In this document: positions 1-64,000 of the stretch, one piece after another
Layout of the letters: each line of letters starts with the position of its first letter
How positions within the stretch are numbered: position 1 is the stretch's first letter
NCBI GenBank assembly: GCA_963779755.1
Contig: CAVZZO010000003.1
Location: 1,024,001 to 1,088,000 of the forward strand
Length of the DNA: 64,000 nucleotides
Source of the DNA: an uncultured Gemmatimonadales bacterium
GTDB taxonomy: Bacteria; Gemmatimonadota; Gemmatimonadetes; Gemmatimonadales; GWC2-71-9
Direction: 5' to 3'
Notes under the pieces: generated by a model
The model's input: only the letters and a program-made list of their open reading frames with translations
The model's database searches: none
What the model was told of the DNA's origin: nothing
Program-made: the position numbers and the translations under genes

Positions 1-998
1 CGGTCCTCACCGCCCTCTGCCTGCTGACCGCCTGCGGCCGACCCTCCCCCGGCCCGGCGGAACGCGTCCTGGTACCGCCCGGGGCCAGCTTCAGCAATGT
101 CACCGACTCGCTCGTCCGCCACGGGGTGGTGGAGCACCGGCTCTGGTTCAAGCTGCTTGCCCGGCTGCGCCGGGTAGACCGCTCGGTCAAGGCGGGGGTG
201 TATGAATTCCCGCAGCATGCCTCCGCCTGGGAGGTGCTGAGCAAACTCGAGCAGGGCGACGTGCTGGCCCAGCGATTCACCGTCCCGGAGGGCCTCTCCG
301 TCCGGGAACTGGCCGGCCTGGCCGCGACCGAGCTGGGAATCCCGGCCGACTCGGTGATCGCCGCCGCGCACGACCCCACCGTTCCGGCCGAGCTCGGTTT
401 GCCGGGCCCCACCATGGAGGGGTTCCTCCTGCCCAACACCTATCAGCTGCCGGCCGACGTGACGGGCCGCGAGCTGGTGCACATCATGGGTCGCACCTTC
501 CTGGAGCAGTGGAAGCCGGCGTGGACCCGGCGACTGGACACCCTGGGCCTGAGCCTGCGACAGCTGGTGACGCTGGCATCCATCGTGGAGGGCGAGGCGG
601 CGGTCGACTCGGAGCGGGAGGTGATCGCCGGCGTCTACCACAACCGCCTGCAGCTCGGCATGCCGCTGCAGGCCGACCCGACGGTCATCTACGCCATCGA
701 GCTGCAGACCGGTGAGCGCAAGGCGAGGCTCTTCCTCAAGGACTACCAGTTCCCCTCCATCTACAACACCTACCTCCATCCCGGCCTGCCCCCGGGCCCC
801 ATCAGCTCACCCGGCCTGCGCAGCATCGAGGCCGCGCTGTATCCCGACAGCGTCCCCTGGCTCTACTTCGTCGCCCGCCCCGACGGATCCCACGCCTTCA
901 GCCGCAGTTACGAAGAACACCTGGCGCAGATCGCGCGCTCCCAGCGACTGCGGCGGGAGTTGAAGAACGGCACAGAACCGAAGGGAGACAAGAGATGA
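1..998 (+). CDS. mltG: Endolytic transglycosylase MltG (YceG family), 5'-truncated by the window edge
   Basis: Motifs TVPEGL, EGFLLPNTY, LASIVEGE, NRLQLGMPLQADPTV, YNTYLHPGLPPGPI. The frame stays open upstream of 126 (VLTALCLLTACG...). Confidence 0.93.
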   Translation, partial: VLTALCLLTACGRPSPGPAERVLVPPGASFSNVTDSLVRHGVVEHRLWFKLLARLRRVDRSVKAGVYEFPQHASAWEVLSKLEQGDVLAQRFTVPEGLSVRELAGLAATELGIPADSVIAAAHDPTVPAELGLPGPTMEGFLLPNTYQLPADVTGRELVHIMGRTFLEQWKPAWTRRLDTLGLSLRQLVTLASIVEGEAAVDSEREVIAGVYHNRLQLGMPLQADPTVIYAIELQTGERKARLFLKDYQFPSIYNTYLHPGLPPGPISSPGLRSIEAALYPDSVPWLYFVARPDGSHAFSRSYEEHLAQIARSQRLRRELKNGTEPKGDKR

Positions 999-999
999 G

Positions 1000-2185
1000 A
1001 AAAGAGGAAAGGACTGAGGACTGAGTGGGACGGCAAGGCGGCAGGACGGCAAGGCGGCAGGACGGCAAGACGGCAAGACGGCAAGAGCGAGCCCGAACCC
1101 GATGCCTCCCGGAGCGCGCGTCAGGAGCGCCCGCCGGTGGATGGGGATCTGATCGCCGCGAAGCGATCCGTCGGCGCGCGGAGGGAGGCTCGGCGAGGGC
1201 GAGCCGAACGAGGCCTGAGGACTGAGCGGACAGCGAAGTGGCGGGCCCGAAGCCGATGCCTCCCGCAGCGCGCGTCAGGAGCGCCCGCCGGTGGATGGGG
1301 ATCTGATCGCCACGAAGCGATCCGTCGGCGCGCGGAGGGAGGCTCGGCGAGGGCGAGCCGAACGAGGCCTGAGGACTGAGCGGACGGCAAGAGCGAGCCC
1401 GAACCCGATGCCTCCCGCAGCGCGCGTCAGGAGCGCCCGCCGGTGGATGGGGATCTGATCGCCGCGAAGCGATCCGTCGGCGCGCGGAGGGAGGCTCGGC
1501 GAGGGCGAAGCAAGAGAGAAAAGGGGACCGAAAGAGGAAAGGACTGAGTGGGACGGCAAGGCGGCAGGACGGCAGGACGGCAAGCGCGAGCCCGAAGCCG
1601 ATGCCTCCCGCAGCGCGCGTCAGGAGCGCCCACCGGTGGATGGGGATCCGGTCGCCGCGAAGCGATCCGTCGGCGCGCGGAGGGAGGCTCGGCGAGGGCG
1701 GAGCAAGAGAGAAATGGGGCCCGAAAGAGGAAAGGACCGAGTGGGACGGCAAGGCGGCAGAACGGCAAGGCGGCAGGACGGCAGGACGGCAAGGGCGAGC
1801 CGAACGAGGCCTGAGGACTGAGCGGACGGCGAAGTGGCGAGCCCGAAGCCGATGCCTCCCGGAGCGCGCGTCAGGAGCGCCCGCCGGTGGATGGGGATCT
1901 GATCGCCGCGAAGCGATCCGTCGGCGCGCGGAGGGAGGCTCGGCGAGGGCGAGCCGAACGAGGCCTGAGGACTGAGCGGACAGCGAAGTGGCGGGCCCGA
2001 AGCCGATGCCTCCCGGAGCGCGCGTCAGGAGCGCCCGCCAGTGGATGGGGATCTGATCGCCGCGAAGCGATCCGTCGGCGCGCGGAGGGAGGCTCGGCGA
2101 GGGCGAGCCGAACGAGGCCTGAGGACTAAGCGGACGGCGAGGGCGAGCCCCGAAAAGGCAAAGAGAAAAGGACCGGGAACTGAGT
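1000..2185 (+). repeat. Mosaic array: six copies of a 110-nt self-complementary core separated by two kinds of recurring linker
   Basis: Cores at 1091-1200, 1245-1354, 1397-1506, 1590-1699, 1841-1950, 1995-2104 (GCCCGAASCCGATGCCTCCC...GGGAGGCTCGGCGAGGGC). Linker A is GAGCCGAACGAGGCCTGAGGACTGAGCGGAC...; linker B is a purine-rich block plus GGCAAGGC/GGCAGGAC octamers. Confidence 0.95.
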
Positions 2186-2191
2186 ACTCGC

Positions 2192-2815
2192 CTAGCGGAA
2201 CCCGGCCGCATACGCCGCAGCGGCCTGCTCCACCCCGCTCTCCCCCCCCAGAATCCCCGATACGACAGCAACTCCACATGCGCCCGCCCGCAGCACAGCC
2301 GGCACGTCATCGGGCCGGATACCACCAATCGCCACGCAGGGATGCCCGGCGCTCTCCCGCACGACGGCAGCCAGACCCTCCGGACCCAGAGCCGCCCCGG
2401 CATCCGCCTTGGTGGTGGTGACACGGTACGGGCCTACGCCCCAGTAGTCGGCCTCCACGCCGCCCGGTATTTCGTCGGGGCCGCCCACGCTGGCACCCAG
2501 CAGGAAACCCGCGGGAACCACCGACCGTGCCAGCCGGACCGGCAGATCGTCGGGCCCGAGATGCACGCCGTCGGCACCCGCGGCCAGGGCGACATCCACC
2601 CGGTCGTTGATGAACAACGGCACCGGCAATGCCTCCCTCAGGGTTCTGGCCAGCGTGCACAGATCGCGCGGTGTCGCCTGCTTGAGCCGCAGCTGCACCG
2701 CCGTGACGCCGCCCCGGACCGCGGCCCGGCAGAGATCCGGCAGATCGCGACCCCCGACCAGCGCATCGTCGGTGACCAGAACCAGACGCAGCATCCCCGC
2801 TACATTTCCGCCCAT
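2192..2815 (-). CDS. thiE: Thiamine-phosphate synthase
   Basis: VQLRLK, LFINDRVDVALAAGADGVHLGPDD, TTTKAD, VAIGGI, GVAVVSGI motifs. Start is 2815 or 2794. Confidence 0.92.
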   Translation of the reverse strand: MGGNVAGMLRLVLVTDDALVGGRDLPDLCRAAVRGGVTAVQLRLKQATPRDLCTLARTLREALPVPLFINDRVDVALAAGADGVHLGPDDLPVRLARSVVPAGFLLGASVGGPDEIPGGVEADYWGVGPYRVTTTKADAGAALGPEGLAAVVRESAGHPCVAIGGIRPDDVPAVLRAGACGVAVVSGILGGESGVEQAAAAYAAGFR

Positions 2816-2905
2816 GATGGAGCCTGCCCCCCGGGAAACGACGGACGCAACCCCCCGCTGCGTCACCGGTGACGCCGGCCGGCTGCGCCGGCGAGGTGCC
2901 CGCGG

Positions 2906-4060
2906 ATGGTAATCGTCTCTCACCGCGGCGCCGCCCGCTGGGTGCGGGGGCACCCCTGGATCTACCGCGGCGACGTGCTGGAAGAGCCGGGCCGGGCCGG
3001 CATCGTCACCGTCGCCGACCCGGACGGGCGCACCATGGGCCAGGCCCTGTACTCGCCCCGCTCGGAGATCCGCCTCCGCCTGCTGGAGCGCGGCCCCCGC
3101 CCGGTGGATGCCGGCTGGTGGCACGACCAGATCGCCGGGGCGCTGCGGCGCCGGGAGTCCATCGACGCCACCGCCTGGCGGGTGGTGCACGCTGAAGGCG
3201 ACGGGCTGCCCTCCCTGGTGGTGGATCGCTACGACCGCTGGGTGGTGGCCCAGCTACTGTCGGCCCCGCTGGAAACCGCCCGTGCCGACATCCTCGAGGC
3301 GATCAACGGTGTCCTGGAGCCCGAGGGCATCCTGCTCCGCAACGATGCGGCGGTGCGCCAGCGCGAGGGGCTGCCCCGGGAGATCGAACTGGTGGCGGGC
3401 GCCGTGCCCGAGACCATCGAAATCCGGGAGGGTGCGGTGCGCTATCTGGCCGCACCCCGGGGCGGACAGAAGACCGGCGCTTTCCTCGACCAGCGGGAGA
3501 ACCGGCTCCGGGCCGGCCGGCTGGTTCCCGAAGGCGGCAGCGCCCTCGATTGCTTCGCCTATCACGGCTCCTTTGCCCTCCATCTGGCACAGCACGCCGG
3601 CCAGGTCCTGGCGCTCGACAGCAGCGCCGAAGCCCTGGCACGGGGCCGGGAAAACGCCGCGCTCAACGGCCTCGATAACATCGCCTGGCAGCAGGGAGAC
3701 GTCTTCGCGCTGCTGCGCGAGTATGAACGGGCCGGGCGCCGCTTCGAGACCATCGTGCTCGATCCGCCGGCCTTTGCCAAATCCCGGCAATCGGTGGCCG
3801 GCGCCGTCCGCGGCTATACCGAAATCAATCTCCGGGCCATGCGACTGTTATCGCCGGGCGGCCACCTGCTCACCGCCTCCTGTTCCTATCATCTCTCCCG
3901 GCCGCAATTCCTCGGCCTGCTGGAACAGGCGGCGGCCGATAGCGGCCGGCGGATCATTCTGCGGGAACTGCTGGGCCAGGCGGTCGACCATCCCGAGGTG
4001 CTGACGATCCCCGAAACGGGCTACCTGAAGGGCGCCGTGCTACAGGCGGGCGACGCGTAA
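2906..4060 (+). CDS. Class I SAM-dependent rRNA methyltransferase (RlmI/m5C1962-like)
   Basis: GHPWIY PUA-like start, HAEGDGLPSLVVDRY, GQKTGAFLDQRENR, LDPPAFAKS, TASCS, PETGYLK. Confidence 0.88.
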   Translation: MVIVSHRGAARWVRGHPWIYRGDVLEEPGRAGIVTVADPDGRTMGQALYSPRSEIRLRLLERGPRPVDAGWWHDQIAGALRRRESIDATAWRVVHAEGDGLPSLVVDRYDRWVVAQLLSAPLETARADILEAINGVLEPEGILLRNDAAVRQREGLPREIELVAGAVPETIEIREGAVRYLAAPRGGQKTGAFLDQRENRLRAGRLVPEGGSALDCFAYHGSFALHLAQHAGQVLALDSSAEALARGRENAALNGLDNIAWQQGDVFALLREYERAGRRFETIVLDPPAFAKSRQSVAGAVRGYTEINLRAMRLLSPGGHLLTASCSYHLSRPQFLGLLEQAAADSGRRIILRELLGQAVDHPEVLTIPETGYLKGAVLQAGDA

Positions 4061-4076
4061 CAACGGGTAAGACGCT

Positions 4077-5402
4077 TCACCGTCGCTCGACCCAGGTAAC
4101 AATGTCGTCGACGACTTCCCGGGCCAGATGCGCCGGCTGGGCATACTCCGACGGGGTGCTCTTCCCGCTGCCGGCAACGAAGAGGTGGTTCAGGGCCGGG
4201 TAGGTCTTGAACGTCACGGCGCTGTCGCCCGCCAGCCCTTCCCGCCAGTTGGCATAGTCCGCCATGGTCACCTGGTAGTCCCGCTCTCCCTGCAGGATGA
4301 GCATCGGCATGGAGAGCGTGCGGGCCACGGCAACCGGCTGATAGGCGTCCAGGTCGAGCCAGTAGGCCGCGGGGGCGCCCAGAACCACCGCGGGCGAGGC
4401 GCTGTCGGCGGGGGTGAGCGCGCGGACCTCGGCGATGCCGGCGCGCATCCTGTCGAAGGCCTCGGTGGACGCTTTGCTGTCGCCTCCCGGAAGCGACTGC
4501 AGGTAGGCGAGCTGCTGTTCCATGACATCTTCCAGCCGCCGGGTCGTGCCCGCCATGATGATGAGCCCGGCGATGTCCGGGTCGCGCTGCCCGATGCGCG
4601 GCGCCATCATCCCGCCCAGGCTGTGTCCCAGCACGAACACGCGCGCGCTGTCGACGCCCGGCGTCTGCCGCAGCAGTTCGACGGCTGCCACCGCGTCGTT
4701 CACAGTCTCCCGGTCGACCGTGAAGGGCCCGTGAAACTCCTCGGGATGAGCCCGGGTGCGCTTTTCATAGCGATAGACGGCGATGCCCCGGCTGGCCAGC
4801 CCCCAGGCCAGATCGCGGAACGGCTTGACCCCGCCGACCGTCTCGTCCCGGTCGTTCGGCCCGGAGCCGTGCACCAGCACCACGGCGGGAAAGGGTCCGG
4901 CGCCGGTGGGGACGCTCAGGGTGCCCGGCAGCGCGCCGGCGCCGGAACCCACCGGCATCTCCCGTTCGGAGAAGGCGCTGGTATCTGCGTAGGGCGGAAC
5001 CTGCGGACCGGCCTCCTGGTGCGGCTGGAAGAACAGGCCGCTGACCCGCTGCTCCCCATCGAACACGACCTTGGCGTCGAGCACCGCCCGCTCGAAGGTG
5101 GCGGGCACGACGACGATGATATAGCCGCCGGAGGTGGAGCGCTGCGGCGTTCCCAGCTTCTGGAGCGCGCCCACCTGGCCCTGCAGCGTTTCCCAGGTCT
5201 GGCGCAGCCTGGGCTCGGGCAGCGCCTGGCGCATGGTGGAATCGAAGCCGGCTGCCGCCTCCGCGTACCGGCCGTCGTTCAGCTGCCGGATCAGCCTGAC
5301 GGCCGCCGTGTCCAGCTCGGGCGCCGGCTCCTGGGCGTCGAGAGGCTCGGTCACCATCCCCACGAGCAGGACAGCGGCGCAGAGCGGGAATATCGAGAAC
5401 AT
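4077..5402 (-). CDS. Exported alpha/beta-hydrolase with N-terminal DUF3887-like domain
   Basis: Signal-like N-terminus; VLVHGSGPNDRDET, GHSLGG nucleophile elbow, QGERDYQV, LNHLF. Confidence 0.85.
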   Translation of the reverse strand: MFSIFPLCAAVLLVGMVTEPLDAQEPAPELDTAAVRLIRQLNDGRYAEAAAGFDSTMRQALPEPRLRQTWETLQGQVGALQKLGTPQRSTSGGYIIVVVPATFERAVLDAKVVFDGEQRVSGLFFQPHQEAGPQVPPYADTSAFSEREMPVGSGAGALPGTLSVPTGAGPFPAVVLVHGSGPNDRDETVGGVKPFRDLAWGLASRGIAVYRYEKRTRAHPEEFHGPFTVDRETVNDAVAAVELLRQTPGVDSARVFVLGHSLGGMMAPRIGQRDPDIAGLIIMAGTTRRLEDVMEQQLAYLQSLPGGDSKASTEAFDRMRAGIAEVRALTPADSASPAVVLGAPAAYWLDLDAYQPVAVARTLSMPMLILQGERDYQVTMADYANWREGLAGDSAVTFKTYPALNHLFVAGSGKSTPSEYAQPAHLAREVVDDIVTWVERR

Positions 5403-5663
5403 CGCGCAGGGCTCCTTTCGGTCCCGGGCCCCGGGGCCCGGGGCCGGATCGGTACGATCCTGGTGGAATATGCCGTACCGTCTCCCGGCTCGGGACCCCC
5501 TTCGGCCGGTGGGGCGCATTGACACCTCTGCGCCGGGTCACGAGTTTTGTCGGAGCGTGTCTCCATTATCCCTCTCCAGCCGCCGCCGCGCGAGTCCTCG
5601 CGTCCGGGGGCAGCGTGTCGGTACTCGCAGCATGCGTCTGGCGTCCGTCCTCCATCTCCACCC

Positions 5664-6527
5664 ATGCTGACCCTCGACCAGGTCCGGCGGCAGCGCCGCC
5701 GGCGCACGCCCCCGTCGCTCAAGCAGCAATACCAGGAATACATCCTTCAGCGCATCGAGAGCTTCAAGAACTCGCTGGAGCGGGACGAGCTGCTGCGGCT
5801 GGGCGACGAAGCAGTGGCCGAGCTGAACGCGACCCGCGAGGGACAGTTCGTGCTGACGGAAGTGCTCATGCTCGACTCAGTGGACCGGCTGATCATGAAG
5901 CGCCTGCGCCTGCGCTCCTACCGCCGCTGGCGCCAGCACGTGCTGGCGCTCCGTGCGGCCCAGCGCGAGCCGACCCACTGGGGCCTGGAGACCCATAGCC
6001 CCATCACCGGGCTCCTGCCGCGCATCGAACCGGGCGATCACATCGTGCTGCTCGGCGCCGGGTTGGAGGCGGAAGCCTGCCTGGCCGCCGCCCATGACGC
6101 ATCGGTCACCTTCCTCTCGGCCGACCTGGGCGTGGTGGAGCGGGCCGAACTGCGGGTGGCGGCCGAGTCACTGGCAGCCGGCTTCGCCGCGCTCGTCGTC
6201 CAGTACGGATGCTGGTTCCCCGACCTCGACCCACCGGCCGATGCCGTGGTGGTCGAGACCGCCGCGCTGGTCGACCTTGAACCGCCCGCCCGCGTCGACC
6301 TGATGCGCTGCCTGCAGCAGTGCATCGCGCCCGGCGGCATTCACGTACTGGTGCCCGGCGAGCCGCACCTCGCCCCCGAGGCGCTCCTGCCCTTCTACGC
6401 CGGCTGGGCCCGCGAGCCCGATCCGGTATCGCGGAGCTCCCGGCACCGTAAGGCAGGCCTCATCCTCTCCCCCCCGGTGTGTCAGATCGACATGGACCTG
6501 GACGCGTCGAAACGACACACCTCCTGA
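5664..6527 (+). CDS. Hypothetical protein with helical N-terminus and possible degenerate methyltransferase-like C-terminal fold
   Basis: Protein-like ORF; C-terminal IVLLGAG...CIAPGGIHVLV resembles a Rossmann/MTase fold. Confidence 0.6.
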   Translation: MLTLDQVRRQRRRRTPPSLKQQYQEYILQRIESFKNSLERDELLRLGDEAVAELNATREGQFVLTEVLMLDSVDRLIMKRLRLRSYRRWRQHVLALRAAQREPTHWGLETHSPITGLLPRIEPGDHIVLLGAGLEAEACLAAAHDASVTFLSADLGVVERAELRVAAESLAAGFAALVVQYGCWFPDLDPPADAVVVETAALVDLEPPARVDLMRCLQQCIAPGGIHVLVPGEPHLAPEALLPFYAGWAREPDPVSRSSRHRKAGLILSPPVCQIDMDLDASKRHTS

Positions 6528-6644
6528 GTTCGCTCAACCCAACTCGCTGCCAGACATGTACTTGCATTGGCAGCCGTCGCGGCACGACGGCTGCTTCCTT
6601 ATTAGAGGGCAGCAGTGCGGCACAACCTCAGTAAGGAAGGCACC

Positions 6645-6812
6645 GTGGAACGCATGCGCATGGCCCCGGTCGAAGAGCCGCTGGGAATCGTGATCCGGAA
6701 CGCCCGGCCCGCCAAGCGGCCCGCCGTCATCTGGGCCTACATGTGGGCCGCCGATGACGACGACACCCAGGAACACTGGCATCAGCAGGTCCCCAAAGAA
6801 CACGCGGCCTGA
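6645..6812 (+). CDS. Small hypothetical protein (~55 aa)
   Basis: AAGGAAGG SD upstream of GTG 6645; followed directly by a terminator hairpin. Confidence 0.55.
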   Translation: MERMRMAPVEEPLGIVIRNARPAKRPAVIWAYMWAADDDDTQEHWHQQVPKEHAA

Positions 6813-6836
6813 TCGCGTTGCTCCGCCCAAGACCAC

Positions 6837-6866
6837 AGCGCCCCGGTTTCCGGGGCGCTTTGCTTT
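6837..6866 (+). terminator. Intrinsic terminator
   Basis: AGCGCCCCGG-TTT-CCGGGGCGCT followed by TTGCTTT, between convergent small ORFs. Confidence 0.75.
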
Positions 6867-6957
6867 CCAGCCGGCTCACATCCCTTCCCGCCGATGCCTG
6901 AAAGCACTTGGGGCCGGCGACGGCCGGCCCCTTGGTGCTCCTGCAAACTGCTGGCGG

Positions 6958-7083
6958 CTACTTCTTCCGCTTGGCCGCCTTCTTCCGCGGCGCGGCCTTT
7001 TTGGTCGCCGCTTTTCTGCGCGTGGACTTCTTCGCGGCCTTCTTGGAGCTCTTCTTTGCTGCCTTCTTCCGTCGTGCCGCCAT
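6958..7083 (-). CDS. 41-aa Lys/Ala/Arg-rich histone H1-like basic protein
   Basis: Strong SD GGAGGAG before ATG; MAARRKKAAKKSSKKAAKKSTRRKAATKKAAPRKKAAKRKK. Confidence 0.75.
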   Translation of the reverse strand: MAARRKKAAKKSSKKAAKKSTRRKAATKKAAPRKKAAKRKK

Positions 7084-7324
7084 AACTCCTCCTGTGATGA
7101 TGAAGTGAGCCGTTGCCGGCTCGAGAGAGAGAAGAGTGAACGACTCTTCTCGCAGAACATGGGATGAAGCAGAACGGCAGGCAGCGGGCCAGAACGTGCT
7201 CCCGCGCCAGTACAAGATTTGACATTCTGTCCAATAGCGCAATAGTTCGCAGCGGATCAGGTGGTCGAGCGGCCTCCTCGCGACCACTTATATTCCGGAA
7301 CGAACTCCTCCCGGCCACGATCTC

Positions 7325-10273
7325 ATGCCCACGCTCACCATCAACGACCACGCCATCGAGTTCCAGCCCGGCGCCACCATCCTCGATGCGGCGCGGGCCG
7401 CCGGCATGGATGTGCCCACGCTCTGCTGGTACCCCCGGCTGCCCACCGTCGGCAACTGCCGTATCTGTCTCGTGTCGGTCGAGGGCCAGGCCAAGTTGAT
7501 GCCGGCCTGCGCCACGCCGGCCGCGGAAGGCATGGTGGTGCGTACCGAGTCGCCGGCGGCAGTGGAAAACCGGCGCGGGGTGTTGCAGTTCCTGCTCGAG
7601 CGCTACCCGGCCGCCCACCTGCAGAACGGCGGCCGGGAACATCCGCGGAACGATTTCGAGCGGTACGTGGTCCGCTACGACGTGCCGGTGCGGCCCCGGC
7701 ACGAGCTTCCGCTGCGCACGGGCGACGAGCGGCCCGGCGACGTAATGATCCAGCACGACATGAGCCTGTGCGTGCTCTGTACCCGGTGCGTGCGGGCCTG
7801 CCTCGATATCCAGGAAGTGGGCGTCCTGGAGGTGGGAGAGCGCGGCGGCGAAACCCGGATCATAGTGGGCGGCGACGGCGATCCCGATCACGCGGGCTGC
7901 ACCTGGTGTGGCGAGTGCGTGCGGGTCTGCCCCACCGGCGCCATCTTCGAGTTCATTCCCCACCAGCGCTTCGGCAGCGAGGCCCTGGCCCATCCCGACC
8001 GGGTGGCCCGGTCGGTGTGCCCCTATTGCGGCGTGGGATGCCAGGTGGATTTGCACCAGAAGGACGGCGAGCTCATGCGGGTAACCTCGCCCTGGATCGA
8101 GGAAGACACCCCCAACCAGGGCTCCACCTGCGTGAAGGGCCGCTTCGGCTACGACTTCGCCCAGCATCGCGACCGGCTCACCACACCGCTCATCCGCAAG
8201 GGCTGGGTGCAGGAGAACGATCGCTGGATCTGGCGCGGGGAGTGGCCCCGCCACCGCGAAGGCCCCTGGCAGACCATCGTCGAGGGCGCCCAGGGGGAAA
8301 AGCCGCGGCCGCCCGGCCGGACGGTGGGCAAGCGGCGGCTGACCGGCACGCCGGCAACCCGGACCTCGGATGTGCGCGACCGCGCGTCCACGCCGGCCGA
8401 GTGGTTCAGCGCCTTCCGCGAAGCCACCTGGGAAGAGGCCATGAGCCTGACGGCCCAGGAGCTGGCGCGGGTGCGCGACGAGCACGGGCCCGATGCGGTG
8501 GCTTCGCTCTCCAGCGCCAAGTGCAGCAACGAAGACAACTACGTCTTCATGCGGATGATCCGCGGGGCCATCGGCACCAATAACGTCGACCACTGCACCC
8601 GGCTCTGCCACTCGACCTCCGTGGCGGCCATGAGCCGCGCCCTGAGCACGTCCGCCGCCTCCGGCTCGATGCGGGAAATCGAGGAAGCCTGCGACGTCAT
8701 CTTCATTGCGGGCGCCAACACCACCGAGTCGCATCCGGTCTTCGGCGCGCTCATCAAGCGAGCCGTCACCCGGGGCGCCACGCTCATCGTGGCCGATGTG
8801 CGGCAGACCGAGCTGGCCCGGCTCGCCGATATTCATCTCCAGCTGCTGCCGGGAACCGACGTCGCCCTCTTCTCCTCGATGCTGGCCTGGATCATCGAGC
8901 AGGGCCTGGTCGACCGGCAGTTCATCGCCGCGCGCACCCGCGATTTCGAGCAGGTCCGGGAAGCGGTGCGCCCCTACACCCCGGAGCTGGGCGAGAAGCT
9001 CACCGGCGTCCCCGCCGCGCTCATCCGCCGCGCGGCCGAGGCCTACGCCCGCGGGCCCCGCACCTCCACGCTCTGGGCCATGGGCCTGACCCAGCACGCC
9101 ACCGGAACGGATATCGTCGCCAGCCTGCTGAACCTGATTCTGGCCACCGGCATGATCGGCCGCTGGGGCGCGGCCATGATGCCCATCCGGGGCCAGAACA
9201 ACGTGCAGGGCGCCAGCGACATGGGCGCCATCCCCTTCGTCTACACCGACTACCGTTCGGTCAAGAGCCCGGAGCACCGCGCCGACTACGCCCGCGCCTG
9301 GGGCGTGCCGGAGGAGCGGCTCTCCCTCAAGGAGGGCCTCATGACCACCGAAATCACCGCGGCGGGGAGCGGTGTCCGGGCGGTGTACATCATGGGCGAG
9401 AACCCGGTGCTCTCCGATCCGGATATCTCCCACGCCGAAGACTGGGTGCGCAGCCTCGAGTTCCTCGCGGTGCAGGACCTCTTCCTCACCGAGACCGCCC
9501 GCTGGGCCGATGTGGTGCTGCCCGGCTCGTCCTTTGCCGAGAAGGCCGGTACCTACGTCAATACCGAGCGGCGCATCCAGGTCACCGAACCCGCGCTGGA
9601 CCCGCCGGGCGAGGCCCGGGCCGACCTCGACATCCTCTGCGACCTGAGCAACCGGCTGGGGCTGCCCACGCATTACGCCGGCCCCGCCGACGTCATGGTC
9701 GAGATCGCCTCGGTGACTCCGTCCTGGCGCGGCGTCACCCACGAACGCCTCCGCGGCGCCGGGCTGCAGTATCCGGTCCCCACGCCGGACTCGCCCGGCA
9801 CGGCCTTCCTGTTTGCCGAGAAGTTCCCCACGCCCGACGGCCGCGGCATATTCGTACCGGTGGAGTACCTGCCGCCCAGCGAATTGCCCGATGAAGAATT
9901 CCCCTTCATCCTCGGCACCGGACGGCAGATGTACCACTGGCACACCGGCACCATGTCGCGCCGCAGCGAAGGCCTCGATTCCCGCGAGCCGGTGCCGGTG
10001 GTGGAAGTCAATCCGGCCGATGCCGGACGGCTGGGGGTCGGCGACGGCGATACCGTGCGGGTACGCTCGCGCCGGGGCTCGATCCTGATCGGCGTGCGCG
10101 TCTCCGACCGCCAGGCGCCGGGGCAGATCTTCATCCCCATGCACTACCGGGAGGCGGCGGCCAATATCCTTACCAATCCCCGGCTCGATCCCTACGCCAA
10201 GATCGCGTCGTTCAAGGTGAGCGCGGTGGCGATTACGGCGGTACGGGCAGAAACGGCGGTAGAGGCGGTATAG
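7325..10273 (+). CDS. fdhF: Formate dehydrogenase alpha subunit (molybdopterin, Cys-type) with N-terminal 2Fe-2S/4Fe-4S domains
   Basis: PTLC..GNCRIC..PAC, CVLCTRCVRAC, CTWCGECVRVCP, CPYCGVGC, NNVDHCTRLCHS, IRGQNNVQGASDMG. Confidence 0.9.
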   Translation: MPTLTINDHAIEFQPGATILDAARAAGMDVPTLCWYPRLPTVGNCRICLVSVEGQAKLMPACATPAAEGMVVRTESPAAVENRRGVLQFLLERYPAAHLQNGGREHPRNDFERYVVRYDVPVRPRHELPLRTGDERPGDVMIQHDMSLCVLCTRCVRACLDIQEVGVLEVGERGGETRIIVGGDGDPDHAGCTWCGECVRVCPTGAIFEFIPHQRFGSEALAHPDRVARSVCPYCGVGCQVDLHQKDGELMRVTSPWIEEDTPNQGSTCVKGRFGYDFAQHRDRLTTPLIRKGWVQENDRWIWRGEWPRHREGPWQTIVEGAQGEKPRPPGRTVGKRRLTGTPATRTSDVRDRASTPAEWFSAFREATWEEAMSLTAQELARVRDEHGPDAVASLSSAKCSNEDNYVFMRMIRGAIGTNNVDHCTRLCHSTSVAAMSRALSTSAASGSMREIEEACDVIFIAGANTTESHPVFGALIKRAVTRGATLIVADVRQTELARLADIHLQLLPGTDVALFSSMLAWIIEQGLVDRQFIAARTRDFEQVREAVRPYTPELGEKLTGVPAALIRRAAEAYARGPRTSTLWAMGLTQHATGTDIVASLLNLILATGMIGRWGAAMMPIRGQNNVQGASDMGAIPFVYTDYRSVKSPEHRADYARAWGVPEERLSLKEGLMTTEITAAGSGVRAVYIMGENPVLSDPDISHAEDWVRSLEFLAVQDLFLTETARWADVVLPGSSFAEKAGTYVNTERRIQVTEPALDPPGEARADLDILCDLSNRLGLPTHYAGPADVMVEIASVTPSWRGVTHERLRGAGLQYPVPTPDSPGTAFLFAEKFPTPDGRGIFVPVEYLPPSELPDEEFPFILGTGRQMYHWHTGTMSRRSEGLDSREPVPVVEVNPADAGRLGVGDGDTVRVRSRRGSILIGVRVSDRQAPGQIFIPMHYREAAANILTNPRLDPYAKIASFKVSAVAITAVRAETAVEAV

Positions 10274-10336
10274 GCGGTAAAGGCGGCATAAGGCATCCAT
10301 ACCGCCATACCGCCCCTACCGCCCTTACCGCCCTTA
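10236..10336. repeat. Head-to-head short tandem repeats (GGCGGTAnn / nnTACCGCC)
   Basis: GGCGGTAGAGGCGGTATAGGCGGTAAAGGCGGC followed by TACCGCCATACCGCCCCTACCGCCCTTACCGCC; overlaps the fdh stop. Confidence 0.8.
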
Positions 10337-10367
10337 TATTTCCGCCGCCTCTTACCCTTCCGTGTCC

Positions 10368-11411
10368 ATGCGCGCCCTTGTCAAGGAAACACCCGGGCCG
10401 GGGATGGTTCTCCGCGACGTGCCCCGTCCCGCCTGCGGTCCCAACGAAGTGCTCATCCGGGTGCATGCCGCCGGCATGTGCGGTACCGATCTGCATATCT
10501 GGGAGTGGGACGCCTGGGCCCGGGGGCGGCTCCGGCCGCCGCTGGTCATCGGACACGAGTTTGCCGGGGAAATCGTGGAGCTGGGCCACGAGGCGGAAGC
10601 GGCCGGGCTGCTGGCCCCGGGCGACCTGGTGACCGCCGAGGGCCACATCGTCTGCGGCCATTGCGTGCCCTGCCGAACCGGCGATTTCCATGTCTGCCGC
10701 CGGACCCAGATCATCGGGGTGGACCGCGACGGGGCGTTCGCGGAATACATCGCCATGCCCGCCACCAACGTGATGCGCCTGGACGGCATCCCCCTCGAGG
10801 TCGGCGCCATCATGGACCCGATCGGCAACGCCGTCCATACCGTCCTGGAAGGCGAGCGGGTCACCGGCAGCTTCGTACTCGTGGTCGGCTGCGGCCCCAT
10901 CGGCTGCTTCGCCGTGGGGGTGGCGCGCGCGGCGGGAGCCGCCCAGGTCATCGCCACCGACCTGAACCCCCGGCGCCGCGAGATCGCCCGCGCCATGGGC
11001 GCGGATCACGTGCTCGACGCCGCCGATCCCGGCCTCCAGGACCGGCTCGCCGGGATCACCGCCGGCGACGGCTTCGACCTGGTCTGCGAGATGAGCGGCC
11101 ATCCCAGCGGCCACGCGCAGGCCCTCGCCGCGGCGCGGCCCGGCGGACGCCTCAACATGCTGGGCACCCCGGTTCGTACCACCGAGGTCGACTTCGCGCG
11201 CGACGTCATCTTCAAGGGCCTCACCGTCTACGGCGTCACCGGGCGGCGCATGTACCGGACCTGGCACCAGGCGGCCCGCCTGCTCCGCAGCGGCAGGTTC
11301 GACCCCATGCCCGTCGTCACCCACCGCCTCCCCATGGCGGATATCGCCAAGGCGATCGGCGTCATCAAGGACGGCTCGGCCGGCAAAGTGATCCTGGAGA
11401 TCGGCTCATGA
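10368..11411 (+). CDS. tdh: L-threonine 3-dehydrogenase
   Basis: CGTDLHIWEWDAW, GHEFAG, AEGHIVCGHC..C, DPIGNAVHT, GVTGRRMYRTW; coupled to kbl. Confidence 0.93.
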   Translation: MRALVKETPGPGMVLRDVPRPACGPNEVLIRVHAAGMCGTDLHIWEWDAWARGRLRPPLVIGHEFAGEIVELGHEAEAAGLLAPGDLVTAEGHIVCGHCVPCRTGDFHVCRRTQIIGVDRDGAFAEYIAMPATNVMRLDGIPLEVGAIMDPIGNAVHTVLEGERVTGSFVLVVGCGPIGCFAVGVARAAGAAQVIATDLNPRRREIARAMGADHVLDAADPGLQDRLAGITAGDGFDLVCEMSGHPSGHAQALAAARPGGRLNMLGTPVRTTEVDFARDVIFKGLTVYGVTGRRMYRTWHQAARLLRSGRFDPMPVVTHRLPMADIAKAIGVIKDGSAGKVILEIGS

Positions 11412-12607
11412 ATCAGGGACTGGAACAGCGGCTCGCGGAAGCACTCGACACCTTTCGCCGGGAGAAGGTCTACAAGACCCTCAACTACATCGCCTCGCCC
11501 CAGGCGGCGCGCGTCCGGATGGAGGGTCGGGGCGAGGTCATCGTGCTCTCGTCCAACAACTATCTGGGCCTCTCCGACCAGGCGGAAGTAGTCGCCGCCG
11601 GCAAGCGCGCCCTCGATACCTTCGGGGCGGGCACCGCCTCGGTGCGGTTCATCTGCGGCACCTTCACCGTGCACCGCGACCTCGAAGCCGCCTGCGCCCG
11701 CCTGGTCGGCACCGCCGCCTCGCTCAGCTTCGTCAGCTGCTGGAACGCCAACGAGGCCGTCCCCGCCACCATCCTGGGCGAGAACGACCTCATCCTGAGC
11801 GACCAGCTGAACCACGCCTCCATCATCGACGCCATCCGGCTGGCCCGCAGCATCACCAGATGCGACAGCGCGGTGTATCAGCACGCCGACATGCAGGACC
11901 TGGAACGCAGGCTGCGGGGGGCGCGCCATCGCCGGACCCGGCTGGTCATCACCGACGGCATCTTTTCCATGGAAGGCGCCATCGCGCCGCTGCCCGACCT
12001 GGTGGACCTCTGCCGCAAGTACGACGCGGTGCTCATGGTGGACGATTCCCATGCCACCGGCGTGCTGGGCCAGCAGGGCCGCGGCACCGCCGAGCACTAC
12101 GGCATGCTGGGCGAGGTCGACATCATCACCTCGACTCTGGGCAAGGCCCTGGGGGGCGCGGCCGGAGGGTTCGCGGCCGGCAGCGAAGCGTTCTGCGATT
12201 TCCTCACCCAGCGTGCCCGGCCTCAGCTCTTCTCCAACGCCCTGCCCCCCACGGTCGCCGCAAGCGCCCTGGCCGCCGTCGAATTCCTGGAACAGCATCC
12301 GGAGCGGGTCGCCACGCTGCGGGAAAATGCCGACTACTTCCGCCAGCGCCTGCGCGAAGCAGGCTTCCAGCCTCTGCCGGGCGAGACCCCCATCATCCCC
12401 GTCATCCTGGGCGAAACCGCCAAGGCCATCGAGATGAGCCGCCGCCTGCTCGAGGAGGGCGTCTTCGTCACCGGGTTCGGCTACCCGGTTGTCCCCCAGG
12501 GTCAGGCCCGGATCCGCTGCCAGATCTCGGCGGCCCACAGCCGGGACGACTTGGATCAGGTTTTGCTTGCCATGAAGAAGGTCGGCGCCAGTCTGGGGCT
12601 GATCTGA
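11408..12607 (+). CDS. kbl: Glycine C-acetyltransferase (2-amino-3-ketobutyrate CoA ligase)
   Basis: SSNNYLGL, ASVRFICGT, SDQLNHASIID, DDSHATG, STLGKALGGA, VVPQGQARIR; ATGA overlap with tdh. Confidence 0.93.
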   Translation: MNQGLEQRLAEALDTFRREKVYKTLNYIASPQAARVRMEGRGEVIVLSSNNYLGLSDQAEVVAAGKRALDTFGAGTASVRFICGTFTVHRDLEAACARLVGTAASLSFVSCWNANEAVPATILGENDLILSDQLNHASIIDAIRLARSITRCDSAVYQHADMQDLERRLRGARHRRTRLVITDGIFSMEGAIAPLPDLVDLCRKYDAVLMVDDSHATGVLGQQGRGTAEHYGMLGEVDIITSTLGKALGGAAGGFAAGSEAFCDFLTQRARPQLFSNALPPTVAASALAAVEFLEQHPERVATLRENADYFRQRLREAGFQPLPGETPIIPVILGETAKAIEMSRRLLEEGVFVTGFGYPVVPQGQARIRCQISAAHSRDDLDQVLLAMKKVGASLGLI

Positions 12608-12923
12608 TCCGACCCGCACAGCTAAACAATTGCAGGTGAAAGAGTTGGGAAGCCGGAAGCGGCCCGTCCCCATTGACCGCCGCTCCCCGGCCGACCGGCC
12701 TCCGGGATTGTCCGGCACCGTAAGGTGCAATCCAACCCGGTAAAGTGCCGGACCGGACCTCAAGTACTTTAGAAGCTCCGGCCCCCAACTTTCAGCGGGT
12801 GAACAGCCTAGGCGTTCCTTGGGTATCGCGCTTTTCGCCGCCGCACGGTATGTTGGCGAAACGCGCCGTGGTCATCACCAGAGCGGTCCGGTCTCGCCGG
12901 ACCTTTCTCCGGAGGTCTTCCGA

Positions 12924-13592
12924 ATGCGGATGTTCACCCGAACCCTGATGCTGGCGGTCCTGGCAGGCGTGTGCACCGCCGGCACGCTCTCGGCCCAGCT
13001 GGGTATCAACCAGTTCCGCTGGTTCGTGGGGGCAAACGGCGGGGCGCTGATCTACGAGACACCGGCCCAGACCCGTGGCGCGATCCCCATGGCGGGCGGC
13101 AACGTGCTCATCACCGCGCGCCGGACGGCTCTCCTGCTCTCGGTCGAGGAGGGCTTCGCCAGTTCCCTCCAGTACAGTTCCTACACCGATCCCAGCGCCA
13201 GCGGCGGCTCGCGACTGGTCAGCTTCAACGACCTCCGGCGCTACTCGGCGGTGCTGATGGTGTATCCCCTGAAGTCGGCCATCCAGCCGTTCCTGGGTGC
13301 GGGGTTCGGCCTCCAGTATCTGCACAATCCCTGGCCCTATGGACCGTTCGCCACGCCGGATGAGCAGGCCAATGCCCGGCAGACGGCGGCGAATCTCGGC
13401 AGCACCGGGTACGGCACGTTCGTGGCCGGCCTGCAGCTCCAGGCCGGCGCCGTGGCGCTGTTCGGCCAATACCAGATCACCACTTCTCCCCCGGCGGGAA
13501 AACTGCTGATCGGCCCCACCCACGCGTTCACCGGCGGGCTGCGCGTAAGCCTGGGCGGCGCCAAGGAAGGGATAGCGTCCGGCGCACGCTGA
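12924..13592 (+). CDS. Exported protein, probable small outer-membrane beta-barrel
   Basis: GGAGG SD, signal peptide ending LSAQ, alternating amphipathic strands (IQPFLGAGFGLQY, FTGGLRVSL). Confidence 0.6.
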   Translation: MRMFTRTLMLAVLAGVCTAGTLSAQLGINQFRWFVGANGGALIYETPAQTRGAIPMAGGNVLITARRTALLLSVEEGFASSLQYSSYTDPSASGGSRLVSFNDLRRYSAVLMVYPLKSAIQPFLGAGFGLQYLHNPWPYGPFATPDEQANARQTAANLGSTGYGTFVAGLQLQAGAVALFGQYQITTSPPAGKLLIGPTHAFTGGLRVSLGGAKEGIASGAR

Positions 13593-13617
13593 GCTGACAC
13601 TGAAAAGACCGGCGCAG

Positions 13618-13648
13618 GAGGCGGCAGGGGCTGATCCCCTGCCGCCTC
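13618..13648. terminator. GC-rich hairpin between convergent genes
   Basis: GAGGCGGCAGGGG-CTGAT-CCCCTGCCGCCTC; U-tract weak. Confidence 0.55.
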
Positions 13649-13653
13649 GTTGC

Positions 13654-14283
13654 TTACCGGCTTCCCGCCTTCCGGCCTTCCCGTCCTGACCGCCCCGACA
13701 CCCAGGGCGAGCCGGCCAGCACGAACCGCAGCGGCCAGTCCGCGGCTCTGGTGATCCCGATGCGCGGGGTGACCAGCACGTCGGTGGCCGGCGTCCCCTC
13801 GCGCACGACCACCGGCGCGCCGGGCATGGGCAGGCCGTCGAGCGCGCGGGAGATGCCCAGCGCCTGGGTGAGGCATCCAGGGCCGGCGCAGAGTCGCGCA
13901 TCCACGGCCGTGCCCCGCCGCCGGCGCATCACCGCCAGCCCCGACAGCGGCTCCAGCGCGCGCAACAGCACCGCGGAGCCGGTTTCCTGCTCGCGGCAGA
14001 CCAGGTTGGCGCACCAGTGCACGCCATAGGAGAGATAGACATACCAGGTGCCGGCCGGGCCGTAGAGCGCCTCGTTCATCCGGTTGCGCCGGAGGGCATA
14101 GGCGTGGGACGCGGGATCGTCCCGCCCCAGGTAGGCCTCGGTCTCCACGATGCGCGCCACGGTCCGGGCGCCGCCCACGCGCGACTCGATCATCATCCCC
14201 AGCAGGTCACGGGCGACCTCCGCGGCGTGCCGGGCGAAAAAGCCGACGGGCAGCGCCTTCGCTGCCCGTCGCCCTCCGCTCAC
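13654..14283 (-). CDS. DNA-3-methyladenine glycosylase (MPG/AAG family)
   Basis: RIVETEAYLG.DDPASH, YVYLSYGVHWCAN, AVLLRALEP, TPRIGI. Confidence 0.92.
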   Translation of the reverse strand: MSGGRRAAKALPVGFFARHAAEVARDLLGMMIESRVGGARTVARIVETEAYLGRDDPASHAYALRRNRMNEALYGPAGTWYVYLSYGVHWCANLVCREQETGSAVLLRALEPLSGLAVMRRRRGTAVDARLCAGPGCLTQALGISRALDGLPMPGAPVVVREGTPATDVLVTPRIGITRAADWPLRFVLAGSPWVSGRSGREGRKAGSR

Positions 14284-15929
14284 TCCGGCTTCTCCGTCGA
14301 GCCGCCCGCCTTCTTTCGCGGGCGCCTGGGGCGTCGTGGCTTGGCGGCCTTCTTTTCCGCCGCCGGTTTCGCTTCCCCGGCCGGAGCCTCGGCTTCGGGG
14401 GCGGCGGCTTCCTTGCTGGCCGTGGAGGCAGCTTTGCGCGCCCGGGACCGGCCGCCCTTCTTCGAGGTCTGCCGCTTCCGGGGCGCGGCCTCCGCCTTGG
14501 CGGCCGGTTCTTCTTCCACTTCCACCCGCACCACCCCTACCATGGGGATCTCGCCCCGGGGCTGCACGCCGCCGCGCGAGCCGCGCCGGAAGCGCAGGCC
14601 CATGCGCCGGGCCTGCGCCGCCGCTTCCGCGCCCCCTTCCGCCTCCAGGGGAGGCGCCGCCGCTTCCCCGGCGCCACCGGCCTCGGGCGCCGGGGCCTCG
14701 GGCGCGCCGGCCGCCGGCGTCGCCGCCGCCACCATGGCCCCGGGCCGCGGAGCAATCTCGTATTCGTTCTCACCCAGCTTGCGCAGATCGATGATCTCGG
14801 CATCATGCGCCTGGCGCAGGAAGCGGCCGAACCGTTCCTGATCCAGCATCGAGTCGTCCCGGCCGTGCAGGGCGGCCATCCGGAGCCGCAGACTCTCGCT
14901 GTCCACCGGCGTCGGCAGCTGCATCAGCGAGGAGCGCAGCAGGTCGAAGGCCTGCGCCAGGCTCAGGGCCTCCGTCGTGGCGGGCGCCGCAGCCGCGGCG
15001 CGGCTCTCGCCCTGGCCGCCCCGCCGCCCCCGGCCGCCGCGTCCCCGCCCGCGTCCGCGCCCGCGGCCTTCCTCCCGTTCGCCCTCCGCCGGGCGTTCGC
15101 GTGAGGCGGGGCGTTCGCGTTCGGCGGGGCGCTCGCGTTCGGCCGGGGGCGCCGGCGCCGCCGGTGCCTGGCCGGTGGGCGCCACCTCGAACTGCCCGTT
15201 GTCCATCTTGTGGACCTTGATCAGGCCCCGCTGGCCCGCCTCCGCCACGAACTTGCTGAAGCGGTTGAAGCCGGCGTTCTTCTCGTCGAAGTTGGGGTCG
15301 ATCTGCTGCATGACCTGCTTGAGCCGGTCGGACCGCATGACGTCGCGGTTCCGGCCCATCTGCGCCACCGCCTCGGTGGCCAGCTCCCACGGGTCGCGCT
15401 GCATGGACGGGGTGTCGACTTCGCGGGTGAGCCCCGCCAGGTCGTTATAGGAGTAGTACTCGTCGCAGTTCTGGATCAGCAGGTCGCTGGCCGATTCGCG
15501 GATCCCCACCCCGACGACGTACTTCCCGTACTCCTTCAGCTTGATCACCATGGTGCTGAAGTCGCTGTCACCTGAGAGCAGGATGAACGTTCCGATCTCG
15601 GGCCGGGTGAAGACCAGCTCGACGGCGTCGATGGCGAGGCGGATATCGGTCGCGTTCTTCTTGTTGGTGCCGAAGGCGGGCGCGAAGATCAGGTCGATCG
15701 ACGCCTCCGAGAGGGGCACGATGTACTGGGGATAGCGGCGCCAGTCGGCGTAGGCGCGCTGCACCGCCACCTTGCCCTTGATGATGTCGCTGTTGAGCAG
15801 CGCCTTCAGTTCCTTGGTGAGATCGGACCGGACGCCCAGGGTCACATTGTCGAAGTCGATGAGCAATGCGGCGTTGGGCGCATGGGCGGGGCGCTCGCCG
15901 CGGGGAACCAGATGTCGGGTATGTGTCAC
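14280..15929 (-). CDS. NYN (PIN-like) domain protein with OST-HTH/LOTUS domains and disordered linkers
   Basis: [54 protein letters not shown] motif. Confidence 0.85.
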
Positions 15930-17515
15930 GTAGCACTCTGCTCCAGGCCCACCACCTGCGCGAGCTCCCGTCGTTTCACTTTCCCGGTCCCGGTCAGCGG
16001 GAAAGTGTCGAAGAAGCGCACCAGGTCGGGTACCTTGTATTCCGCGAGATGTTCGCGACAGAACTCCTTGAGTTCGTCGCCGGTTATGATGGCGCCCTCC
16101 ACCGGCACCACGCAGGCGCAGACCAGCTCCCCGAGCACATCGTTGGGGATGCCCACCACACAGGCGTCGTCCACGCCGGGGTGCAGACGGAGCACATCTT
16201 CCACTTCCCTGGGCGTCACGTTGAGGCCGTTCCGGATCACGAGTTCCTTCCGGCGTCCGACGATCTGCAGGTAGCCGTCTTCGTCGATCAGCGCCAGATC
16301 GCCGGTGAGGAAGTACCCCTCGGACGTGTACGACCGGCTGGTCTCGGCCGGCATCCGGTGATAGCCCAGCAACAGGTTGGGGCCTCGCACCGCCAGCTCG
16401 CCCACGGCCTCCCGGCCGTGCAGCTCGCCGCTGGCGAGATCCGCCACCCTGACCTCCACGCCGGGCAGGGGCCGCCCCACCGTCTCCAGCCGCTTCGTAT
16501 CCGGGTCGTCGAAGCGGGTAACGCTGGTGGTGGGGCCCGTCTCGGTCAGGCCATACGCGATCTGGACGTCGCACCAGGCGCGGATGCGCCGGGCCAGGTC
16601 TGCCGAGACCAGGCTGCCGGCCACGATGCCGCTCCTGACGGACGAGAGATCGCGCCGCCCGAAACCGGGGTCGCGCAGCAGCAGCTGGAACATGGTGGGG
16701 ACGCCGTGGACCAGCGTGATCCGCTCACGCTCGATCAGGTCCAGCGCCTCCGCCGGTTCGAACCGCTCCTGCAGGACCAGCGTGCCACCGCCGCCCAGGG
16801 TACCGATGACGGTGCTCACGCCGAACACGGAGAAGAACGGCACCGCCGCCAGCACCCGCTCGGCCGGTCCGCTCCGCAGCACCTCGTTTACCGCCAGGGC
16901 GGTCCCCACCAGACTCTGGTGGGACAGCACCACGCCCTTCGGCTTACCCGTGGTGCCCGAGGTGTAGATCAGGGCCAGCGGAGTGGTGGCCGGGTCGCCC
17001 GGTTCCGGCAGCGCCCGCGCCCGCCCTCCCCGGCCGACCAGATCCTCGAACTGCAGGATCCGGTCGTCGTGCCAGAGCTCCTCCTTGCCGACCGTGATCA
17101 GGTAGTGCAGGTCGGGCAACTCCGGCAGCAGCTCGTCGAACCACTCCAGAAAATCCTGGCCGCCCCAGCTCTCGGCGATGATCGCCGCGCCGGCCTCGCA
17201 GTGCCGCAGCTGGTACTTGAGTTCGTGGTAGCTCAGGCCGGGGTCGAGCGGCACGACGGTAAGATCCAGCCGCGCCGCCGCCAGCAGGGCCACGACCCAC
17301 TCGGGCCAGTTGGGAAGATCGATCGCCAGGCGATCGCCCTCCCCCAGGCCGAGCTCGTGCAGCGCTCCGGCCAGGGCGGCGGCCTGCTCCGCCACCGCCC
17401 CATAGCTGAGCCGGACCGCCGGGCTCACCAGGAACTCCCGATCCGGATGCTGTTCCACGGCCTCCCGGAACAGCGTACCCAGGTGCAGCGATGCCAATGG
17501 CTCCTCCGACCGCAT
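15926..17515 (-). CDS. Class I adenylate-forming enzyme (acyl-CoA ligase family)
   Basis: [42 protein letters not shown]. Confidence 0.88.
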
Positions 17516-17539
17516 TGCAGCCGGGGAATCTAAAGGGGC

Positions 17540-18646
17540 TCAGGGGCCGGGGACTAGGGACAGGCTTCCACGCAGGACCGCCTCCACGATCCGCTCGCCG
17601 GCCCGGCCATCCCAGAATTCGGGCCGGCGGGGGCTCGCGGGATGGGCTCCGGCCTGGAGCACGCGGTCCACCGCCGTGCCGATGGCCTCCCGGCTGGAGG
17701 CCACCAGCCGGTTGGTCCCCTCGGTAATGGTCACCGGACGCTCGGTGCCGGGGCGGGCGGTGAGACAGGGCACGCCCAGCACCGTGGTCTCCTCCTGCAG
17801 GCCGCCGGAATCCGTGAGGACCAGGCGGGCCCGGTCCACCAGCGAGATGGTCTCGAGATAGCCCAGGGGGTCGGTGAGCCGTACCCGGGCGGCCAGCGCA
17901 CCCAGGCCGAACTCTTCCATGCGGGCGCGGGTGCGCGGGTGGATGGGAAAGACCACCTCCATGCGGCCGGCCAGATCGTCCAGGGCCTGGAGGATCTGGC
18001 TCAGCGTGGCGGGGTCGTCCACGTTGGACGGGCGGTGAAAGGTCACGAAAGCATAGGGGCCGCCGGCCACCCCCAGGCGCTCCGGCGCCCGGGCGGCCCG
18101 GGAGCGCTCCAGCAGATAGAGCAGCGTATCGACCATGACGTTGCCCACGAACTCGATACGACCGGGAGGAATGCCCTCGGCCGCCAGATTGGCATCGCCG
18201 TCCCGGCTGGGTGTGAGGCAGAGGTCGGCCAGCTGGTCGGTCAGGATGCGGTTCAGCTCCTCGGGCATGGTGCGGTCGCGGCTGCGCAGCCCCGCCTCGA
18301 CGTGGGCGATGCGGGTGCCCCGCTTGGCGGCCACCAGGGCGCACGCCACCGTGGAGTTGACGTCGCCATAGACCAGCACCCAGTCGGGCGCGTGCGCCTC
18401 CAGCACCGGCTCGAAGGCGATCATGATCCGGCCGGTCTGCACCGCGTGGCTGGCGGAGCCCACCTCGAGATTCACGTCCGGCTCCGGCAGATCCAGCTCG
18501 CGGAAGAACGTCTCGCTCATGGCGGCGTCATAGTGCTGGCCGGTGTGCACCAGCACCTGCTCGAGGCCGGCGGCGCGCGCGGCGCGCAGCACCGGCGCCA
18601 CCTTCATGAAATTGGGACGGGCACCGACGATGTGGAGGAGCTTCAT
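17540..18646 (-). CDS. wecB: UDP-GlcNAc 2-epimerase (non-hydrolysing)
   Basis: VGARPNFMK, HTGQHYD, GDVNST, HVEAGLRS, MPEELNR, TDSGGLQEE, TERP. Confidence 0.93.
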   Translation of the reverse strand: MKLLHIVGARPNFMKVAPVLRAARAAGLEQVLVHTGQHYDAAMSETFFRELDLPEPDVNLEVGSASHAVQTGRIMIAFEPVLEAHAPDWVLVYGDVNSTVACALVAAKRGTRIAHVEAGLRSRDRTMPEELNRILTDQLADLCLTPSRDGDANLAAEGIPPGRIEFVGNVMVDTLLYLLERSRAARAPERLGVAGGPYAFVTFHRPSNVDDPATLSQILQALDDLAGRMEVVFPIHPRTRARMEEFGLGALAARVRLTDPLGYLETISLVDRARLVLTDSGGLQEETTVLGVPCLTARPGTERPVTITEGTNRLVASSREAIGTAVDRVLQAGAHPASPRRPEFWDGRAGERIVEAVLRGSLSLVPGP

Positions 18647-18650
18647 TGCG

Positions 18651-18797
18651 GTGAGCGGTGAGCAGTGAGCGGTGAGCGGGAGACCGGATGGTCCACCGCG
18701 CTGGCGGGTACGGATCGGAGCAACCGGGAAACCGGGCCAGCCTCCCGGGAGGGGTGGAAGGTGATCGCCCGCTCACCGCTCACTGCTCACCGTTCAC
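18651..18797. repeat. 29-bp inverted repeats built from GTGAGCG heptamers flanking ~89 bp
   Basis: 18651-18679 GTGAGCGGTGAGCAGTGAGCGGTGAGCGG versus 18769-18797 CCGCTCACCGCTCACTGCTCACCGTTCAC (one mismatch). Confidence 0.85.
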
Positions 18798-19954
18798 AGT
18801 TGCGAGGCCTGCGGCAGATCCAGCTCGAAGAAGAACCGCGTTCCTGCGTTCGCGCCGGTCTCCACCTGCAGCTCCGAGCCCATGGCTTCGACCAGCTTGC
18901 GGCAAATGGAAAGGCCCAGGCCGGCACCGGAGAACTTGTAGTCGCCCCCGCCCTGGCGGCGGCGGAAGGGCTGAAAGAGGGTCTGCATGGCCTCGGGCGG
19001 AATCCCCCGGCCGGTATCGTGCACGGAGAACTCGACCCCGGTGCGCGATGTCTGGGCGGCGATGACCTTGACCATACCCTCGTCGGTGAACTTCAGGGCG
19101 TTGGTGGTGAGGTTGAGCAGCACCCGGCTCAGCGCCACCGGATGGCCGATGCGGAAATCGGACTCGGGCGGCACCAGCTGCAGCGAGAGTCCCTTCTCCT
19201 CGGCGATGGGCAGGACGATATCGCGGACCGACTCGAGAATGTCGTGAACCGAGAAGGGGATCGGATCGAGATCTACCAGGCGGTCGCCGCCGCGGGCCAG
19301 CTCGATCACGTCGCTGGCCATCGCGCTCAGGCCGAAGGCAGCGCTGTAGATGAGCCCGAGCTGGCGTTCCTGCACCTCGTTGATGGAACCGCTGCGGCCG
19401 CGCTGCAGCGTCTCGCCCAGGAAGAGAATGGAGGTGAGGGGCGAACGGATGTCGTGGGCCACCTCGACCACCAGCTCCAGCCCCTGCGGCCCGGACAGCT
19501 TGTCGACCATTTCCTGCGACCACCCGGGTTGCAGGCGCTCGTGGATCTGCTCCATGGCGCTGAGCACCCGGAGCAGGGCGTCGCCCGGCGGGGCGGTACC
19601 CTGCTGCTCCACCTCGGCCAGAAATTCCCGCCGGAGCAGGTGCAACAGCTCGCGGGCCACCGCCGCGCGGCCGGTATCGGCCAGTTCGGGCTCTTCGCCC
19701 TGAAGAACCTGGCGCAGCCCCCGGACCAGCCCGGTACAGGGGCAGTCGGATTCGGGCTCGGCCGGCCCGTCCGCCCGGGAGGCCCACTCGGCCAGGACCC
19801 GGACCCGGGCCCGTTCCAGCGCCTCGAGGAGGCGATCGGCCGCCCCCGGGCCGCCGGCCTCGTCGGGGCGCAGGGCTGCGCGCGCGGCCCCGCCCGCCCC
19901 TTCCGGGGCGCGCCGGGCTACACGCGTACGCTCATCCGCCGTTCGAGGGCCCAC
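18794..19954 (-). CDS. Soluble histidine kinase (HisKA + HATPase_c)
   Basis: H-box VAHDIRSPL, N-box NLTTNALKFT, DTGRGIP, F-box, GAGLGLSIC; no transmembrane stretch seen. Confidence 0.88.
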   Translation of the reverse strand: MGPRTADERTRVARRAPEGAGGAARAALRPDEAGGPGAADRLLEALERARVRVLAEWASRADGPAEPESDCPCTGLVRGLRQVLQGEEPELADTGRAAVARELLHLLRREFLAEVEQQGTAPPGDALLRVLSAMEQIHERLQPGWSQEMVDKLSGPQGLELVVEVAHDIRSPLTSILFLGETLQRGRSGSINEVQERQLGLIYSAAFGLSAMASDVIELARGGDRLVDLDPIPFSVHDILESVRDIVLPIAEEKGLSLQLVPPESDFRIGHPVALSRVLLNLTTNALKFTDEGMVKVIAAQTSRTGVEFSVHDTGRGIPPEAMQTLFQPFRRRQGGGDYKFSGAGLGLSICRKLVEAMGSELQVETGANAGTRFFFELDLPQASQL

Positions 19955-19964
19955 GCAGCTGCCT

Positions 19965-21491
19965 TCAGTCGCTGTTGCCAGTGATACCTTCGCGATTAAA
20001 TCTATGCTTGTCCATCAGCCGGTACAGGGTGGTCCGGTCGATACTGGCCAGCCGGGCCGCCTTGGACATGTTGCCCCCGGCTCGCGACACCAGACGAGTA
20101 AGGTATTCCCGCTCGAACTGGGCCACGATCTGGTCCTTGGCAACGTGATAGGCATCCTCCATCACCCCGGCTCCGAGACCGGACTCCACCGGCCACTGCT
20201 CGGAATCTTCATAGATGGGGATATCATCCGGCTGGATGTTCTGGTTGGGCTCGGCCAGCACGGCAACGTGCTCGATCACGTTCTGCAGCTCGCGCACATT
20301 CCCCCGCCAGGGCCGGGAGCGCAGAAAGGCGATGCTGGCCTCGCTCAAGGTGGGGATGCGGTCTCCCATCTGCCGGTGGCGCTGCCAGTAGTAGGTGAGG
20401 AAGTGGTTCGCCAGCAGGGAAATGTCCTCCTGCCGCTTGCGCAGAGGGGGCAGCCGGATGGGCACCACCTGCAGCCGATAGAAGAGGTCGCCGCGCAGGA
20501 CGCCGGTATTGACCGCATCCTGCGGGTCCCGGTTGGTGGCCGAGATGAACCGCACATCCACCACCGCATCCTGCTGCTCGCTGCCCACCCGCCGCACCAC
20601 GCCGTCCTGGATGACGCGCAGCAGTTTGGCCTGCAACGGGAGGCTCATCTCGGTCAGCTCGTCCAGGAAGAGCGTCCCGCCGTTGGTGGTCTCCAGCAGG
20701 CCGGGCTTGTCGCGGTCCGCGCCGGTGAAGGCGCCCTTGCGGTGCCCGAACATCTCGGACTCGAGCAGGGGTTCGGGGAGGGCGGCGCAGTTGATGGGCA
20801 TCAGGGTCCGGCTGGCGCGCCGGCTGTTCTGATGGATGAACTGGGCAATGACCTCCTTGCCGGTCCCGCTCTCGCCGCTGATCAGCACACTGGCATCGGT
20901 GGGCGCCACCTTGCGGGCCAGTTCCACCGCCTTTCGGAAGAGGGGCGAAATCCCGATCAGCGCGATGCTCTCGCTGTGCCCATGCTGGTTCATCAGCTGC
21001 AAGCGCAGCTCGCGCGTCTCCCGCGAGACCATCACCGCGTGCGAGGCCCGCCCGATCAGCACCTGCAGGTGCGTAGCGGAGAAGGGTTTGGGCAGATAGT
21101 CCCACGCGCCGGCCCGCAACGCCTCGATGCTGCTGGAGACGCTGGGGTTTCCGGTCATGACCACCACGATGGTGTCCTTGTTGGCCTGGAGCGTCGCGCG
21201 GAGGATGTCCATGCCGGAGCACTGCGACATGTACAGGTCCACCAGCATGATATCGAACCGGCGGCGTTTGACGGTATCCAGAGCCTCTTCGCCCCGGCCG
21301 ATCAGCGTGACATTGTAGCCGTCCATCTGCAGCACGCTGGCGCAGCTTTCCCGGAGTGTCCGCTCGTCATCCACAACCAGCACCTTGATGCTGGCCTTTA
21401 CCTCCGGAGGGATGGACAGCGGGTCGCGACCGGGCGCGTCAGGCGCTGAATCACCGACCCGGCCGTGCGGCTCGGCAAGCGAGGAACCCAT
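19965..21491 (-). CDS. Sigma54-dependent response regulator (REC-AAA+-Fis HTH, NtrC/PrsR-like)
   Basis: VLVVDDE, LVDLYM, YLPKPF; GESGTGKE, ESEMFGHRKGAFTGA, LFLDEL, WRGNVRELQN; GNMSKAARLASIDRTTLYRL. Confidence 0.93.
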   Translation of the reverse strand: MGSSLAEPHGRVGDSAPDAPGRDPLSIPPEVKASIKVLVVDDERTLRESCASVLQMDGYNVTLIGRGEEALDTVKRRRFDIMLVDLYMSQCSGMDILRATLQANKDTIVVVMTGNPSVSSSIEALRAGAWDYLPKPFSATHLQVLIGRASHAVMVSRETRELRLQLMNQHGHSESIALIGISPLFRKAVELARKVAPTDASVLISGESGTGKEVIAQFIHQNSRRASRTLMPINCAALPEPLLESEMFGHRKGAFTGADRDKPGLLETTNGGTLFLDELTEMSLPLQAKLLRVIQDGVVRRVGSEQQDAVVDVRFISATNRDPQDAVNTGVLRGDLFYRLQVVPIRLPPLRKRQEDISLLANHFLTYYWQRHRQMGDRIPTLSEASIAFLRSRPWRGNVRELQNVIEHVAVLAEPNQNIQPDDIPIYEDSEQWPVESGLGAGVMEDAYHVAKDQIVAQFEREYLTRLVSRAGGNMSKAARLASIDRTTLYRLMDKHRFNREGITGNSD

Positions 21492-21682
21492 GGGCATCTC
21501 CTTGGTACGTCATCAGAAACAGACTGCTTGGCCTGGCCAGCGGCTGGAACGGGGACACCCCGGGATCCGGGCGTCCCCGCAGGACTGTTTCAAGGATTGT
21601 GCGAGAATCCCACAAAGCACCGGGAGGTGATGGAGAAAGGGTCCAAGTCAGGCAATAGCGTGTGATTAGGACCACAGTCACA

Positions 21683-21719
21683 TGTGGTAAACTAGCCACA
21701 GAGTGGCTAACCGGCAACA
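21683..21719. promoter_or_regulatory. Tandem palindromic enhancer-like sites
   Basis: TGTGGTAAACTAGCCACA (21683-21700) and AGTGGCTAACCGGCAACA (21702-21719) in the divergent regulator/wzc intergenic region. Confidence 0.65.
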
Positions 21720-21806
21720 ACAGGGCGGCCCCGGGTTCCCGGAATCCTTGCAAAGTCCGGGACCCCGGCGGGAACGTGACCTCGACCCTTGACCAGGTCC
21801 CCGCCG

Positions 21807-21822
21807 CGGTATCTCCTTTGCG
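21807..21822 (+). promoter_or_regulatory. Sigma54 -24/-12 promoter candidate for wzc
   Basis: CGGTATCTCCTTTGCG = GG-N10-GC with TTGC. Confidence 0.55.
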
Positions 21823-21887
21823 GTACAGAGACAGACCCCGGCAAATGCACGCCGGGAAGGCCAGTCCCCATGGGGAGCTGCAACTCA

Positions 21888-24299
21888 ATGACAGGTAATT
21901 ATCTGCCGCCGCCCAAGCCGGGTGCGGACCTGGAGGTCCGCACCGACCAGGCGCTCCAGTATTCCGAGCCGTACCCGCTGGCCCCCGCCGAGCCCCCGGA
22001 GGAGGGGGTCAACTGGGGTCGCTATATCGCGGCTCTGGGGCGGTACAAGTGGCTGATGGTGTTGATCGTCCTGCTGGGCACCGGGATCGGCGTCGGCATC
22101 ACCCAGTTCATCAAGCCCGAATACATGGCCAGATCGACGTTATGGATCGACAGCCAGGGCGGCAAGAACGGCCCCATTCAGGCCGGGAACCTGGTCCAGG
22201 GGACGGACTGGCTCCAGTTGCTGCGGAGTTATCAGGTGGTGGACTCCGTCGTCCTGCGCCTGGGGCTGTTCGTGCAGCCCCGGGACGCGGAGGATTCCGT
22301 GGCGTTCCGCGGGTTTTCGCTGAAGCAACGCTTCTATCCCGGGAAATACCAGCTCCGGACGGACGAATCGGGCCGGCGCTATACCCTCATCAATGAAGAC
22401 GGCATCGAGGTGGATCACGGTGCGGTGGGAGACTCGATCGGCCGGCCTGTCGGGTTCCTGTGGCACCCCTCTCCTCGCGCCCTCAAGGCGGACCGGACGA
22501 TCAAGTTCAAGGTCCTCACCCCTCGGGACGCCTCCACCGATCTCATGACCCGGGTGGGGACCTCGGTAGCGGGGCTCGACACCCGCTCGGGTCCGGGCGG
22601 TCCCACCTTTCTGAAGGTGACCCTGACCGACCCCGATCCGTCCCGGGCGGCGGTCACGCTCAACATGCTCGACACCCAGTTCGTGAACATCACGGCGGAC
22701 TTGAAAAACCGCCAGCTTCGCGAGCTGTCGCTCATCCTGCAGAGCCAGCTCGATACGGTGGCGCAGCAGCTGCACGATGCCGAGGAGCGCCTCAAGAGTT
22801 ACGAGATCCAGGTCATCACCGAGCCGACGCAGGACGTCGCCATGGCGCCCGGTGTGGCGGCGACGCAGGCGCCGGTCCTGGGAACGTACTTCCAGCAGAA
22901 GACCCAGCTGGAGCAGCTCCGGAATGACCGCCAGGCCCTGGAAAGCGTGCTGTCGCGCCTGAAGAGCGGCGCGCAGACGGTGGATGCCTTCCAGACCATT
23001 CCGGTGGTGCGGACGGCGCCGAATCTGAGCGGCGCCCTGCTGGAGCTGCAGCAGTCGGAAGCGGAGCTGCGGGCCCTGCGCTACCGGTATACCGACGAGC
23101 ACAAGCCGGTGCAGGACGTCATGCAGCGGATCACCGAGCTCAAGACCCAGACGATCCCGGCCCTGGCAACTGCGCTGGCCTCGCAGCTCAAGATCCAGGA
23201 AGGGGAGATGCAGAAGCAGATCGCCGGGGCATCGCAGGAGCTCCGCGCCATTCCCAGCCGGTCCATCGAGGAAGCGCGGCTGAGCCGCGAGGTCACCGCG
23301 AAACAGGCGCTGTTCCAGGAAATTCAGAGCCGTTACGAAACCAACAAGCTGGCGGTGGCGAGCGCGGTCAACGACGTCACCATTCTGGATGAGGCGCGGC
23401 CCCCGCTGAAGCCCACCAGCAACACCGCGCCCAAGATCATCCTGATGGCGTTTGCCGCAAGCCTGGGCCTGGCGGTTGCCCTGGCACTGCTGCTGGATCA
23501 GCTGGACAAGCGGTTCCGCTATCCGGAGCAGGTGAGCCAGGAGCTGGGGCTGCCGATTCTCGGCGCGGTGCCGGCCCTCCGGCGCGGCTCCAGGCGGCAG
23601 CTGAACTCGGAAGAAGCCTCGCAGGTGGTCGAGGCGTTCCGGACGGTGCGCCTCAACGTGGCCCACTCCTACGGGGCCGGACCCATTCTGCTCACCGTCT
23701 CCAGCCCCGGGCCCGGCGACGGTAAATCGCTGGTGTCATCCAACCTGGCGCTGTCGTTCGCCGAGGCGGGCTATCGCACCCTGCTGGTGGACGGGGACAT
23801 TCGCCGGGGAGAGTTGCATCGCATGTTTGCGATCGACCGCCGCCCGGGGCTGCTGGATTACCTCATGGGCGACGCCGGGATCGACGACCTGGTTCGCCAG
23901 TCCGGCCATGAGGGCCTGTCCATCATCCCCTGCGGGACGCGGCGGCAGCAGGGGCCGGAGCTCCTGGGCTCCGCCGCCATGGGCCAGCTCATGGGAGAAA
24001 TGAAGTCCCGCTACAACGCCATCATCGTGGACAGTCCGCCGCTGGGCGCCGGGATCGATCCCTTCGTGCTCGGCACCATGACGGGCAACATGCTGGTGGT
24101 CTTCCGCTCGGGCGAGACCGACAAGGACATGGCCCAGCAGAAGCTGCGCCTGCTGGACCGGCTGCCGGTTCGGGTTCTGGGCGCGGTGCTGAACGAGATT
24201 CGGGCGGAGGGGGTCTACCGCTACTACTCCTACCTGTACGGCTATACCTCCGACGAGGAAATCCCGCCGCAGATCGCCGCGAGCGAGAAGGTCAGCTGA
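21888..24299 (+). CDS. wzc: Polysaccharide co-polymerase / BY-kinase (Wzc family)
   Basis: Two TM helices flanking a coiled-coil; EAFRTVRLN, Walker A GPGDGKS, DGDIRR, IVDSPP, C-terminal Tyr cluster YRYYSYLYGY. Confidence 0.9.
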   Translation: MTGNYLPPPKPGADLEVRTDQALQYSEPYPLAPAEPPEEGVNWGRYIAALGRYKWLMVLIVLLGTGIGVGITQFIKPEYMARSTLWIDSQGGKNGPIQAGNLVQGTDWLQLLRSYQVVDSVVLRLGLFVQPRDAEDSVAFRGFSLKQRFYPGKYQLRTDESGRRYTLINEDGIEVDHGAVGDSIGRPVGFLWHPSPRALKADRTIKFKVLTPRDASTDLMTRVGTSVAGLDTRSGPGGPTFLKVTLTDPDPSRAAVTLNMLDTQFVNITADLKNRQLRELSLILQSQLDTVAQQLHDAEERLKSYEIQVITEPTQDVAMAPGVAATQAPVLGTYFQQKTQLEQLRNDRQALESVLSRLKSGAQTVDAFQTIPVVRTAPNLSGALLELQQSEAELRALRYRYTDEHKPVQDVMQRITELKTQTIPALATALASQLKIQEGEMQKQIAGASQELRAIPSRSIEEARLSREVTAKQALFQEIQSRYETNKLAVASAVNDVTILDEARPPLKPTSNTAPKIILMAFAASLGLAVALALLLDQLDKRFRYPEQVSQELGLPILGAVPALRRGSRRQLNSEEASQVVEAFRTVRLNVAHSYGAGPILLTVSSPGPGDGKSLVSSNLALSFAEAGYRTLLVDGDIRRGELHRMFAIDRRPGLLDYLMGDAGIDDLVRQSGHEGLSIIPCGTRRQQGPELLGSAAMGQLMGEMKSRYNAIIVDSPPLGAGIDPFVLGTMTGNMLVVFRSGETDKDMAQQKLRLLDRLPVRVLGAVLNEIRAEGVYRYYSYLYGYTSDEEIPPQIAASEKVS

Positions 24300-25251
24300 G
24301 GGACCTCAGCGGCACCTGCTCGAAGGCTCTGATCCGCTCGCCATTGCCCTCCGACCGCAGGTGGCGGAGGGCGGTGGTGGCGCGCAGCAGCATCTCCACC
24401 GCATCCACCGACGATTCGGCGAAATCCGGTACGGCGCAGTAGCCGGCCCGGATCCGCAGCCGTTGCTCGCCGCCCTCCAGAGGCACCGGTTCCTGTTCCA
24501 GTTGCTCGCCCAGCCGCTGCACCAGCCGCAGTGCGCCCTCCGGCGGCGTGGCCGGGGCCAGCACCGCGAATTCCGAACGCCCCAGCCGGCCGATGGCATC
24601 GGAGGCCCGCCCGGTGCGCCGGATGACATCACCGATGCGCTCGGCCATGCGCGTGGCGGCCTCCTCGTCCGACCCCTCCGGCCCGACGTCTCCCGGCAGC
24701 GGATCGGGGGCAAAGACCACGCAGGCCAGCGCCATATGGCGCCGGAACGCGTCCGCCCCGATCTCCCGGGCACGCCGGGCGAGACCGCGCATGTTGTAGA
24801 AGCCGGTGAGCTGGTCCAGCAGGCTTTCGTCCCGAACCCGATCGGCTTCGAACTTGTTGCGGACGTAGGTCTGGAGCTTCAGCAGCAGTGCCTCGCCATC
24901 CAGGGGCTGCCCCAGGAACTCCCAGGCACCGGCCCGATAGGCATCGAGCCGCTGCACCCGGCCCGAGGGGCCGGCCGTGGTGAGCACGATGGGAACCGTG
25001 GCGCTGATCCGCGGCTCGTCCCGCAACTGCCGGCAGAGATCGACGCCGGACATATCCGACATCTGCGTGTCCAGAATGATCACGTCGGGCTGGGCGGACC
25101 GGGCCCGTTCCAGGGCCTGCTGGCCGGTGTATGCCCGCAGGACGGCATAGCCGTTCGGCGCCAGAATGCTCTCCAGCGAGCGAGCCGACCATTCCTGGTC
25201 ATTAGCGATGAGTACGAGCGGGGGCCGGCTGGATTTCTCGTGGTCGCTCAT
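24292..25251 (-). CDS. REC + degenerate GGDEF-domain protein
   Basis: REC (PDVIILDTQM); DQLTGFYN; RASD-x5-GRSEF in place of RxxD-x5-GGDEF. Confidence 0.82.
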   Translation of the reverse strand: MSDHEKSSRPPLVLIANDQEWSARSLESILAPNGYAVLRAYTGQQALERARSAQPDVIILDTQMSDMSGVDLCRQLRDEPRISATVPIVLTTAGPSGRVQRLDAYRAGAWEFLGQPLDGEALLLKLQTYVRNKFEADRVRDESLLDQLTGFYNMRGLARRAREIGADAFRRHMALACVVFAPDPLPGDVGPEGSDEEAATRMAERIGDVIRRTGRASDAIGRLGRSEFAVLAPATPPEGALRLVQRLGEQLEQEPVPLEGGEQRLRIRAGYCAVPDFAESSVDAVEMLLRATTALRHLRSEGNGERIRAFEQVPLRSLS

Positions 25252-25348
25252 ACACTTTGGCGGGGCGGGTGAGTCGGGACAAGCGCGGCCAGTGCCCAAC
25301 TTCTCCTGCAGGACTCGTGCGGGACCCGCACGACGGCGCAAGACTATA

Positions 25349-25361
25349 CAAGTCATTGATT
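25349..25361 (-). promoter_or_regulatory. IHF-binding site candidate
   Basis: Reverse strand AATCAATGACTTG matches WATCAANNNNTTR. Confidence 0.5.
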
Positions 25362-25583
25362 CCATGCGCAATAACGGCCCGGGGGCCGGCACACCCGGCG
25401 AGGCATCCCTGCCACACCCCGGCAGGCGCGGGCGACGGACGGGACACGATGTCGCGGAAGCGACGACAGAACTGCATGCCGGACCCGGGGCCCGGGCACG
25501 CCTCCTGGTGTACTGCGCCGGCGCACGTGTGATATCCGCAATTGACTGAATCACTTAGAGGGAGTCAGGCGCCAGTCGGCGAC

Positions 25584-25599
25584 TGGCGAGGCTCTTGCG
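25584..25599 (+). promoter_or_regulatory. Sigma54 -24/-12 promoter candidate
   Basis: TGGCGAGGCTCTTGCG = GG-N10-GC. Confidence 0.45.
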
Positions 25600-25813
25600 T
25601 GTGCGTTCTGCCTCACGGATGTGGAACGGATACCGCACCCATGTATCGGCAGCACCACACACCTGGGCAGCGAACGTGGGCGGGATCACTGCCTCGGCAT
25701 CCTAACTGCTGTAGTCTCAACACCAAGTTTCGTCCGAGCGGGGGCTGCCCCGGCCTCGGTTCTAGCACGCAGGATGCACCGGGGGGGGCATGCATATCGG
25801 AAAACTGGATGTG

Positions 25814-26626
25814 ATGAGCCGCCTGTCAGGCCTTGGGCTCGGCGGTCTGCTGACGATCGTGTCCCTCCAGGCGGCCCCGCTGCGGGCACAGACCCCGACC
25901 ACAGACTTCGCCGGTCGGCGCCCGGAAGCCACCCGGGCCGAACTCCAAGCCCGGCTGGACGACATCGAGAAGGTCCTGGCCTCGCCGGCGTACAGCGGGG
26001 ATCTCAAGGACCAGAAGCGGCAGGAAGCCGCCCTGGTCCGGGACCGCCTGGAGAACGGGGACTTCCGGGTGGGCGATCAGATCCAGCTGGCGCTCGCCGT
26101 CCCGGTAGATCCGAATTCCCAGCCGATCAACGGTCTGTTCACGGTGGGCCAGGGCCAGATGCTGGAATTGCCGGGCCTGGACCCGATTCCTCTGCATGGC
26201 GTGCTGCGCTCGGAGCTGGAGAGCTATCTCACCAACTACCTGAGCCGGTTCTTCAAGGAACAGACCGTGCAGGCGCACGGCACCATCCGGCTCCTGGTCA
26301 CGGGTGGCGTGGGCAAGCCGGGCTTCTACCAGCTTCCGCCGGAGACAACCCTGCCCGACGCCATCAATCAGGCCGGCATGGGCCAGCAGACAAAGCTGGC
26401 AGACACGGAAATCAAGCGCGCCGACAAGGTCATCTGGACCAGGGAGCAGGTCAGCGCCGCGGTGCACGATGCAGCAACGCTCGACCAATTGAACCTGCGG
26501 GCGGGGGACGAACTGGTCGTGGGCGAACAGGGCACGAAGGACTGGTGGCATACGCTGCGCACCATCGCCATCGTCCCCGGCCTGATTCTCAGCGTGGTCG
26601 CGCTGGCCAAACTGGCCGGCCTCTAG
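25814..26626 (+). CDS. Polysaccharide export/SLBB-domain protein (Wza-like)
   Basis: Signal peptide; FRVGDQIQL, LELPGLDPIPLHG, VTGGVGKPGFYQL, TLPDAINQAG, LRAGDELVV; C-terminal amphipathic helix. Alternative start at 25790. Confidence 0.75.
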   Translation: MSRLSGLGLGGLLTIVSLQAAPLRAQTPTTDFAGRRPEATRAELQARLDDIEKVLASPAYSGDLKDQKRQEAALVRDRLENGDFRVGDQIQLALAVPVDPNSQPINGLFTVGQGQMLELPGLDPIPLHGVLRSELESYLTNYLSRFFKEQTVQAHGTIRLLVTGGVGKPGFYQLPPETTLPDAINQAGMGQQTKLADTEIKRADKVIWTREQVSAAVHDAATLDQLNLRAGDELVVGEQGTKDWWHTLRTIAIVPGLILSVVALAKLAGL

Positions 26627-26652
26627 GCCTTTCCGGTGGAGGAGGAACAGGC

Positions 26653-27393
26653 ATGGTGCATGCCTCGGGTACGCGGTTCGTGAGAGCGGCTCCGCAGGTA
26701 CGGACGCTTCGTCTGGTCGAAGGGCACGAGCCCGCCATCAGGGTGCGCGCCCGCCATGAGCCCGTGGCCCGGACGGTGAATTTTCTCCTGGCCCTCCTGG
26801 CAATCATCGTGTTGCTGCCGGTGCTGGTGCTCATTGCCGTGCTGGTGAAGATCACCTCCCGCGGGCCGGTGTTCTATACCCAGACGCGGGTGGGGATCGA
26901 CCGGCGTACCGAGCAGGCTTCGGCCCCCAGCCACCGGCGCATTCAGGACCTGGGCGGGCAGGTGTTCACGATCTACAAGTTCCGCACCATGCACGTGAAC
27001 GCCGAACACATTTCCGGGGCGGTCTGGGCCTCCCGGGAGGATCCCCGCGTCACCCGGATCGGCGGCCTGCTGCGCAAGTACCGGCTGGACGAGCTGCCTC
27101 AGCTCCTGAACGTGCTGCTGGGCGACATGAACATCGTCGGCCCCCGGCCCGAACGGCCCAGCATCTTCATGCAGTTGCGGCGCGAGATCCCCGATTACCC
27201 CTGGCGCCAGCGGGCCAAGCCGGGCATCACCGGGCTGGCGCAGATCAACCAGCACTATGATGTCTGCCTCGACGACGTGCGCAACAAGCTCCACTTCGAC
27301 CTGCTCTACCTCGAACGCCAGGGCCTGCTGCAGGATTTCCTCATCATGCTGAAGACCGCTCCGGTCGTACTCTTCAAGCGGGGAGGCTGGTGA
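26653..27393 (+). CDS. Initiating phosphoglycosyl (sugar) transferase
   Basis: GPVFYTQTRVG, YKFRTM, DPRVTRIG, RKYRLDELPQLLNVLLGDMNIVGPRPERP, KPGITGLAQ; GGAGGAGG SD. Confidence 0.92.
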   Translation: MVHASGTRFVRAAPQVRTLRLVEGHEPAIRVRARHEPVARTVNFLLALLAIIVLLPVLVLIAVLVKITSRGPVFYTQTRVGIDRRTEQASAPSHRRIQDLGGQVFTIYKFRTMHVNAEHISGAVWASREDPRVTRIGGLLRKYRLDELPQLLNVLLGDMNIVGPRPERPSIFMQLRREIPDYPWRQRAKPGITGLAQINQHYDVCLDDVRNKLHFDLLYLERQGLLQDFLIMLKTAPVVLFKRGGW

Positions 27394-28289
27394 GCACCAC
27401 CGCCGCCGAGCCGGCCCGGCCGGCGCTGCGCCGCCCCGGGGCGCGAGACCTGAACAGGCTCGCGCCCCATCTCGTGACCGCGCTCGCCTTCGCCCTGCTC
27501 TTTGCCCGCCCCTTTGCGCTCCTGGTGCGCGACTGGCTGCACGATCCCGATGCCGGCCATGGCCTGCTGCTCTTCCCCCTGGCGCTCTGGCTCGCCTGGC
27601 GGACCGGCATCCGGCCGGACCCGCGCCCCGCCCGCTGGCTGGGCCTCACCGTGCTGGCGGGTGCGGTGCTGCTTCGCTACCTCTCCGGACTGGCGGCGGA
27701 GCTGTTCACCATGCGGCTCTCGATGATCGCGGCCCTGGCCGGGCTGGTCATACTCACCTGGGGGTTCCGGCAGCTGGTCCGCTGGTGGCTGCCCTTCACC
27801 CTTCTGGTGCTCTCCATCCCGATCCCGGCGATTCTCACCAACAGCCTGGCCTTTCCGCTGCAACTCAAGGCCTCTGCCATGGGGGCCGCCCTGCTGGAGT
27901 TCCGTCATGTGCCGGTGCGGCTCATGGGCAACGTCATCCTGCTGCCGGGACGGCAACTCTTCGTCACCGAAGCCTGCAGCGGGCTTCGCTCGCTGACCGC
28001 CCTGCTCAGTCTCGGCGTGCTGGTGGGCGGGCTGTGGCTGCGCTGGCCGCTGAGCCGGATCCTGCTGCTGGCCATCACGCTGCCGGTGGCGGTGCTCATC
28101 AACGCCTTCCGCGTCTTCGTCACCGGCTTCCTGGTTTATCAGGTCTCACCCGGGCTGGGCGAGGGATTCATGCACCTGAGCGAGGGGTGGCTCATGTTCG
28201 TAGTCGCCTTCGGCATCCTGGCACTCGCCGCCTGGGGCATGCGGGCGGTGGAGGTGCGGGTCCGCCGCCGGAGCAGGCGCGATGGCTGA
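27390..28289 (+). CDS. Exosortase (EpsH/Xrt family)
   Basis: Multi-TM; catalytic Cys in VTEACSGLRSL, Arg in NAFRV, His in FMHLSEG. Confidence 0.9.
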   Translation: MSTTAAEPARPALRRPGARDLNRLAPHLVTALAFALLFARPFALLVRDWLHDPDAGHGLLLFPLALWLAWRTGIRPDPRPARWLGLTVLAGAVLLRYLSGLAAELFTMRLSMIAALAGLVILTWGFRQLVRWWLPFTLLVLSIPIPAILTNSLAFPLQLKASAMGAALLEFRHVPVRLMGNVILLPGRQLFVTEACSGLRSLTALLSLGVLVGGLWLRWPLSRILLLAITLPVAVLINAFRVFVTGFLVYQVSPGLGEGFMHLSEGWLMFVVAFGILALAAWGMRAVEVRVRRRSRRDG

Positions 28290-28920
28290 CCGGAGCCGGT
28301 GGCTTCCCGCGCTGATCCTGGGCACCGGCTGCGGCCTCCTGCTGCTGGTGAACCGGCAGCAGGCGATGCCGCTGCGCGCTCCCCTCGGCACCCTGCCCGC
28401 CCGGGTCGACGGCTACCCCGGCGTGGATGAGCAGATCGCCCCGGGAGAACAGGCCGTCGCCGGCATGGACCGTTACCTGCTCCGCAGCTACGGCAGCGAT
28501 TCGGCCCTGGCGTTTTCCCTCTATGTGGGCTACTACAATCACCAGACGCAGGGGCGCACCATTCACTCCCCCAAGAACTGCCTGCCGGGTGCCGGCTGGG
28601 AAGCCCTGCAGGCGTCGACCCTGCCGGTGGAGACGACGGCCGGACACCGGGTGACGGTGAACCGCTACCTGCTGCAGAACAACAACCAGCGAGCCCTGGT
28701 GCTTTACTGGTACCAGGGACGCGGCCGGGTAGCCGCCAGCGAGTACCGCGTCAAATGGGAGCTGTTGCGCGATGCGGCGCTCCGGGGCCGGAGCGAGGAG
28801 GCGCTGGTCCGCATCGTGGTGCCGCTGGATCGGGCCGGCGACGTCACCGCGGCCGAACGGCTGGCCGCCAGCGTCGCCGGCCAGGTGATCCCGGATCTGT
28901 ACCGGGTCCTGCCGGCGTAG
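28282..28920 (+). CDS. epsI: EpsI family exosortase-associated protein
   Basis: SLYVGYY, IHSPKNCLPGAGW, VLYWYQGRGR, ALVRI; overlaps the exosortase stop. Confidence 0.88.
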   Translation: MADRSRWLPALILGTGCGLLLLVNRQQAMPLRAPLGTLPARVDGYPGVDEQIAPGEQAVAGMDRYLLRSYGSDSALAFSLYVGYYNHQTQGRTIHSPKNCLPGAGWEALQASTLPVETTAGHRVTVNRYLLQNNNQRALVLYWYQGRGRVAASEYRVKWELLRDAALRGRSEEALVRIVVPLDRAGDVTAAERLAASVAGQVIPDLYRVLPA

Positions 28921-28941
28921 GGCGCCGGGCGTCGCCGTGCC

Positions 28942-30108
28942 CTAGGCCGGCCGCCTGGTCGGCTCCCAGATCGGGTTCCTCTCTCCCCGCAGGGCCTTGA
29001 CCCAGGCCAGAAATCCCGCCGCATTCGCCAGCACAAAAAACCCACAGAGCGCGAGCGGACGGGGCAAGGGGCGGGTCTCCGGCCGGCGAAGCGCGGTGAC
29101 GCCGAGGGCGGTGACCAGCATCGCCCCGGCGGCGGCCACGGCCGCCAGCGGATAGTGGAAGCTCAGCAGTACCAGCCCCACCATGGCCCCCGGACCGGTA
29201 AGGAGCACCAGCCAGCGGCAGAGCTTGTGACTGAAGAGCATCCAGGCGAACAGGCCATACCGCAGCGGGTTCAGCAGGTGCCGCTTGTACCAGAGGGTAT
29301 CCAGGCCCCGCGCCATGGTCCGCGTTTTCCGCCGGTATTCGGCCTGCAGCGAGCGGGCGCGCGGCACCAGACAGACGGCCTCGTCCACCGATACCGCCCG
29401 GAGCCCGTGCTCCCGGCCGATCAGCGCGGAGGCAAAGTCCCGGCTCAACGCGTCGGGGAACAGGTGTTCGTGCAGGCTCCGCCGGATGGCGTAGAAACAG
29501 CCGCTTGCCCCCACGATGGACGCCACCCGCGTCTCCAGGGCACGCACGCGCATCTCGTACCCGACATAGCTCGACTCGCCGCGGTTCGCCTCCGCCTCCA
29601 GCGATCCCACGCTCACGTCGCGCCCCGACGCCACGCCGATGGACGGGTCCTGGAACACCCGGATGAGCGGCTTCAACGACCCGGGCAGGATGCGGATAGT
29701 GGCATCGGTATTCACCACGATCTCGCCCCGCAGCCGCGAGGCGGCGAAATTTTCGGCCGCCGTCTTCCCGCCCCGGGCCGGAAGCCGCAGGAGGACCACG
29801 CCCCGGTCGGCATAGCCGCGCACCACCTCGTCGGTCCCGTCGGTCGAGGCGTCCGAGATAACCACCACCTCCCGCCGGTCCGCGGGATAGTCGAGGGCGA
29901 GGAGGCTGTCGATGGCGCGACCGATGGACGCTTCCTCGTTATAGGCGGGCAGGCTGAGACTGATGAAAGGCCAGGAATCGGGCTCCGGGGCCGAAGCCGG
30001 CGCCCGGCGGGCCAGCCCGACCAGCCAGAGCAACGCCGGATAGACCGCGTAGGCGTATACGAACAGGGCGACGGGTAGCGCAATCAGAATCCAGCCGAGC
30101 ACGATCAT
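28942..30108 (-). CDS. GT2 glycosyltransferase with TM helices
   Basis: PAYNEE, SDASTDGT, GGKTAAEN, GASGCFYAIRR, SHKLCRW. Confidence 0.88.
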   Translation of the reverse strand: MIVLGWILIALPVALFVYAYAVYPALLWLVGLARRAPASAPEPDSWPFISLSLPAYNEEASIGRAIDSLLALDYPADRREVVVISDASTDGTDEVVRGYADRGVVLLRLPARGGKTAAENFAASRLRGEIVVNTDATIRILPGSLKPLIRVFQDPSIGVASGRDVSVGSLEAEANRGESSYVGYEMRVRALETRVASIVGASGCFYAIRRSLHEHLFPDALSRDFASALIGREHGLRAVSVDEAVCLVPRARSLQAEYRRKTRTMARGLDTLWYKRHLLNPLRYGLFAWMLFSHKLCRWLVLLTGPGAMVGLVLLSFHYPLAAVAAAGAMLVTALGVTALRRPETRPLPRPLALCGFFVLANAAGFLAWVKALRGERNPIWEPTRRPA

Positions 30109-31244
30109 GGTGCAGCCTGCTCCGGTCTCGGGGTGTGCAGGGAAGCGTAAAGCTGGAGGTAACGAGCCACCCAGGGGCCGGCGGCGAACTCGCGGTCCAG
30201 ACGGTCCCGTGCCGCGAGCGCGCGCTGCTCCGCGCCGCGCGGGTCGTTCAGGATGGAGCGGATCCCCGCCGCCAGATCATCCGGGTCTTCGCCCCCTACC
30301 AGAATCGCCTCGCCGGGTCCGACGACATCCGGCACGCCTCCGACCCGCGCGGCGACCACCGGCACTCGCGCGGCCATGGCCTCGAACAGGCAGATGGGTG
30401 TGCCCTCGGTCCGGCTGCTCAGCACGAACAGGTCGAAGGCCCTGTAGAAGCGGTGCGCCGCCGGGATCACTCCATGAAACCGTACCCGGTCCTCGAGCCC
30501 CAGGGCGCGGCAGCGCGCCTCCAGCAGCGGCTGCTCGCGGCCCGCTCCCAGCACCGAAACCCGGAGCGACGGCTCGCCCAGCCGGGACACCGCATCCAGC
30601 AGGATATCGGCTCCCTTCTCCCGGGTCAGGCGCCCCACCCAGCCGAGTACCAGGCCGGCGGAGTCGAGACCAAGCTCCCGGCGCGCGTTGTCCCGGTCGA
30701 ATACCCGCGCATCGGCCTGGTCCCAGGCGTTGGGGATGCGGTGCAGCCGGCCGGGGGCCACGCCGGCCCGCCGGAGCCGGTCGAACAAGGGGCTCGATAC
30801 CGCCACCACCGCCGAGAACCGGCGCCAGGCGCGCAGCTGCAGCCACTCATACAGCCGGTTCTTCCAGCCGCCGCCGGTAAACCCGTGAGCCGTGCTGACC
30901 GTCGGCAGGCGGAGCCGGCGGGCCGCGCGACCGGCCAGCACGTCGGACCGGTATCCGTGCGTGTGGACCACTTCGGGAGCCAGCCGGTCGAAAATCGCGC
31001 TCAGCACGCCCACCTCGCGCCGGTAGGATCGACCCGGCAGCGGCAGAACCAGCAGCTCGATTCCCGCTTCCCGCAGCGCACGGTGGAAAGGATGCGCGGG
31101 ATCCTCCCGCTCCACCACCGAAACGACCGCCACCCTCCGGCCGGCGCGGCGTTGCCCCGCCGCCAGGCTGAGCACCACACTCTCCAGGCCGCCCACCGGA
31201 CCGGGCGTCACCGCGTGTACAATGGGCGGGGCCGAGGATTCCAT
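30105..31244 (-). CDS. GT4 glycosyltransferase
   Basis: GGLESVV, VVHTHG, VGRLTREKG, SRTEGTPICLFEAMA, VGGVPDVV. Confidence 0.9.
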   Translation of the reverse strand: MESSAPPIVHAVTPGPVGGLESVVLSLAAGQRRAGRRVAVVSVVEREDPAHPFHRALREAGIELLVLPLPGRSYRREVGVLSAIFDRLAPEVVHTHGYRSDVLAGRAARRLRLPTVSTAHGFTGGGWKNRLYEWLQLRAWRRFSAVVAVSSPLFDRLRRAGVAPGRLHRIPNAWDQADARVFDRDNARRELGLDSAGLVLGWVGRLTREKGADILLDAVSRLGEPSLRVSVLGAGREQPLLEARCRALGLEDRVRFHGVIPAAHRFYRAFDLFVLSSRTEGTPICLFEAMAARVPVVAARVGGVPDVVGPGEAILVGGEDPDDLAAGIRSILNDPRGAEQRALAARDRLDREFAAGPWVARYLQLYASLHTPRPEQAAP

Positions 31245-31277
31245 GATGAAAGGCGCGGGTCGTCGGGGCCGCAACCC

Positions 31278-32003
31278 TCAGGGCCGCTCGGTCGAAGCCG
31301 GCGCCGGAGGACAGGTCAGGAAGTCTCCATCCGCCGCCAGGCCCGGCTCCTGGGGCACCAGCCGATACAGCACGGCCTCGATCCGCTGAAAGATACGCAG
31401 CGGCAGGGGAAAGCTGGCCCGGTCCCAGGTGCGAACCTTGATGGATCGAATGCTCGCGAGATTGGCCCCGGCGATGTCGGTAAAGTACTGGTCTCCGATC
31501 ATGACGGCCCGGCCCCGCGGGACATTGCCAAGCGAGGCCAGTACGCCGTCGAGATACTCCCCGCTGGGCTTCTTCACCGGCCGCAGCCCGTGGGCACCCG
31601 CCGGCCGGGGCGCACCGTTCCAGGTCTCCTGATGTTGGTACAGTCGCCGCAGCAGCATGCTGGTTCCTTCACGATAGGCCTTGAACACCGGCACGGCGGG
31701 AAAGATCTCGCCCAGGTCCCGGTAGCGATCCTCGCCACAGTTGGACACGATGGCGTGGCGCGTGCCGGGCAGCGACCTGAGGCGCTCCCACGCGCTCCGC
31801 AACTCTCCCGCCACCTCGCGGGCGTGATGGGACATCAGAGTGCCGTCCACATCCCAGAGGATCGCCTCCACCCCGGCCTCGCGGAGGCAGTCGGGATCCA
31901 GTGCGCGGATATCGTCCCGGCTCGCCGTCGGCCGGAGACGCCGGACCAGCCGGAAGAAGTCCGGGAGGGCTTGCCGGGTGGTAACGATCCAGTCGCTTCT
32001 CAC
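31278..32003 (-). CDS. HAD phosphatase (YqeG/PGP-phosphatase-like, IIIA)
   Basis: WDVDGTL, IVSN, KKPS, VMIGDQYFTDIAGAN. Confidence 0.8.
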   Translation of the reverse strand: MRSDWIVTTRQALPDFFRLVRRLRPTASRDDIRALDPDCLREAGVEAILWDVDGTLMSHHAREVAGELRSAWERLRSLPGTRHAIVSNCGEDRYRDLGEIFPAVPVFKAYREGTSMLLRRLYQHQETWNGAPRPAGAHGLRPVKKPSGEYLDGVLASLGNVPRGRAVMIGDQYFTDIAGANLASIRSIKVRTWDRASFPLPLRIFQRIEAVLYRLVPQEPGLAADGDFLTCPPAPASTERP

Positions 32004-32281
32004 CGGCGCCCCCGGCCTCCACCCCTTGCCTGGGCGTGGCTCCCCAGCAACACTTGTGGCACCTCCGGGCCTCCTTCCGGTTTGGCGGGACCGCTCCGTC
32101 GGCGCAAGTCCCTGGTGCTGTTGACGTTTCGGGATGCAGCGGTGGTACCATACCTGCTGGCCCGTTGCCGCGGCTCAAACGTAACCCGGTCAAGCCACTT
32201 CAACGCGACTATGCCGGCGGGAGACCGTCCCGGCGGCCGTCCGGCGGGCAGGTATCGAACAGCCATGACATCATCTTGCCA

Positions 32282-32297
32282 TGGTGTATCTCCTGCA
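32282..32297 (+). promoter_or_regulatory. Sigma54 -24/-12 promoter candidate
   Basis: TGGTGTATCTCCTGCA = GG-N10-GC, 27 bp before the ATG at 32324. Confidence 0.45.
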
Positions 32298-32323
32298 ACA
32301 GCCTGTCATCCGGGGACCGATCC

Positions 32324-34135
32324 ATGCCGGTGGACCACGCCAGAAGCCTGAAGGAGGCCACCGCATCGCCGCACCCGCTGCTGCTGGCCCTCTGGCTGGC
32401 GCTCAGCGCGGGTCTCCTGGAGGCGTGCGTCCGGCTGACCCAGCGACTGGTGTTTCACCGTGTCACGCTGGTGAGTCCCCATATCATCTGGATGGCGCCG
32501 CTGGCGGATCTGGTCTGGCTGCTCGGCCCGATCCTGCTGCTCACACTCCTCATGGCCTGGATGCCGCGTCTGCGGGAACATCCCCTGGTGACAGCCGTGC
32601 CGGTATTCGTGGCCGTGCTCAGTCTGATTCTGCTCGTCACCAGCATGCAGAAGGGGGTGGCGCTATTTCTGGCGGCGGCGCTGGCCATCCAGGCAAGCCG
32701 GCTGATCCGGCGCCACCCGGAAGGGGCCCGAAGGATCATCCGGAAGACGCTCCCCTTTCTGCTCGTGTTGCCGGTCCTGGGCGGAGTCGGGCTCTGGGCC
32801 GGCCGCAGTTGGCAGGAGCATCGCGCGCTGAGCCGGCTGGGGCCGGCGGCTCCTGGCGCCCCCAATGTGCTGCTCATCATCTGGGACACGGTGCGGGACC
32901 AGAACGTGAGCCTGGCAGGCTACGAGCGGCCGACCACGCCGGAGCTGGCCCGGACCGCCGCAGCGGGCGCCCACTTCACGATGGCATTCGCTACCGCGCC
33001 GTGGACGCTGCCGTCGCACGCGAGCATGTTCACCGGCCAGCGGCCGCTGCTCACCGGCACGACCATGAAGGGGCCGCTCAACGACCGGTATCCCACCCTG
33101 GCCGGCGTGCTGGGCCGGCACGGATACCGCACGGGCGGATTCGTGGCGAATACCTACTACGCCACCCGGGAGCACGGGCTTGACCGCGGCTTCCAGCATT
33201 ACGAGGACTACCGCCTCACCTCCCTGGGCACCGCACTCATCGCGTCGCAGCTGGGCTCGGTGCTGCTGGACCAGGATTGGGTCCGGCGGCTGGTGGGCTA
33301 CTGGAACCTGCCCGGGCGGAAGACCGCCGCTCGGGTCAACCGCGATTTCCTGCGCTGGGCCGGCCGCGGCGAGCGGCCGTTCTTCGCATTCCTGAACTAC
33401 CTGGACGCGCACCAACCCTACCTGCCGCCGGCCCCGTGGCAGGAGAAAATGGGGGCTCTGCCGAACCCGGGATTTCACCCCCGGACGCGGCACGCCACGG
33501 TGAACCAGATGACGCCGGCGGAGATTGCCTGGTCCGAGCGGACATACGACGCCGCCATCGCGTACGAAGACCACGAAACGGCGCAGCTGCTGGAGGCGCT
33601 GCGCCGGCGCGGGCTGCTGGACGGCACCCTGGTGATCATCGCGTCCGATCATGGCGAGCATTTCGGCGAGCACGGCCGCATTGCCCACATGAACAGCATG
33701 TACCGACAGCTGCTGCAGGTTCCGCTGGTGATCCGCTACCCGGCCGCGGTACCCGCCGGCGTCACAGTCACCGCGCCGGTGAGCCTGGGCGACCTGCCCA
33801 GCACCATTCTGGATCTCGCCGTGATCCGGGATAGCGTCTTCCCCGGCCGCTCGCTGGCGCGTTTCTGGGGCCAGACGCCGGCCGACCCGGACTCGGTGAT
33901 CTTCTCCGAGATGGGCAACCCCTATCCGCCGCTCGCGATCTCCCTGGTGGCCGGCGGGTACCACTATGTGAAATGGTTCAATGCTCCGCCCGAGCTGTAC
34001 AACCTGGCGGCCGATCCGCAGGAGCAGGACAACCTGGCGGCGCAAGACAGCTCAGCGGTGCAGGCATTCGGGCCGATCGTCCGGCGGCTGGAGCAGCCGG
34101 CGCGGATCAGAGCGAACGGAGCGGCTGCCCCCTGA
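32324..34135 (+). CDS. Membrane-anchored sulfatase-like (alkaline phosphatase superfamily) hydrolase/transferase 1
   Basis: About 5 N-terminal TM helices; PNVLLIIWDTVR, TAPWTLPSHASMFTG, NYLDAHQPY, SDHGEHFGEHG. Confidence 0.85.
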   Translation: MPVDHARSLKEATASPHPLLLALWLALSAGLLEACVRLTQRLVFHRVTLVSPHIIWMAPLADLVWLLGPILLLTLLMAWMPRLREHPLVTAVPVFVAVLSLILLVTSMQKGVALFLAAALAIQASRLIRRHPEGARRIIRKTLPFLLVLPVLGGVGLWAGRSWQEHRALSRLGPAAPGAPNVLLIIWDTVRDQNVSLAGYERPTTPELARTAAAGAHFTMAFATAPWTLPSHASMFTGQRPLLTGTTMKGPLNDRYPTLAGVLGRHGYRTGGFVANTYYATREHGLDRGFQHYEDYRLTSLGTALIASQLGSVLLDQDWVRRLVGYWNLPGRKTAARVNRDFLRWAGRGERPFFAFLNYLDAHQPYLPPAPWQEKMGALPNPGFHPRTRHATVNQMTPAEIAWSERTYDAAIAYEDHETAQLLEALRRRGLLDGTLVIIASDHGEHFGEHGRIAHMNSMYRQLLQVPLVIRYPAAVPAGVTVTAPVSLGDLPSTILDLAVIRDSVFPGRSLARFWGQTPADPDSVIFSEMGNPYPPLAISLVAGGYHYVKWFNAPPELYNLAADPQEQDNLAAQDSSAVQAFGPIVRRLEQPARIRANGAAAP

Positions 34136-34562
34136 ATTCCACCAGGGGCCCGGCCGGGACGCCGAGCCGGGGGGGCCCGATGGGCGAGCTGGATCACGGC
34201 GGGATGCCTGACGGCACTGCCATCATGGCCGCTCCGGCATCGTCCGGCGCCGATTCCGGAGCCGGGAGGCCAGGCCGATAGTTCCTGGCCGGCGGGTCGC
34301 TGGCACGATTCTGGATAGGGAACGGGACCGCCCGGGCGGCCGGGGGGGTCTTCGGACCTGGTGGCAGGGCGCAATCTCGGAAATCTGCCCGTCAAATTGC
34401 CCGGGTTATCATTACGTCACGTCGGGGGCCCCGGCAGGATCGGACGCCCAGGCTGTACGCCCCGACCGACAGCATGGAGACCACCGGCCAGGTTGCGGCC
34501 GGTGCGGACCGGTTCTACCGGTTCGCGGCCCGGACGATTCGCTCATGATCAGGGAGTGGGGA

Positions 34563-36423
34563 GTGACGCATATCGATGTGGCAGCCAGCGCCGAGGCCGC
34601 AGCCGCGGCGGAGACCGGCCCCGACGACCGCAAGGAACGCATGCACATCGTGATCGGCGGCCACGTGGATCACGGCAAGAGCACCATCATCGGCCGCCTC
34701 CTGGCCGACACCAACAGCCTGCCGGAGGGCAAGCTGGACCAGGTGCGGGCCTCCTGCGAGCGAAACGCCAAGCCGTTCGAATACGCCTTCCTGCTCGATG
34801 CCCTGAAGGACGAGCAGGCTCAGGGCATCACCATCGATGCGGCGCGGGTCTTCTTCAAGACCGGCAAGCGCGACTACATCATTCTGGACGCGCCGGGGCA
34901 TATCGAGTTTCTCAAGAACATGGTCACCGGCGCCTCGCGGGCGGAGGCGGCCCTTCTCGTCATCGACGCCAAGGAGGGCGTCCAGGAGAACTCCCGCCGC
35001 CACGGCTACATGATGTCCATGCTGGGCATTTCCCAGATGGCCGTGCTGGTGAACAAGATGGACCTGGTGGACTACTCCCGCGACGTGTTCGACCAGATCT
35101 CGCGCGAGTACCGCGCGCTTCCTGGAACAACTCGGCATGGAGCCTGCCGCCATCATACCCGTGAGCGGCCGGCACGGCGAGAACATCGCGTCGCAGGCCG
35201 AGGCGATGGGATGGTATCAGGGGCCCACCGTCCTGGACCTCCTGGATCGCTTCACCACCGAGCCCGCTCCGGTCGAGGCGCCATTCCGCATGCCGGTGCA
35301 GGGCGTGTACAAGTTCACCGCCCAGGGCGACGACCGGCGGATCATCGCCGGGACCGTCGAGACCGGCCGCATCGCGGCGGGGGACGAGGTGGTGTTCTTC
35401 CCCTCCGGCAAGAAGAGCCGGGTCCAGAGCATCGAAGCCTTCAACCGGCCCCCTCAGACCCGGGCGGAAGCCGGTATGGCCACGGGGTTCACTCTGGCCG
35501 AGCAGATCTATGTGAGCCGGGGAGAGATCGCGGCCCTGGCCGCACAGGCACGGCCGCGAGTGACCACCCGGCTGCGGGTGAATCTCTTCTGGCTGGGCAA
35601 GCGGCCGCTCAGCAAGCAGCGGGAGTACGCGCTGAAGCTGGGAACCGCCCGGGTCAGCATGCGGCTGGAGGAGGTGCACCGGGTGATCGACGCATCCACC
35701 CTGGATGCGCAGGAGCAGAAGCAGCAGATCGACCGGCACGATGTGGCCGACTGCACTCTGAAGCTCAACCGGGCTATCGCCTTCGACCTGGCCGACGAGA
35801 TCGCCGCCACCAGCCGCTTCGTGGTGGTGGACGATTTCGAGATCCGCGGCGGCGGGATCGTGCGCGAGGCGCTGCCCGACCGGCAGACCTGGGTGCGCGA
35901 CAAGGTCCTGCTGCGGAATCTCAAGTGGGAGCCCAGCAATATCCAGGGCGAACGGCGGGCCGAGAAATACAACCAGCGCGCTGCCCTCCTCCTCGTCACC
36001 GGCGATGTCGAAACCGACCGGAAGGCGCTGGCCAAGGGCCTGGAGTCCCGCCTCTTCGAGGACGGCAAGGTGGTCTACTACCTCGGCATCGGCAACGTGC
36101 TCTATGGCGTGGACGCCGACATCGAGCGCAGCCACGAAAACCGCCTGGAACACCTGCGGCGCCTGGCCGAAGTGGCCAACATCCTGCTGGATGCCGGGGT
36201 AATCCTGGTGGTCACCGCCTCGGAGCTGACGCAGGAGGATATCGAGCTCATCAAGACCACCGTAGACCCGGATCGGATCGAGACCATCTGGGTCGGTGAG
36301 CGGGTCACCACCGACCTCTCGCCCGACGTCGTCCTGACCGACAGCGCGGAGCAGGAGGGCGACCGGGTGGAGCGGATCAAGCGGCTGCTGCAGGAGAAGG
36401 GCGTGATCTACCGGCCATGGTGA
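34563..36423 (+). CDS. cysN: Sulfate adenylyltransferase subunit 1 with degenerate APS-kinase-like C-terminal domain; +1 frameshift near 35118
   Basis: [27 protein letters not shown] in the first frame; [21 protein letters not shown] in the second. Removing one base from CGCGCGCTTCCTG restores ...[12 protein letters not shown]. Confidence 0.85.
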
Positions 36424-37202
36424 GCGGCGAGATGGCGGCCCCGGCCCTGACGCCCGCGACCCTGGAGCAGCTGGTCGGCCTGGCGCATCGCGCCGGCGAA
36501 GCCATCATGGCGCACTATCACGAGGGGACCACGGCGGAACAGAAAGCCGACCGGAGCCCCATCACCGCCGCCGACCGCGACGCGCACCGGGTCATCGTGG
36601 GCGCACTGGAAGCCTGGTACCCCGGCGTCCCGGTGGTGTCGGAAGAAGGCAACATCCCGGGGCCCGGGGAGCGGGCCGGCTGGAACCGCTTCTGGCTGGT
36701 GGACCCGCTGGACGGCACCAAGGAGTTCCTGCACCGGAACGGCGAGTTCACCGTGAACATCGCGCTCATCGAGCAGGGCGAACCGGTGCTGGGCGTGGTC
36801 CATGCGCCCGCCATCGGCCGGACCTGGTACGCCGCCCGGGGGCTCGGCGCCTGGCGCCAGGAGGGCGGCAGCGCGCCGGTGCGGATCGAATCGCGCCCGC
36901 CCGAGCCCGGCCGGCCGCTCACCGTGGTGGAGAGCCGCTCGCATCCCTCGGCGGCACTGGAGGAATACCTTGCTACCCTCAACGTGGGGCGGCGGGTGCA
37001 GGCGGGCAGCTCGCTCAAGTTCTGCTGGGTGGCCGAGGGCCGGGCCGACATCTATCCCCGTCTGGGGCCCACCATGGAGTGGGATGTGGCGGCGGGCGAT
37101 TGCGTATTTCGCAACAGCGGCGAGGATGAGCCGCGACGCTCCCCGCTGCGGTATAACGCACCGGAGCTCAGGAACAACGGGTTTGTGATCGGGTTGGAAT
37201 AG
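36417..37202 (+). CDS. cysQ: 3'(2'),5'-bisphosphate nucleotidase
   Basis: KADRSPITAAD, VVSEE, WLVDPLDGTKEF, GEFTVNIAL, GSSLKFC, PTMEWDVAAG. Confidence 0.93.
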   Translation: MVSGEMAAPALTPATLEQLVGLAHRAGEAIMAHYHEGTTAEQKADRSPITAADRDAHRVIVGALEAWYPGVPVVSEEGNIPGPGERAGWNRFWLVDPLDGTKEFLHRNGEFTVNIALIEQGEPVLGVVHAPAIGRTWYAARGLGAWRQEGGSAPVRIESRPPEPGRPLTVVESRSHPSAALEEYLATLNVGRRVQAGSSLKFCWVAEGRADIYPRLGPTMEWDVAAGDCVFRNSGEDEPRRSPLRYNAPELRNNGFVIGLE

Positions 37203-37206
37203 AGAA

Positions 37207-39008
37207 ATGATGACTCACGAGAGCCACCGCAGATCAATCGGGCTGTTCCTGGGTCCAGTCCGTGCTGCGCTCTGGGTTGGTGCGGCAAGTGGCCTCGTTC
37301 AGGTGGCGGTCGAGCAGTTCGCCTGGCATTTTACCAGCGAAATCCGGAGCCTCGGCCCCAACATGATATGGATGGTTCCACTGGCCGTAATGCTGGCCTG
37401 CCTGGTGCCCGGGCTCGTGCTCGGACTCATTGCGCTCGCTCGCGGCAGGCCGTTGCCTGACGCGATGCTATACGGCCCGGTGCTCTTCCTGGGTGCGCTG
37501 AATCTGATCCTGTTCATTCCGGGCACGATTATTCTGTCGGATTATCTGATTGCCGCAGGGCTGGCGGTGATCGTCCTGCGGCTGGAGAGGCGCTACCATT
37601 GGCTGGACTGGCTCGTCCGCCGGACCGCGCTTCCCCTCCTGATGCTGCTGGCGGGGCTCACTGTGCTCGCGTTCGCAGGCGAGGCCATGCGGGAGCGCGC
37701 TGCTATTGCGAAGCTGCCTCCGGTACCCACCGGCAAGAACATACTGCTCCTGGTGCTGGATACTGTGCGAGGCATGGACACCGGCCTCGACGGTTTCGAC
37801 CGGCCGACCACTCCCGAGCTGGTGCGCTGGTCGGCGCGGGGAATCACCTTCTCCCACGCAATCGCACCCTCCTCGTGGACGCTGCCCAGCCATTCCACCA
37901 TGTTCACCGGCTATTGGCCTCAAGAGCTGGGAACTGACTGGAAGGTCCCTCTGAAGAGCAACGCCTACACCTTGGCAGAGTTCTTCGACAGCCTGGGCTA
38001 CGCCACCGCCGGGTTTGCAGCCAATCCCAGCTATGGAAGCCGCTATTACGGACTTGCCCAGGGGTTCCAGCATTATGAGGACTACCCGCTGTCGTTTGAG
38101 GAAGTCCTCACGAACGGCAAGCTCACGAGAGATTTCCTCAACCACCCCTGGGTTCGCCGCGTCTGGGGGTTTGACGATTACCTGGGACAGAAACAGGCGC
38201 CGGATGTGACCGGTCGGTTTCTTGAGTGGCTACCCCACAGGGGTGGCAGGCCGTTCTTCGCCTTCCTGAACCTGTTCGACGCCCACGAGCCGTACCTGCC
38301 GCCGGCCGGCTATGACAGCTTGTTCGCATCGAACACGGTCCGCCGGAATGATCTACTGGAGCACTTCCTTCATCAGGCTGAACGTCGGGAGAAGGAACAG
38401 ATGACGCCAGCCCAGGCGGAGCGCGAGCGTGAGGCGTACGATGCCGGTATCCGCTACATGGACACCTGGGTCGGGCGGATGTTGGACAGCCTGTATCGGC
38501 TGCACCTGCTCGACAGCACCATCGTCATCATTACGGCGGATCATGGAGAGCAGTTCGGTGAACACGGTAAGTTCGTACACGGTACTCGTTATACAGGCAG
38601 GTACTCGAAGTGCCCCTGCTCATCCTCGCCCCCGGCGAGCCCGGCAGGGGGACTCGTGTGGACCGGGTCGTGAGCCTGCGCGATCTCCCGGCCACTATTC
38701 TCGATCTGCTGGGCCGGCCCGATCACGCATTTCCAGGCACGACCTTGGCGGGCTGCTGGCGTGGCCCTGCCTGCGCAGCCAGCCCGGCGCTTTCCGAACT
38801 GCGTCTGGCCGCCGGCGGATGGGGAGCGTCTCTCTTCACAGATTCCTCTCACGCCATTATCTGGCACAATAACACCCACTTCTTTCTCTGGAAATCAGAC
38901 CCCGCGGAGAACGATGATCTGGCGAAGGCTCGGGGAGTACAGAACGTGGTCGCCTCCATCCGGGCGGCTCAACGCTCGAGTCAGAGGGCTGCGCTCTCCG
39001 ATGAATAA
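37207..39008 (+). CDS. Membrane-anchored sulfatase-like hydrolase/transferase 2; -1 frameshift near 38584
   Basis: VLDTVRG, PSSWTLPSHSTMFTG, DAHEPY, ADHGEQFGEHG. CACGGTACTCGTTATAC lacks one A; adding it restores HGNSLYRQVLEVPLL, as in paralog 3. Confidence 0.82.
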
Positions 39009-39381
39009 CCCCCGGAGCATGGTGGTCCCGGCCAAGCCCGACGCCACAGAAAGCGCAGCCGTCCTCTGGTTCACCGGCCTCTCGGGGGCCGGGAAGAGCA
39101 CCATCGCGAAGCGGGTGGCGGCCCGGTTGCGCCAGGCAGGCCACCGGGTGGAGGAACTGGATGGCGACGTCATCCGCGATATCTTCCCGGCGACGGGATT
39201 TACCCGCCCGGAGCGCGACCAGCACATCCGCCGGGTGGGCTGGCTGGAGCATCACTTGAGCGAGGGGCCGATGACCGAGGCGGCGAGTACCTCCCCTATG
39301 GGCCCGTATGGATCTGGATCTCTCCGAGACAGCCTTCCATCGGACCTCATCGCCATGCTGGCGCCGAGAGTTGACATATGA
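39001..39381 (+). pseudogene. cysC: 5' fragment of adenylyl-sulfate kinase (duplicate of cysC)
   Basis: 39058-39247 matches 41309-41498 except at 3 synonymous positions, then diverges into unrelated sequence. Confidence 0.85.
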
Positions 39382-41255
39382 GGGCTGGGTCCACGGGATC
39401 CCCCGGAATCCTCGAGTGGTATGAGCCGCTCATCCTGGCCGTCTGGATCGGTCTGGTGACGGGTCTCATTCAGGCCCTTGGGGTGCTGTTCCATCAGCGC
39501 GTGCTGGGTGATCTGATAACGCTGGGCCCCATGATGTGGTGGATGACTCCGCTGACGTTGGCGCTTCTGCTCGTCCCGGTAGCTGCAGTGGCCACCATTC
39601 TTGGCCGGTGGTGGCCGGGTATCTTCCGGTCTCGTTCCGTCCTTCTGGCCCTGTTGCTCACACCGGGCATCTTCAACGGCCTGCCTTTCTTCATCCCTAC
39701 AATGGGTTCGGGGGCGAGACTACTGTTTGCCGTTGGCATCGCGCTCGTCATCACCCGGATAGCAGAGCGGTTTCCTGTATCATCCCGGAGAATCATTGCT
39801 AGGACTCTTCTGCCGGTCGTTGGTGCCGTCACCCTGGCATTCCTGGCGACTCAACTGGCTCAACCAATCTGGGAACGATGGAAAATCCATACCTTAGCCA
39901 GGGCACCAAGCCACGCTCCTAACATCCTGCTACTTGTCCTTGATACTGTCCGGGGCGCGAACCTGAGCGTCAATGGTTATGGGCAGCCAACGACCCCATT
40001 CCTTGAGCGATACGCGAAGGGTGGCGTTCGATTTGCGAATGCGATCTCCACAGCCCCATGGACCCTCCCCTCGCATGCCAGCATGTTCACGGGCCACTGG
40101 CCTGACGAGCTCTCCGCCGACTGGGAAAGAGCTCTCGACGGATCTGCTCCGACGTTAGCGGAGGTTCTCAGCGCCCACGGGTACGTCACTGCCGGCTTCG
40201 TAGCCAACCTTGCGTATGTGAGCCGTGTCCACGGATTAAGCAGGGGCTTCGTTCACTATGAGGATTTCCGGGCTACTGCACCCGATTTCCTGGTCAGTGC
40301 CAAGCTGCCCCGGGATGTGGCGAACCTAGGGCGCGTTCGTAGGCTGGTGAGTTACTATGCGATTCTCGGGGAAAAGAAGGCCCCCGGGGTGGTCAACGAG
40401 GTTCTGCGCTGGCTCTCAGCGAGGAAGGCACACAGGCCCTGGTTCGTGTTCGCGAACTTCATCGACGCACACGAGCCCTGCATTCCTCCGGAATCTCTGG
40501 AGGAACGGCTAGGTAGCCCCGAGGTTCTGAAGGTGCGCCGGAAGCTGGGGCATTTGACTCACCTGCTATACCATGCGCTGTTGGAGAATAAGGCATCAGT
40601 TCTTTCGCCGGCTGGTGTAGAGCGGGAGCGCCTTGCCTATGATGCATGCCTCGCGTACCTGGACCAGAACCTGCAGCGTCTCCTTGATAGCCTCGCCACG
40701 CTTCGGCTGGACTCAAACACCGTCGTGATGATCGTCGCTGACCATGGCGAACAGTTTGGAGAACATGGACATTTTGTTCACGGGAATTCCCTGTATCGGC
40801 AGCTGATTCAGGTCCCCTTCCTCCTAGTCGCGCCGGGTCGTGTGCCGACGGGCGTGGTTGTCACAGATCCGGTTTCGTTACGGGATCTTCCTGCGACCAT
40901 CCTCGACCTGGCCGGCATCAACCAGGGGCCTATTCCGGGTAGCTCGCTTTCAGGATGTTGGACAGCTGATGGCTGTTCCGGCAGTCAGGTGATTTCAGAA
41001 CTCGTACTACCTGAAGGCCAACGCTCTTACTCGATAATCGAGGGCGGGCTACACTACATCAATTGGCGTGACCAGAAGAACTCCGGAGAACTCCTGTATG
41101 CCTGGCCTGATTCTGAGGAGACTCAGGACCTTGCTAAAGAGCCCGGATGGCAAAGTGCTGTAAGTAGGTTCCGCGCGGACTCGACAGATGCGGGAAACAG
41201 CCTTGCAGTCTGGCAATCCCGAGGCTCGCTACCATCAGAGTCCTTGGAGAGATGA
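39378..41255 (+). CDS. Membrane-anchored sulfatase-like hydrolase/transferase 3 (lower GC)
   Basis: PNILLLVLDTVRG, TAPWTLPSHASMFTG, DAHEP, ADHGEQFGEHGHFVHGNSLY. Confidence 0.85.
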   Translation: MRAGSTGSPGILEWYEPLILAVWIGLVTGLIQALGVLFHQRVLGDLITLGPMMWWMTPLTLALLLVPVAAVATILGRWWPGIFRSRSVLLALLLTPGIFNGLPFFIPTMGSGARLLFAVGIALVITRIAERFPVSSRRIIARTLLPVVGAVTLAFLATQLAQPIWERWKIHTLARAPSHAPNILLLVLDTVRGANLSVNGYGQPTTPFLERYAKGGVRFANAISTAPWTLPSHASMFTGHWPDELSADWERALDGSAPTLAEVLSAHGYVTAGFVANLAYVSRVHGLSRGFVHYEDFRATAPDFLVSAKLPRDVANLGRVRRLVSYYAILGEKKAPGVVNEVLRWLSARKAHRPWFVFANFIDAHEPCIPPESLEERLGSPEVLKVRRKLGHLTHLLYHALLENKASVLSPAGVERERLAYDACLAYLDQNLQRLLDSLATLRLDSNTVVMIVADHGEQFGEHGHFVHGNSLYRQLIQVPFLLVAPGRVPTGVVVTDPVSLRDLPATILDLAGINQGPIPGSSLSGCWTADGCSGSQVISELVLPEGQRSYSIIEGGLHYINWRDQKNSGELLYAWPDSEETQDLAKEPGWQSAVSRFRADSTDAGNSLAVWQSRGSLPSESLER

Positions 41256-41809
41256 GCACACTACACCATCCAGATTCCTTCATGACGGCTGATACGGCGC
41301 GACAGCCGGCCGTCCTCTGGTTCACCGGCCTCTCGGGGGCCGGGAAGAGCACCATCGCGAAGCGGGTGGCGGCCCGTTTGCGCCAGGCAGGCCACCGGGT
41401 GGAGGAGCTGGATGGCGACGTCATCCGCGACATCTTCCCGGCGACGGGATTTACCCGCCCGGAGCGCGACCAGCACATCCGCCGGGTGGGCTGGCTGGCG
41501 AGCCGGCTGGAGCACCACGGGGTGTTCGTCATCGCCTCGCTGGTGTCGCCCTACCAGGACTCGCGCCAGTTCGTGCGCGGCCTGTGCCGCCGGTTTCTGG
41601 AAATCTACGTCTCGACTTCGTTCGCCGAGTGCGAACGGCGCGACGTCAAGGGACTGTACGCCCGCGCCCGGCGGGGGGAAATCAGCCACTTTACCGGGCT
41701 GGACGATCCGTACGAGCCCCCGTCCGCGCCGGAGCTGGCGCTGGATACGGCGGGGATCACGGTGGAGCAGGCGGTGGAGAAGGTGATGGCACTGGTCGCT
41801 AGCTGCTAG
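41252..41809 (+). CDS. cysC: Adenylyl-sulfate kinase
   Basis: WFTGLSGAGKSTIA, LDGDVIR, LVSPY, RDVKGLY, FTGLDDPYE. Confidence 0.95.
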   Translation: MSTLHHPDSFMTADTARQPAVLWFTGLSGAGKSTIAKRVAARLRQAGHRVEELDGDVIRDIFPATGFTRPERDQHIRRVGWLASRLEHHGVFVIASLVSPYQDSRQFVRGLCRRFLEIYVSTSFAECERRDVKGLYARARRGEISHFTGLDDPYEPPSAPELALDTAGITVEQAVEKVMALVASC

Positions 41810-41870
41810 TCACCAGTCACCAGCTGCGATGGCCTTGACGACCAGCGAACTCACTACTCACGACCGCAAG

Positions 41871-41924
41871 CGACTAGCGACTAACGACTAACGACTAACG
41901 ACCAACGACCAACGACCAACGACT
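41871..41924. repeat. Heptamer tandem repeat CGACYAR, about 7.5 copies
   Basis: CGACTAG CGACTAA x3 CGACCAA x3 CGACT, immediately upstream of the cysD ATG. Confidence 0.9.
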
Positions 41925-41927
41925 CTC

Positions 41928-42809
41928 ATGGACCATCTCGACCAACTCGAATACCGCAGCGTACACATCTTCCGGGAAGCGTACGCCAACTTCAAGAACC
42001 TGTGCATGCTCTGGTCCATCGGGAAGGACAGCACGGTGCTGCTGTGGCTGGCGCGGAAGGCGTTCTTCGGGCACGCACCCTTCCCGCTGGTGCACATCGA
42101 TACGTCCTTCAAGATCCCGGAGATGATCCGCTACCGCGACCGGCTGGCCGCGGAGTGGAATCTCAACCTGATCTACGGGCAGAACCAGGTGGCGCTGGCG
42201 GAGAAACGCACCTTCCCGGACGGGGCGGTAGACCGGATCACCTGCTGCAGCCTGCTCAAGACCGAGGCGCTGAAGCACACGCTGAGCGGCGAATGGCCCC
42301 GCTTCCGCTTCAATCACGCGAAGAAGACCTACGAGCAGGACACCAATACCGAGCCCTTCACCGGGGTGATCGTGGGCGCGCGCGCGGACGAGGAAGGCAG
42401 TCGCTCCAAGGAGCGCTATTTCTCGCCCCGCAGCAACCAGAACCTGTGGGACGTGGGCGACCAACCGCCCGAATTCTGGAACCAGTACAAGACCGAGTTT
42501 GCGCCCGGAACCCACGTGCGGATCCACCCGCTGCTGGACTGGACCGAGCTCAACATCTGGGAGTACATCGAGCGGGAGAAGATCCCTACGGTATCGCTCT
42601 ACTACGACCAGGGCGAGGGCAAGCGCTACCGCTCGCTGGGCTGCTATCCCTGTACCCTGGCGGTGGAGTCCGACGCGAAGAACGTGGAAGAGATCATCGT
42701 CGAGCTCAAGAGCGGCAAGTTCGCCAACATCGCCGAACGCTCCGGCCGCGCCCAGGACAAGGACGACGGCGGCGGGCTGGAGACGCTGCGGAAGGACGGG
42801 TACATGTAG
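41928..42809 (+). CDS. cysD: Sulfate adenylyltransferase subunit 2
   Basis: [59 protein letters not shown]. Confidence 0.95.
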
Positions 42810-42815
42810 GAAGGA

Positions 42816-42871
42816 TCAGGATTCAGGAATCAGGAATCGGGAATCAGGAATCGGGAATCGGGAATCGGGAA
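42816..42871. repeat. Heptamer tandem repeat TCRGGAA, 8 copies
   Basis: TCAGGAT TCAGGAA TCAGGAA TCGGGAA TCAGGAA TCGGGAA TCGGGAA TCGGGAA. Confidence 0.9.
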
Positions 42872-42973
42872 TACAGGGCTCCACCCTTCCCGATCCTGCA
42901 GCGGTACATTCCTGCCGTCCTGCGACCGAGCGGCCTCCAATAGAAAGCCGCGAGGAAGTCCTTCAGGGCCGTG

Positions 42974-44326
42974 CTACTCTTCCGCCGGCTTGAAGGCGTT
43001 GGCGGTGAGGTCGCCCAGCAGCCCGTGCCAGACGTGGTTGGGATTATCCTCGACCTCGCGCACGATTGCCCGCATGCGGGCCAGTACCGGCGGCTCCTCC
43101 TCCTCGTAGACGTCTCCCTGCAGCAGCTTGAGCACGTCCAGCCGGTAGCGCGGATCGCGGATGAACGCGGTGAAGAGGACGTTGAGCCGGTAGTAGACGC
43201 TGATGAAATTGTACCAGTTCTTCGTGCCCCGCCGGATGGTCGACTCGTAGTCGTTGAAGGCGGCCCGGGAGCAGTCGCCTCCCTCCAGCGCCCGCAGAAT
43301 GTCGGTGTGGGCGAAACGTGAGCTGTTGAGCGCAATGCTGACGCCGGTGGAGAAGATCGGGTCCACGAAGCGGCCGGCGTCGCCCACCGTTAGCCAGTTG
43401 TCTCCGGCAATCTGGCTCATGCCATAGCTGTAGTCGCCCTCCTCGGTGAAGGCGCGCACCTGCTCGGCGCGGCGCAGGGCCTCGTGCAACTCCGGCCGGC
43501 TGGCCACGCAGTCCCAGAAGAACTTCTCCCGGTCGCCCGCGGCCTTGAAGTGCCGTTTCTGAGTGACCACGCCAACGCTGGTGACGGTGTCGCTGATGGG
43601 AATCTGCCAGACCCAGCTGTTGGTGATGGGCAGGAAGTGGACGTAGATGTAGTCTCCCTTCGTCCGGTCTCCCATCATGGTCGCATGCCGGTCGTAGCCG
43701 TCGAACCAGGTGTGGATGGCGTACTGATCGAACACCTTGTCCATCACCTTCAGCTTGAGCCGGTTCCCCAGGAAGGTGCGCCGGCCGCTGGCATCCACCA
43801 CCATGCGGCAGCTGGCCCCCGCCTCCTTCCGCCCCAGATTGAACCGGATCCGCGGCAGGCCCGGGTCGCTGAAATCTACGTCGCGGACACCGACCCCTTC
43901 GATCACCTGGGCTCCGAGCTTCTGGGCATGCTGCAGCAGTAGCGTGTCGAACTTCCCGCGGTCCACGTGGTAGGTGTAGTTCTGGTCTACCCCCTGCTGC
44001 TGCCGCTCCTCGAAGCGGATGTCGGCCATGCAATCGGCCTCCAATCCCTCCCACCCATGCTCGTAGGCGCGCGAGCTGCCGGTGGCGGTCCATATGGCCC
44101 CGAACTTGTGGGGGAATCCTGCCTCCTCCATGACGGGCAGGAAGTCCAGGTCCCGGAATACCCTGGTGCTCGAGGGAACCAGCGATTCGCCTACGTGGGG
44201 CCGGGGAAAAAGCTCGCGCTCGAAGACCGCGCAGGTCACCCCGGCCCTGGCCAGGTAGGCCGCCATGCTCGCGCCGGCGGGGCCGCCGCCGATGATGCCG
44301 ACATCGAAATCGGTCTGGGAAGTCAT
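42974..44326 (-). CDS. FAD-dependent halogenase, PltA-like (pyrrolyl-S-carrier protein halogenase)
   Basis: GGGPAG, HVGESLVP, catalytic-Lys region FPHKFGA, HVDRGKFD, WVWQIP, DYSYGM, FVDPIFS, YYRLNVLFTAF..DPRYRLDVLKLLQGDVY; closely follows PltA as I recall it. GGAGGA SD. Confidence 0.88.
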   Translation of the reverse strand: MTSQTDFDVGIIGGGPAGASMAAYLARAGVTCAVFERELFPRPHVGESLVPSSTRVFRDLDFLPVMEEAGFPHKFGAIWTATGSSRAYEHGWEGLEADCMADIRFEERQQQGVDQNYTYHVDRGKFDTLLLQHAQKLGAQVIEGVGVRDVDFSDPGLPRIRFNLGRKEAGASCRMVVDASGRRTFLGNRLKLKVMDKVFDQYAIHTWFDGYDRHATMMGDRTKGDYIYVHFLPITNSWVWQIPISDTVTSVGVVTQKRHFKAAGDREKFFWDCVASRPELHEALRRAEQVRAFTEEGDYSYGMSQIAGDNWLTVGDAGRFVDPIFSTGVSIALNSSRFAHTDILRALEGGDCSRAAFNDYESTIRRGTKNWYNFISVYYRLNVLFTAFIRDPRYRLDVLKLLQGDVYEEEEPPVLARMRAIVREVEDNPNHVWHGLLGDLTANAFKPAEE

Positions 44327-44485
44327 CGGCTCCTCCGGTCCGGGGCCGCCGGAGAGCAGGACCTGCAAGCGTTCGCGCAGCAGACGAATCCGGCGCGCGC
44401 GGCTGAGATCTTGTCAGCGCCCTTGCGGTCGATGGTCTGGTACCGGTTGCAGATCACCGTGAGATAGACCGATCGGAAATGGGGT

Positions 44486-44503
44486 TGTGGCCTGCCCGCC
44501 ACA
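44486..44503. promoter_or_regulatory. Palindromic enhancer-like site between the divergent halogenase and dehydrogenase
   Basis: (T)TGTGGCCTGCCCGCCACA(A). Confidence 0.65.
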
Positions 44504-44774
44504 ACGGCCGCAGCAGCACAGCAGGGATGATCCAGCCTACCGGCGGAATCGCGACGGCCGGTGACTCCCCGATACCCGTCCGGGAGCCGGAGCACCCTCC
44601 CGAGCACAAACCATGCCCTCGAGGCCTCCCTGCGGGCCGGGTGCCGGCCATGCCGAGGGCCGCTAGCTTACCCGGAGCAGGTGCCCGCAGCTGGAATGAG
44701 CCCGCAGCCCGGGGCCAACGCGCACAGTTCCTGCTGCCGGCGATATCGCTGGGACCACGGATGAGGAGCCGGTC

Positions 44775-45923
44775 ATGGATTTCGCCTGGTCTGTTGAACA
44801 GCTCGCGTTCCGGGACGCGGTCATCGACTTCGCACGTAGGTCTCTCCAGGACGATCTGATCTCGCGGGACCGCGCGAGCGAATTCAGCCGGGAGCAGTGG
44901 AGCCGGTGCGCCGAGTTCGGTATTCAGGGGCTTCCATTCCCCGAGGAATTCGGCGGGGCCGGCAGCGACATTCTGACGACCATCCTCGCCATGGAATCGC
45001 TGGGGTACGGCTGCCGGGACAACGGGCTGCTGTTCGGCCTCGCGGCGCAGATGTGGAGCGTGCAGATGCCGATCCACCAGTTTGCCTCGGCCGAGGCGAA
45101 GCACCGCTACCTGCCGAAGCTCTGCCGCGGCGAGTGGATCGGGGCCCACGCCATGAGCGAACCCGATTCCGGGTCGGACGCATTTGCCCTGCGCACCACG
45201 GCAGTCCGCGAGGGCGAAGAATACATCCTGAACGGCACCAAGACTTTCGTCAGCAACGGCCCCGTGGCCGACCTGTTTCTCGTCTTTGCCACCATCGACC
45301 GGAGCAAGGGCTTCCTCGGCCTCACCGGATTCCTGGTGGAGCGGGAGTGGCCGGGCGTCGGGGTGAGCCGGGAGATCGACAAGATGGGCCTGCGCACCTC
45401 GCCCATGGCCGAGGTGACGCTGGAGAACTGCCGGGTGCCGGCGGTGAACCGGATGGGCCGCGAGGGACGCGCGGGCGCCCTGTTCAACGACTCCATGGAG
45501 TGGGAACGGGCCTGCATCCTGGCCAGCGCCATCGGCACCATGGAGCGGCAGCTGGAAGAGTCCATCGCCTATGCTCAGCAGCGGCACCAGTTCGGCCAGC
45601 CAGTCGCCAAGTTCCAGGCCGTGGCCAACCGGCTGGTCGCCATGAAGCTGCGGCTGGAAACCGCGCGGCTGCTGCTCTACCGGGCCGCCTGGCGCAAGTC
45701 CCGGGGTGACGCGCAGTCTGGTATGGATGCCGCGCTGGCCAAGCTCTGCCTCAGCGAAAGCTGGGTGGCGTCGGCCCTCGATGCAGTCCAGATCAGAGGC
45801 GGGTACGGCTATACCACGGAGTATCAGGTGGAGCGGGAACTGCGGGACGCTGTGGGGGCGACCCTCTATTCCGGCACCTCTGATATTCAGAAGAACCTGG
45901 TTGCCCGCTACCTCGGCCTGTGA
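44775..45923 (+). CDS. L-prolyl-carrier protein dehydrogenase (PltE/RedW/AnaB-like acyl-CoA dehydrogenase fold)
   Basis: MDFAW start, LGYGCRDNGLLF, SEPDSGSD, FNDSMEWERAC, LYSGTSDIQ; these are signatures of the prolyl-ACP oxidase subfamily. Confidence 0.82.
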   Translation: MDFAWSVEQLAFRDAVIDFARRSLQDDLISRDRASEFSREQWSRCAEFGIQGLPFPEEFGGAGSDILTTILAMESLGYGCRDNGLLFGLAAQMWSVQMPIHQFASAEAKHRYLPKLCRGEWIGAHAMSEPDSGSDAFALRTTAVREGEEYILNGTKTFVSNGPVADLFLVFATIDRSKGFLGLTGFLVEREWPGVGVSREIDKMGLRTSPMAEVTLENCRVPAVNRMGREGRAGALFNDSMEWERACILASAIGTMERQLEESIAYAQQRHQFGQPVAKFQAVANRLVAMKLRLETARLLLYRAAWRKSRGDAQSGMDAALAKLCLSESWVASALDAVQIRGGYGYTTEYQVERELRDAVGATLYSGTSDIQKNLVARYLGL

Positions 45924-45932
45924 CCACATTGG

Positions 45933-45950
45933 TGTCGCAACCCTGCAACA
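45933..45950. promoter_or_regulatory. Palindromic enhancer-like site
   Basis: TGTCGCAACCCTGCAACA, followed by an AT-rich stretch (~45985-46020). Confidence 0.6.
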
Positions 45951-46046
45951 AGCATCAGCACCATCCCCGCTGGTCCGGCCGCGTCTATACAGCTTAATCG
46001 CTTTATTGGCAATATCTTAACGGCCTCTTCCAGCTTCAGGGCATGG

Positions 46047-46062
46047 TGGCACAGGCATAGCA
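46047..46062 (+). promoter_or_regulatory. Sigma54 -24/-12 promoter for the MBOAT-PCP-adenylation operon
   Basis: TGGCACAGGCATAGCA = TGGCAC..GG-N10-GC, 97 bp downstream of the palindrome. Confidence 0.65.
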
Positions 46063-46184
46063 CCCTCCACCTGGGTTTCGCCTTCAACCATGGTCGCTTC
46101 CCGCGGCCAGATCCGCCTCCGGCCGCCGGCACTCTCCCAGGACCGCCGGTGGGGAAGCCTCGCACTCCGGCAGGAGCAGTGTGA

Positions 46185-48737
46185 ATGACGGCTGGAACAC
46201 TGACGGCGGCAGCTCGGGAGCAAGCGGGTACCAGAATCGCCCGCGCGGACGTCCAGCAGCTCGCCCTGGTGACGGTGCAGCTGGTGCTGGCGCTCCTGGT
46301 GGTTCGGACGTTCCAGCTGGAGAGCCGGACGTTCTACAATATCCTGCTGCTGGCCGCCGGCGGTTTCCTGGTGAGCGCGCTACTCCCATTGCGCTTCCGG
46401 CAAGCCTGGTTCGTGGCCGTGTCGTTCACCGGGATCGGGGTCGCCTTCGGGGTGGCCGGAGGCGTGTGGCTGGTCGGCGCCGGCCTGTGCCTGATCGCCA
46501 TCTGTCACCTTCCGATCGCGTTCCGCTGGCGCGTGGTGGGCCTGCTGGCGGCGGCGGGCGGCCTGGCGCTCATGCGGGCAGGCAAGATCACCTCACCGTG
46601 GCCCCTGTCGATCTGGCCCATCCTGGGCTCGATGTTCATGTTCCGCCTGATCATGTACATGTACTCCCTGCGGTTCGACAACACGCCGCCGAAGCTGTCG
46701 CGGACGCTGGCGTACTTCTTCATGTTGCCGAACGTTGCGTTTCCGCTGTTTCCGCTGGTGGACTACGGCGTGTTCGCCCGGACCTACTACGAGACGGGCG
46801 CGTTCCGCATCTACCAGCGCGGCGTCAAGTGGATCGCCCGCGGCATGCTGCATCTGCTTCTCTATCGCCTGGTGTACTACCACCTGGTGATGCAGCCGGC
46901 CGATATCACCAGTCTGGGCGGCCTCCTGCAGCACTTCGCTTCCACCTTCCTGCTCTATCTCCGGGTATCCGGCCAGTTCCACATCGCGGTGGGGATGCTG
47001 CACCTCTTCGGCTTCCACCTGCCGGAGACGCACCACCTGTACTACCTGTCGTCCAGTTTCACCGACCTCTGGCGCCGGACGAATATCTACTGGAAAGATT
47101 TCATCATGAAATACGTCTACTATCCGGCGTATTTCAGGACACGGAGGCTGGGGCCGACGACGGGGGTCGTGATTTCCATGGGCGTGGTGTTCGTGCTCAC
47201 CTGGCTGTTCCATTCCTACCAGTGGTTCTGGCTGCGGGGCAGTTTTCCGCTGACGGCAACCGACGGCCTGTTCTGGTTCGTGATGACCGCCTTCCTCCTG
47301 GTCGCCGTGCTGAAGGAAACGCGGCAGGGACGACGACGGACCCTGATCACGGAGAAGCGCTGGCGCGTCCGCCGCGGCCTGGCGGCGGTGGCGATGTTCG
47401 CCATCATCAGCATGCTGTGGACCCTGTGGGACAGCAGTTCCGTACGCGACTTCCTGAGCCTGTTCCAGGTCGCCACCCGCGTGAGCCTGAAACAACTCCT
47501 GGCCATCGGAGGCATCGTGGGGCTGTACCTGGGGATCGCCGGGTGGCCGTGGGGCGTACAGACGCTGGCGGAGCGACAGAACAAGGCACCGAAGCACTGG
47601 TGGAGGCAGTCGAGCCTGCAGACCATGGCGCTCCTGGCCGGCCTCCTGGCGCTGGGCAACGCATGGACCCGGGAACACCTGCTCAACCGGACGGCACGAC
47701 AGGTCATGGTCTCCCTGCAGGAGAGCCGGCTCAACGACCGGGACGCCGCCATGCTGCAGCGGGGCTACTACGAGCAACTCATGAACGTCGAGCGCTACAA
47801 CAACCAGCTGTGGGACATGTACCGGGACAAGCCGCCCGGCTGGGTGGGGGCGACCAAGACCGATGCGTACCACGCGCTGCCCACCCTGCTGGGCGGCGAG
47901 TTGAAGCCGTTGGCTCGGCTGGAACTCAAGGACGCGCTGTTCAGCACCAACCGGTGGGGCATGCGCGACCGCGACTACACGTTGGAGAAGCCTGTGGGTA
48001 CCGTGCGGCTCGCCCTGCTTGGACCCTCGGACGTCATGGGCTCGGGCGTGACGGATTCGCAGACATTCGAGAATGTGGTGGAGCGCCGGCTCAACCGGGA
48101 GGCGGCGGCCGATTCGCAGCACTACGAGATCCTGAATTTCTCGGTAGCGGCCTTCAGCCTGGTCCAGCAGGCGGTAATGCTGGAGGAACGGGTCTGGAAG
48201 TTCGATCCGGATGCGGTGGCGGCCACCTACCATCCGGGATCCGACGGGCGAGTCGCCTACCAGCACCTGGCCAAGTCGTTCCTGGACAACATCCCGATCC
48301 ACGACGCGACGCTGAACGACATCATCCGGCGATCCGGGGTTCACCGGGGGGACGTACAGCCGGTGGTCTTTCGCAAGCTGCGGCCCTACAGCCGTGAGAT
48401 CGAGCAATGGTGCTTCCACACCATCGCCTCCGCTGCCCGGGCCCACGGCGTCCCGGCGCTCCTGCTGGTGGTGGACCCGCCGGGCGAACCCTCCAGAGCG
48501 GAGGATCCGATGCTCCCCATCGCCCGCCGGGAAGGCCTCGTCATCGCAGACATCCGCGACGCCTACGGCTCCCACGACCTGGATTCCCTGATGCTGGCCG
48601 AGTGGGATGAGCATCCCTCCGCGGAGGCACACCACCTGATGGCGCAGCGGATGTACCAGGAGCTCAAGGCCCACCCCGAATTTCTGCGACCTCACCGGCC
48701 CGAAGAGGCCGGAACCGCCACCCCGGAGGGGCAATGA
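46185..48737 (+). CDS. MBOAT membrane O-acyltransferase fused to an extracytoplasmic SGNH-like domain
   Basis: Multi-TM; SSFTDLWRRTNIYWKDFIMKYVYYP and TWLFHSY (catalytic His); C-terminal LLGPSDVMGSGV, NFSVAAFS, DEHPSAEAH. Confidence 0.82.
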   Translation: MTAGTLTAAAREQAGTRIARADVQQLALVTVQLVLALLVVRTFQLESRTFYNILLLAAGGFLVSALLPLRFRQAWFVAVSFTGIGVAFGVAGGVWLVGAGLCLIAICHLPIAFRWRVVGLLAAAGGLALMRAGKITSPWPLSIWPILGSMFMFRLIMYMYSLRFDNTPPKLSRTLAYFFMLPNVAFPLFPLVDYGVFARTYYETGAFRIYQRGVKWIARGMLHLLLYRLVYYHLVMQPADITSLGGLLQHFASTFLLYLRVSGQFHIAVGMLHLFGFHLPETHHLYYLSSSFTDLWRRTNIYWKDFIMKYVYYPAYFRTRRLGPTTGVVISMGVVFVLTWLFHSYQWFWLRGSFPLTATDGLFWFVMTAFLLVAVLKETRQGRRRTLITEKRWRVRRGLAAVAMFAIISMLWTLWDSSSVRDFLSLFQVATRVSLKQLLAIGGIVGLYLGIAGWPWGVQTLAERQNKAPKHWWRQSSLQTMALLAGLLALGNAWTREHLLNRTARQVMVSLQESRLNDRDAAMLQRGYYEQLMNVERYNNQLWDMYRDKPPGWVGATKTDAYHALPTLLGGELKPLARLELKDALFSTNRWGMRDRDYTLEKPVGTVRLALLGPSDVMGSGVTDSQTFENVVERRLNREAAADSQHYEILNFSVAAFSLVQQAVMLEERVWKFDPDAVAATYHPGSDGRVAYQHLAKSFLDNIPIHDATLNDIIRRSGVHRGDVQPVVFRKLRPYSREIEQWCFHTIASAARAHGVPALLLVVDPPGEPSRAEDPMLPIARREGLVIADIRDAYGSHDLDSLMLAEWDEHPSAEAHHLMAQRMYQELKAHPEFLRPHRPEEAGTATPEGQ

Positions 48738-48997
48738 CACGCGAGGAGATCACCCGGACCGTCAAGGAGTTCATTCTCTCTCACTTTCTTCCGGGAGAGG
48801 ACCCCGCGGCGCTGACCCCCACGACGGCTCTGATCACCGATGGAGTGCTGGATTCCCTGGCCACCCTGGAACTGGTCTCGTTCCTGGAAGAGCGCTACGG
48901 CATCGAGCTGGAGGCCCATGAAGTTGACGCTTCCCGGATCGGCACCCTGGAGGGCATCGCCACTCTGGTGCTCGGCAAGACGGGCAGCAAGGTCTAG
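48734..48997 (+). CDS. Stand-alone acyl/peptidyl carrier protein (PltL/DltC-like)
   Basis: 87 aa, GVLDSL phosphopantetheine site, FLEERYGIEL; ATGA overlap with the MBOAT gene. Confidence 0.9.
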   Translation: MTREEITRTVKEFILSHFLPGEDPAALTPTTALITDGVLDSLATLELVSFLEERYGIELEAHEVDASRIGTLEGIATLVLGKTGSKV

Positions 48998-49002
48998 CCC
49001 CG

Positions 49003-50547
49003 GTGCTGTTGCAGCAGTACCTGGACCGGTCAGCCGCCCGGTCGCCCGAGGCGATCGCGGTGGTGGATCCCGAACGGGGGGGCTGCATCTCCTACCGGGA
49101 CCTGGCGGTGCTGTCCGATCGGGTCCGTGACCGGTTGCGCTGTCAGGGGGTCGTTTCCGGCGATCGGGTCGGGATCTACCTGCCCAAGTCCATCGATGCG
49201 GTTGCGGCCCTCTTCGGCGTGCTCAAGACCGGTGCGGCCTACGTCCCCATCGATCCCGGCTCCCCGGCCTGGCGGGCCGCATACATCCTGGGCAATTGTG
49301 CGGTCCGGACCGCCATCGTGGAGGAGGGCTTCCTGGCGTCCCTCCGCGCCGATCCCGATGTACCCGCCATCCAGCCGCTGGTCGTCCCTCAGGCCGGAAA
49401 CGGGGGACTCCGCGCCGCGCTGGACGCCGCCGACGCTCTGGCACCCGCGCCCCCCAGCGAGACGGCCCGGCCCGGCCCCGAGGCGCTGGCCTACATCCTC
49501 TACACCTCCGGCAGCACGGGGAAGCCCAAGGGCGTGATGCTCTCGCAGCAGGCGGCCACCAGTTACGTAGACTGGTGCTCCGAAGTCTTCCGCCCGACCG
49601 CAGACGACCGCTTCTCGTCACACGCCCCGTTCCACTTCGACCTGTCCATCCTGGACATCTTCGTGCCGCTGAAACACGGTGCCCGGCTGGTCCTGGTCGG
49701 GGAGGAACTGGGAAAAGAGCCGCTGCGGCTGGCCCCGGTGATCGCCGGCCAGGGCATCAGTGTCTGGTATTCGACGCCCTCGATCCTCAACCTTCTGGCC
49801 CGCTACGGCAAGCTGGACCGCTACAGCTGGGGTGCGCTGCGGCTGGTCCTCTTTGCCGGAGAGGTATTCCCCGTGCCACAGCTTCGAGAGCTGAAGGCGC
49901 TCTGGCCCCGCCCGCGCTACTTCAACCTGTACGGACCGACGGAAACCAACGTCTGCACCTACTACGAAATACCCGCCGTGGTGCCGCCCGGGCGGAAGGA
50001 TCCCTACCCCATCGGGCGATCCTGCGAGCACCTGCGGTGCCGGGTGGTGGATCAGGACGGCCGGGAGGTCCGGCGGGGCGAGGAGGGCGAGCTGGTGGTG
50101 CACGGTCCCGGCGTGATGTCGGGCTACTGGAATCTGCCGGAGCAGAATGCCAGCGCGTTTCTGGTGGACCAGGGCGGAATGCGCTGGTACCACACCGGCG
50201 ACCTGGTGGTTGAGGAGCCGGAGGCGGGATACGTCTTTCACGGCCGTCGGGACCGGATGGTCAAGCGCCGCGGCTACCGGGTGGAGCTGGGTGAGATCGA
50301 AGCCGGGCTGGCGGCGCACCCCGGGCTGCGCGAAGTGGCCGTGACCGCGGCGGCAGACAACGCGTCCGGCGTGCGCATCAAGGCGTTCCTGGTCCATCAG
50401 GGAGAGCGGCCCTCGCTCATCGCGCTGAAGCAGTTCTGCGTGGAGCGGCTGCCGCGCTACATGGTCCCCGACCAGTTCGCTTTTCTCGACGCTCTGCCGC
50501 GTACCTCCACTGACAAGATCGACTATCAGGCCCTGAAAACGCTCTGA
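49003..50547 (+). CDS. Stand-alone amino-acid adenylation enzyme, proline-type (PltF/RedM/CloN4/AnaC-like)
   Basis: AYILYTSGSTGKPKG, SHAPFHFDLS, VWYSTPS, LFAGEVFP, NLYGPTETNVC, TSTDKID; hand-read specificity code DLLYLALVCK. Confidence 0.82.
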   Translation: MLLQQYLDRSAARSPEAIAVVDPERGGCISYRDLAVLSDRVRDRLRCQGVVSGDRVGIYLPKSIDAVAALFGVLKTGAAYVPIDPGSPAWRAAYILGNCAVRTAIVEEGFLASLRADPDVPAIQPLVVPQAGNGGLRAALDAADALAPAPPSETARPGPEALAYILYTSGSTGKPKGVMLSQQAATSYVDWCSEVFRPTADDRFSSHAPFHFDLSILDIFVPLKHGARLVLVGEELGKEPLRLAPVIAGQGISVWYSTPSILNLLARYGKLDRYSWGALRLVLFAGEVFPVPQLRELKALWPRPRYFNLYGPTETNVCTYYEIPAVVPPGRKDPYPIGRSCEHLRCRVVDQDGREVRRGEEGELVVHGPGVMSGYWNLPEQNASAFLVDQGGMRWYHTGDLVVEEPEAGYVFHGRRDRMVKRRGYRVELGEIEAGLAAHPGLREVAVTAAADNASGVRIKAFLVHQGERPSLIALKQFCVERLPRYMVPDQFAFLDALPRTSTDKIDYQALKTL

Positions 50548-50599
50548 CCCGCGCCGTTCCCATGGACGGAGCGGCACACGCTGTGGCGGAGCGGCCGGC

Positions 50600-51529
50600 T
50601 CATGCCCTTCCCGTCAGGTACCCCATCAGCTCGCCCGCACTCCAGGCGGTCAGCAGCAGGAAGACCACCGCACCGGCCCGCAGATAGCGGCCGGTATCCC
50701 TGCCCCGGCTTGTCCGGCCCCGAAGGTGCCGGAGCCAGAGCAGCGGTGGCAGCGCCGGCGACAGCGCGGCCAGCAGGAGCCGCCGGTGCGGCGGGATCTC
50801 CCGGGCCCGGGTGTAGGCGAACAGGCGTCCCCAGCCGAAGCGCTCGGCCAGCAGCGCGCCCAGCCGCAATCCATCCCGCATCTGGTCCACCGCTATCTCG
50901 GGACTGAGGTAGAGCGTCTCCCCCCGCCGCCGCAGGGCCCAGTGAACCGTGGTCTCATGATACCGGTCGGCCCAGAGATCGCGGGTTGCCTCCAGGGCGC
51001 CGCGTTTGTAGCAGATGTTGACGTCCGAGACATACTCCCGCGGCCCCCCCTCGAAGGGCAGTTGATAGCGGCCGAAATCGCAGAAGTACACCGCCCAGTT
51101 GAGCACGCTATCGCGGGCGTTTTCGATCGCACCGCCGATCACTGCGTGGGGCAGGCGCGCATGCAGCGCCGCCATGCCGCGGGCCCAGTCGCTCCGGGGG
51201 ACGCCCCGGTCCTCGAGTATGGCGACGAGGTCGCCCCGCGCCCGGGCCAGGCCGGCGGCGCGGCGCCGGTCATACAGCTCGTGCTGGCCGGCCGGGCTCC
51301 CCGCCGGACGCCGGGTCTCCAGCCGGCCCAGCGGGAGAAAGATCAGGCCGGGATAGCGGCGCTCCAGGGCCTCGATGCCCGCCACGCTCTCGTCCCACGG
51401 CACGATCACCTCGAGCGCCGGCCCCTCCTGCTGCCGGCCCAGCGCATCGAGGCACCGCGCCAGGGTCTCGCCGCCGTCCACGATGGTGACCACGACCGAC
51501 AGCAGGGGCGCCGGAGAGGAAGCGTTCAC
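50600..51529 (-). CDS. GT2-like glycosyltransferase
   Basis: LSVVV..LARCLDAL, ARGDLVAILED, VIGGAI, NICYKR; C-terminal TM. Confidence 0.72.
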   Translation of the reverse strand: MNASSPAPLLSVVVTIVDGGETLARCLDALGRQQEGPALEVIVPWDESVAGIEALERRYPGLIFLPLGRLETRRPAGSPAGQHELYDRRRAAGLARARGDLVAILEDRGVPRSDWARGMAALHARLPHAVIGGAIENARDSVLNWAVYFCDFGRYQLPFEGGPREYVSDVNICYKRGALEATRDLWADRYHETTVHWALRRRGETLYLSPEIAVDQMRDGLRLGALLAERFGWGRLFAYTRAREIPPHRRLLLAALSPALPPLLWLRHLRGRTSRGRDTGRYLRAGAVVFLLLTAWSAGELMGYLTGRA

Positions 51530-53130
51530 AGCAGGGCCTCCGCCATGCGGACCGCGTTGGCCATCAGGGTGAAGGTCAGGTTCTTCGCCGGCAGGAAGGG
51601 AAAGGTCGCTCCGTCGGCCAGACAGAGGTTGGGGAAATCGCGGCTCCGCCCCAGCTGGTCGGCGGTAAGCTCTCCTCCGGCCGCCATGGGGATGGTCCCG
51701 GCGTAGTGGATGCTCGATCCCCGGGGAAGAATCCGGGTCATCCCCGGCGGAACGATGCAGCCCAGCGCCCGGAGCGCCCGGCGCACGGTGACCAGCGCCC
51801 GGCCGACCCGTGCCGATTCGCCCGCCGGCGCCTCGCTGTTGATGACCAGATCGGTTCCCGCGGCGTCCGGCCGCGGACGTACCGAGAGCCAGTTTTCCGG
51901 CCGGCGCTCGTCGTGCAGCCAGATATTCGCCACCCCCAGGGCGGCATGACTTCCTCGGAACAGGGTCAGCGCGGAGCGCAGGTCGACCGGGAGGCTCTGC
52001 GCGATGGGGTGGACCGACGCGGCCTTCAGGGTCGTGATCTGGCCATGGACGTAACCGGCGGGCTCCTCCCCCGCGATCCCCAGCGCCAGTTGATGGAACT
52101 GATAGGCGCGCGTGTCCGCCGGCTCGCCCAGGCGGGCTGTGGTGAGAAAGGGCATCATGATCTGGCGGTTGTCCATCAGGCCGGACAGCCGGACCGTTTC
52201 TCCCGTGGCATGCCGGATGGAATCCAGAACGATCTTGGAGGAACCCAGCGTGCCGGCGGCCAGGACGAAGAGGTCGGCGCTGAAGCCGCGCACCGTGCCC
52301 GCGGTGGCGCTCCGGGCGATCATGCGGCCCACTTCGCCCGAGGTGTCGTAGTCGAACCGCTCCACCAGCACGCCCGGCACATATTCGAACGCCGCATGTT
52401 CCAGCAGCTGCCGCAGCGTGAACGAGGGCGTGTAGAGGGACTCTCTCGGGCAGCCCCAGAGACAGCGTCCCAGGCGGTCGCAGGCGCGGCGGCCGGCGTG
52501 GTCGCGGCTCAGTGCCGCCACCCGGCTCCGGCCCAGATAGAACCCCCTGCTCTGCAGGGAGGCCCGGGCCCGGCTGTACCGGCGCAGCAGGTGAGCCGTA
52601 TGGGGATCGGCCTCGATGGACGGCTGGTAGCGTTCCGACCAGGCGGAGAATCGCTCCAGGTCGTCCCGCTCGGCGCTGATGCCGATGCGCTCGGCCACGG
52701 TGTCGTAGTGCGGCGCCAGCGCCGCCGCATCGAACGGAAACGCGGCCAGCTCCGCGTCGTTCAGGGGGTAGACGCCGCCGGTCCAGGCCTCGGCCAGGCC
52801 GCCCCGGGCAAAGGAGCTCACCGGATCGAACCCGCGCGGCACCGACCGGAATCCGGGTGTGCCGGCGAACACATAGGATTTGCTGGGAGGAAACCCGTAA
52901 TACTTCGCGGCCCGGCTGGGATACACGACCGAATCCGCCTGGGGGCCAAGGAAATATCCGACCGGATCGGACAGCGCGGTACGCAGGGCCTCGAATGGCG
53001 CATCGGGCGCGACCGGCTCGGGACGTTCGTGCCCGACGTCGAGCATGGTGACCCGGTGCCCCCGTTCCAGCGCCGTCTGCGCAAAGTGCACCCCGCTCGC
53101 CCCGGAGCCGACCACCAGCACCCGGCTCAT
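51526..53130 (-). CDS. GMC-family FAD oxidoreductase
   Basis: VVGSGASG, GGLAEAW, C..LG.C..GC, LAAGTLGS, IHYAGTIPM, DGATFP..PAKNLTFTLMANA. Confidence 0.82.
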   Translation of the reverse strand: MSRVLVVGSGASGVHFAQTALERGHRVTMLDVGHERPEPVAPDAPFEALRTALSDPVGYFLGPQADSVVYPSRAAKYYGFPPSKSYVFAGTPGFRSVPRGFDPVSSFARGGLAEAWTGGVYPLNDAELAAFPFDAAALAPHYDTVAERIGISAERDDLERFSAWSERYQPSIEADPHTAHLLRRYSRARASLQSRGFYLGRSRVAALSRDHAGRRACDRLGRCLWGCPRESLYTPSFTLRQLLEHAAFEYVPGVLVERFDYDTSGEVGRMIARSATAGTVRGFSADLFVLAAGTLGSSKIVLDSIRHATGETVRLSGLMDNRQIMMPFLTTARLGEPADTRAYQFHQLALGIAGEEPAGYVHGQITTLKAASVHPIAQSLPVDLRSALTLFRGSHAALGVANIWLHDERRPENWLSVRPRPDAAGTDLVINSEAPAGESARVGRALVTVRRALRALGCIVPPGMTRILPRGSSIHYAGTIPMAAGGELTADQLGRSRDFPNLCLADGATFPFLPAKNLTFTLMANAVRMAEALL

Positions 53131-53620
53131 TCCGTCTCCGCCGCGGCGGCGCGGCCCGCCAGCACCAGGTGAGCCGGACCCAGCAGGAGGATGCCAGCCA
53201 GGAGCGCCGCCACGCTCACCAGCCCGGTGCGGGCGAGCGCCAGCCAGAAGGACACCCGGCCGCCGGACCAGCCGCGGGTGAACCGGCCGCCCGTGGCAGG
53301 GGCGTGTTCCAGAATGGCCAGGAGGAGCACCAGCTTCTGCCGCAGCGGGCCATAGGGCCGGAACCGGCGGGCATAGGCATCGGCAATCCGCGCCGCTGCG
53401 GGGCCCCGTCGGGCAAACCGGACCAGCGTCCCGTCAAACCGGTCCGCTCGCCGCTCCGGCGGTAGGGAATGGCGGCGTGGCCCCGCCGGTACCAGTCCTG
53501 GATGTAGCCGTCAGGCGCGGTATCGGCGAGATAGCGGCAGAAGACCCGGCATTCCATCTCGAGGACGGAGCCCGCCTCCCCCGCCTCAGGAATCCCGGGC
53601 GAGACGGCCGAGGAGGTCAT
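53127..53620 (-). CDS. Hypothetical membrane protein with a frameshift near 53445
   Basis: The frame reading LEMECRVFCRYL...IPYRRSGE shifts into DRFDGTLVRFARRG...LRQKLVLLLAILE, ending at the stop overlapping the GMC start. Confidence 0.6.
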
Positions 53621-54524
53621 CGAGTCGCGTGAAGCCGGGCATCAGCTCGGAGAGGAGGCGGCTGGGAAGCGCGGTACCGTTTTCGGTGAACGGCACCAGT
53701 TGCCCCGGCCCGACGGGAGCATGCGATCCGGCCAGCCGGCTGGCGAGCCGCAGGACGGCACGCAGGGGCGGCAGGGGGATATGCAGGAGCGGGCCGCTGC
53801 GGCCGCGCACCGCGCGCCGGATGGCGCGCAGCAGCCCTTCGAAGGTGATCACCTCCGGGCCGCCCAGCTCGACCAGGGCCTCTCCCGCCCCGGAATCAAT
53901 GAGAGTGGTCAGGGCGAGCGCCACATCTTCGACATCCACCGGCTGCACTCTCGCCGTGCCGCTGCCGGGCAGCAGCGCCACCGGCCCCGAGGCGAGCTGG
54001 CGCAAGCGCCGCCAGAGGGAACCGCCCGGCCCGAGGACGATGGTGGGGCGAACAATGATCCCGGGGATCGCAGCCGACCGTACCGCTTCCTCGGCCAGGA
54101 CTTTCGACCGGCCATAGGGGTAATCGCCAAGGTTGGAATAGCGAGCCGCAATGGAGCTGACCAGGATGAAGCGGCGCACGCCGGCGCGTTCGGCCAGCCG
54201 CACCAGAGCGCGGGTGGCGTTGGCGTTGACCCGCAGCATCTCGTCGGCGGACGCCGCCCCCGTGGCGGCACCCGCATGCAGCACCACCTCGATGCCGTCC
54301 AGGGCGTCGCTCCAGGATTCGGGCGCGCGCAGGTCCCCGGCGACCGCCTCCCAGCCCTCCGGCAACGCGGTGGCGGCGTTCCGGGTGAGACAGCGGACCG
54401 GTCCTCCGGCCAGCGACGCCAGCCGGCGCACCAGCGCCCGGCCGATGAAGCCGGTTCCGCCGGTGATGAAAAGCGAAGGTCTGGGAGAAGCGGCCGGCAG
54501 GCCGGCGCCGGCGGCGGGGGACAC
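53586..54524 (-). CDS. NAD-dependent epimerase/dehydratase (extended SDR)
   Basis: ITGGTGFIG, ILVSS, YGRSK, VRPTIVLG, QPVDVEDVA; start uncertain. Confidence 0.82.
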   Translation of the reverse strand: MSPAAGAGLPAASPRPSLFITGGTGFIGRALVRRLASLAGGPVRCLTRNAATALPEGWEAVAGDLRAPESWSDALDGIEVVLHAGAATGAASADEMLRVNANATRALVRLAERAGVRRFILVSSIAARYSNLGDYPYGRSKVLAEEAVRSAAIPGIIVRPTIVLGPGGSLWRRLRQLASGPVALLPGSGTARVQPVDVEDVALALTTLIDSGAGEALVELGGPEVITFEGLLRAIRRAVRGRSGPLLHIPLPPLRAVLRLASRLAGSHAPVGPGQLVPFTENGTALPSRLLSELMPGFTRLDDLLGRLARDS

Positions 54525-54529
54525 GCGGT

Positions 54530-55327
54530 CTACGGCGAAACCCGGCGGACGGCCGTCCCCCGGCCCTGGGGCAGCAGCATTTCGCGCCAGAACTTCCAGC
54601 GCAGCCGGAGTACGCCCTTGATGTCCTCCCAGGCGGTACGGATGATCTTGACCCGGCTGTCGTCGTCTTCGACCCAGGTCACCGGGACATCCTTGATACC
54701 GTAGCCGTATTTCTCGGCCAGGACCAGCAGCTCGGTATCGAAGAACCATGACTGGTCGCGGACCTGGGGCACCAGCTCCGCCACGGCGTGATGGCTCACC
54801 GCCTTGAATCCGCACTGGGCATCGCTGAACGAAGTAAACAGGACGGCCTTGACGAAGAGATTATAACAGCGGGAGATGAATTCGCGCTTGATGCTGCGGA
54901 CGGTCCGGCTGGCGCGCATCAGCCGGGAACCGGTGGCCACATGGTACCCCTCCTCCAGGATGGCCGAGATCAGGCGGGGCAGCGCCGGGAGCTCGGTGGA
55001 GAGATCCACGTCGGTGTAGCACATGACATCCGCATCGCTCTGGGTCCACGCCTGCCGCAGCGCGCGCCCGCGCCCCCGCAGGGGTAACTGAACAAAGCGG
55101 ACATCGGGGTACTCCACGGCCAGGCGGCGCGCGACCACGTCGGTCCCGTCGGTGGAGCCGTTATCCACCACGACCACACGCCAGGTCCACTGCGGGTGCT
55201 CGGCCACAAACGCCCGGACCTCGCCCACGCTGCCGGCCAGGACATGGGCCTCGTTCAGCACCGGGATGACGAGATCCACGACCGGCTGCGACCGTCTGAT
55301 GGACTCCGGTCCGCGGGAATGCCCCAT
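54530..55327 (-). CDS. Polyprenol-phosphate glycosyltransferase (Dol-P-Glc synthase-like GT2)
   Basis: IPVLNE, VDNGSTDGT, GRGRAL, YTDVDLST, SDAQCGFKA, WFFDTELL. Confidence 0.87.
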   Translation of the reverse strand: MGHSRGPESIRRSQPVVDLVIPVLNEAHVLAGSVGEVRAFVAEHPQWTWRVVVVDNGSTDGTDVVARRLAVEYPDVRFVQLPLRGRGRALRQAWTQSDADVMCYTDVDLSTELPALPRLISAILEEGYHVATGSRLMRASRTVRSIKREFISRCYNLFVKAVLFTSFSDAQCGFKAVSHHAVAELVPQVRDQSWFFDTELLVLAEKYGYGIKDVPVTWVEDDDSRVKIIRTAWEDIKGVLRLRWKFWREMLLPQGRGTAVRRVSP

Positions 55328-55373
55328 AGGGGTGCGCCTCTTGATCCAGGCAGTGAGACAGTCCAACGCTCTC

Positions 55374-55391
55374 TGTGGCTCGGGAGCCACA
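55374..55391. promoter_or_regulatory. Palindromic enhancer-like site, with an IHF-like site at 55446-55458
   Basis: TGTGGCTCGGGAGCCACA; reverse-strand AATCAATAACTTG nearby. The palindrome could alternatively be an RNA hairpin. Confidence 0.5.
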
Positions 55392-55470
55392 GTTGGGCGC
55401 TCTGCGCCCCGCCCCGAGGCGGGCGGAGGGCGGATGGTTTCTTCCCAAGTTATTGATTTGCCGTACGATA

Positions 55471-57060
55471 CTACGTGTGCTCCACCTCCTCACCGGCGGC
55501 AAGAATGGTACCAGATCCCGCCATCCGGGCCGGGCCCGCCGGCGCATCGAACCCGGCCCGCCAGGGGCGATCGATGGTCCAGATGAGCGCGATGACCGCT
55601 CCCATTAGTACCAGGGTGGGCAGCGCGGAGACCGACCCGGTGAGCCAGGGGGCATACTGGGTGGCGGTCTTCCTCAGGACCGTCAGGGCGGGAAGCTGGA
55701 AGCCCTGGAGAAAGACGCGCTCGATGTTGTCGAACACCGTTCCCTGGTTCCGCACCATTGCCAGCGACCAGTTGACGACTACGGACAGCACCATGATCCC
55801 CGCGGCCAGGACGCGGGGCAGCCGCAGCAGCACCGCGGCCCCGGCCAGGAAGACGAAGGGGAAGATCGCCGCCAGGTAGCGGATGCCGGTCACGTACTGC
55901 AGGCGGGTGTACTGTACCACGCTGAAGAACAGCACCATGACCAGGGTGGTCGCGAGGCAGAACCAGGCCTCGCGGCGCGGCAGAAAGCTGCGGCCCCGGC
56001 GGACCGCCCAGGGTGTCGCCAGGGCGAGCAGCGCGACCGGCATCGTGATGAACAGCCCGAAGCGCGGATCGAGCAGCAGCATCCGGAACAACTCCGGCGA
56101 AAACCCGCCCACCCCCTGATAGCCGATATTGCTCCACTGCACCGGCGGCATCCAGTTCTGGGGCGGGAGAAAAGGGTTGCCGAACGAGGCCCATTGATAC
56201 CACCAGAGCAGCAGCACCCCGGGCACGGTGCCCAGGCCGTACCAGAGCAGGGCATCCCGCAGCCCCTTCCTCCAGGGGACGGTATCGGCGCGCCGCCACC
56301 AGGCGTACAGGCCGAGCATCCCGGCGATCAGCGCCCCGCTGTAGTCGCACAGCACCGCCAGTCCGCCCAGGAGTCCGGCCAGCATCAGACGGCTGCGCGG
56401 GGAGAGCCGGCTCCGGCCGCCCGGATCCCAGAGCAGCACGAAGGCAAGGAACCCGAAGAGACCGAGGGTCAGGTTCTGGTTGAGATATCCCGTTCGCAGG
56501 AAGACGGGAGTGCCGAACGCATAGACCAGGGCCAGCAGCAGCGAGCCGCCCTGACGCACGCCGAGCTGGAGCAGCAGCCAGAAGAGGACCACCACGCTCG
56601 CCGCGGAGATCGGCGCCTGGCAGAAGGCCTGGGTAATGAGCCCCACCAGCCCGAAGCGCACGTCGAGCCCGCGCTTGCGGATCCGCTGGTAGAACTGCAC
56701 CCGCCGCCAGCGGGGATCGTTATACACGATGGCGGTATCGCCGCGGCCGGCCCGGGCCGCCAGGTCGCGGTTGACGATCACGTCCACCGCCGGCTTCAGC
56801 AGAAAGTAGGGAACCGCGGCGATCATCGAGATGCCCGGATTGGCCCCGTGATGCGCCCCGCCGTGCGGCGCGTTGGGCGGGTTCTGGAAGATGTCCACGT
56901 GCAGGCCGTAGTACTTGTCCAGCCGGAAGGAGTGGTCCTCCACGATGCTCACCACCAGATAGTGCTCGCGCACGAAGTCGGTGGCGAAGTGGACCACATA
57001 CACCAGCCAGCAGGTGAGGAACAGCCTCCAGCCGATCCCCCGCATAGCCCGGCCTCCCAT
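55471..57060 (-). CDS. Polytopic membrane protein, probable GT-C fold glycosyltransferase
   Basis: About 12 hydrophobic helices; YAFGTP, FGNPF, P.FGLFITMP, GIRYL patterns. Confidence 0.6.
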   Translation of the reverse strand: MGGRAMRGIGWRLFLTCWLVYVVHFATDFVREHYLVVSIVEDHSFRLDKYYGLHVDIFQNPPNAPHGGAHHGANPGISMIAAVPYFLLKPAVDVIVNRDLAARAGRGDTAIVYNDPRWRRVQFYQRIRKRGLDVRFGLVGLITQAFCQAPISAASVVVLFWLLLQLGVRQGGSLLLALVYAFGTPVFLRTGYLNQNLTLGLFGFLAFVLLWDPGGRSRLSPRSRLMLAGLLGGLAVLCDYSGALIAGMLGLYAWWRRADTVPWRKGLRDALLWYGLGTVPGVLLLWWYQWASFGNPFLPPQNWMPPVQWSNIGYQGVGGFSPELFRMLLLDPRFGLFITMPVALLALATPWAVRRGRSFLPRREAWFCLATTLVMVLFFSVVQYTRLQYVTGIRYLAAIFPFVFLAGAAVLLRLPRVLAAGIMVLSVVVNWSLAMVRNQGTVFDNIERVFLQGFQLPALTVLRKTATQYAPWLTGSVSALPTLVLMGAVIALIWTIDRPWRAGFDAPAGPARMAGSGTILAAGEEVEHT

Positions 57061-58136
57061 CAGGAGGCCGCCTGGCGGCGGGCGGCGGTCAGTTCGTCGC
57101 GGCTGGTGAGCCGGACGGGAATGCCCTCGGCGCTGCTGCGATAGACCGCGTGGGCCGCTTCGACGGCGCGGAAGCCGGCGAAGCCGTCGGCCAGGGCGGT
57201 GGGGCCGCCGTCGATCGTCCGGAGAAAGTCGTTCAGCTCATCGGCAAAGGACAGGAGCGCCGTGGAGGTCCAGCTCCTGAGCTTTTCCCGGACGATGATC
57301 TCGGGGTAGAAGCGCCGGGTGCGCCGGCGCGCGCCGCCGGGCTGGTCCTGGGTAATGAGCAGGTTGAACATGGGCGCGTAGTAGCCCCGGACCATGCCCC
57401 GGTCGCCGTAGACCTCGACGAAGAACCGGTAGCCTTTCCATTCCGTCCAGGTGGCCTGGTAGATCGCGGGAATGCCGCCGGGCCCGCGGAAGACGGCGAC
57501 GGCATTGTCTTCCGAGCCGGGCACCTGCCAGATGCGGTTGCTGGAGACCCCGTACACCTCGTCGATGCCGCCGAGGAAATGGGCCGCCAGGTCGGTCATG
57601 TGGATGCCGACGTCCATCATGGCCCCGCCGCCCGACTGGGGCGCCCGGTACTGCCAGTCGGCCCGGAAGTTGTGCAGTCCGTCGTGCCCGCCGAACACCC
57701 GCAGATGATCCACCGTGCCGATGCGGCCGTCGCGGATGACCTCACGCATGAACTTGATGGAGGGATAGTACCGGTGGTTGAACCCGGTGGCGAGCACCCG
57801 CCCGGAGGCCTCCGCCGCCTGCACCATCCGCCGGCAGGCTTCGACGGTGTTGGACAACGGCTTTTCGCACAGCACGTGCAGCCCCGCCTCCAGGGCGGCA
57901 ACCACCGCCTCTTCATGGTACTGCACCGGCGACGAGACCATCACCGCTTCCAGGCCCGGCAGCTCCAGCAGCGGCCGCCAGTCGGTGAAAGTCTTCGCGT
58001 CCGTGCCCTGCACGGCGCGGGCGGCCAGCTCCGCCACCGGGTCCATCACCCCCAGCAGCCGCGCCTGCGGGTGCTGCTTGACGGTGTCGGCCCGCAACCG
58101 GCCGATGGTTCCCGCGCCAATGATGGCGAATTTCAA
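57060..58136 (-). CDS. Gfo/Idh/MocA oxidoreductase
   Basis: IIGAGTIG, HVLCEKPL, GFNHRY, GGGAMMDVGIH; TTG start after GAGGAG. Confidence 0.9.
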   Translation of the reverse strand: MKFAIIGAGTIGRLRADTVKQHPQARLLGVMDPVAELAARAVQGTDAKTFTDWRPLLELPGLEAVMVSSPVQYHEEAVVAALEAGLHVLCEKPLSNTVEACRRMVQAAEASGRVLATGFNHRYYPSIKFMREVIRDGRIGTVDHLRVFGGHDGLHNFRADWQYRAPQSGGGAMMDVGIHMTDLAAHFLGGIDEVYGVSSNRIWQVPGSEDNAVAVFRGPGGIPAIYQATWTEWKGYRFFVEVYGDRGMVRGYYAPMFNLLITQDQPGGARRRTRRFYPEIIVREKLRSWTSTALLSFADELNDFLRTIDGGPTALADGFAGFRAVEAAHAVYRSSAEGIPVRLTSRDELTAARRQAAS

Positions 58137-58163
58137 GGTGCTCTCCTCAGGTTATGAACCGTG

Positions 58164-58234
58164 CCTCGACCCCCTCGACCCCCTCGACCATCTCGACCAC
58201 TCAAAGAGGTCGAGGGGGTCGAGAGGGTCGAGGG
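58164..58234. repeat. Head-to-head nonamer repeats (CCTCGACCC / GGGTCGAGG)
   Basis: Four CTCGACC units followed by three GGTCGAG units. Confidence 0.85.
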
Positions 58235-58253
58235 CTCCATGTATTCTTCGAGG

Positions 58254-59675
58254 TCAGTCCTCCACCACGTGCTTCTCGAACTCCCTGCGGTACCCTTCCC
58301 ACTTCACCTCATCGAACACGCCGTTCTCCAGGCAGTTCACCGCGCAGTACGCCATGTAGAGGGCGTGATGGGTATTGTCGTGCGCGAACAGGCCCTGGCG
58401 GCCGTAGCTCAGCAGCCGGGGCAGCGTGGCCACCCAGCGGTCCAGCGCGCCGAAGGGAACCTCGTAGCCGTTGAGGTAGATGGGATAGGCCTGCCGCAGG
58501 CGCCGGGTGTGCACGGCGGCCGGGGGAGCGGCCAGCGGCAGCCCCGCCCGGCGCAGGTCGTCCGCCACCAGCCGGCCCAGCGCCGCGTCATCCAGGGCCC
58601 AGGCGTCATCATCCACCGAGCAGGGCAGCTCGGCGCAGATCGTGGTGCGCCCGCGCGGCTCCGTCAGCGCGGCGTAGTTCTTCGGTTCCGACAGCCGGGT
58701 GATCCGGATATCGGCGCCGGGGAAGTAGTGCGCATCGAACTCGGTGAACCGGTCCTGCGGCAGCTCCAGATAAATCAGGAGCATGGAGCGGTAGGAAATC
58801 GCCCCCGCCGCCTGCCGGACCTGGTCCGGCACGCCGCCGGTCATGGCCCGGGCCAGGATGGAAATGGGAATGGTGCTCCAGACGTAGTCGGCGTCGAAGG
58901 TCCGCCGCTCCTCTCCCGACTCCGCCTCCACCCGCCAGCAGCCGTCATCGCCGGCGGGCGGGGTCAGGCCGGTCACGCGCCAGCCCAGCTTGAGGTCGGC
59001 GCCGCCGCGCCGCGCTGCCTCGGCATACGCCTCGGTGATCTGCCCGAACCCGCGGCGCGGATAGAAGAACCGCCCCGCTCCGGCCGGCTTGAAGCCGGGC
59101 ACGGCGGAGAGCACCTTCTTCACCAGCTTGCCGAAGGAACCGGCCGAGACCCGGCGCCGGGCCTGAATGCCCGACAGCTCCTCCGGATCGCGTCCCCAGA
59201 TCTTGCGCGCGTAGGGATAGTAGAAATTATCACAGATGGTCGGGCCCAGGTTGGCACGCAGCACCGAGCCGAACGTCTCGCCTTCGGGCCGGCCGCGGAA
59301 CCGCTTCAGCGCCATATCACGCAGCACGCCGGCGGCGAACCCGGGATCCAGTCGCAGCAGCAGGTCGGCCGGTTTCAGGGGGAAGTGGATCCAGCGGCCC
59401 CGCAGCCGGATGCGTCCGTGCCGCGGCCGGTCCAGGAGGTCGCCGTCGAGCAGCGTGCGGATGTCGGCCAGGATCGCCGGATCGCAGGCCGGATGCAGGC
59501 GGTGGCTGCCGTAGTCCAGGCGCTGGCCCCCGGCCTCGAAGCTTCCCGAGTTGCCCCCGACCACCGGCTGCTGTTCCAGTACGGTGACCCGCGCGCGGCC
59601 CTGCCGCCGAAGCTGGCAGGCGGCGCCGGCGCCGGCCGGCCCCGCGCCCAGGATCAGCACGTGCGGCTCAGGCAT
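58254..59675 (-). CDS. FAD-dependent oxidoreductase (UDP-galactopyranose mutase/amine oxidase-like)
   Basis: ILGAGPAG, DYGSHR, YARKIWG, FFYPRRGFGQI, AYPIY, GRQGLF...NTHHAL. Confidence 0.8.
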   Translation of the reverse strand: MPEPHVLILGAGPAGAGAACQLRRQGRARVTVLEQQPVVGGNSGSFEAGGQRLDYGSHRLHPACDPAILADIRTLLDGDLLDRPRHGRIRLRGRWIHFPLKPADLLLRLDPGFAAGVLRDMALKRFRGRPEGETFGSVLRANLGPTICDNFYYPYARKIWGRDPEELSGIQARRRVSAGSFGKLVKKVLSAVPGFKPAGAGRFFYPRRGFGQITEAYAEAARRGGADLKLGWRVTGLTPPAGDDGCWRVEAESGEERRTFDADYVWSTIPISILARAMTGGVPDQVRQAAGAISYRSMLLIYLELPQDRFTEFDAHYFPGADIRITRLSEPKNYAALTEPRGRTTICAELPCSVDDDAWALDDAALGRLVADDLRRAGLPLAAPPAAVHTRRLRQAYPIYLNGYEVPFGALDRWVATLPRLLSYGRQGLFAHDNTHHALYMAYCAVNCLENGVFDEVKWEGYRREFEKHVVED

Positions 59676-60645
59676 AGTTGGGACCCCGCGCGGCGGCCGA
59701 GCGCAACGAACCGCTCGCCTGGGCATCGCGGGCCCGCCGGCGGCGCCCCAGCAGGTACCAGATCGCGCCACCGACCAGCCCGCCGCTGATGAGCACCGTC
59801 TGCCACAGCAGGCTGGTGAGCACGCCCAGCTCCAGCGGCACGCCGAAGGGCGCCAGCAGCGCCGCCAGGCTCGCCTCGCGCACCGCCAGGCCGCCCAGGC
59901 TGATCGGCAGGAGACTCACCACCTTGGCCATGGGCCAGACGAAGAACCAGGCGGCGAGCGGCGGGTGTACCCCGATGCCGCTTCCCAGCCAGGCGTTGAG
60001 CAGCACGAACCCGCCCTGGATGGTGAGCGACAGCGCGAAGCCCGCCAGAGCCCGGCGGGGTTGCCGTCCCAGGCGGCGCAGTGCCACCAGGCTGCGCCCG
60101 ATGGGCCGGCGGAAGCGCCGGGGCCAGCGGTCGAGCGGACGGCGCAGCGCGAACGGCAGCGCCAGCGCCGCCAGTCCGAGGCCGATCAGCATCGCGATCC
60201 CCACGACCTGGCCACCCCAGCCCGGCAGCGCGTTGTGCGCCAGCAGGCCGCCGGCCGTCACCAGCACGGCCAGCGCGGTGACATCGGTAACCCGGTCCAT
60301 CACGCCGCCCCAGACGGCGGCCTCGGGCCGGCGGGTGAAGCGTCCCGCCATCGCCATGCGGAGCACGTCGCCGCCCACAATGCTGGGAAGGCAGAGGTTG
60401 GCAAACAGCCCGGCGGCGTAACAGTGGATGCCGTCCACCAGGCCGAGCCCGGCCCGGCCGGTGTTGACGAAGAGGCGCCACTTGAAGACGCCCAGGGTGT
60501 GCCCCAGCAGAAAGCCGGCCAGCACGCCGGCCCAGACCAGCGGCGGCAGCTCCTGGAGCGAATGCCAGACCTTGCCCCAGGGCAGGAGAATGGCGATGAC
60601 CGTCAGCAGCCCCAGGCTGACGGCAACCCGGATCCAGCGTTTCAT
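59668..60645 (-). CDS. Lysylphosphatidylglycerol-synthase TM / flippase-like protein
   Basis: GLFANLCLPSIVGGDVLR, DRVTD, LPISLGGLAVREA. Confidence 0.83.
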   Translation of the reverse strand: MKRWIRVAVSLGLLTVIAILLPWGKVWHSLQELPPLVWAGVLAGFLLGHTLGVFKWRLFVNTGRAGLGLVDGIHCYAAGLFANLCLPSIVGGDVLRMAMAGRFTRRPEAAVWGGVMDRVTDVTALAVLVTAGGLLAHNALPGWGGQVVGIAMLIGLGLAALALPFALRRPLDRWPRRFRRPIGRSLVALRRLGRQPRRALAGFALSLTIQGGFVLLNAWLGSGIGVHPPLAAWFFVWPMAKVVSLLPISLGGLAVREASLAALLAPFGVPLELGVLTSLLWQTVLISGGLVGGAIWYLLGRRRRARDAQASGSLRSAAARGPNYA

Positions 60646-61535
60646 CGGTTCATCGCCATGCGCGCGTTCTGATCGGCCAGCAGCCCCACCGCCCAGACGA
60701 TCAGGGCGCCGAGCAGCGCCAGCACCGCGCTCTCGGAGAGGTTGTCGAGCATCACGTCGTAGGCGAACTTCGCCAGCCCCGCCACCGCCAGCAGCGCCCC
60801 CACCGGGATGAAGACCTTGAGGGGATTGAAAAAGACGATGGTCCGCAGAATCAGCAGAGTGAAGTCGTAGGCATGCCGGGGCCGGATCTTCGACTGGCCC
60901 AGCCGGGCGTGGTAGTTGATGGGGAGATACTCCACCGGATAGCTGTTGCAGGCGCAGGCCAACGTGATGGTCGTGGTGAAGGAGAACCCGTCCGGCAGCA
61001 GATGGACGTAGCGCTCTACCAGGTCCTTGCGCATGAGCCGGAGGCCGGAGTTGATATCGGGCAGGTGCTGCCCCGCCAGATAGCTGGCCAGCTGGCGCAG
61101 AAACCACTTGGCCGGCCGCCGCACCAGCGGAATGCTCACCGTCTTGCCGGTGCGCGCCCCCACCACCATGGCATTGGCATCGGCCCGCTCCAGCAGCCCC
61201 GGAATGGCCTCCACCGGGTAGGTGCCGTCGGCGTCGGTGATCAGGATCCAGCCGTAGCGGGCGTTGCGGATGCCCAGCTTGAGCGCGGCGCCATAGCCCC
61301 GGTTGAGCCGGCGCCGCAGCACGCGCACGCCCGTGCTCTCGGCGGCGCGGGCGGTCTCGTCGGCGGAACCGTCGTCCACCACGATGATCTCGTAGACCCA
61401 GCCGGTCTCGCGCAGCACCCGTTCCACCTCCCGGACCTGCTCCGCGACGTGGTCGGCCTCGTTGTAGGCGGGGATCACGACCGAGACGGCGCGCTCCAGC
61501 GGCCCGTGGTGGTCTTCGACGATCTCTTCGATCAC
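60642..61535 (-). CDS. DPM-synthase-like GT2 with two C-terminal TM helices
   Basis: VIPAYNE, VDDGSAD, NRGYGAALK, TDADGTY, DINSGLR, YHARLGQSKI. Confidence 0.88.
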   Translation of the reverse strand: MIEEIVEDHHGPLERAVSVVIPAYNEADHVAEQVREVERVLRETGWVYEIIVVDDGSADETARAAESTGVRVLRRRLNRGYGAALKLGIRNARYGWILITDADGTYPVEAIPGLLERADANAMVVGARTGKTVSIPLVRRPAKWFLRQLASYLAGQHLPDINSGLRLMRKDLVERYVHLLPDGFSFTTTITLACACNSYPVEYLPINYHARLGQSKIRPRHAYDFTLLILRTIVFFNPLKVFIPVGALLAVAGLAKFAYDVMLDNLSESAVLALLGALIVWAVGLLADQNARMAMNR

Positions 61536-63220
61536 TCGGGTGCCCTCGCCTGTTGCAGAGTCGGGGTGGATACCATCACGACGACCGCGCCGCCGCCCAC
61601 CGTGCCGGGAAACACGGCCGCCTTCCGGTAATGGGTCTGCAGGCGCTGCCACAGCTCCGGCGCCACCGCCTGCAGCCGGATGGGGAAAGTGTAAAGCACC
61701 CAGGTGCGGCGGTGCCCCGCTTCGACCGCCAGCAGGCCCGCGATGCTGTCCACCTCGGTCCAGGGCCGGCGGTCGTATTCCCGGTAGGGATACCGGGTGA
61801 GATCGACCGTCACCACGGCATCGTCCGGCCCGGCGGCGCGGTCGATGTACCGTCCGGCTCCCGCGAAATCCTGCTTGGGGTGCCAGGCCCGGGGCACCGT
61901 GGCGGCGCTGGCCGCGATCACCAGGACCGCCGCCGCCGGGATCAGGCGCCGGGCCGGCACCGGCAGCAGCAACTCCCCCAGCCGGAATCCGCCGCGCATC
62001 GCGATCAGCACCGCAAAGCCGGCGCTGAAAAAGAAGAACCTGGGCCACAGGTTGTGGTGCAGGGCGACGATCGCGGCTGCGCTCAGGAACCCGGGCACCA
62101 GCATCACACCGGTCACCGCCCGGCTCTGCCGCCAGTAGCTCAGCAGACCGGCGCCCGTGACCAGCCCCGCGACCACCAGCGTGAGCCAGCCCCCCGGCAC
62201 ACCGCGCGCCAGGCCGCGCAGGGCTTCCGCGGCAAACCAGGAGGCGCTCTGCCACTCCGTGCCGGCGGCCGCCCTCGGAGGATGGACCACCGTCCCGAAG
62301 ACCTGGGGCAGCACCAGGGCATACAGCAGCAGCGAGAACGATGCCGACAGAAGAATGCCGGCCAGGGGCGCCCACGCCCGGCGGGGCGCCACACGGCGCG
62401 CGGGCAGCAGCACCGCCAGGACCAGCAGATGCGCGACCACCACCAGAACGGCGGTAATATGAGTGTACGCGGCCAGCGCCATGCAGGCGCCGTACAGGGC
62501 CGCGAGACGCCCCATGCCCCGCTCGCCGCCGCGCAGCAACCGCAGGAAGACGGCACTGCCCAGCAGCGTCCACAACAGCAGGCCGGTGTAGCCCCGGGCA
62601 TTCTGGCTGAACCAGACGTGATGATACGAGAAGGTCAGCAACCCGACCGCCAGCAGGGTTTCGACACCGCCCGTGACCAGGCGACCGAACCGGTACAGCG
62701 CCCAGAGGCTCGCTACTCCAAAGAGCGCGGCGGGCAGCCGGAGTGCCCAGGCGCTCTCGCCGAAAGCCCGGACCGCGCCCGCGGCAAAGAGCGAGTAGAG
62801 CAGATGCTGGTTCTGGCTGTCGTAGGTCGTGAGGACCCGGCCGAAAGGCAGGCGGACATAGTCCACCAGCGTCTGGATCTCGTCGAACCAGAGCCCCGCC
62901 CCGAGGTGGTTGAGGCGGATCGCAAGCCCGGCCGCCAGGAGCGCGCCCAGCACCGCCGTTTCCCATCGGGTGGAGCCACGCGCCGGCCGCAGCTCGTGGT
63001 CCTCCAGCAGGGGAGCGGATGGGTGCTGGCCCCAGCGCCGGCTCCAGGCCAGGAGGCCCGCGTGCAGCAGCAGCATGGCCTTGAGACACCAGACGCCCGC
63101 GACTACCTGACCCAGCAGAGGGGACCCCGCACCGGCCAGCCCCGTCGCCAGGCTCCGGACCGGCAGCAGCACGGCCACGGCGGCGAGGAGCAGGGCCGTC
63201 AGATAGGGGGGTCGGCGCAT
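61532..63220 (-). CDS. GT-C glycosyltransferase (GT39/PMT-ArnT-like)
   Basis: GLWFDE, HLLY, SAWALRLPAALFG, WFSQNARGY, YTH; multi-TM. Confidence 0.85.
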   Translation of the reverse strand: MRRPPYLTALLLAAVAVLLPVRSLATGLAGAGSPLLGQVVAGVWCLKAMLLLHAGLLAWSRRWGQHPSAPLLEDHELRPARGSTRWETAVLGALLAAGLAIRLNHLGAGLWFDEIQTLVDYVRLPFGRVLTTYDSQNQHLLYSLFAAGAVRAFGESAWALRLPAALFGVASLWALYRFGRLVTGGVETLLAVGLLTFSYHHVWFSQNARGYTGLLLWTLLGSAVFLRLLRGGERGMGRLAALYGACMALAAYTHITAVLVVVAHLLVLAVLLPARRVAPRRAWAPLAGILLSASFSLLLYALVLPQVFGTVVHPPRAAAGTEWQSASWFAAEALRGLARGVPGGWLTLVVAGLVTGAGLLSYWRQSRAVTGVMLVPGFLSAAAIVALHHNLWPRFFFFSAGFAVLIAMRGGFRLGELLLPVPARRLIPAAAVLVIAASAATVPRAWHPKQDFAGAGRYIDRAAGPDDAVVTVDLTRYPYREYDRRPWTEVDSIAGLLAVEAGHRRTWVLYTFPIRLQAVAPELWQRLQTHYRKAAVFPGTVGGGAVVVMVSTPTLQQARAPE

Positions 63221-63315
63221 CCGGTAATCTTCATATCCGAAAAGGACATAGGTTGTCGAGCAATGTCCGTTCCATTGCCCGGGCCATGCAGAAACCGGGG
63301 GTAGCCTGCTTCAGG

Positions 63316-63333
63316 TGTTGACGGAATGCAACA
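63316..63333. promoter_or_regulatory. Palindromic enhancer-like site in a divergent intergenic region
   Basis: TGTTGACGGAATGCAACA. Confidence 0.6.
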
Positions 63334-63424
63334 TAGCGGGCAATCTCCCCCACGTCAGCAGCCGGGAAGGCATCTAGCACTCATCCTGCAGCCGGGCAGG
63401 CCAACCTCTTCGGGGATCCAGCTT

Positions 63425-64000
63425 GTGACCACCACCGCCACACCGCCGCAACCGGCTCCTGCCGGGCAACCCGGGACGACCCGGCCACGGGGAGCCTTCT
63501 GGGCCCCGGTCCTGCTGGCGGGGGCCGGATGGCTCGCGCTGGTGATGGTTCTGCAGGCGCGGAACCCCCGCCTGGTTCCCTCCTGGCACGGCTTCCTGCA
63601 CTCGGCCATCGTGGAGCGTTTCCCGGCTTCCGGCCTGGTTCCGGAGAATCCGTTCTACGCCGGCGAGGGGCTTCACTACTACTGGTTCTATCACTGGATC
63701 GGGGCCGGGCTGGCCCGCGCCCTGAACCTGGACCCTCTGACGGCGCTCCGTTGGCTCAGCCTGGGAGCGCTGGTGCTGCTGGTCCTCGGAGCGGCGCTGA
63801 TCGGGCGCCGGATCTACCGGTCCACCTGGGCGGGTCTGGCGATCGGGCTGTTCGCGATCGCCGGAATGAACCCGCTGGGACCGGTAATCGCGGCCGGGCG
63901 GCATTTCATTCAGCACCGGCCCCTGGCGGAGTGGCACGGAGCCCGCGCCCCGGTGGAGACGGTCTTCGTCTCTGACGCGCTTGCCGACACGCTGATGAGC
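63425..64000 (+). CDS. Membrane protein, probable GT-C-like; runs off the window end (not in the ORF track)
   Basis: Open frame from GTG 63425: ...AFWAPVLLAGAGWLALVMVLQ...VPENPFYAGEGLHYYWFYHWIG... with TM segments. Confidence 0.65.
   Translation, partial: MTTTATPPQPAPAGQPGTTRPRGAFWAPVLLAGAGWLALVMVLQARNPRLVPSWHGFLHSAIVERFPASGLVPENPFYAGEGLHYYWFYHWIGAGLARALNLDPLTALRWLSLGALVLLVLGAALIGRRIYRSTWAGLAIGLFAIAGMNPLGPVIAAGRHFIQHRPLAEWHGARAPVETVFVSDALADTLMS

Follow-up and report, generated by a model that had tools for sequence, protein, structure and literature searches.

A predicted Dlt-like relay for (halo)pyrrole-2-carbonyl groups in an exosortase-type polysaccharide island of a Gemmatimonadales bacterium

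Genes of the locus

The window analyzed here is a 64,000-nucleotide stretch of DNA from an uncultured Gemmatimonadales bacterium. It holds a cassette of five genes (Table 1), all of which proved to be real and to lie where a prior sequence-only reading had put them, with a GC3 of 0.84 to 0.90 in the chosen frames. The halogenase gene is divergent from the dehydrogenase gene, across a gap of 407 to 449 bp depending on the start codon. Where the carrier gene follows the MBOAT-SGNH gene, its ATG and the upstream stop codon share the sequence ATGA, in agreement with the proposed translational coupling. The flanks contain CysC, CysD, sulfatase-family genes, glycosyltransferases, and exosortase EpsH/EpsI, and the window also holds a priming transferase and a chain-length kinase; the glycosyltransferase and sulfate-activation surroundings described earlier are thereby borne out. 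CysC and CysD adjoin the cassette here and in same-family relatives. The order CysC-CysD-halogenase-dehydrogenase also occurs in loci L037 to L040, L067, L069, L092, L168, and L236.

Table 1. Positions of the cassette genes, their domains and motifs, and the adjoining sulfate-activation genes in the window
Feature	Positions	Strand	Remarks
CysC (APS kinase)	41252-41809	+	Pfam APS_kinase, 172 bits
CysD	41928-42809	+	Pfam PAPS_reduct, 133 bits
Halogenase	42974-44368	-	Longest ORF from TTG 44368; probable ATG 44326, giving 450 aa
Prolyl-carrier-protein dehydrogenase, acyl-CoA dehydrogenase fold	44775-45923	+	
MBOAT-SGNH fusion, 850 aa	46185-48737	+	
MBOAT domain, residues 47-428	46323-47468	+	Invariant N300, H343
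GYYE loop, G527-Y528-Y529-E530	47763-47774	+	Between last membrane helix and SGNH domain
SGNH domain, residues 547-833	47823-48683	+	S615, N651, D808, H810
Carrier protein, 87 aa	48734-48997	+	Phosphopantetheine site S41 in DSL motif
Stand-alone adenylation enzyme, proline type	49003-50547	+	Code DLLYLALVCK

The adenylation enzyme scores 360 bits against TIGR01733 (cutoff, 317) and, as a whole protein, 340 bits against the L-proline ligase 6o6e_B. When the pocket region alone was searched, 6o6e was the best match (115.6 bits), and all nine code positions are identical to it. The code was read by motif; of 77 ligase sequences in related loci, 69 follow the pattern DLxYxALVCK. This pocket identity with a solved proline ligase supports the assignment of L-proline as the predicted substrate, as the sequence-only reading had it. 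The carrier protein matches the PP-binding model at 21.5 bits (cutoff, 20.8), and its best NCBIfam model, ACP_for_OlsHI, gives 95 bits, under the 130-bit cutoff. All 41 sequences compared share its DSL serine.

The dehydrogenase contains three acyl-CoA dehydrogenase domains. Its best models are those of PigA (441.7 bits; NCBIfam cutoff, 500) and the RedW type (413.5 bits; cutoff, 650), and its closest solved structure is the prolyl-ACP dehydrogenase AnaB (4irn; 470 bits), followed by 6cxt_B (333 bits) and PigA itself (5zw0; 304 bits). The assignment to the prolyl-carrier type made from sequence thus stands; its extension to a full pyrrole product does not follow from the nearest solved relative, which stops at pyrroline. 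Consulted sections of PMC3252866 give the AnaB product as (S)-pyrroline-5-carboxyl-ACP, a two-electron oxidation. A four-electron oxidation by the enzyme encoded here is what we infer.

Homology places the halogenase in the FADH2-dependent pyrrolyl-carrier clade of PltA, ChlB4, and 5buk, as had been suggested. Its best PDB match is 5buk_A (E = 9.9e-176, 588 bits), with ChlB4 (7fco_A; E = 5.1e-173) and PltA (5dbj_E; E = 3.7e-170) close behind, whereas the next match outside this group reaches only 1.1e-40. The Pfam Trp_halogenase model scores 106 bits, and the motifs GGGPAG and WVWQIP and the lysine of FPHKFGA are identical to the aligned residues of 5buk. The cassette halogenase is the sole member of the Trp_halogenase family in the genome.

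The MBOAT-SGNH fusion protein

The 850-residue membrane protein has no Pfam match, even at an E value of 10, and no PDB match by sequence. Its identity was approached through an AlphaFold model (AF2; pLDDT, 86.3), which was compared with known folds by Foldseek and VIA. Residues 47 to 428 of the model match DltB (8jem_B; Z = 20.4, root mean square deviation 4.5, 361 residues aligned), and the MBOAT part also matches 6bug_C (Z = 19.8). Residues 606 to 835 resemble SGNH esterases such as TesA (Z ~15), and the SGNH domain matches CgnD (8a2n_A; Z = 20.6). The genome has one canonical, Pfam-recognized MBOAT, which ends in FIYFQF. Aligning the fusion with this protein by hhalign (probability, 74%; E = 2.7e-5) set H343 against the histidine of LWHG and N300 against the histidine of WRRWH.

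Conservation was counted in a set of 44 sequences and over 80 to 86 copies, the latter drawn from 77 loci that span many phyla. N300 and H343 are unchanged in all 44 sequences and in 86 of 86 copies, and the GYYE loop in all 44 sequences and in 83 to 84 of 83 to 84 copies. In the SGNH domain, S615 and N651 are each conserved in 85 of 85 copies, D808 in 80 of 81, and H810 in 81 of 81. The DltB-like fold, the SGNH fold, and the invariant MBOAT histidine, SGNH triad, and Tyr-Tyr loop together support the identification of this unnamed protein as an MBOAT-SGNH fusion, in line with the original annotation. More than 3,000 homologues of the fusion exist, some named DltB/MBOAT by JGI or annotated with PF13472; in its own genome the gene is present in a single copy.

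By the positive-inside rule, the SGNH domain is predicted to be extracytoplasmic: the loop at residues 377 to 397 holds 10 Lys and Arg residues and is followed by three helices. The part of PMC12148441 consulted describes an FXYXXF motif in DltX and PatA whose tyrosine acts as an acyl shuttle. The canonical motif is absent from the fusion, where GYYEQL merely resembles it, and the region is modeled at low confidence (pLDDT below 50, residues 527 to 538). By analogy, the GYYE tyrosine is a candidate shuttle.

Complex prediction of the carrier with MBOAT residues 1 to 520 gave a median ipSAE of 0.60 (0.60, 0.71, and 0.59), compared with 0.00 for the best control; the runs agreed in at least 86% of contacts, with a partner pLDDT of at least 81. 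Of 157 solved complexes, 116 reach the mark, as do 2 of 215 mismatches; only 18 of those 157, together with both mismatches, do so at an ipSAE of 0.60 or below. Because a DltB-DltC complex has already been solved, the pass may reflect likeness to a known structure. The prediction gives weak support to docking of the carrier on the MBOAT domain.

Distribution of the cassette and the proposed relay

Across 77 fusion loci, the carrier is found in 66, the ligase in 55, and the dehydrogenase in 52, many of the missing partners being due to short contigs; all three stand beside the fusion in 48. The halogenase occurs in 10 of the 77, belonging to Gemmatimonadota, an Acidobacteria metagenome-assembled genome (MAG) (L107), and an Anaerolineaceae MAG (L129). 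On a quick tree of the dehydrogenase, with a midpoint root for drawing only, the halogenase loci need at least 5 to 6 label changes, which supports the conclusion that the halogenase joined the core operon at several separate places. Of the five-gene synteny that the sequence-only reading proposed to look for, the four-gene core is indeed widespread across phyla, but the halogenase is an add-on, and most of its close relatives lie elsewhere. Among 79 metagenome loci with halogenase relatives (60 to 82% identity), the fusion was found in 8 and the dehydrogenase in 8, and 27 of the 34 loci of at least 9 kb show no cassette gene. These outside loci carry a conserved module of halogenase, small ORF, and Na-H exchanger, which is also present in five sister-genus genomes. 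At the genome level, the dehydrogenase was found in 9 of 10 halogenase genomes of Gemmatimonadota versus 20 of 391 others, and in 4 of 6 of Acidobacteriota versus 15 of 295 others (the remaining two lacking it at E 1e-100), counts taken over related and hence nonindependent genomes.

The extra neighbors that recur in other phyla among the 77 loci are GT4 (9 loci), Asn synthase (7), Bac_transf (6), carbamoyltransferase (5), and deacetylase (4). The neighbors are polysaccharide genes here and in unrelated phyla, in keeping with the proposed exopolysaccharide context; no single neighbor family goes with the core operon in more than 9 of 77 loci. A dehydrogenase-ligase-carrier trio without the fusion accompanies NRPS genes (L079 and L084) or a FemAB-like acetyltransferase (L076 and L078), so the acyl-carrier is not bound to a single fate.

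A scan of ~55 ORFs in the window found no ketosynthase (KS), condensation, or thioesterase domain, as had been stated. The search was extended to the genome, which is 97% complete: it yielded no condensation domain, no modular PKS, and no KS whose open frame exceeds 578 aa. The KS genes present are of fatty acid synthase size, one stand-alone KS of 557 aa lies ~570 kb away, and thioesterase-like matches are weak and all far from the locus. No PKS or NRPS consumer was thus found.

The in silico evidence supports the Dlt-like system first proposed from sequence: the tests on the pocket, halogenase clade, fusion fold, synteny, missing consumer, and polysaccharide neighbors all came out in its favor. 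We consider it moderately probable that this relay carries a (halo)pyrrole-2-carbonyl group from the carrier across the membrane to an envelope acceptor, probably a glycan made here. The ligase would adenylate L-proline and load it onto S41 of the carrier, the flavin dehydrogenase would convert prolyl-S-carrier to pyrrole-2-carbonyl-S-carrier, and the PltA-clade halogenase would chlorinate or brominate the pyrrole on the carrier, with FADH2 from one of the unlinked flavin reductases of the genome. The carrier would then dock on the MBOAT domain from the cytoplasmic side, and catalysis by H343 would move its acyl cargo across the membrane to a tyrosine of the GYYE loop. From there, the SGNH domain (S615/D808/H810) would take the group and esterify the acceptor, most likely a glycan, probably sulfated, of the exosortase-type island. 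Homology, fold, and conservation bear out the enzyme families, the proline pocket, the catalytic residues, and the synteny; the four-electron oxidation, the halide and its positions, the tyrosine relay, the topology, and the acceptor are inferred. If true, this predicts a halogenated, antibiotic-like group on a bacterial cell surface. We found no paper in the literature on a system combining a pyrrole carrier with an MBOAT-SGNH protein.

The same export could instead end in hydrolysis, with the SGNH domain leaving nothing surface bound; the free halopyrrole-2-carboxylic acid, or a halopyrrole formed from it by decarboxylation, would be secreted and serve as an antibiotic or signal. The closest SGNH folds are mostly hydrolases (TesA/GDSL esterases), the components identified include no acceptor, and pyrrolyl-carrier pathways ending in hydrolytic release are known, as in the Bmp brominase-thioesterase pair. 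We nonetheless judge this outcome unlikely: a cytoplasmic thioesterase would be far cheaper than a 12-helix relay, in many phyla the operon has polysaccharide genes as neighbors, and the studied MBOAT/SGNH pairs covered in the consulted part of PMC12148441 all have a transferase as the SGNH partner.

We rate somewhat lower a relay of the same kind whose acceptor is a lipid or glycolipid of the membrane, the peptidoglycan, or a surface protein sorted by the exosortase. Here the below-cutoff match of the carrier to an ornithine-lipid ACP and the downstream membrane genes LPG_synthase_TM and GT-C (PMT_2) are suggestive, and because no neighbor family exceeds 9 of 77 loci, a housekeeping component of the envelope may serve as acceptor. 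On the other side, the recurrent extra neighbors are all polysaccharide synthesis genes, and the cassette lies inside an exosortase exopolysaccharide island.

It is rather improbable that the dehydrogenase, like AnaB, stops at pyrroline-5-carbonyl (dehydroprolyl), that this group is the one transferred, and that the halogenase is a neighbor with another substrate. The two-electron product of AnaB and the many halogenase relatives in the Na/H exchanger module would fit such a scheme. However, the halogenase is two-thirds alike to pyrrolyl-S-carrier halogenases (E of 1e-170 or better, others at 1e-40), it stands divergently next to the dehydrogenase, the two occur together in 13 of 16 halogenase genomes from two phyla, and it joined the operon repeatedly. 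Finally, the cassette could supply halopyrrolyl starter units to a PKS or NRPS encoded elsewhere, as in pyoluteorin, with the MBOAT-SGNH protein unrelated. This is the classical fate of a pyrrolyl-S-carrier and would suit the dehydrogenase-ligase pairs beside NRPS genes in other Gemmatimonadota (L079 and L084) and the distant stand-alone KS, but it is very improbable in a genome searched as above, with a carrier gene translationally coupled to the fusion gene and with the four genes kept together in 48 of 77 loci.

Comparison with known systems

The pyrrolyl-S-carrier pathways, PltF/PltL/PltE/PltA (pyoluteorin), Bmp1-4, PigI/G/A, RedM/O/W, and CloN3-5, pass the pyrrole to a PKS, an NRPS, a thioesterase, or a soluble acyltransferase and so lead to a diffusible metabolite. 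They share with the cassette a proline ligase (with the 6o6e pocket), a carrier, a flavin dehydrogenase, and an on-carrier halogenase. In the genome studied here, none of those consumers was found; a membrane-bound MBOAT-SGNH protein takes the place of such a partner. The anatoxin-a starter system AnaC/AnaD/AnaB likewise has a proline ligase and a carrier and supplies the closest solved dehydrogenase; its (S)-pyrroline-5-carboxyl-ACP feeds a PKS, according to sections of PMC3252866, whereas the present locus has no PKS and carries a pyrrole-type halogenase.

PatA/PatB, AlgI/AlgJ/AlgX, and WssH-type O-acetylation also use an MBOAT-plus-SGNH relay. As described in part of PMC12148441, these systems act on extracytoplasmic polymers of Gram-negative bacteria, with extra helices after a DltB-like core and a tyrosine shuttle, and use acetyl-CoA as donor, with no carrier and with separate MBOAT and SGNH proteins. 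The system described here differs in its carrier-protein donor and its fused MBOAT and SGNH domains.

A close parallel is Dlt (ligase DltA, carrier DltC, MBOAT DltB, microprotein DltX, and SGNH protein DltD), which D-alanylates teichoic acids in Firmicutes. Both systems have a stand-alone adenylating ligase loading a small carrier, an MBOAT with a conserved histidine (DltB being the best structural match), and a Ser/Asp/His triad in the SGNH partner. Both also draw the acyl group from a carrier protein in place of acyl-CoA, which for Dlt is noted in the same part of PMC12148441. The Gemmatimonadales host is of diderm type, without teichoic acid genes at the locus; there is no DltX gene, an internal GYYE loop standing in place of the C-terminal FXYXXF; and the Pfam MBOAT model misses the fusion. 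Where Dlt moves D-alanine, the predicted cargo here is proline derived, oxidized, and halogenated, two tailoring enzymes would act on it while carrier bound, and MBOAT and SGNH form one polypeptide.

Gene layout and neighborhood of the cassette

All five genes that the sequence-only reading had proposed are present where it had placed them, with gene frames picked by GC3 and family scans. We call the MBOAT-SGNH fusion, the carrier, the adenylation enzyme (ligase), and the dehydrogenase the core operon, and these four together with the halogenase the cassette. The ATG of the carrier gene overlaps the TGA stop of the fusion gene (ATGA), and the ligase start lies 5 nt past the carrier stop. Overlapping open reading frames (ORFs) at 46181-48397 (+), 46593-48740 (-), and 44454-45929 (-) were rejected as genes; they have no family matches and an off-frame composition.

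Positions of the cassette genes, neighboring sulfate-activation ORFs, and related features elsewhere
Feature	Position or locus	Strand	Remark
Halogenase	42974-44368	-	Probable ATG start at 44326
Dehydrogenase	44775-45923	+	
MBOAT-SGNH fusion, 850 aa	46185-48737	+	
Carrier protein, 87 aa	48734-48997	+	
Adenylation enzyme (ligase)	49003-50547	+	
CysN/CysNC-like piece: GTPase domain	ORF 34545-36299		Residues 31-188
CysN/CysNC-like piece: EF-Tu domain 2, C-terminal domain, part of APS kinase	ORF 35137-36423		
Half APS kinase, 206 aa	ORF 38761-39381		Profile 2-80 of 152
Full CysC	41252-41809		
Canonical MBOAT locus	L172, G000:C1:861025-864666		
Acetyltransf_6 (FemAB-like) and GT4 genes	L076, 12282-13310; L078, 3-800		Beside fusion-free trios
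Halogenase/Na-H exchanger module, sister genus	L019-L023		
Halogenase/Na-H exchanger module, metagenome contigs	L175, L180, L201, L219, L230		

The source genome (G000; 4.23 Mb, 4 contigs, 96.97% complete) holds the window at G000:C3:1024001-1088000, and the closest relatives of the window are MAGs labeled Gemmatimonadales or Gemmatimonadota. The GC content of the window is ∼0.70 overall and 0.61 to 0.67 at 38 to 50 kb; this dip (38000-50000) spans the sulfatase/CysC/CysD block and the cassette, and the stretch may be a later acquisition. A promoter and terminator scan of the window was uninformative (0 promoters; 4 terminator-like sites versus 3.5 expected), and Rfam gave 0 matches within it. 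No RNA data set is listed for the sequence, and one soil DNA run contains 0.15 of its words.

Upstream of the cassette lie a PEP-CTERM-type sigma-54 response regulator and kinase, a chain-length and tyrosine-kinase protein, a priming sugar transferase, exosortase EpsH, EpsI, glycosyltransferases, three sulfatase-family membrane proteins, CysN/C, CysQ, CysC, and CysD. Downstream are GT2 genes, an epimerase, a GFO/IDH/MocA oxidoreductase, LPG_synthase_TM, and PMT_2-type GT-C proteins. These family scans bear out the glycosyltransferase and sulfate-activation flanks described earlier. The CysN/CysNC-like gene (34545-36423) is split over two frames, with an apparent frameshift near 35.1 to 35.2 kb. 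Between two sulfatase-family genes, one ORF encodes the first half of APS kinase only, and a full CysC follows it.

One alternative raised with the sequence-only reading was that a PKS or NRPS elsewhere in the genome consumes the pyrrolyl-carrier. Such a consumer was looked for in the 96.97%-complete genome and none was found: condensation domains gave 0 matches genome-wide, ketosynthase (KS) matches fell only in open frames of up to 578 aa, including a stand-alone 557-aa KS ∼570 kb away, and the thioesterase search returned only weak thioesterase-like matches, all distant from the locus.

Carrier enzymes, halogenase, and the MBOAT-SGNH fusion

The ligase passes TIGR01733 and keeps the lysine of motif A10. 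Among single-domain matches it scores highest against the L-proline--[L-prolyl-carrier protein] ligase 6o6e (340 bits), the 402 bits obtained against LgrA being two modules summed. When only the pocket region is compared, the scores are 115.6 bits for 6o6e, 82 bits for a second proline ligase, 7thn, and 60 bits or less for D-alanine ligases. With pocket positions mapped to what we take to be the Stachelhaus numbering, the residues D, L, L, Y, L, A, L, V, and C are identical to 6o6e at 9 of 9 positions, and the specificity code DLLYLALVCK read earlier is therefore correct. The ligase is accordingly classed, from these matches, as a putative proline-specific stand-alone adenylation enzyme. Among ligase sequences from all related loci (not de-duplicated), 69 of 77 carry DLxYxALVCK, and the 8 exceptions are NRPS domains or broken matches; a literature search with specificity-code strings found no paper.

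The assignment of a prolyl-carrier dehydrogenase held at the level of family. The protein scores 441.7 bits against the NCBIfam PigA model (cutoff, 500) and 413.5 bits against the RedW-type model (cutoff, 650), both under the cutoff, and among solved structures it matches the prolyl-ACP dehydrogenase 4irn (AnaB) at 470 bits, 6cxt_B at 333, and PigA 5zw0 at 304. By these scores the family appears right for prolyl-S-carrier oxidation, but the nearest solved enzyme is AnaB, whose product is given in the available text of PMC3252866 as (S)-pyrroline-5-carboxyl-AnaD, a two-electron oxidation. The carrier has a PP-binding domain in which the DSL serine, S41, is invariant; its best NCBIfam model is an ornithine-lipid ACP (95 bits, under the 130-bit cutoff), from a pathway covered in the available text of PMC12493201.

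The genome encodes one halogenase, two flavin reductases located away from the locus, and one AcpS-type transferase. In the PDB the halogenase matches 5buk (which we take to be Mpy16) at E 9.9e-176, ChlB4 7fco at 5.1e-173, and PltA 5dbj at 3.7e-170, with the next structure at 1.1e-40, placing it in the PltA clade of FADH2-dependent halogenases as first proposed. The GGGPAG, WVWQIP, and KFGA motifs are kept in the alignment to these structures, the Lys of KFGA presumably being catalytic.

For the fusion, Pfam gave no match even at E 10 (PF03062 included) and a PDB sequence search with the 850-aa protein yielded nothing useful, so a fold search was needed. Homologs number more than 3,000, at ∼850 aa; some are named DltB/MBOAT by JGI and some carry PF13472, and the precomputed domains of 120 of them include no MBOAT PF03062. 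An AlphaFold model built on 44 homologs (pLDDT 86.3, pTM 0.82) gave DltB 8jem_A as the top Foldseek match (E 7.6e-7, TM 0.65 target-normalized), followed by HHAT and PORCN, and SGNH esterases for the C-terminal part. VIA-align matched residues 47 to 428 to DltB 8jem_B (Z 20.4, rmsd 4.5, 361 aligned) and 6bug_C (Z 19.8), residues 547 to 833 to CgnD (Z 20.6), and residues 606 to 835 to TesA-type esterases (Z ∼15). An ESM Atlas search returned unnamed clusters only.

Besides its one fusion gene, the genome encodes one canonical MBOAT (PF03062, 115 bits) with a C-terminal FIYFQF. The next gene, of 366 aa, has a signal-like N-terminus and possibly encodes an SGNH/AlgJ-type partner. A fusion-family profile aligned to this canonical MBOAT (probability 74%, E 2.7e-5) places H343 on the LWHG histidine and N300 on the WRRWH histidine; the predicted placement of the fusion in the MBOAT superfamily rests on the modeled fold and this alignment. 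The idea that the MBOAT catalytic histidine is missing (WRRWH reads WRRTN) was dropped because the same alignment puts the invariant MBOAT histidine at H343.

Residues H266, N300, H343, G527-Y528-Y529-E530, S615, N651, D808, and H810 are invariant in the 44-sequence alignment and across ∼80 to 86 copies (77 loci, many phyla), with H343 in 86 of 86, S615 in 85 of 85, D808 in 80 of 81, and H810 in 81 of 81. Both the MBOAT with its catalytic histidine and the SGNH partner with its Ser-His-Asp triad (S615, D808, H810; SGNH fold Z 15 to 20) are thus found, the two fused in one protein.

The loop containing GYYE (residues 527 to 538) is the sole low-confidence stretch inside the model; it connects the last membrane helix to the SGNH domain. 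The available text of PMC12148441 describes an FXYXXF acyl-shuttle tyrosine at the equivalent place in DltX and PatA. FXYXXF is absent from the fusion, which has the invariant internal GYYE(Q)(L) loop at that place, and by analogy this loop is a candidate acyl-shuttle site. By the positive-inside rule, the GYYE loop and SGNH domain would be extracytoplasmic, since loop 377-397 carries 10 K+R and is followed by three helices. A DltX-like small gene was also considered and rejected; the ORFs of at least 25 aa found in the gaps (44368-44775 and 45923-46185) resemble off-frame noise.

Complex prediction of the carrier with fusion residues 1 to 520 gave a median score of 0.60 (best control, 0.00), with runs agreeing in at least 86% of contacts and a partner pLDDT of at least 81. 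With this method, 116 of 157 solved complexes and 2 of 215 mismatches pass the mark; passes at 0.60 or below comprise only 18 of the 157 complexes but both mismatches. The prediction weakly supports docking of the carrier on the MBOAT part, and the pass may reflect likeness to the solved DltB-DltC complex.

Distribution of the core operon and of the halogenase

Scanning a single genome for each species gave more than 605 relatives of the fusion, of which the best 77 loci were analyzed. These come from Gemmatimonadota, Beta-, Gamma-, Alpha-, and Deltaproteobacteria (including the cultured Steroidobacter flavus CGMCC 1.10759, whose locus, L110, has no halogenase), Acidobacteriota, Chloroflexota, Planctomycetota, Verrucomicrobiota, Binatia, Methylomirabilota, and others. 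Alongside the fusion, 66 loci hold the carrier, 55 the ligase, and 52 the dehydrogenase; 48 hold all three partners, and a halogenase occurs in 10. Many of the partner misses are short contigs, and some loci come from genomes that were also compared as whole genomes. The synteny check suggested by the sequence-only reading thus returned a core operon conserved in 48 of 77 best loci across many phyla. ORF clustering of the 77 loci revealed no conserved fifth gene, with nothing in more than 9 loci, and recurrent extra neighbors are polysaccharide genes only (9 loci or fewer).

The halogenase part of that expected synteny held less well: the gene is present in 10 of the 77 fusion loci, but among 79 metagenome loci with a 60 to 82% identical halogenase, the fusion is present in only 8 and the dehydrogenase in 8. 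Of those at least 9 kb long, 27 of 34 are without any cassette gene. Five annotated examples without the cassette hold one or two halogenases, a small ORF, and an Na/H exchanger. This arrangement forms a conserved module in which one or two PltA-like halogenases (67 to 76% identical to that of the window) accompany a 160- to 200-aa family-less ORF and an Na_H_Exchanger-family transporter, which is 55% identical between phyla; no proline-pathway genes lie nearby in the module loci. The transporter possibly serves halide supply. As a partner of the present halogenase, an Na/H exchanger was rejected, the genome having no ortholog (best match, 27 to 32% identity).

In the sister genus, the gene order is CysC, CysD, one to three distant halogenase paralogs, dehydrogenase, fusion, carrier, ligase, and second fusion. 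The paralogs are ∼30% identical to the PltA-like halogenase, their best PDB match still being PltA (197 bits), and a PltA-like halogenase (75% identity) sits elsewhere, adjoining an Na/H exchanger, in 5 of 6 sister-genus genomes. One to three extra flavin halogenase paralogs lie between CysD and the dehydrogenase in L037-L041, L066, L067, L069, L093-L095, L099, L149, and L168, and many of these relatives carry a second MBOAT-SGNH gene, in tandem or flanking. Genome G315 contributes two loci (L025, G315:C14; L085, G315:C60): one contig carries the core operon, and on the other a halogenase (45% identity) adjoins a split MBOAT/SGNH pair, together with a carrier-domain protein, a PPTase, a sulfotransferase, and the end of an NRPS gene.

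Among 401 sampled Gemmatimonadota genomes, the halogenase occurs in 10 (E 1e-60 or better) and the dehydrogenase in 29 (E 1e-110 or better), a count that takes in the unpublished genome G057, which enters no other statement here. Besides the window, 27 dehydrogenase loci were analyzed, 17 with the fusion and 10 with at least one flavin halogenase. Halogenase and dehydrogenase co-occur at the genome level: the dehydrogenase is found in 9 of 10 halogenase genomes versus 20 of 391 others in Gemmatimonadota, and in 4 of 6 versus 15 of 295 in an Acidobacteriota sample (n = 301). Because related genomes are not independent, we give counts only. In a quick dehydrogenase tree (69 distinct rows), halogenase-linked loci need at least 5 to 6 changes, and the halogenase-linked L107 (Acidobacteria) and L129 (Anaerolineaceae) are nested among halogenase-free loci.

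The dehydrogenase-ligase-carrier trio also occurs without the fusion. In L079 and L084 it lies beside NRPS genes. In two Gemmatimonadota genomes (L076, L078) it accompanies FemAB-like and GT4 genes, which may be an alternative, cytoplasmic way of making such a decoration.

Interpretation and comparison with known systems

The halopyrrole, Dlt-like interpretation is supported in silico by families, pocket, fold, and synteny, and is corrected on three points: the halogenase is an add-on to a commoner core operon, AnaB is the nearest solved relative of the dehydrogenase, and close metagenomic relatives of the halogenase are found mostly outside the cassette. The most far-reaching interpretation, to which we give slightly less than an even chance, is that pyrrole-2-carbonyl esters are a widespread, so far unseen covalent modification of envelope glycans in at least 10 phyla, and that a proline-loading carrier system feeds the fused MBOAT-SGNH relay that installs them. 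Here the groups would be chlorinated or brominated, and poly-halogenated where there are three or four halogenases, on a sulfated, exosortase-dependent exopolysaccharide.

If this is true, a natural-product pharmacophore would be worn on the cell surface, as a new class of surface modification that is heteroaromatic and in places organohalogen. It would unite carrier-protein natural-product chemistry with envelope polymer acylation, so far studied apart, and would give a function to the large, unannotated MBOAT-SGNH fusion family (>3,000 homologs; >605 genomic matches). The relay would be the first carrier-protein-dependent MBOAT/SGNH system outside Dlt and the first with both domains fused, and work on the tyrosine acyl-shuttle mechanism gains a simple system in the fusion. 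Halogenated exopolymers from phyla abundant in soil could also be relevant to where the natural organohalogens of soil organic matter come from.

With Plt-type pathways, the locus shares a proline-type adenylation enzyme and a PltA-clade FADH2-dependent halogenase; those pathways have a downstream PKS, NRPS, or thioesterase consumer, whereas none was found in this genome. No paper found in a literature search describes an MBOAT system fed with pyrrole or proline, and the top rows for a query combining pyrrole-2-carboxyl and polymer lacked the pyrrole term. As far as the available text of PMC12148441 goes, MBOAT and SGNH are separate proteins in MBOAT/SGNH acylation systems, carrier proteins are absent from such pathways other than Dlt, and the fused form is AT3-SGNH, not MBOAT-SGNH.

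Like Dlt, the locus encodes a stand-alone adenylating ligase and a small phosphopantetheinyl carrier with an MBOAT. The cargo differs, being D-alanine in Dlt, whereas the pocket code here is that of proline ligase 6o6e. Dlt-type systems have DltX or a C-terminal FXYXXF, and this one has the internal GYYE(Q)(L) loop. In its logic the system resembles Dlt, but it is no Dlt ortholog: its ligase has a proline code, one fusion stands in place of DltB, DltX, and DltD, and the carrier-bound group is predicted to be modified by two tailoring enzymes.
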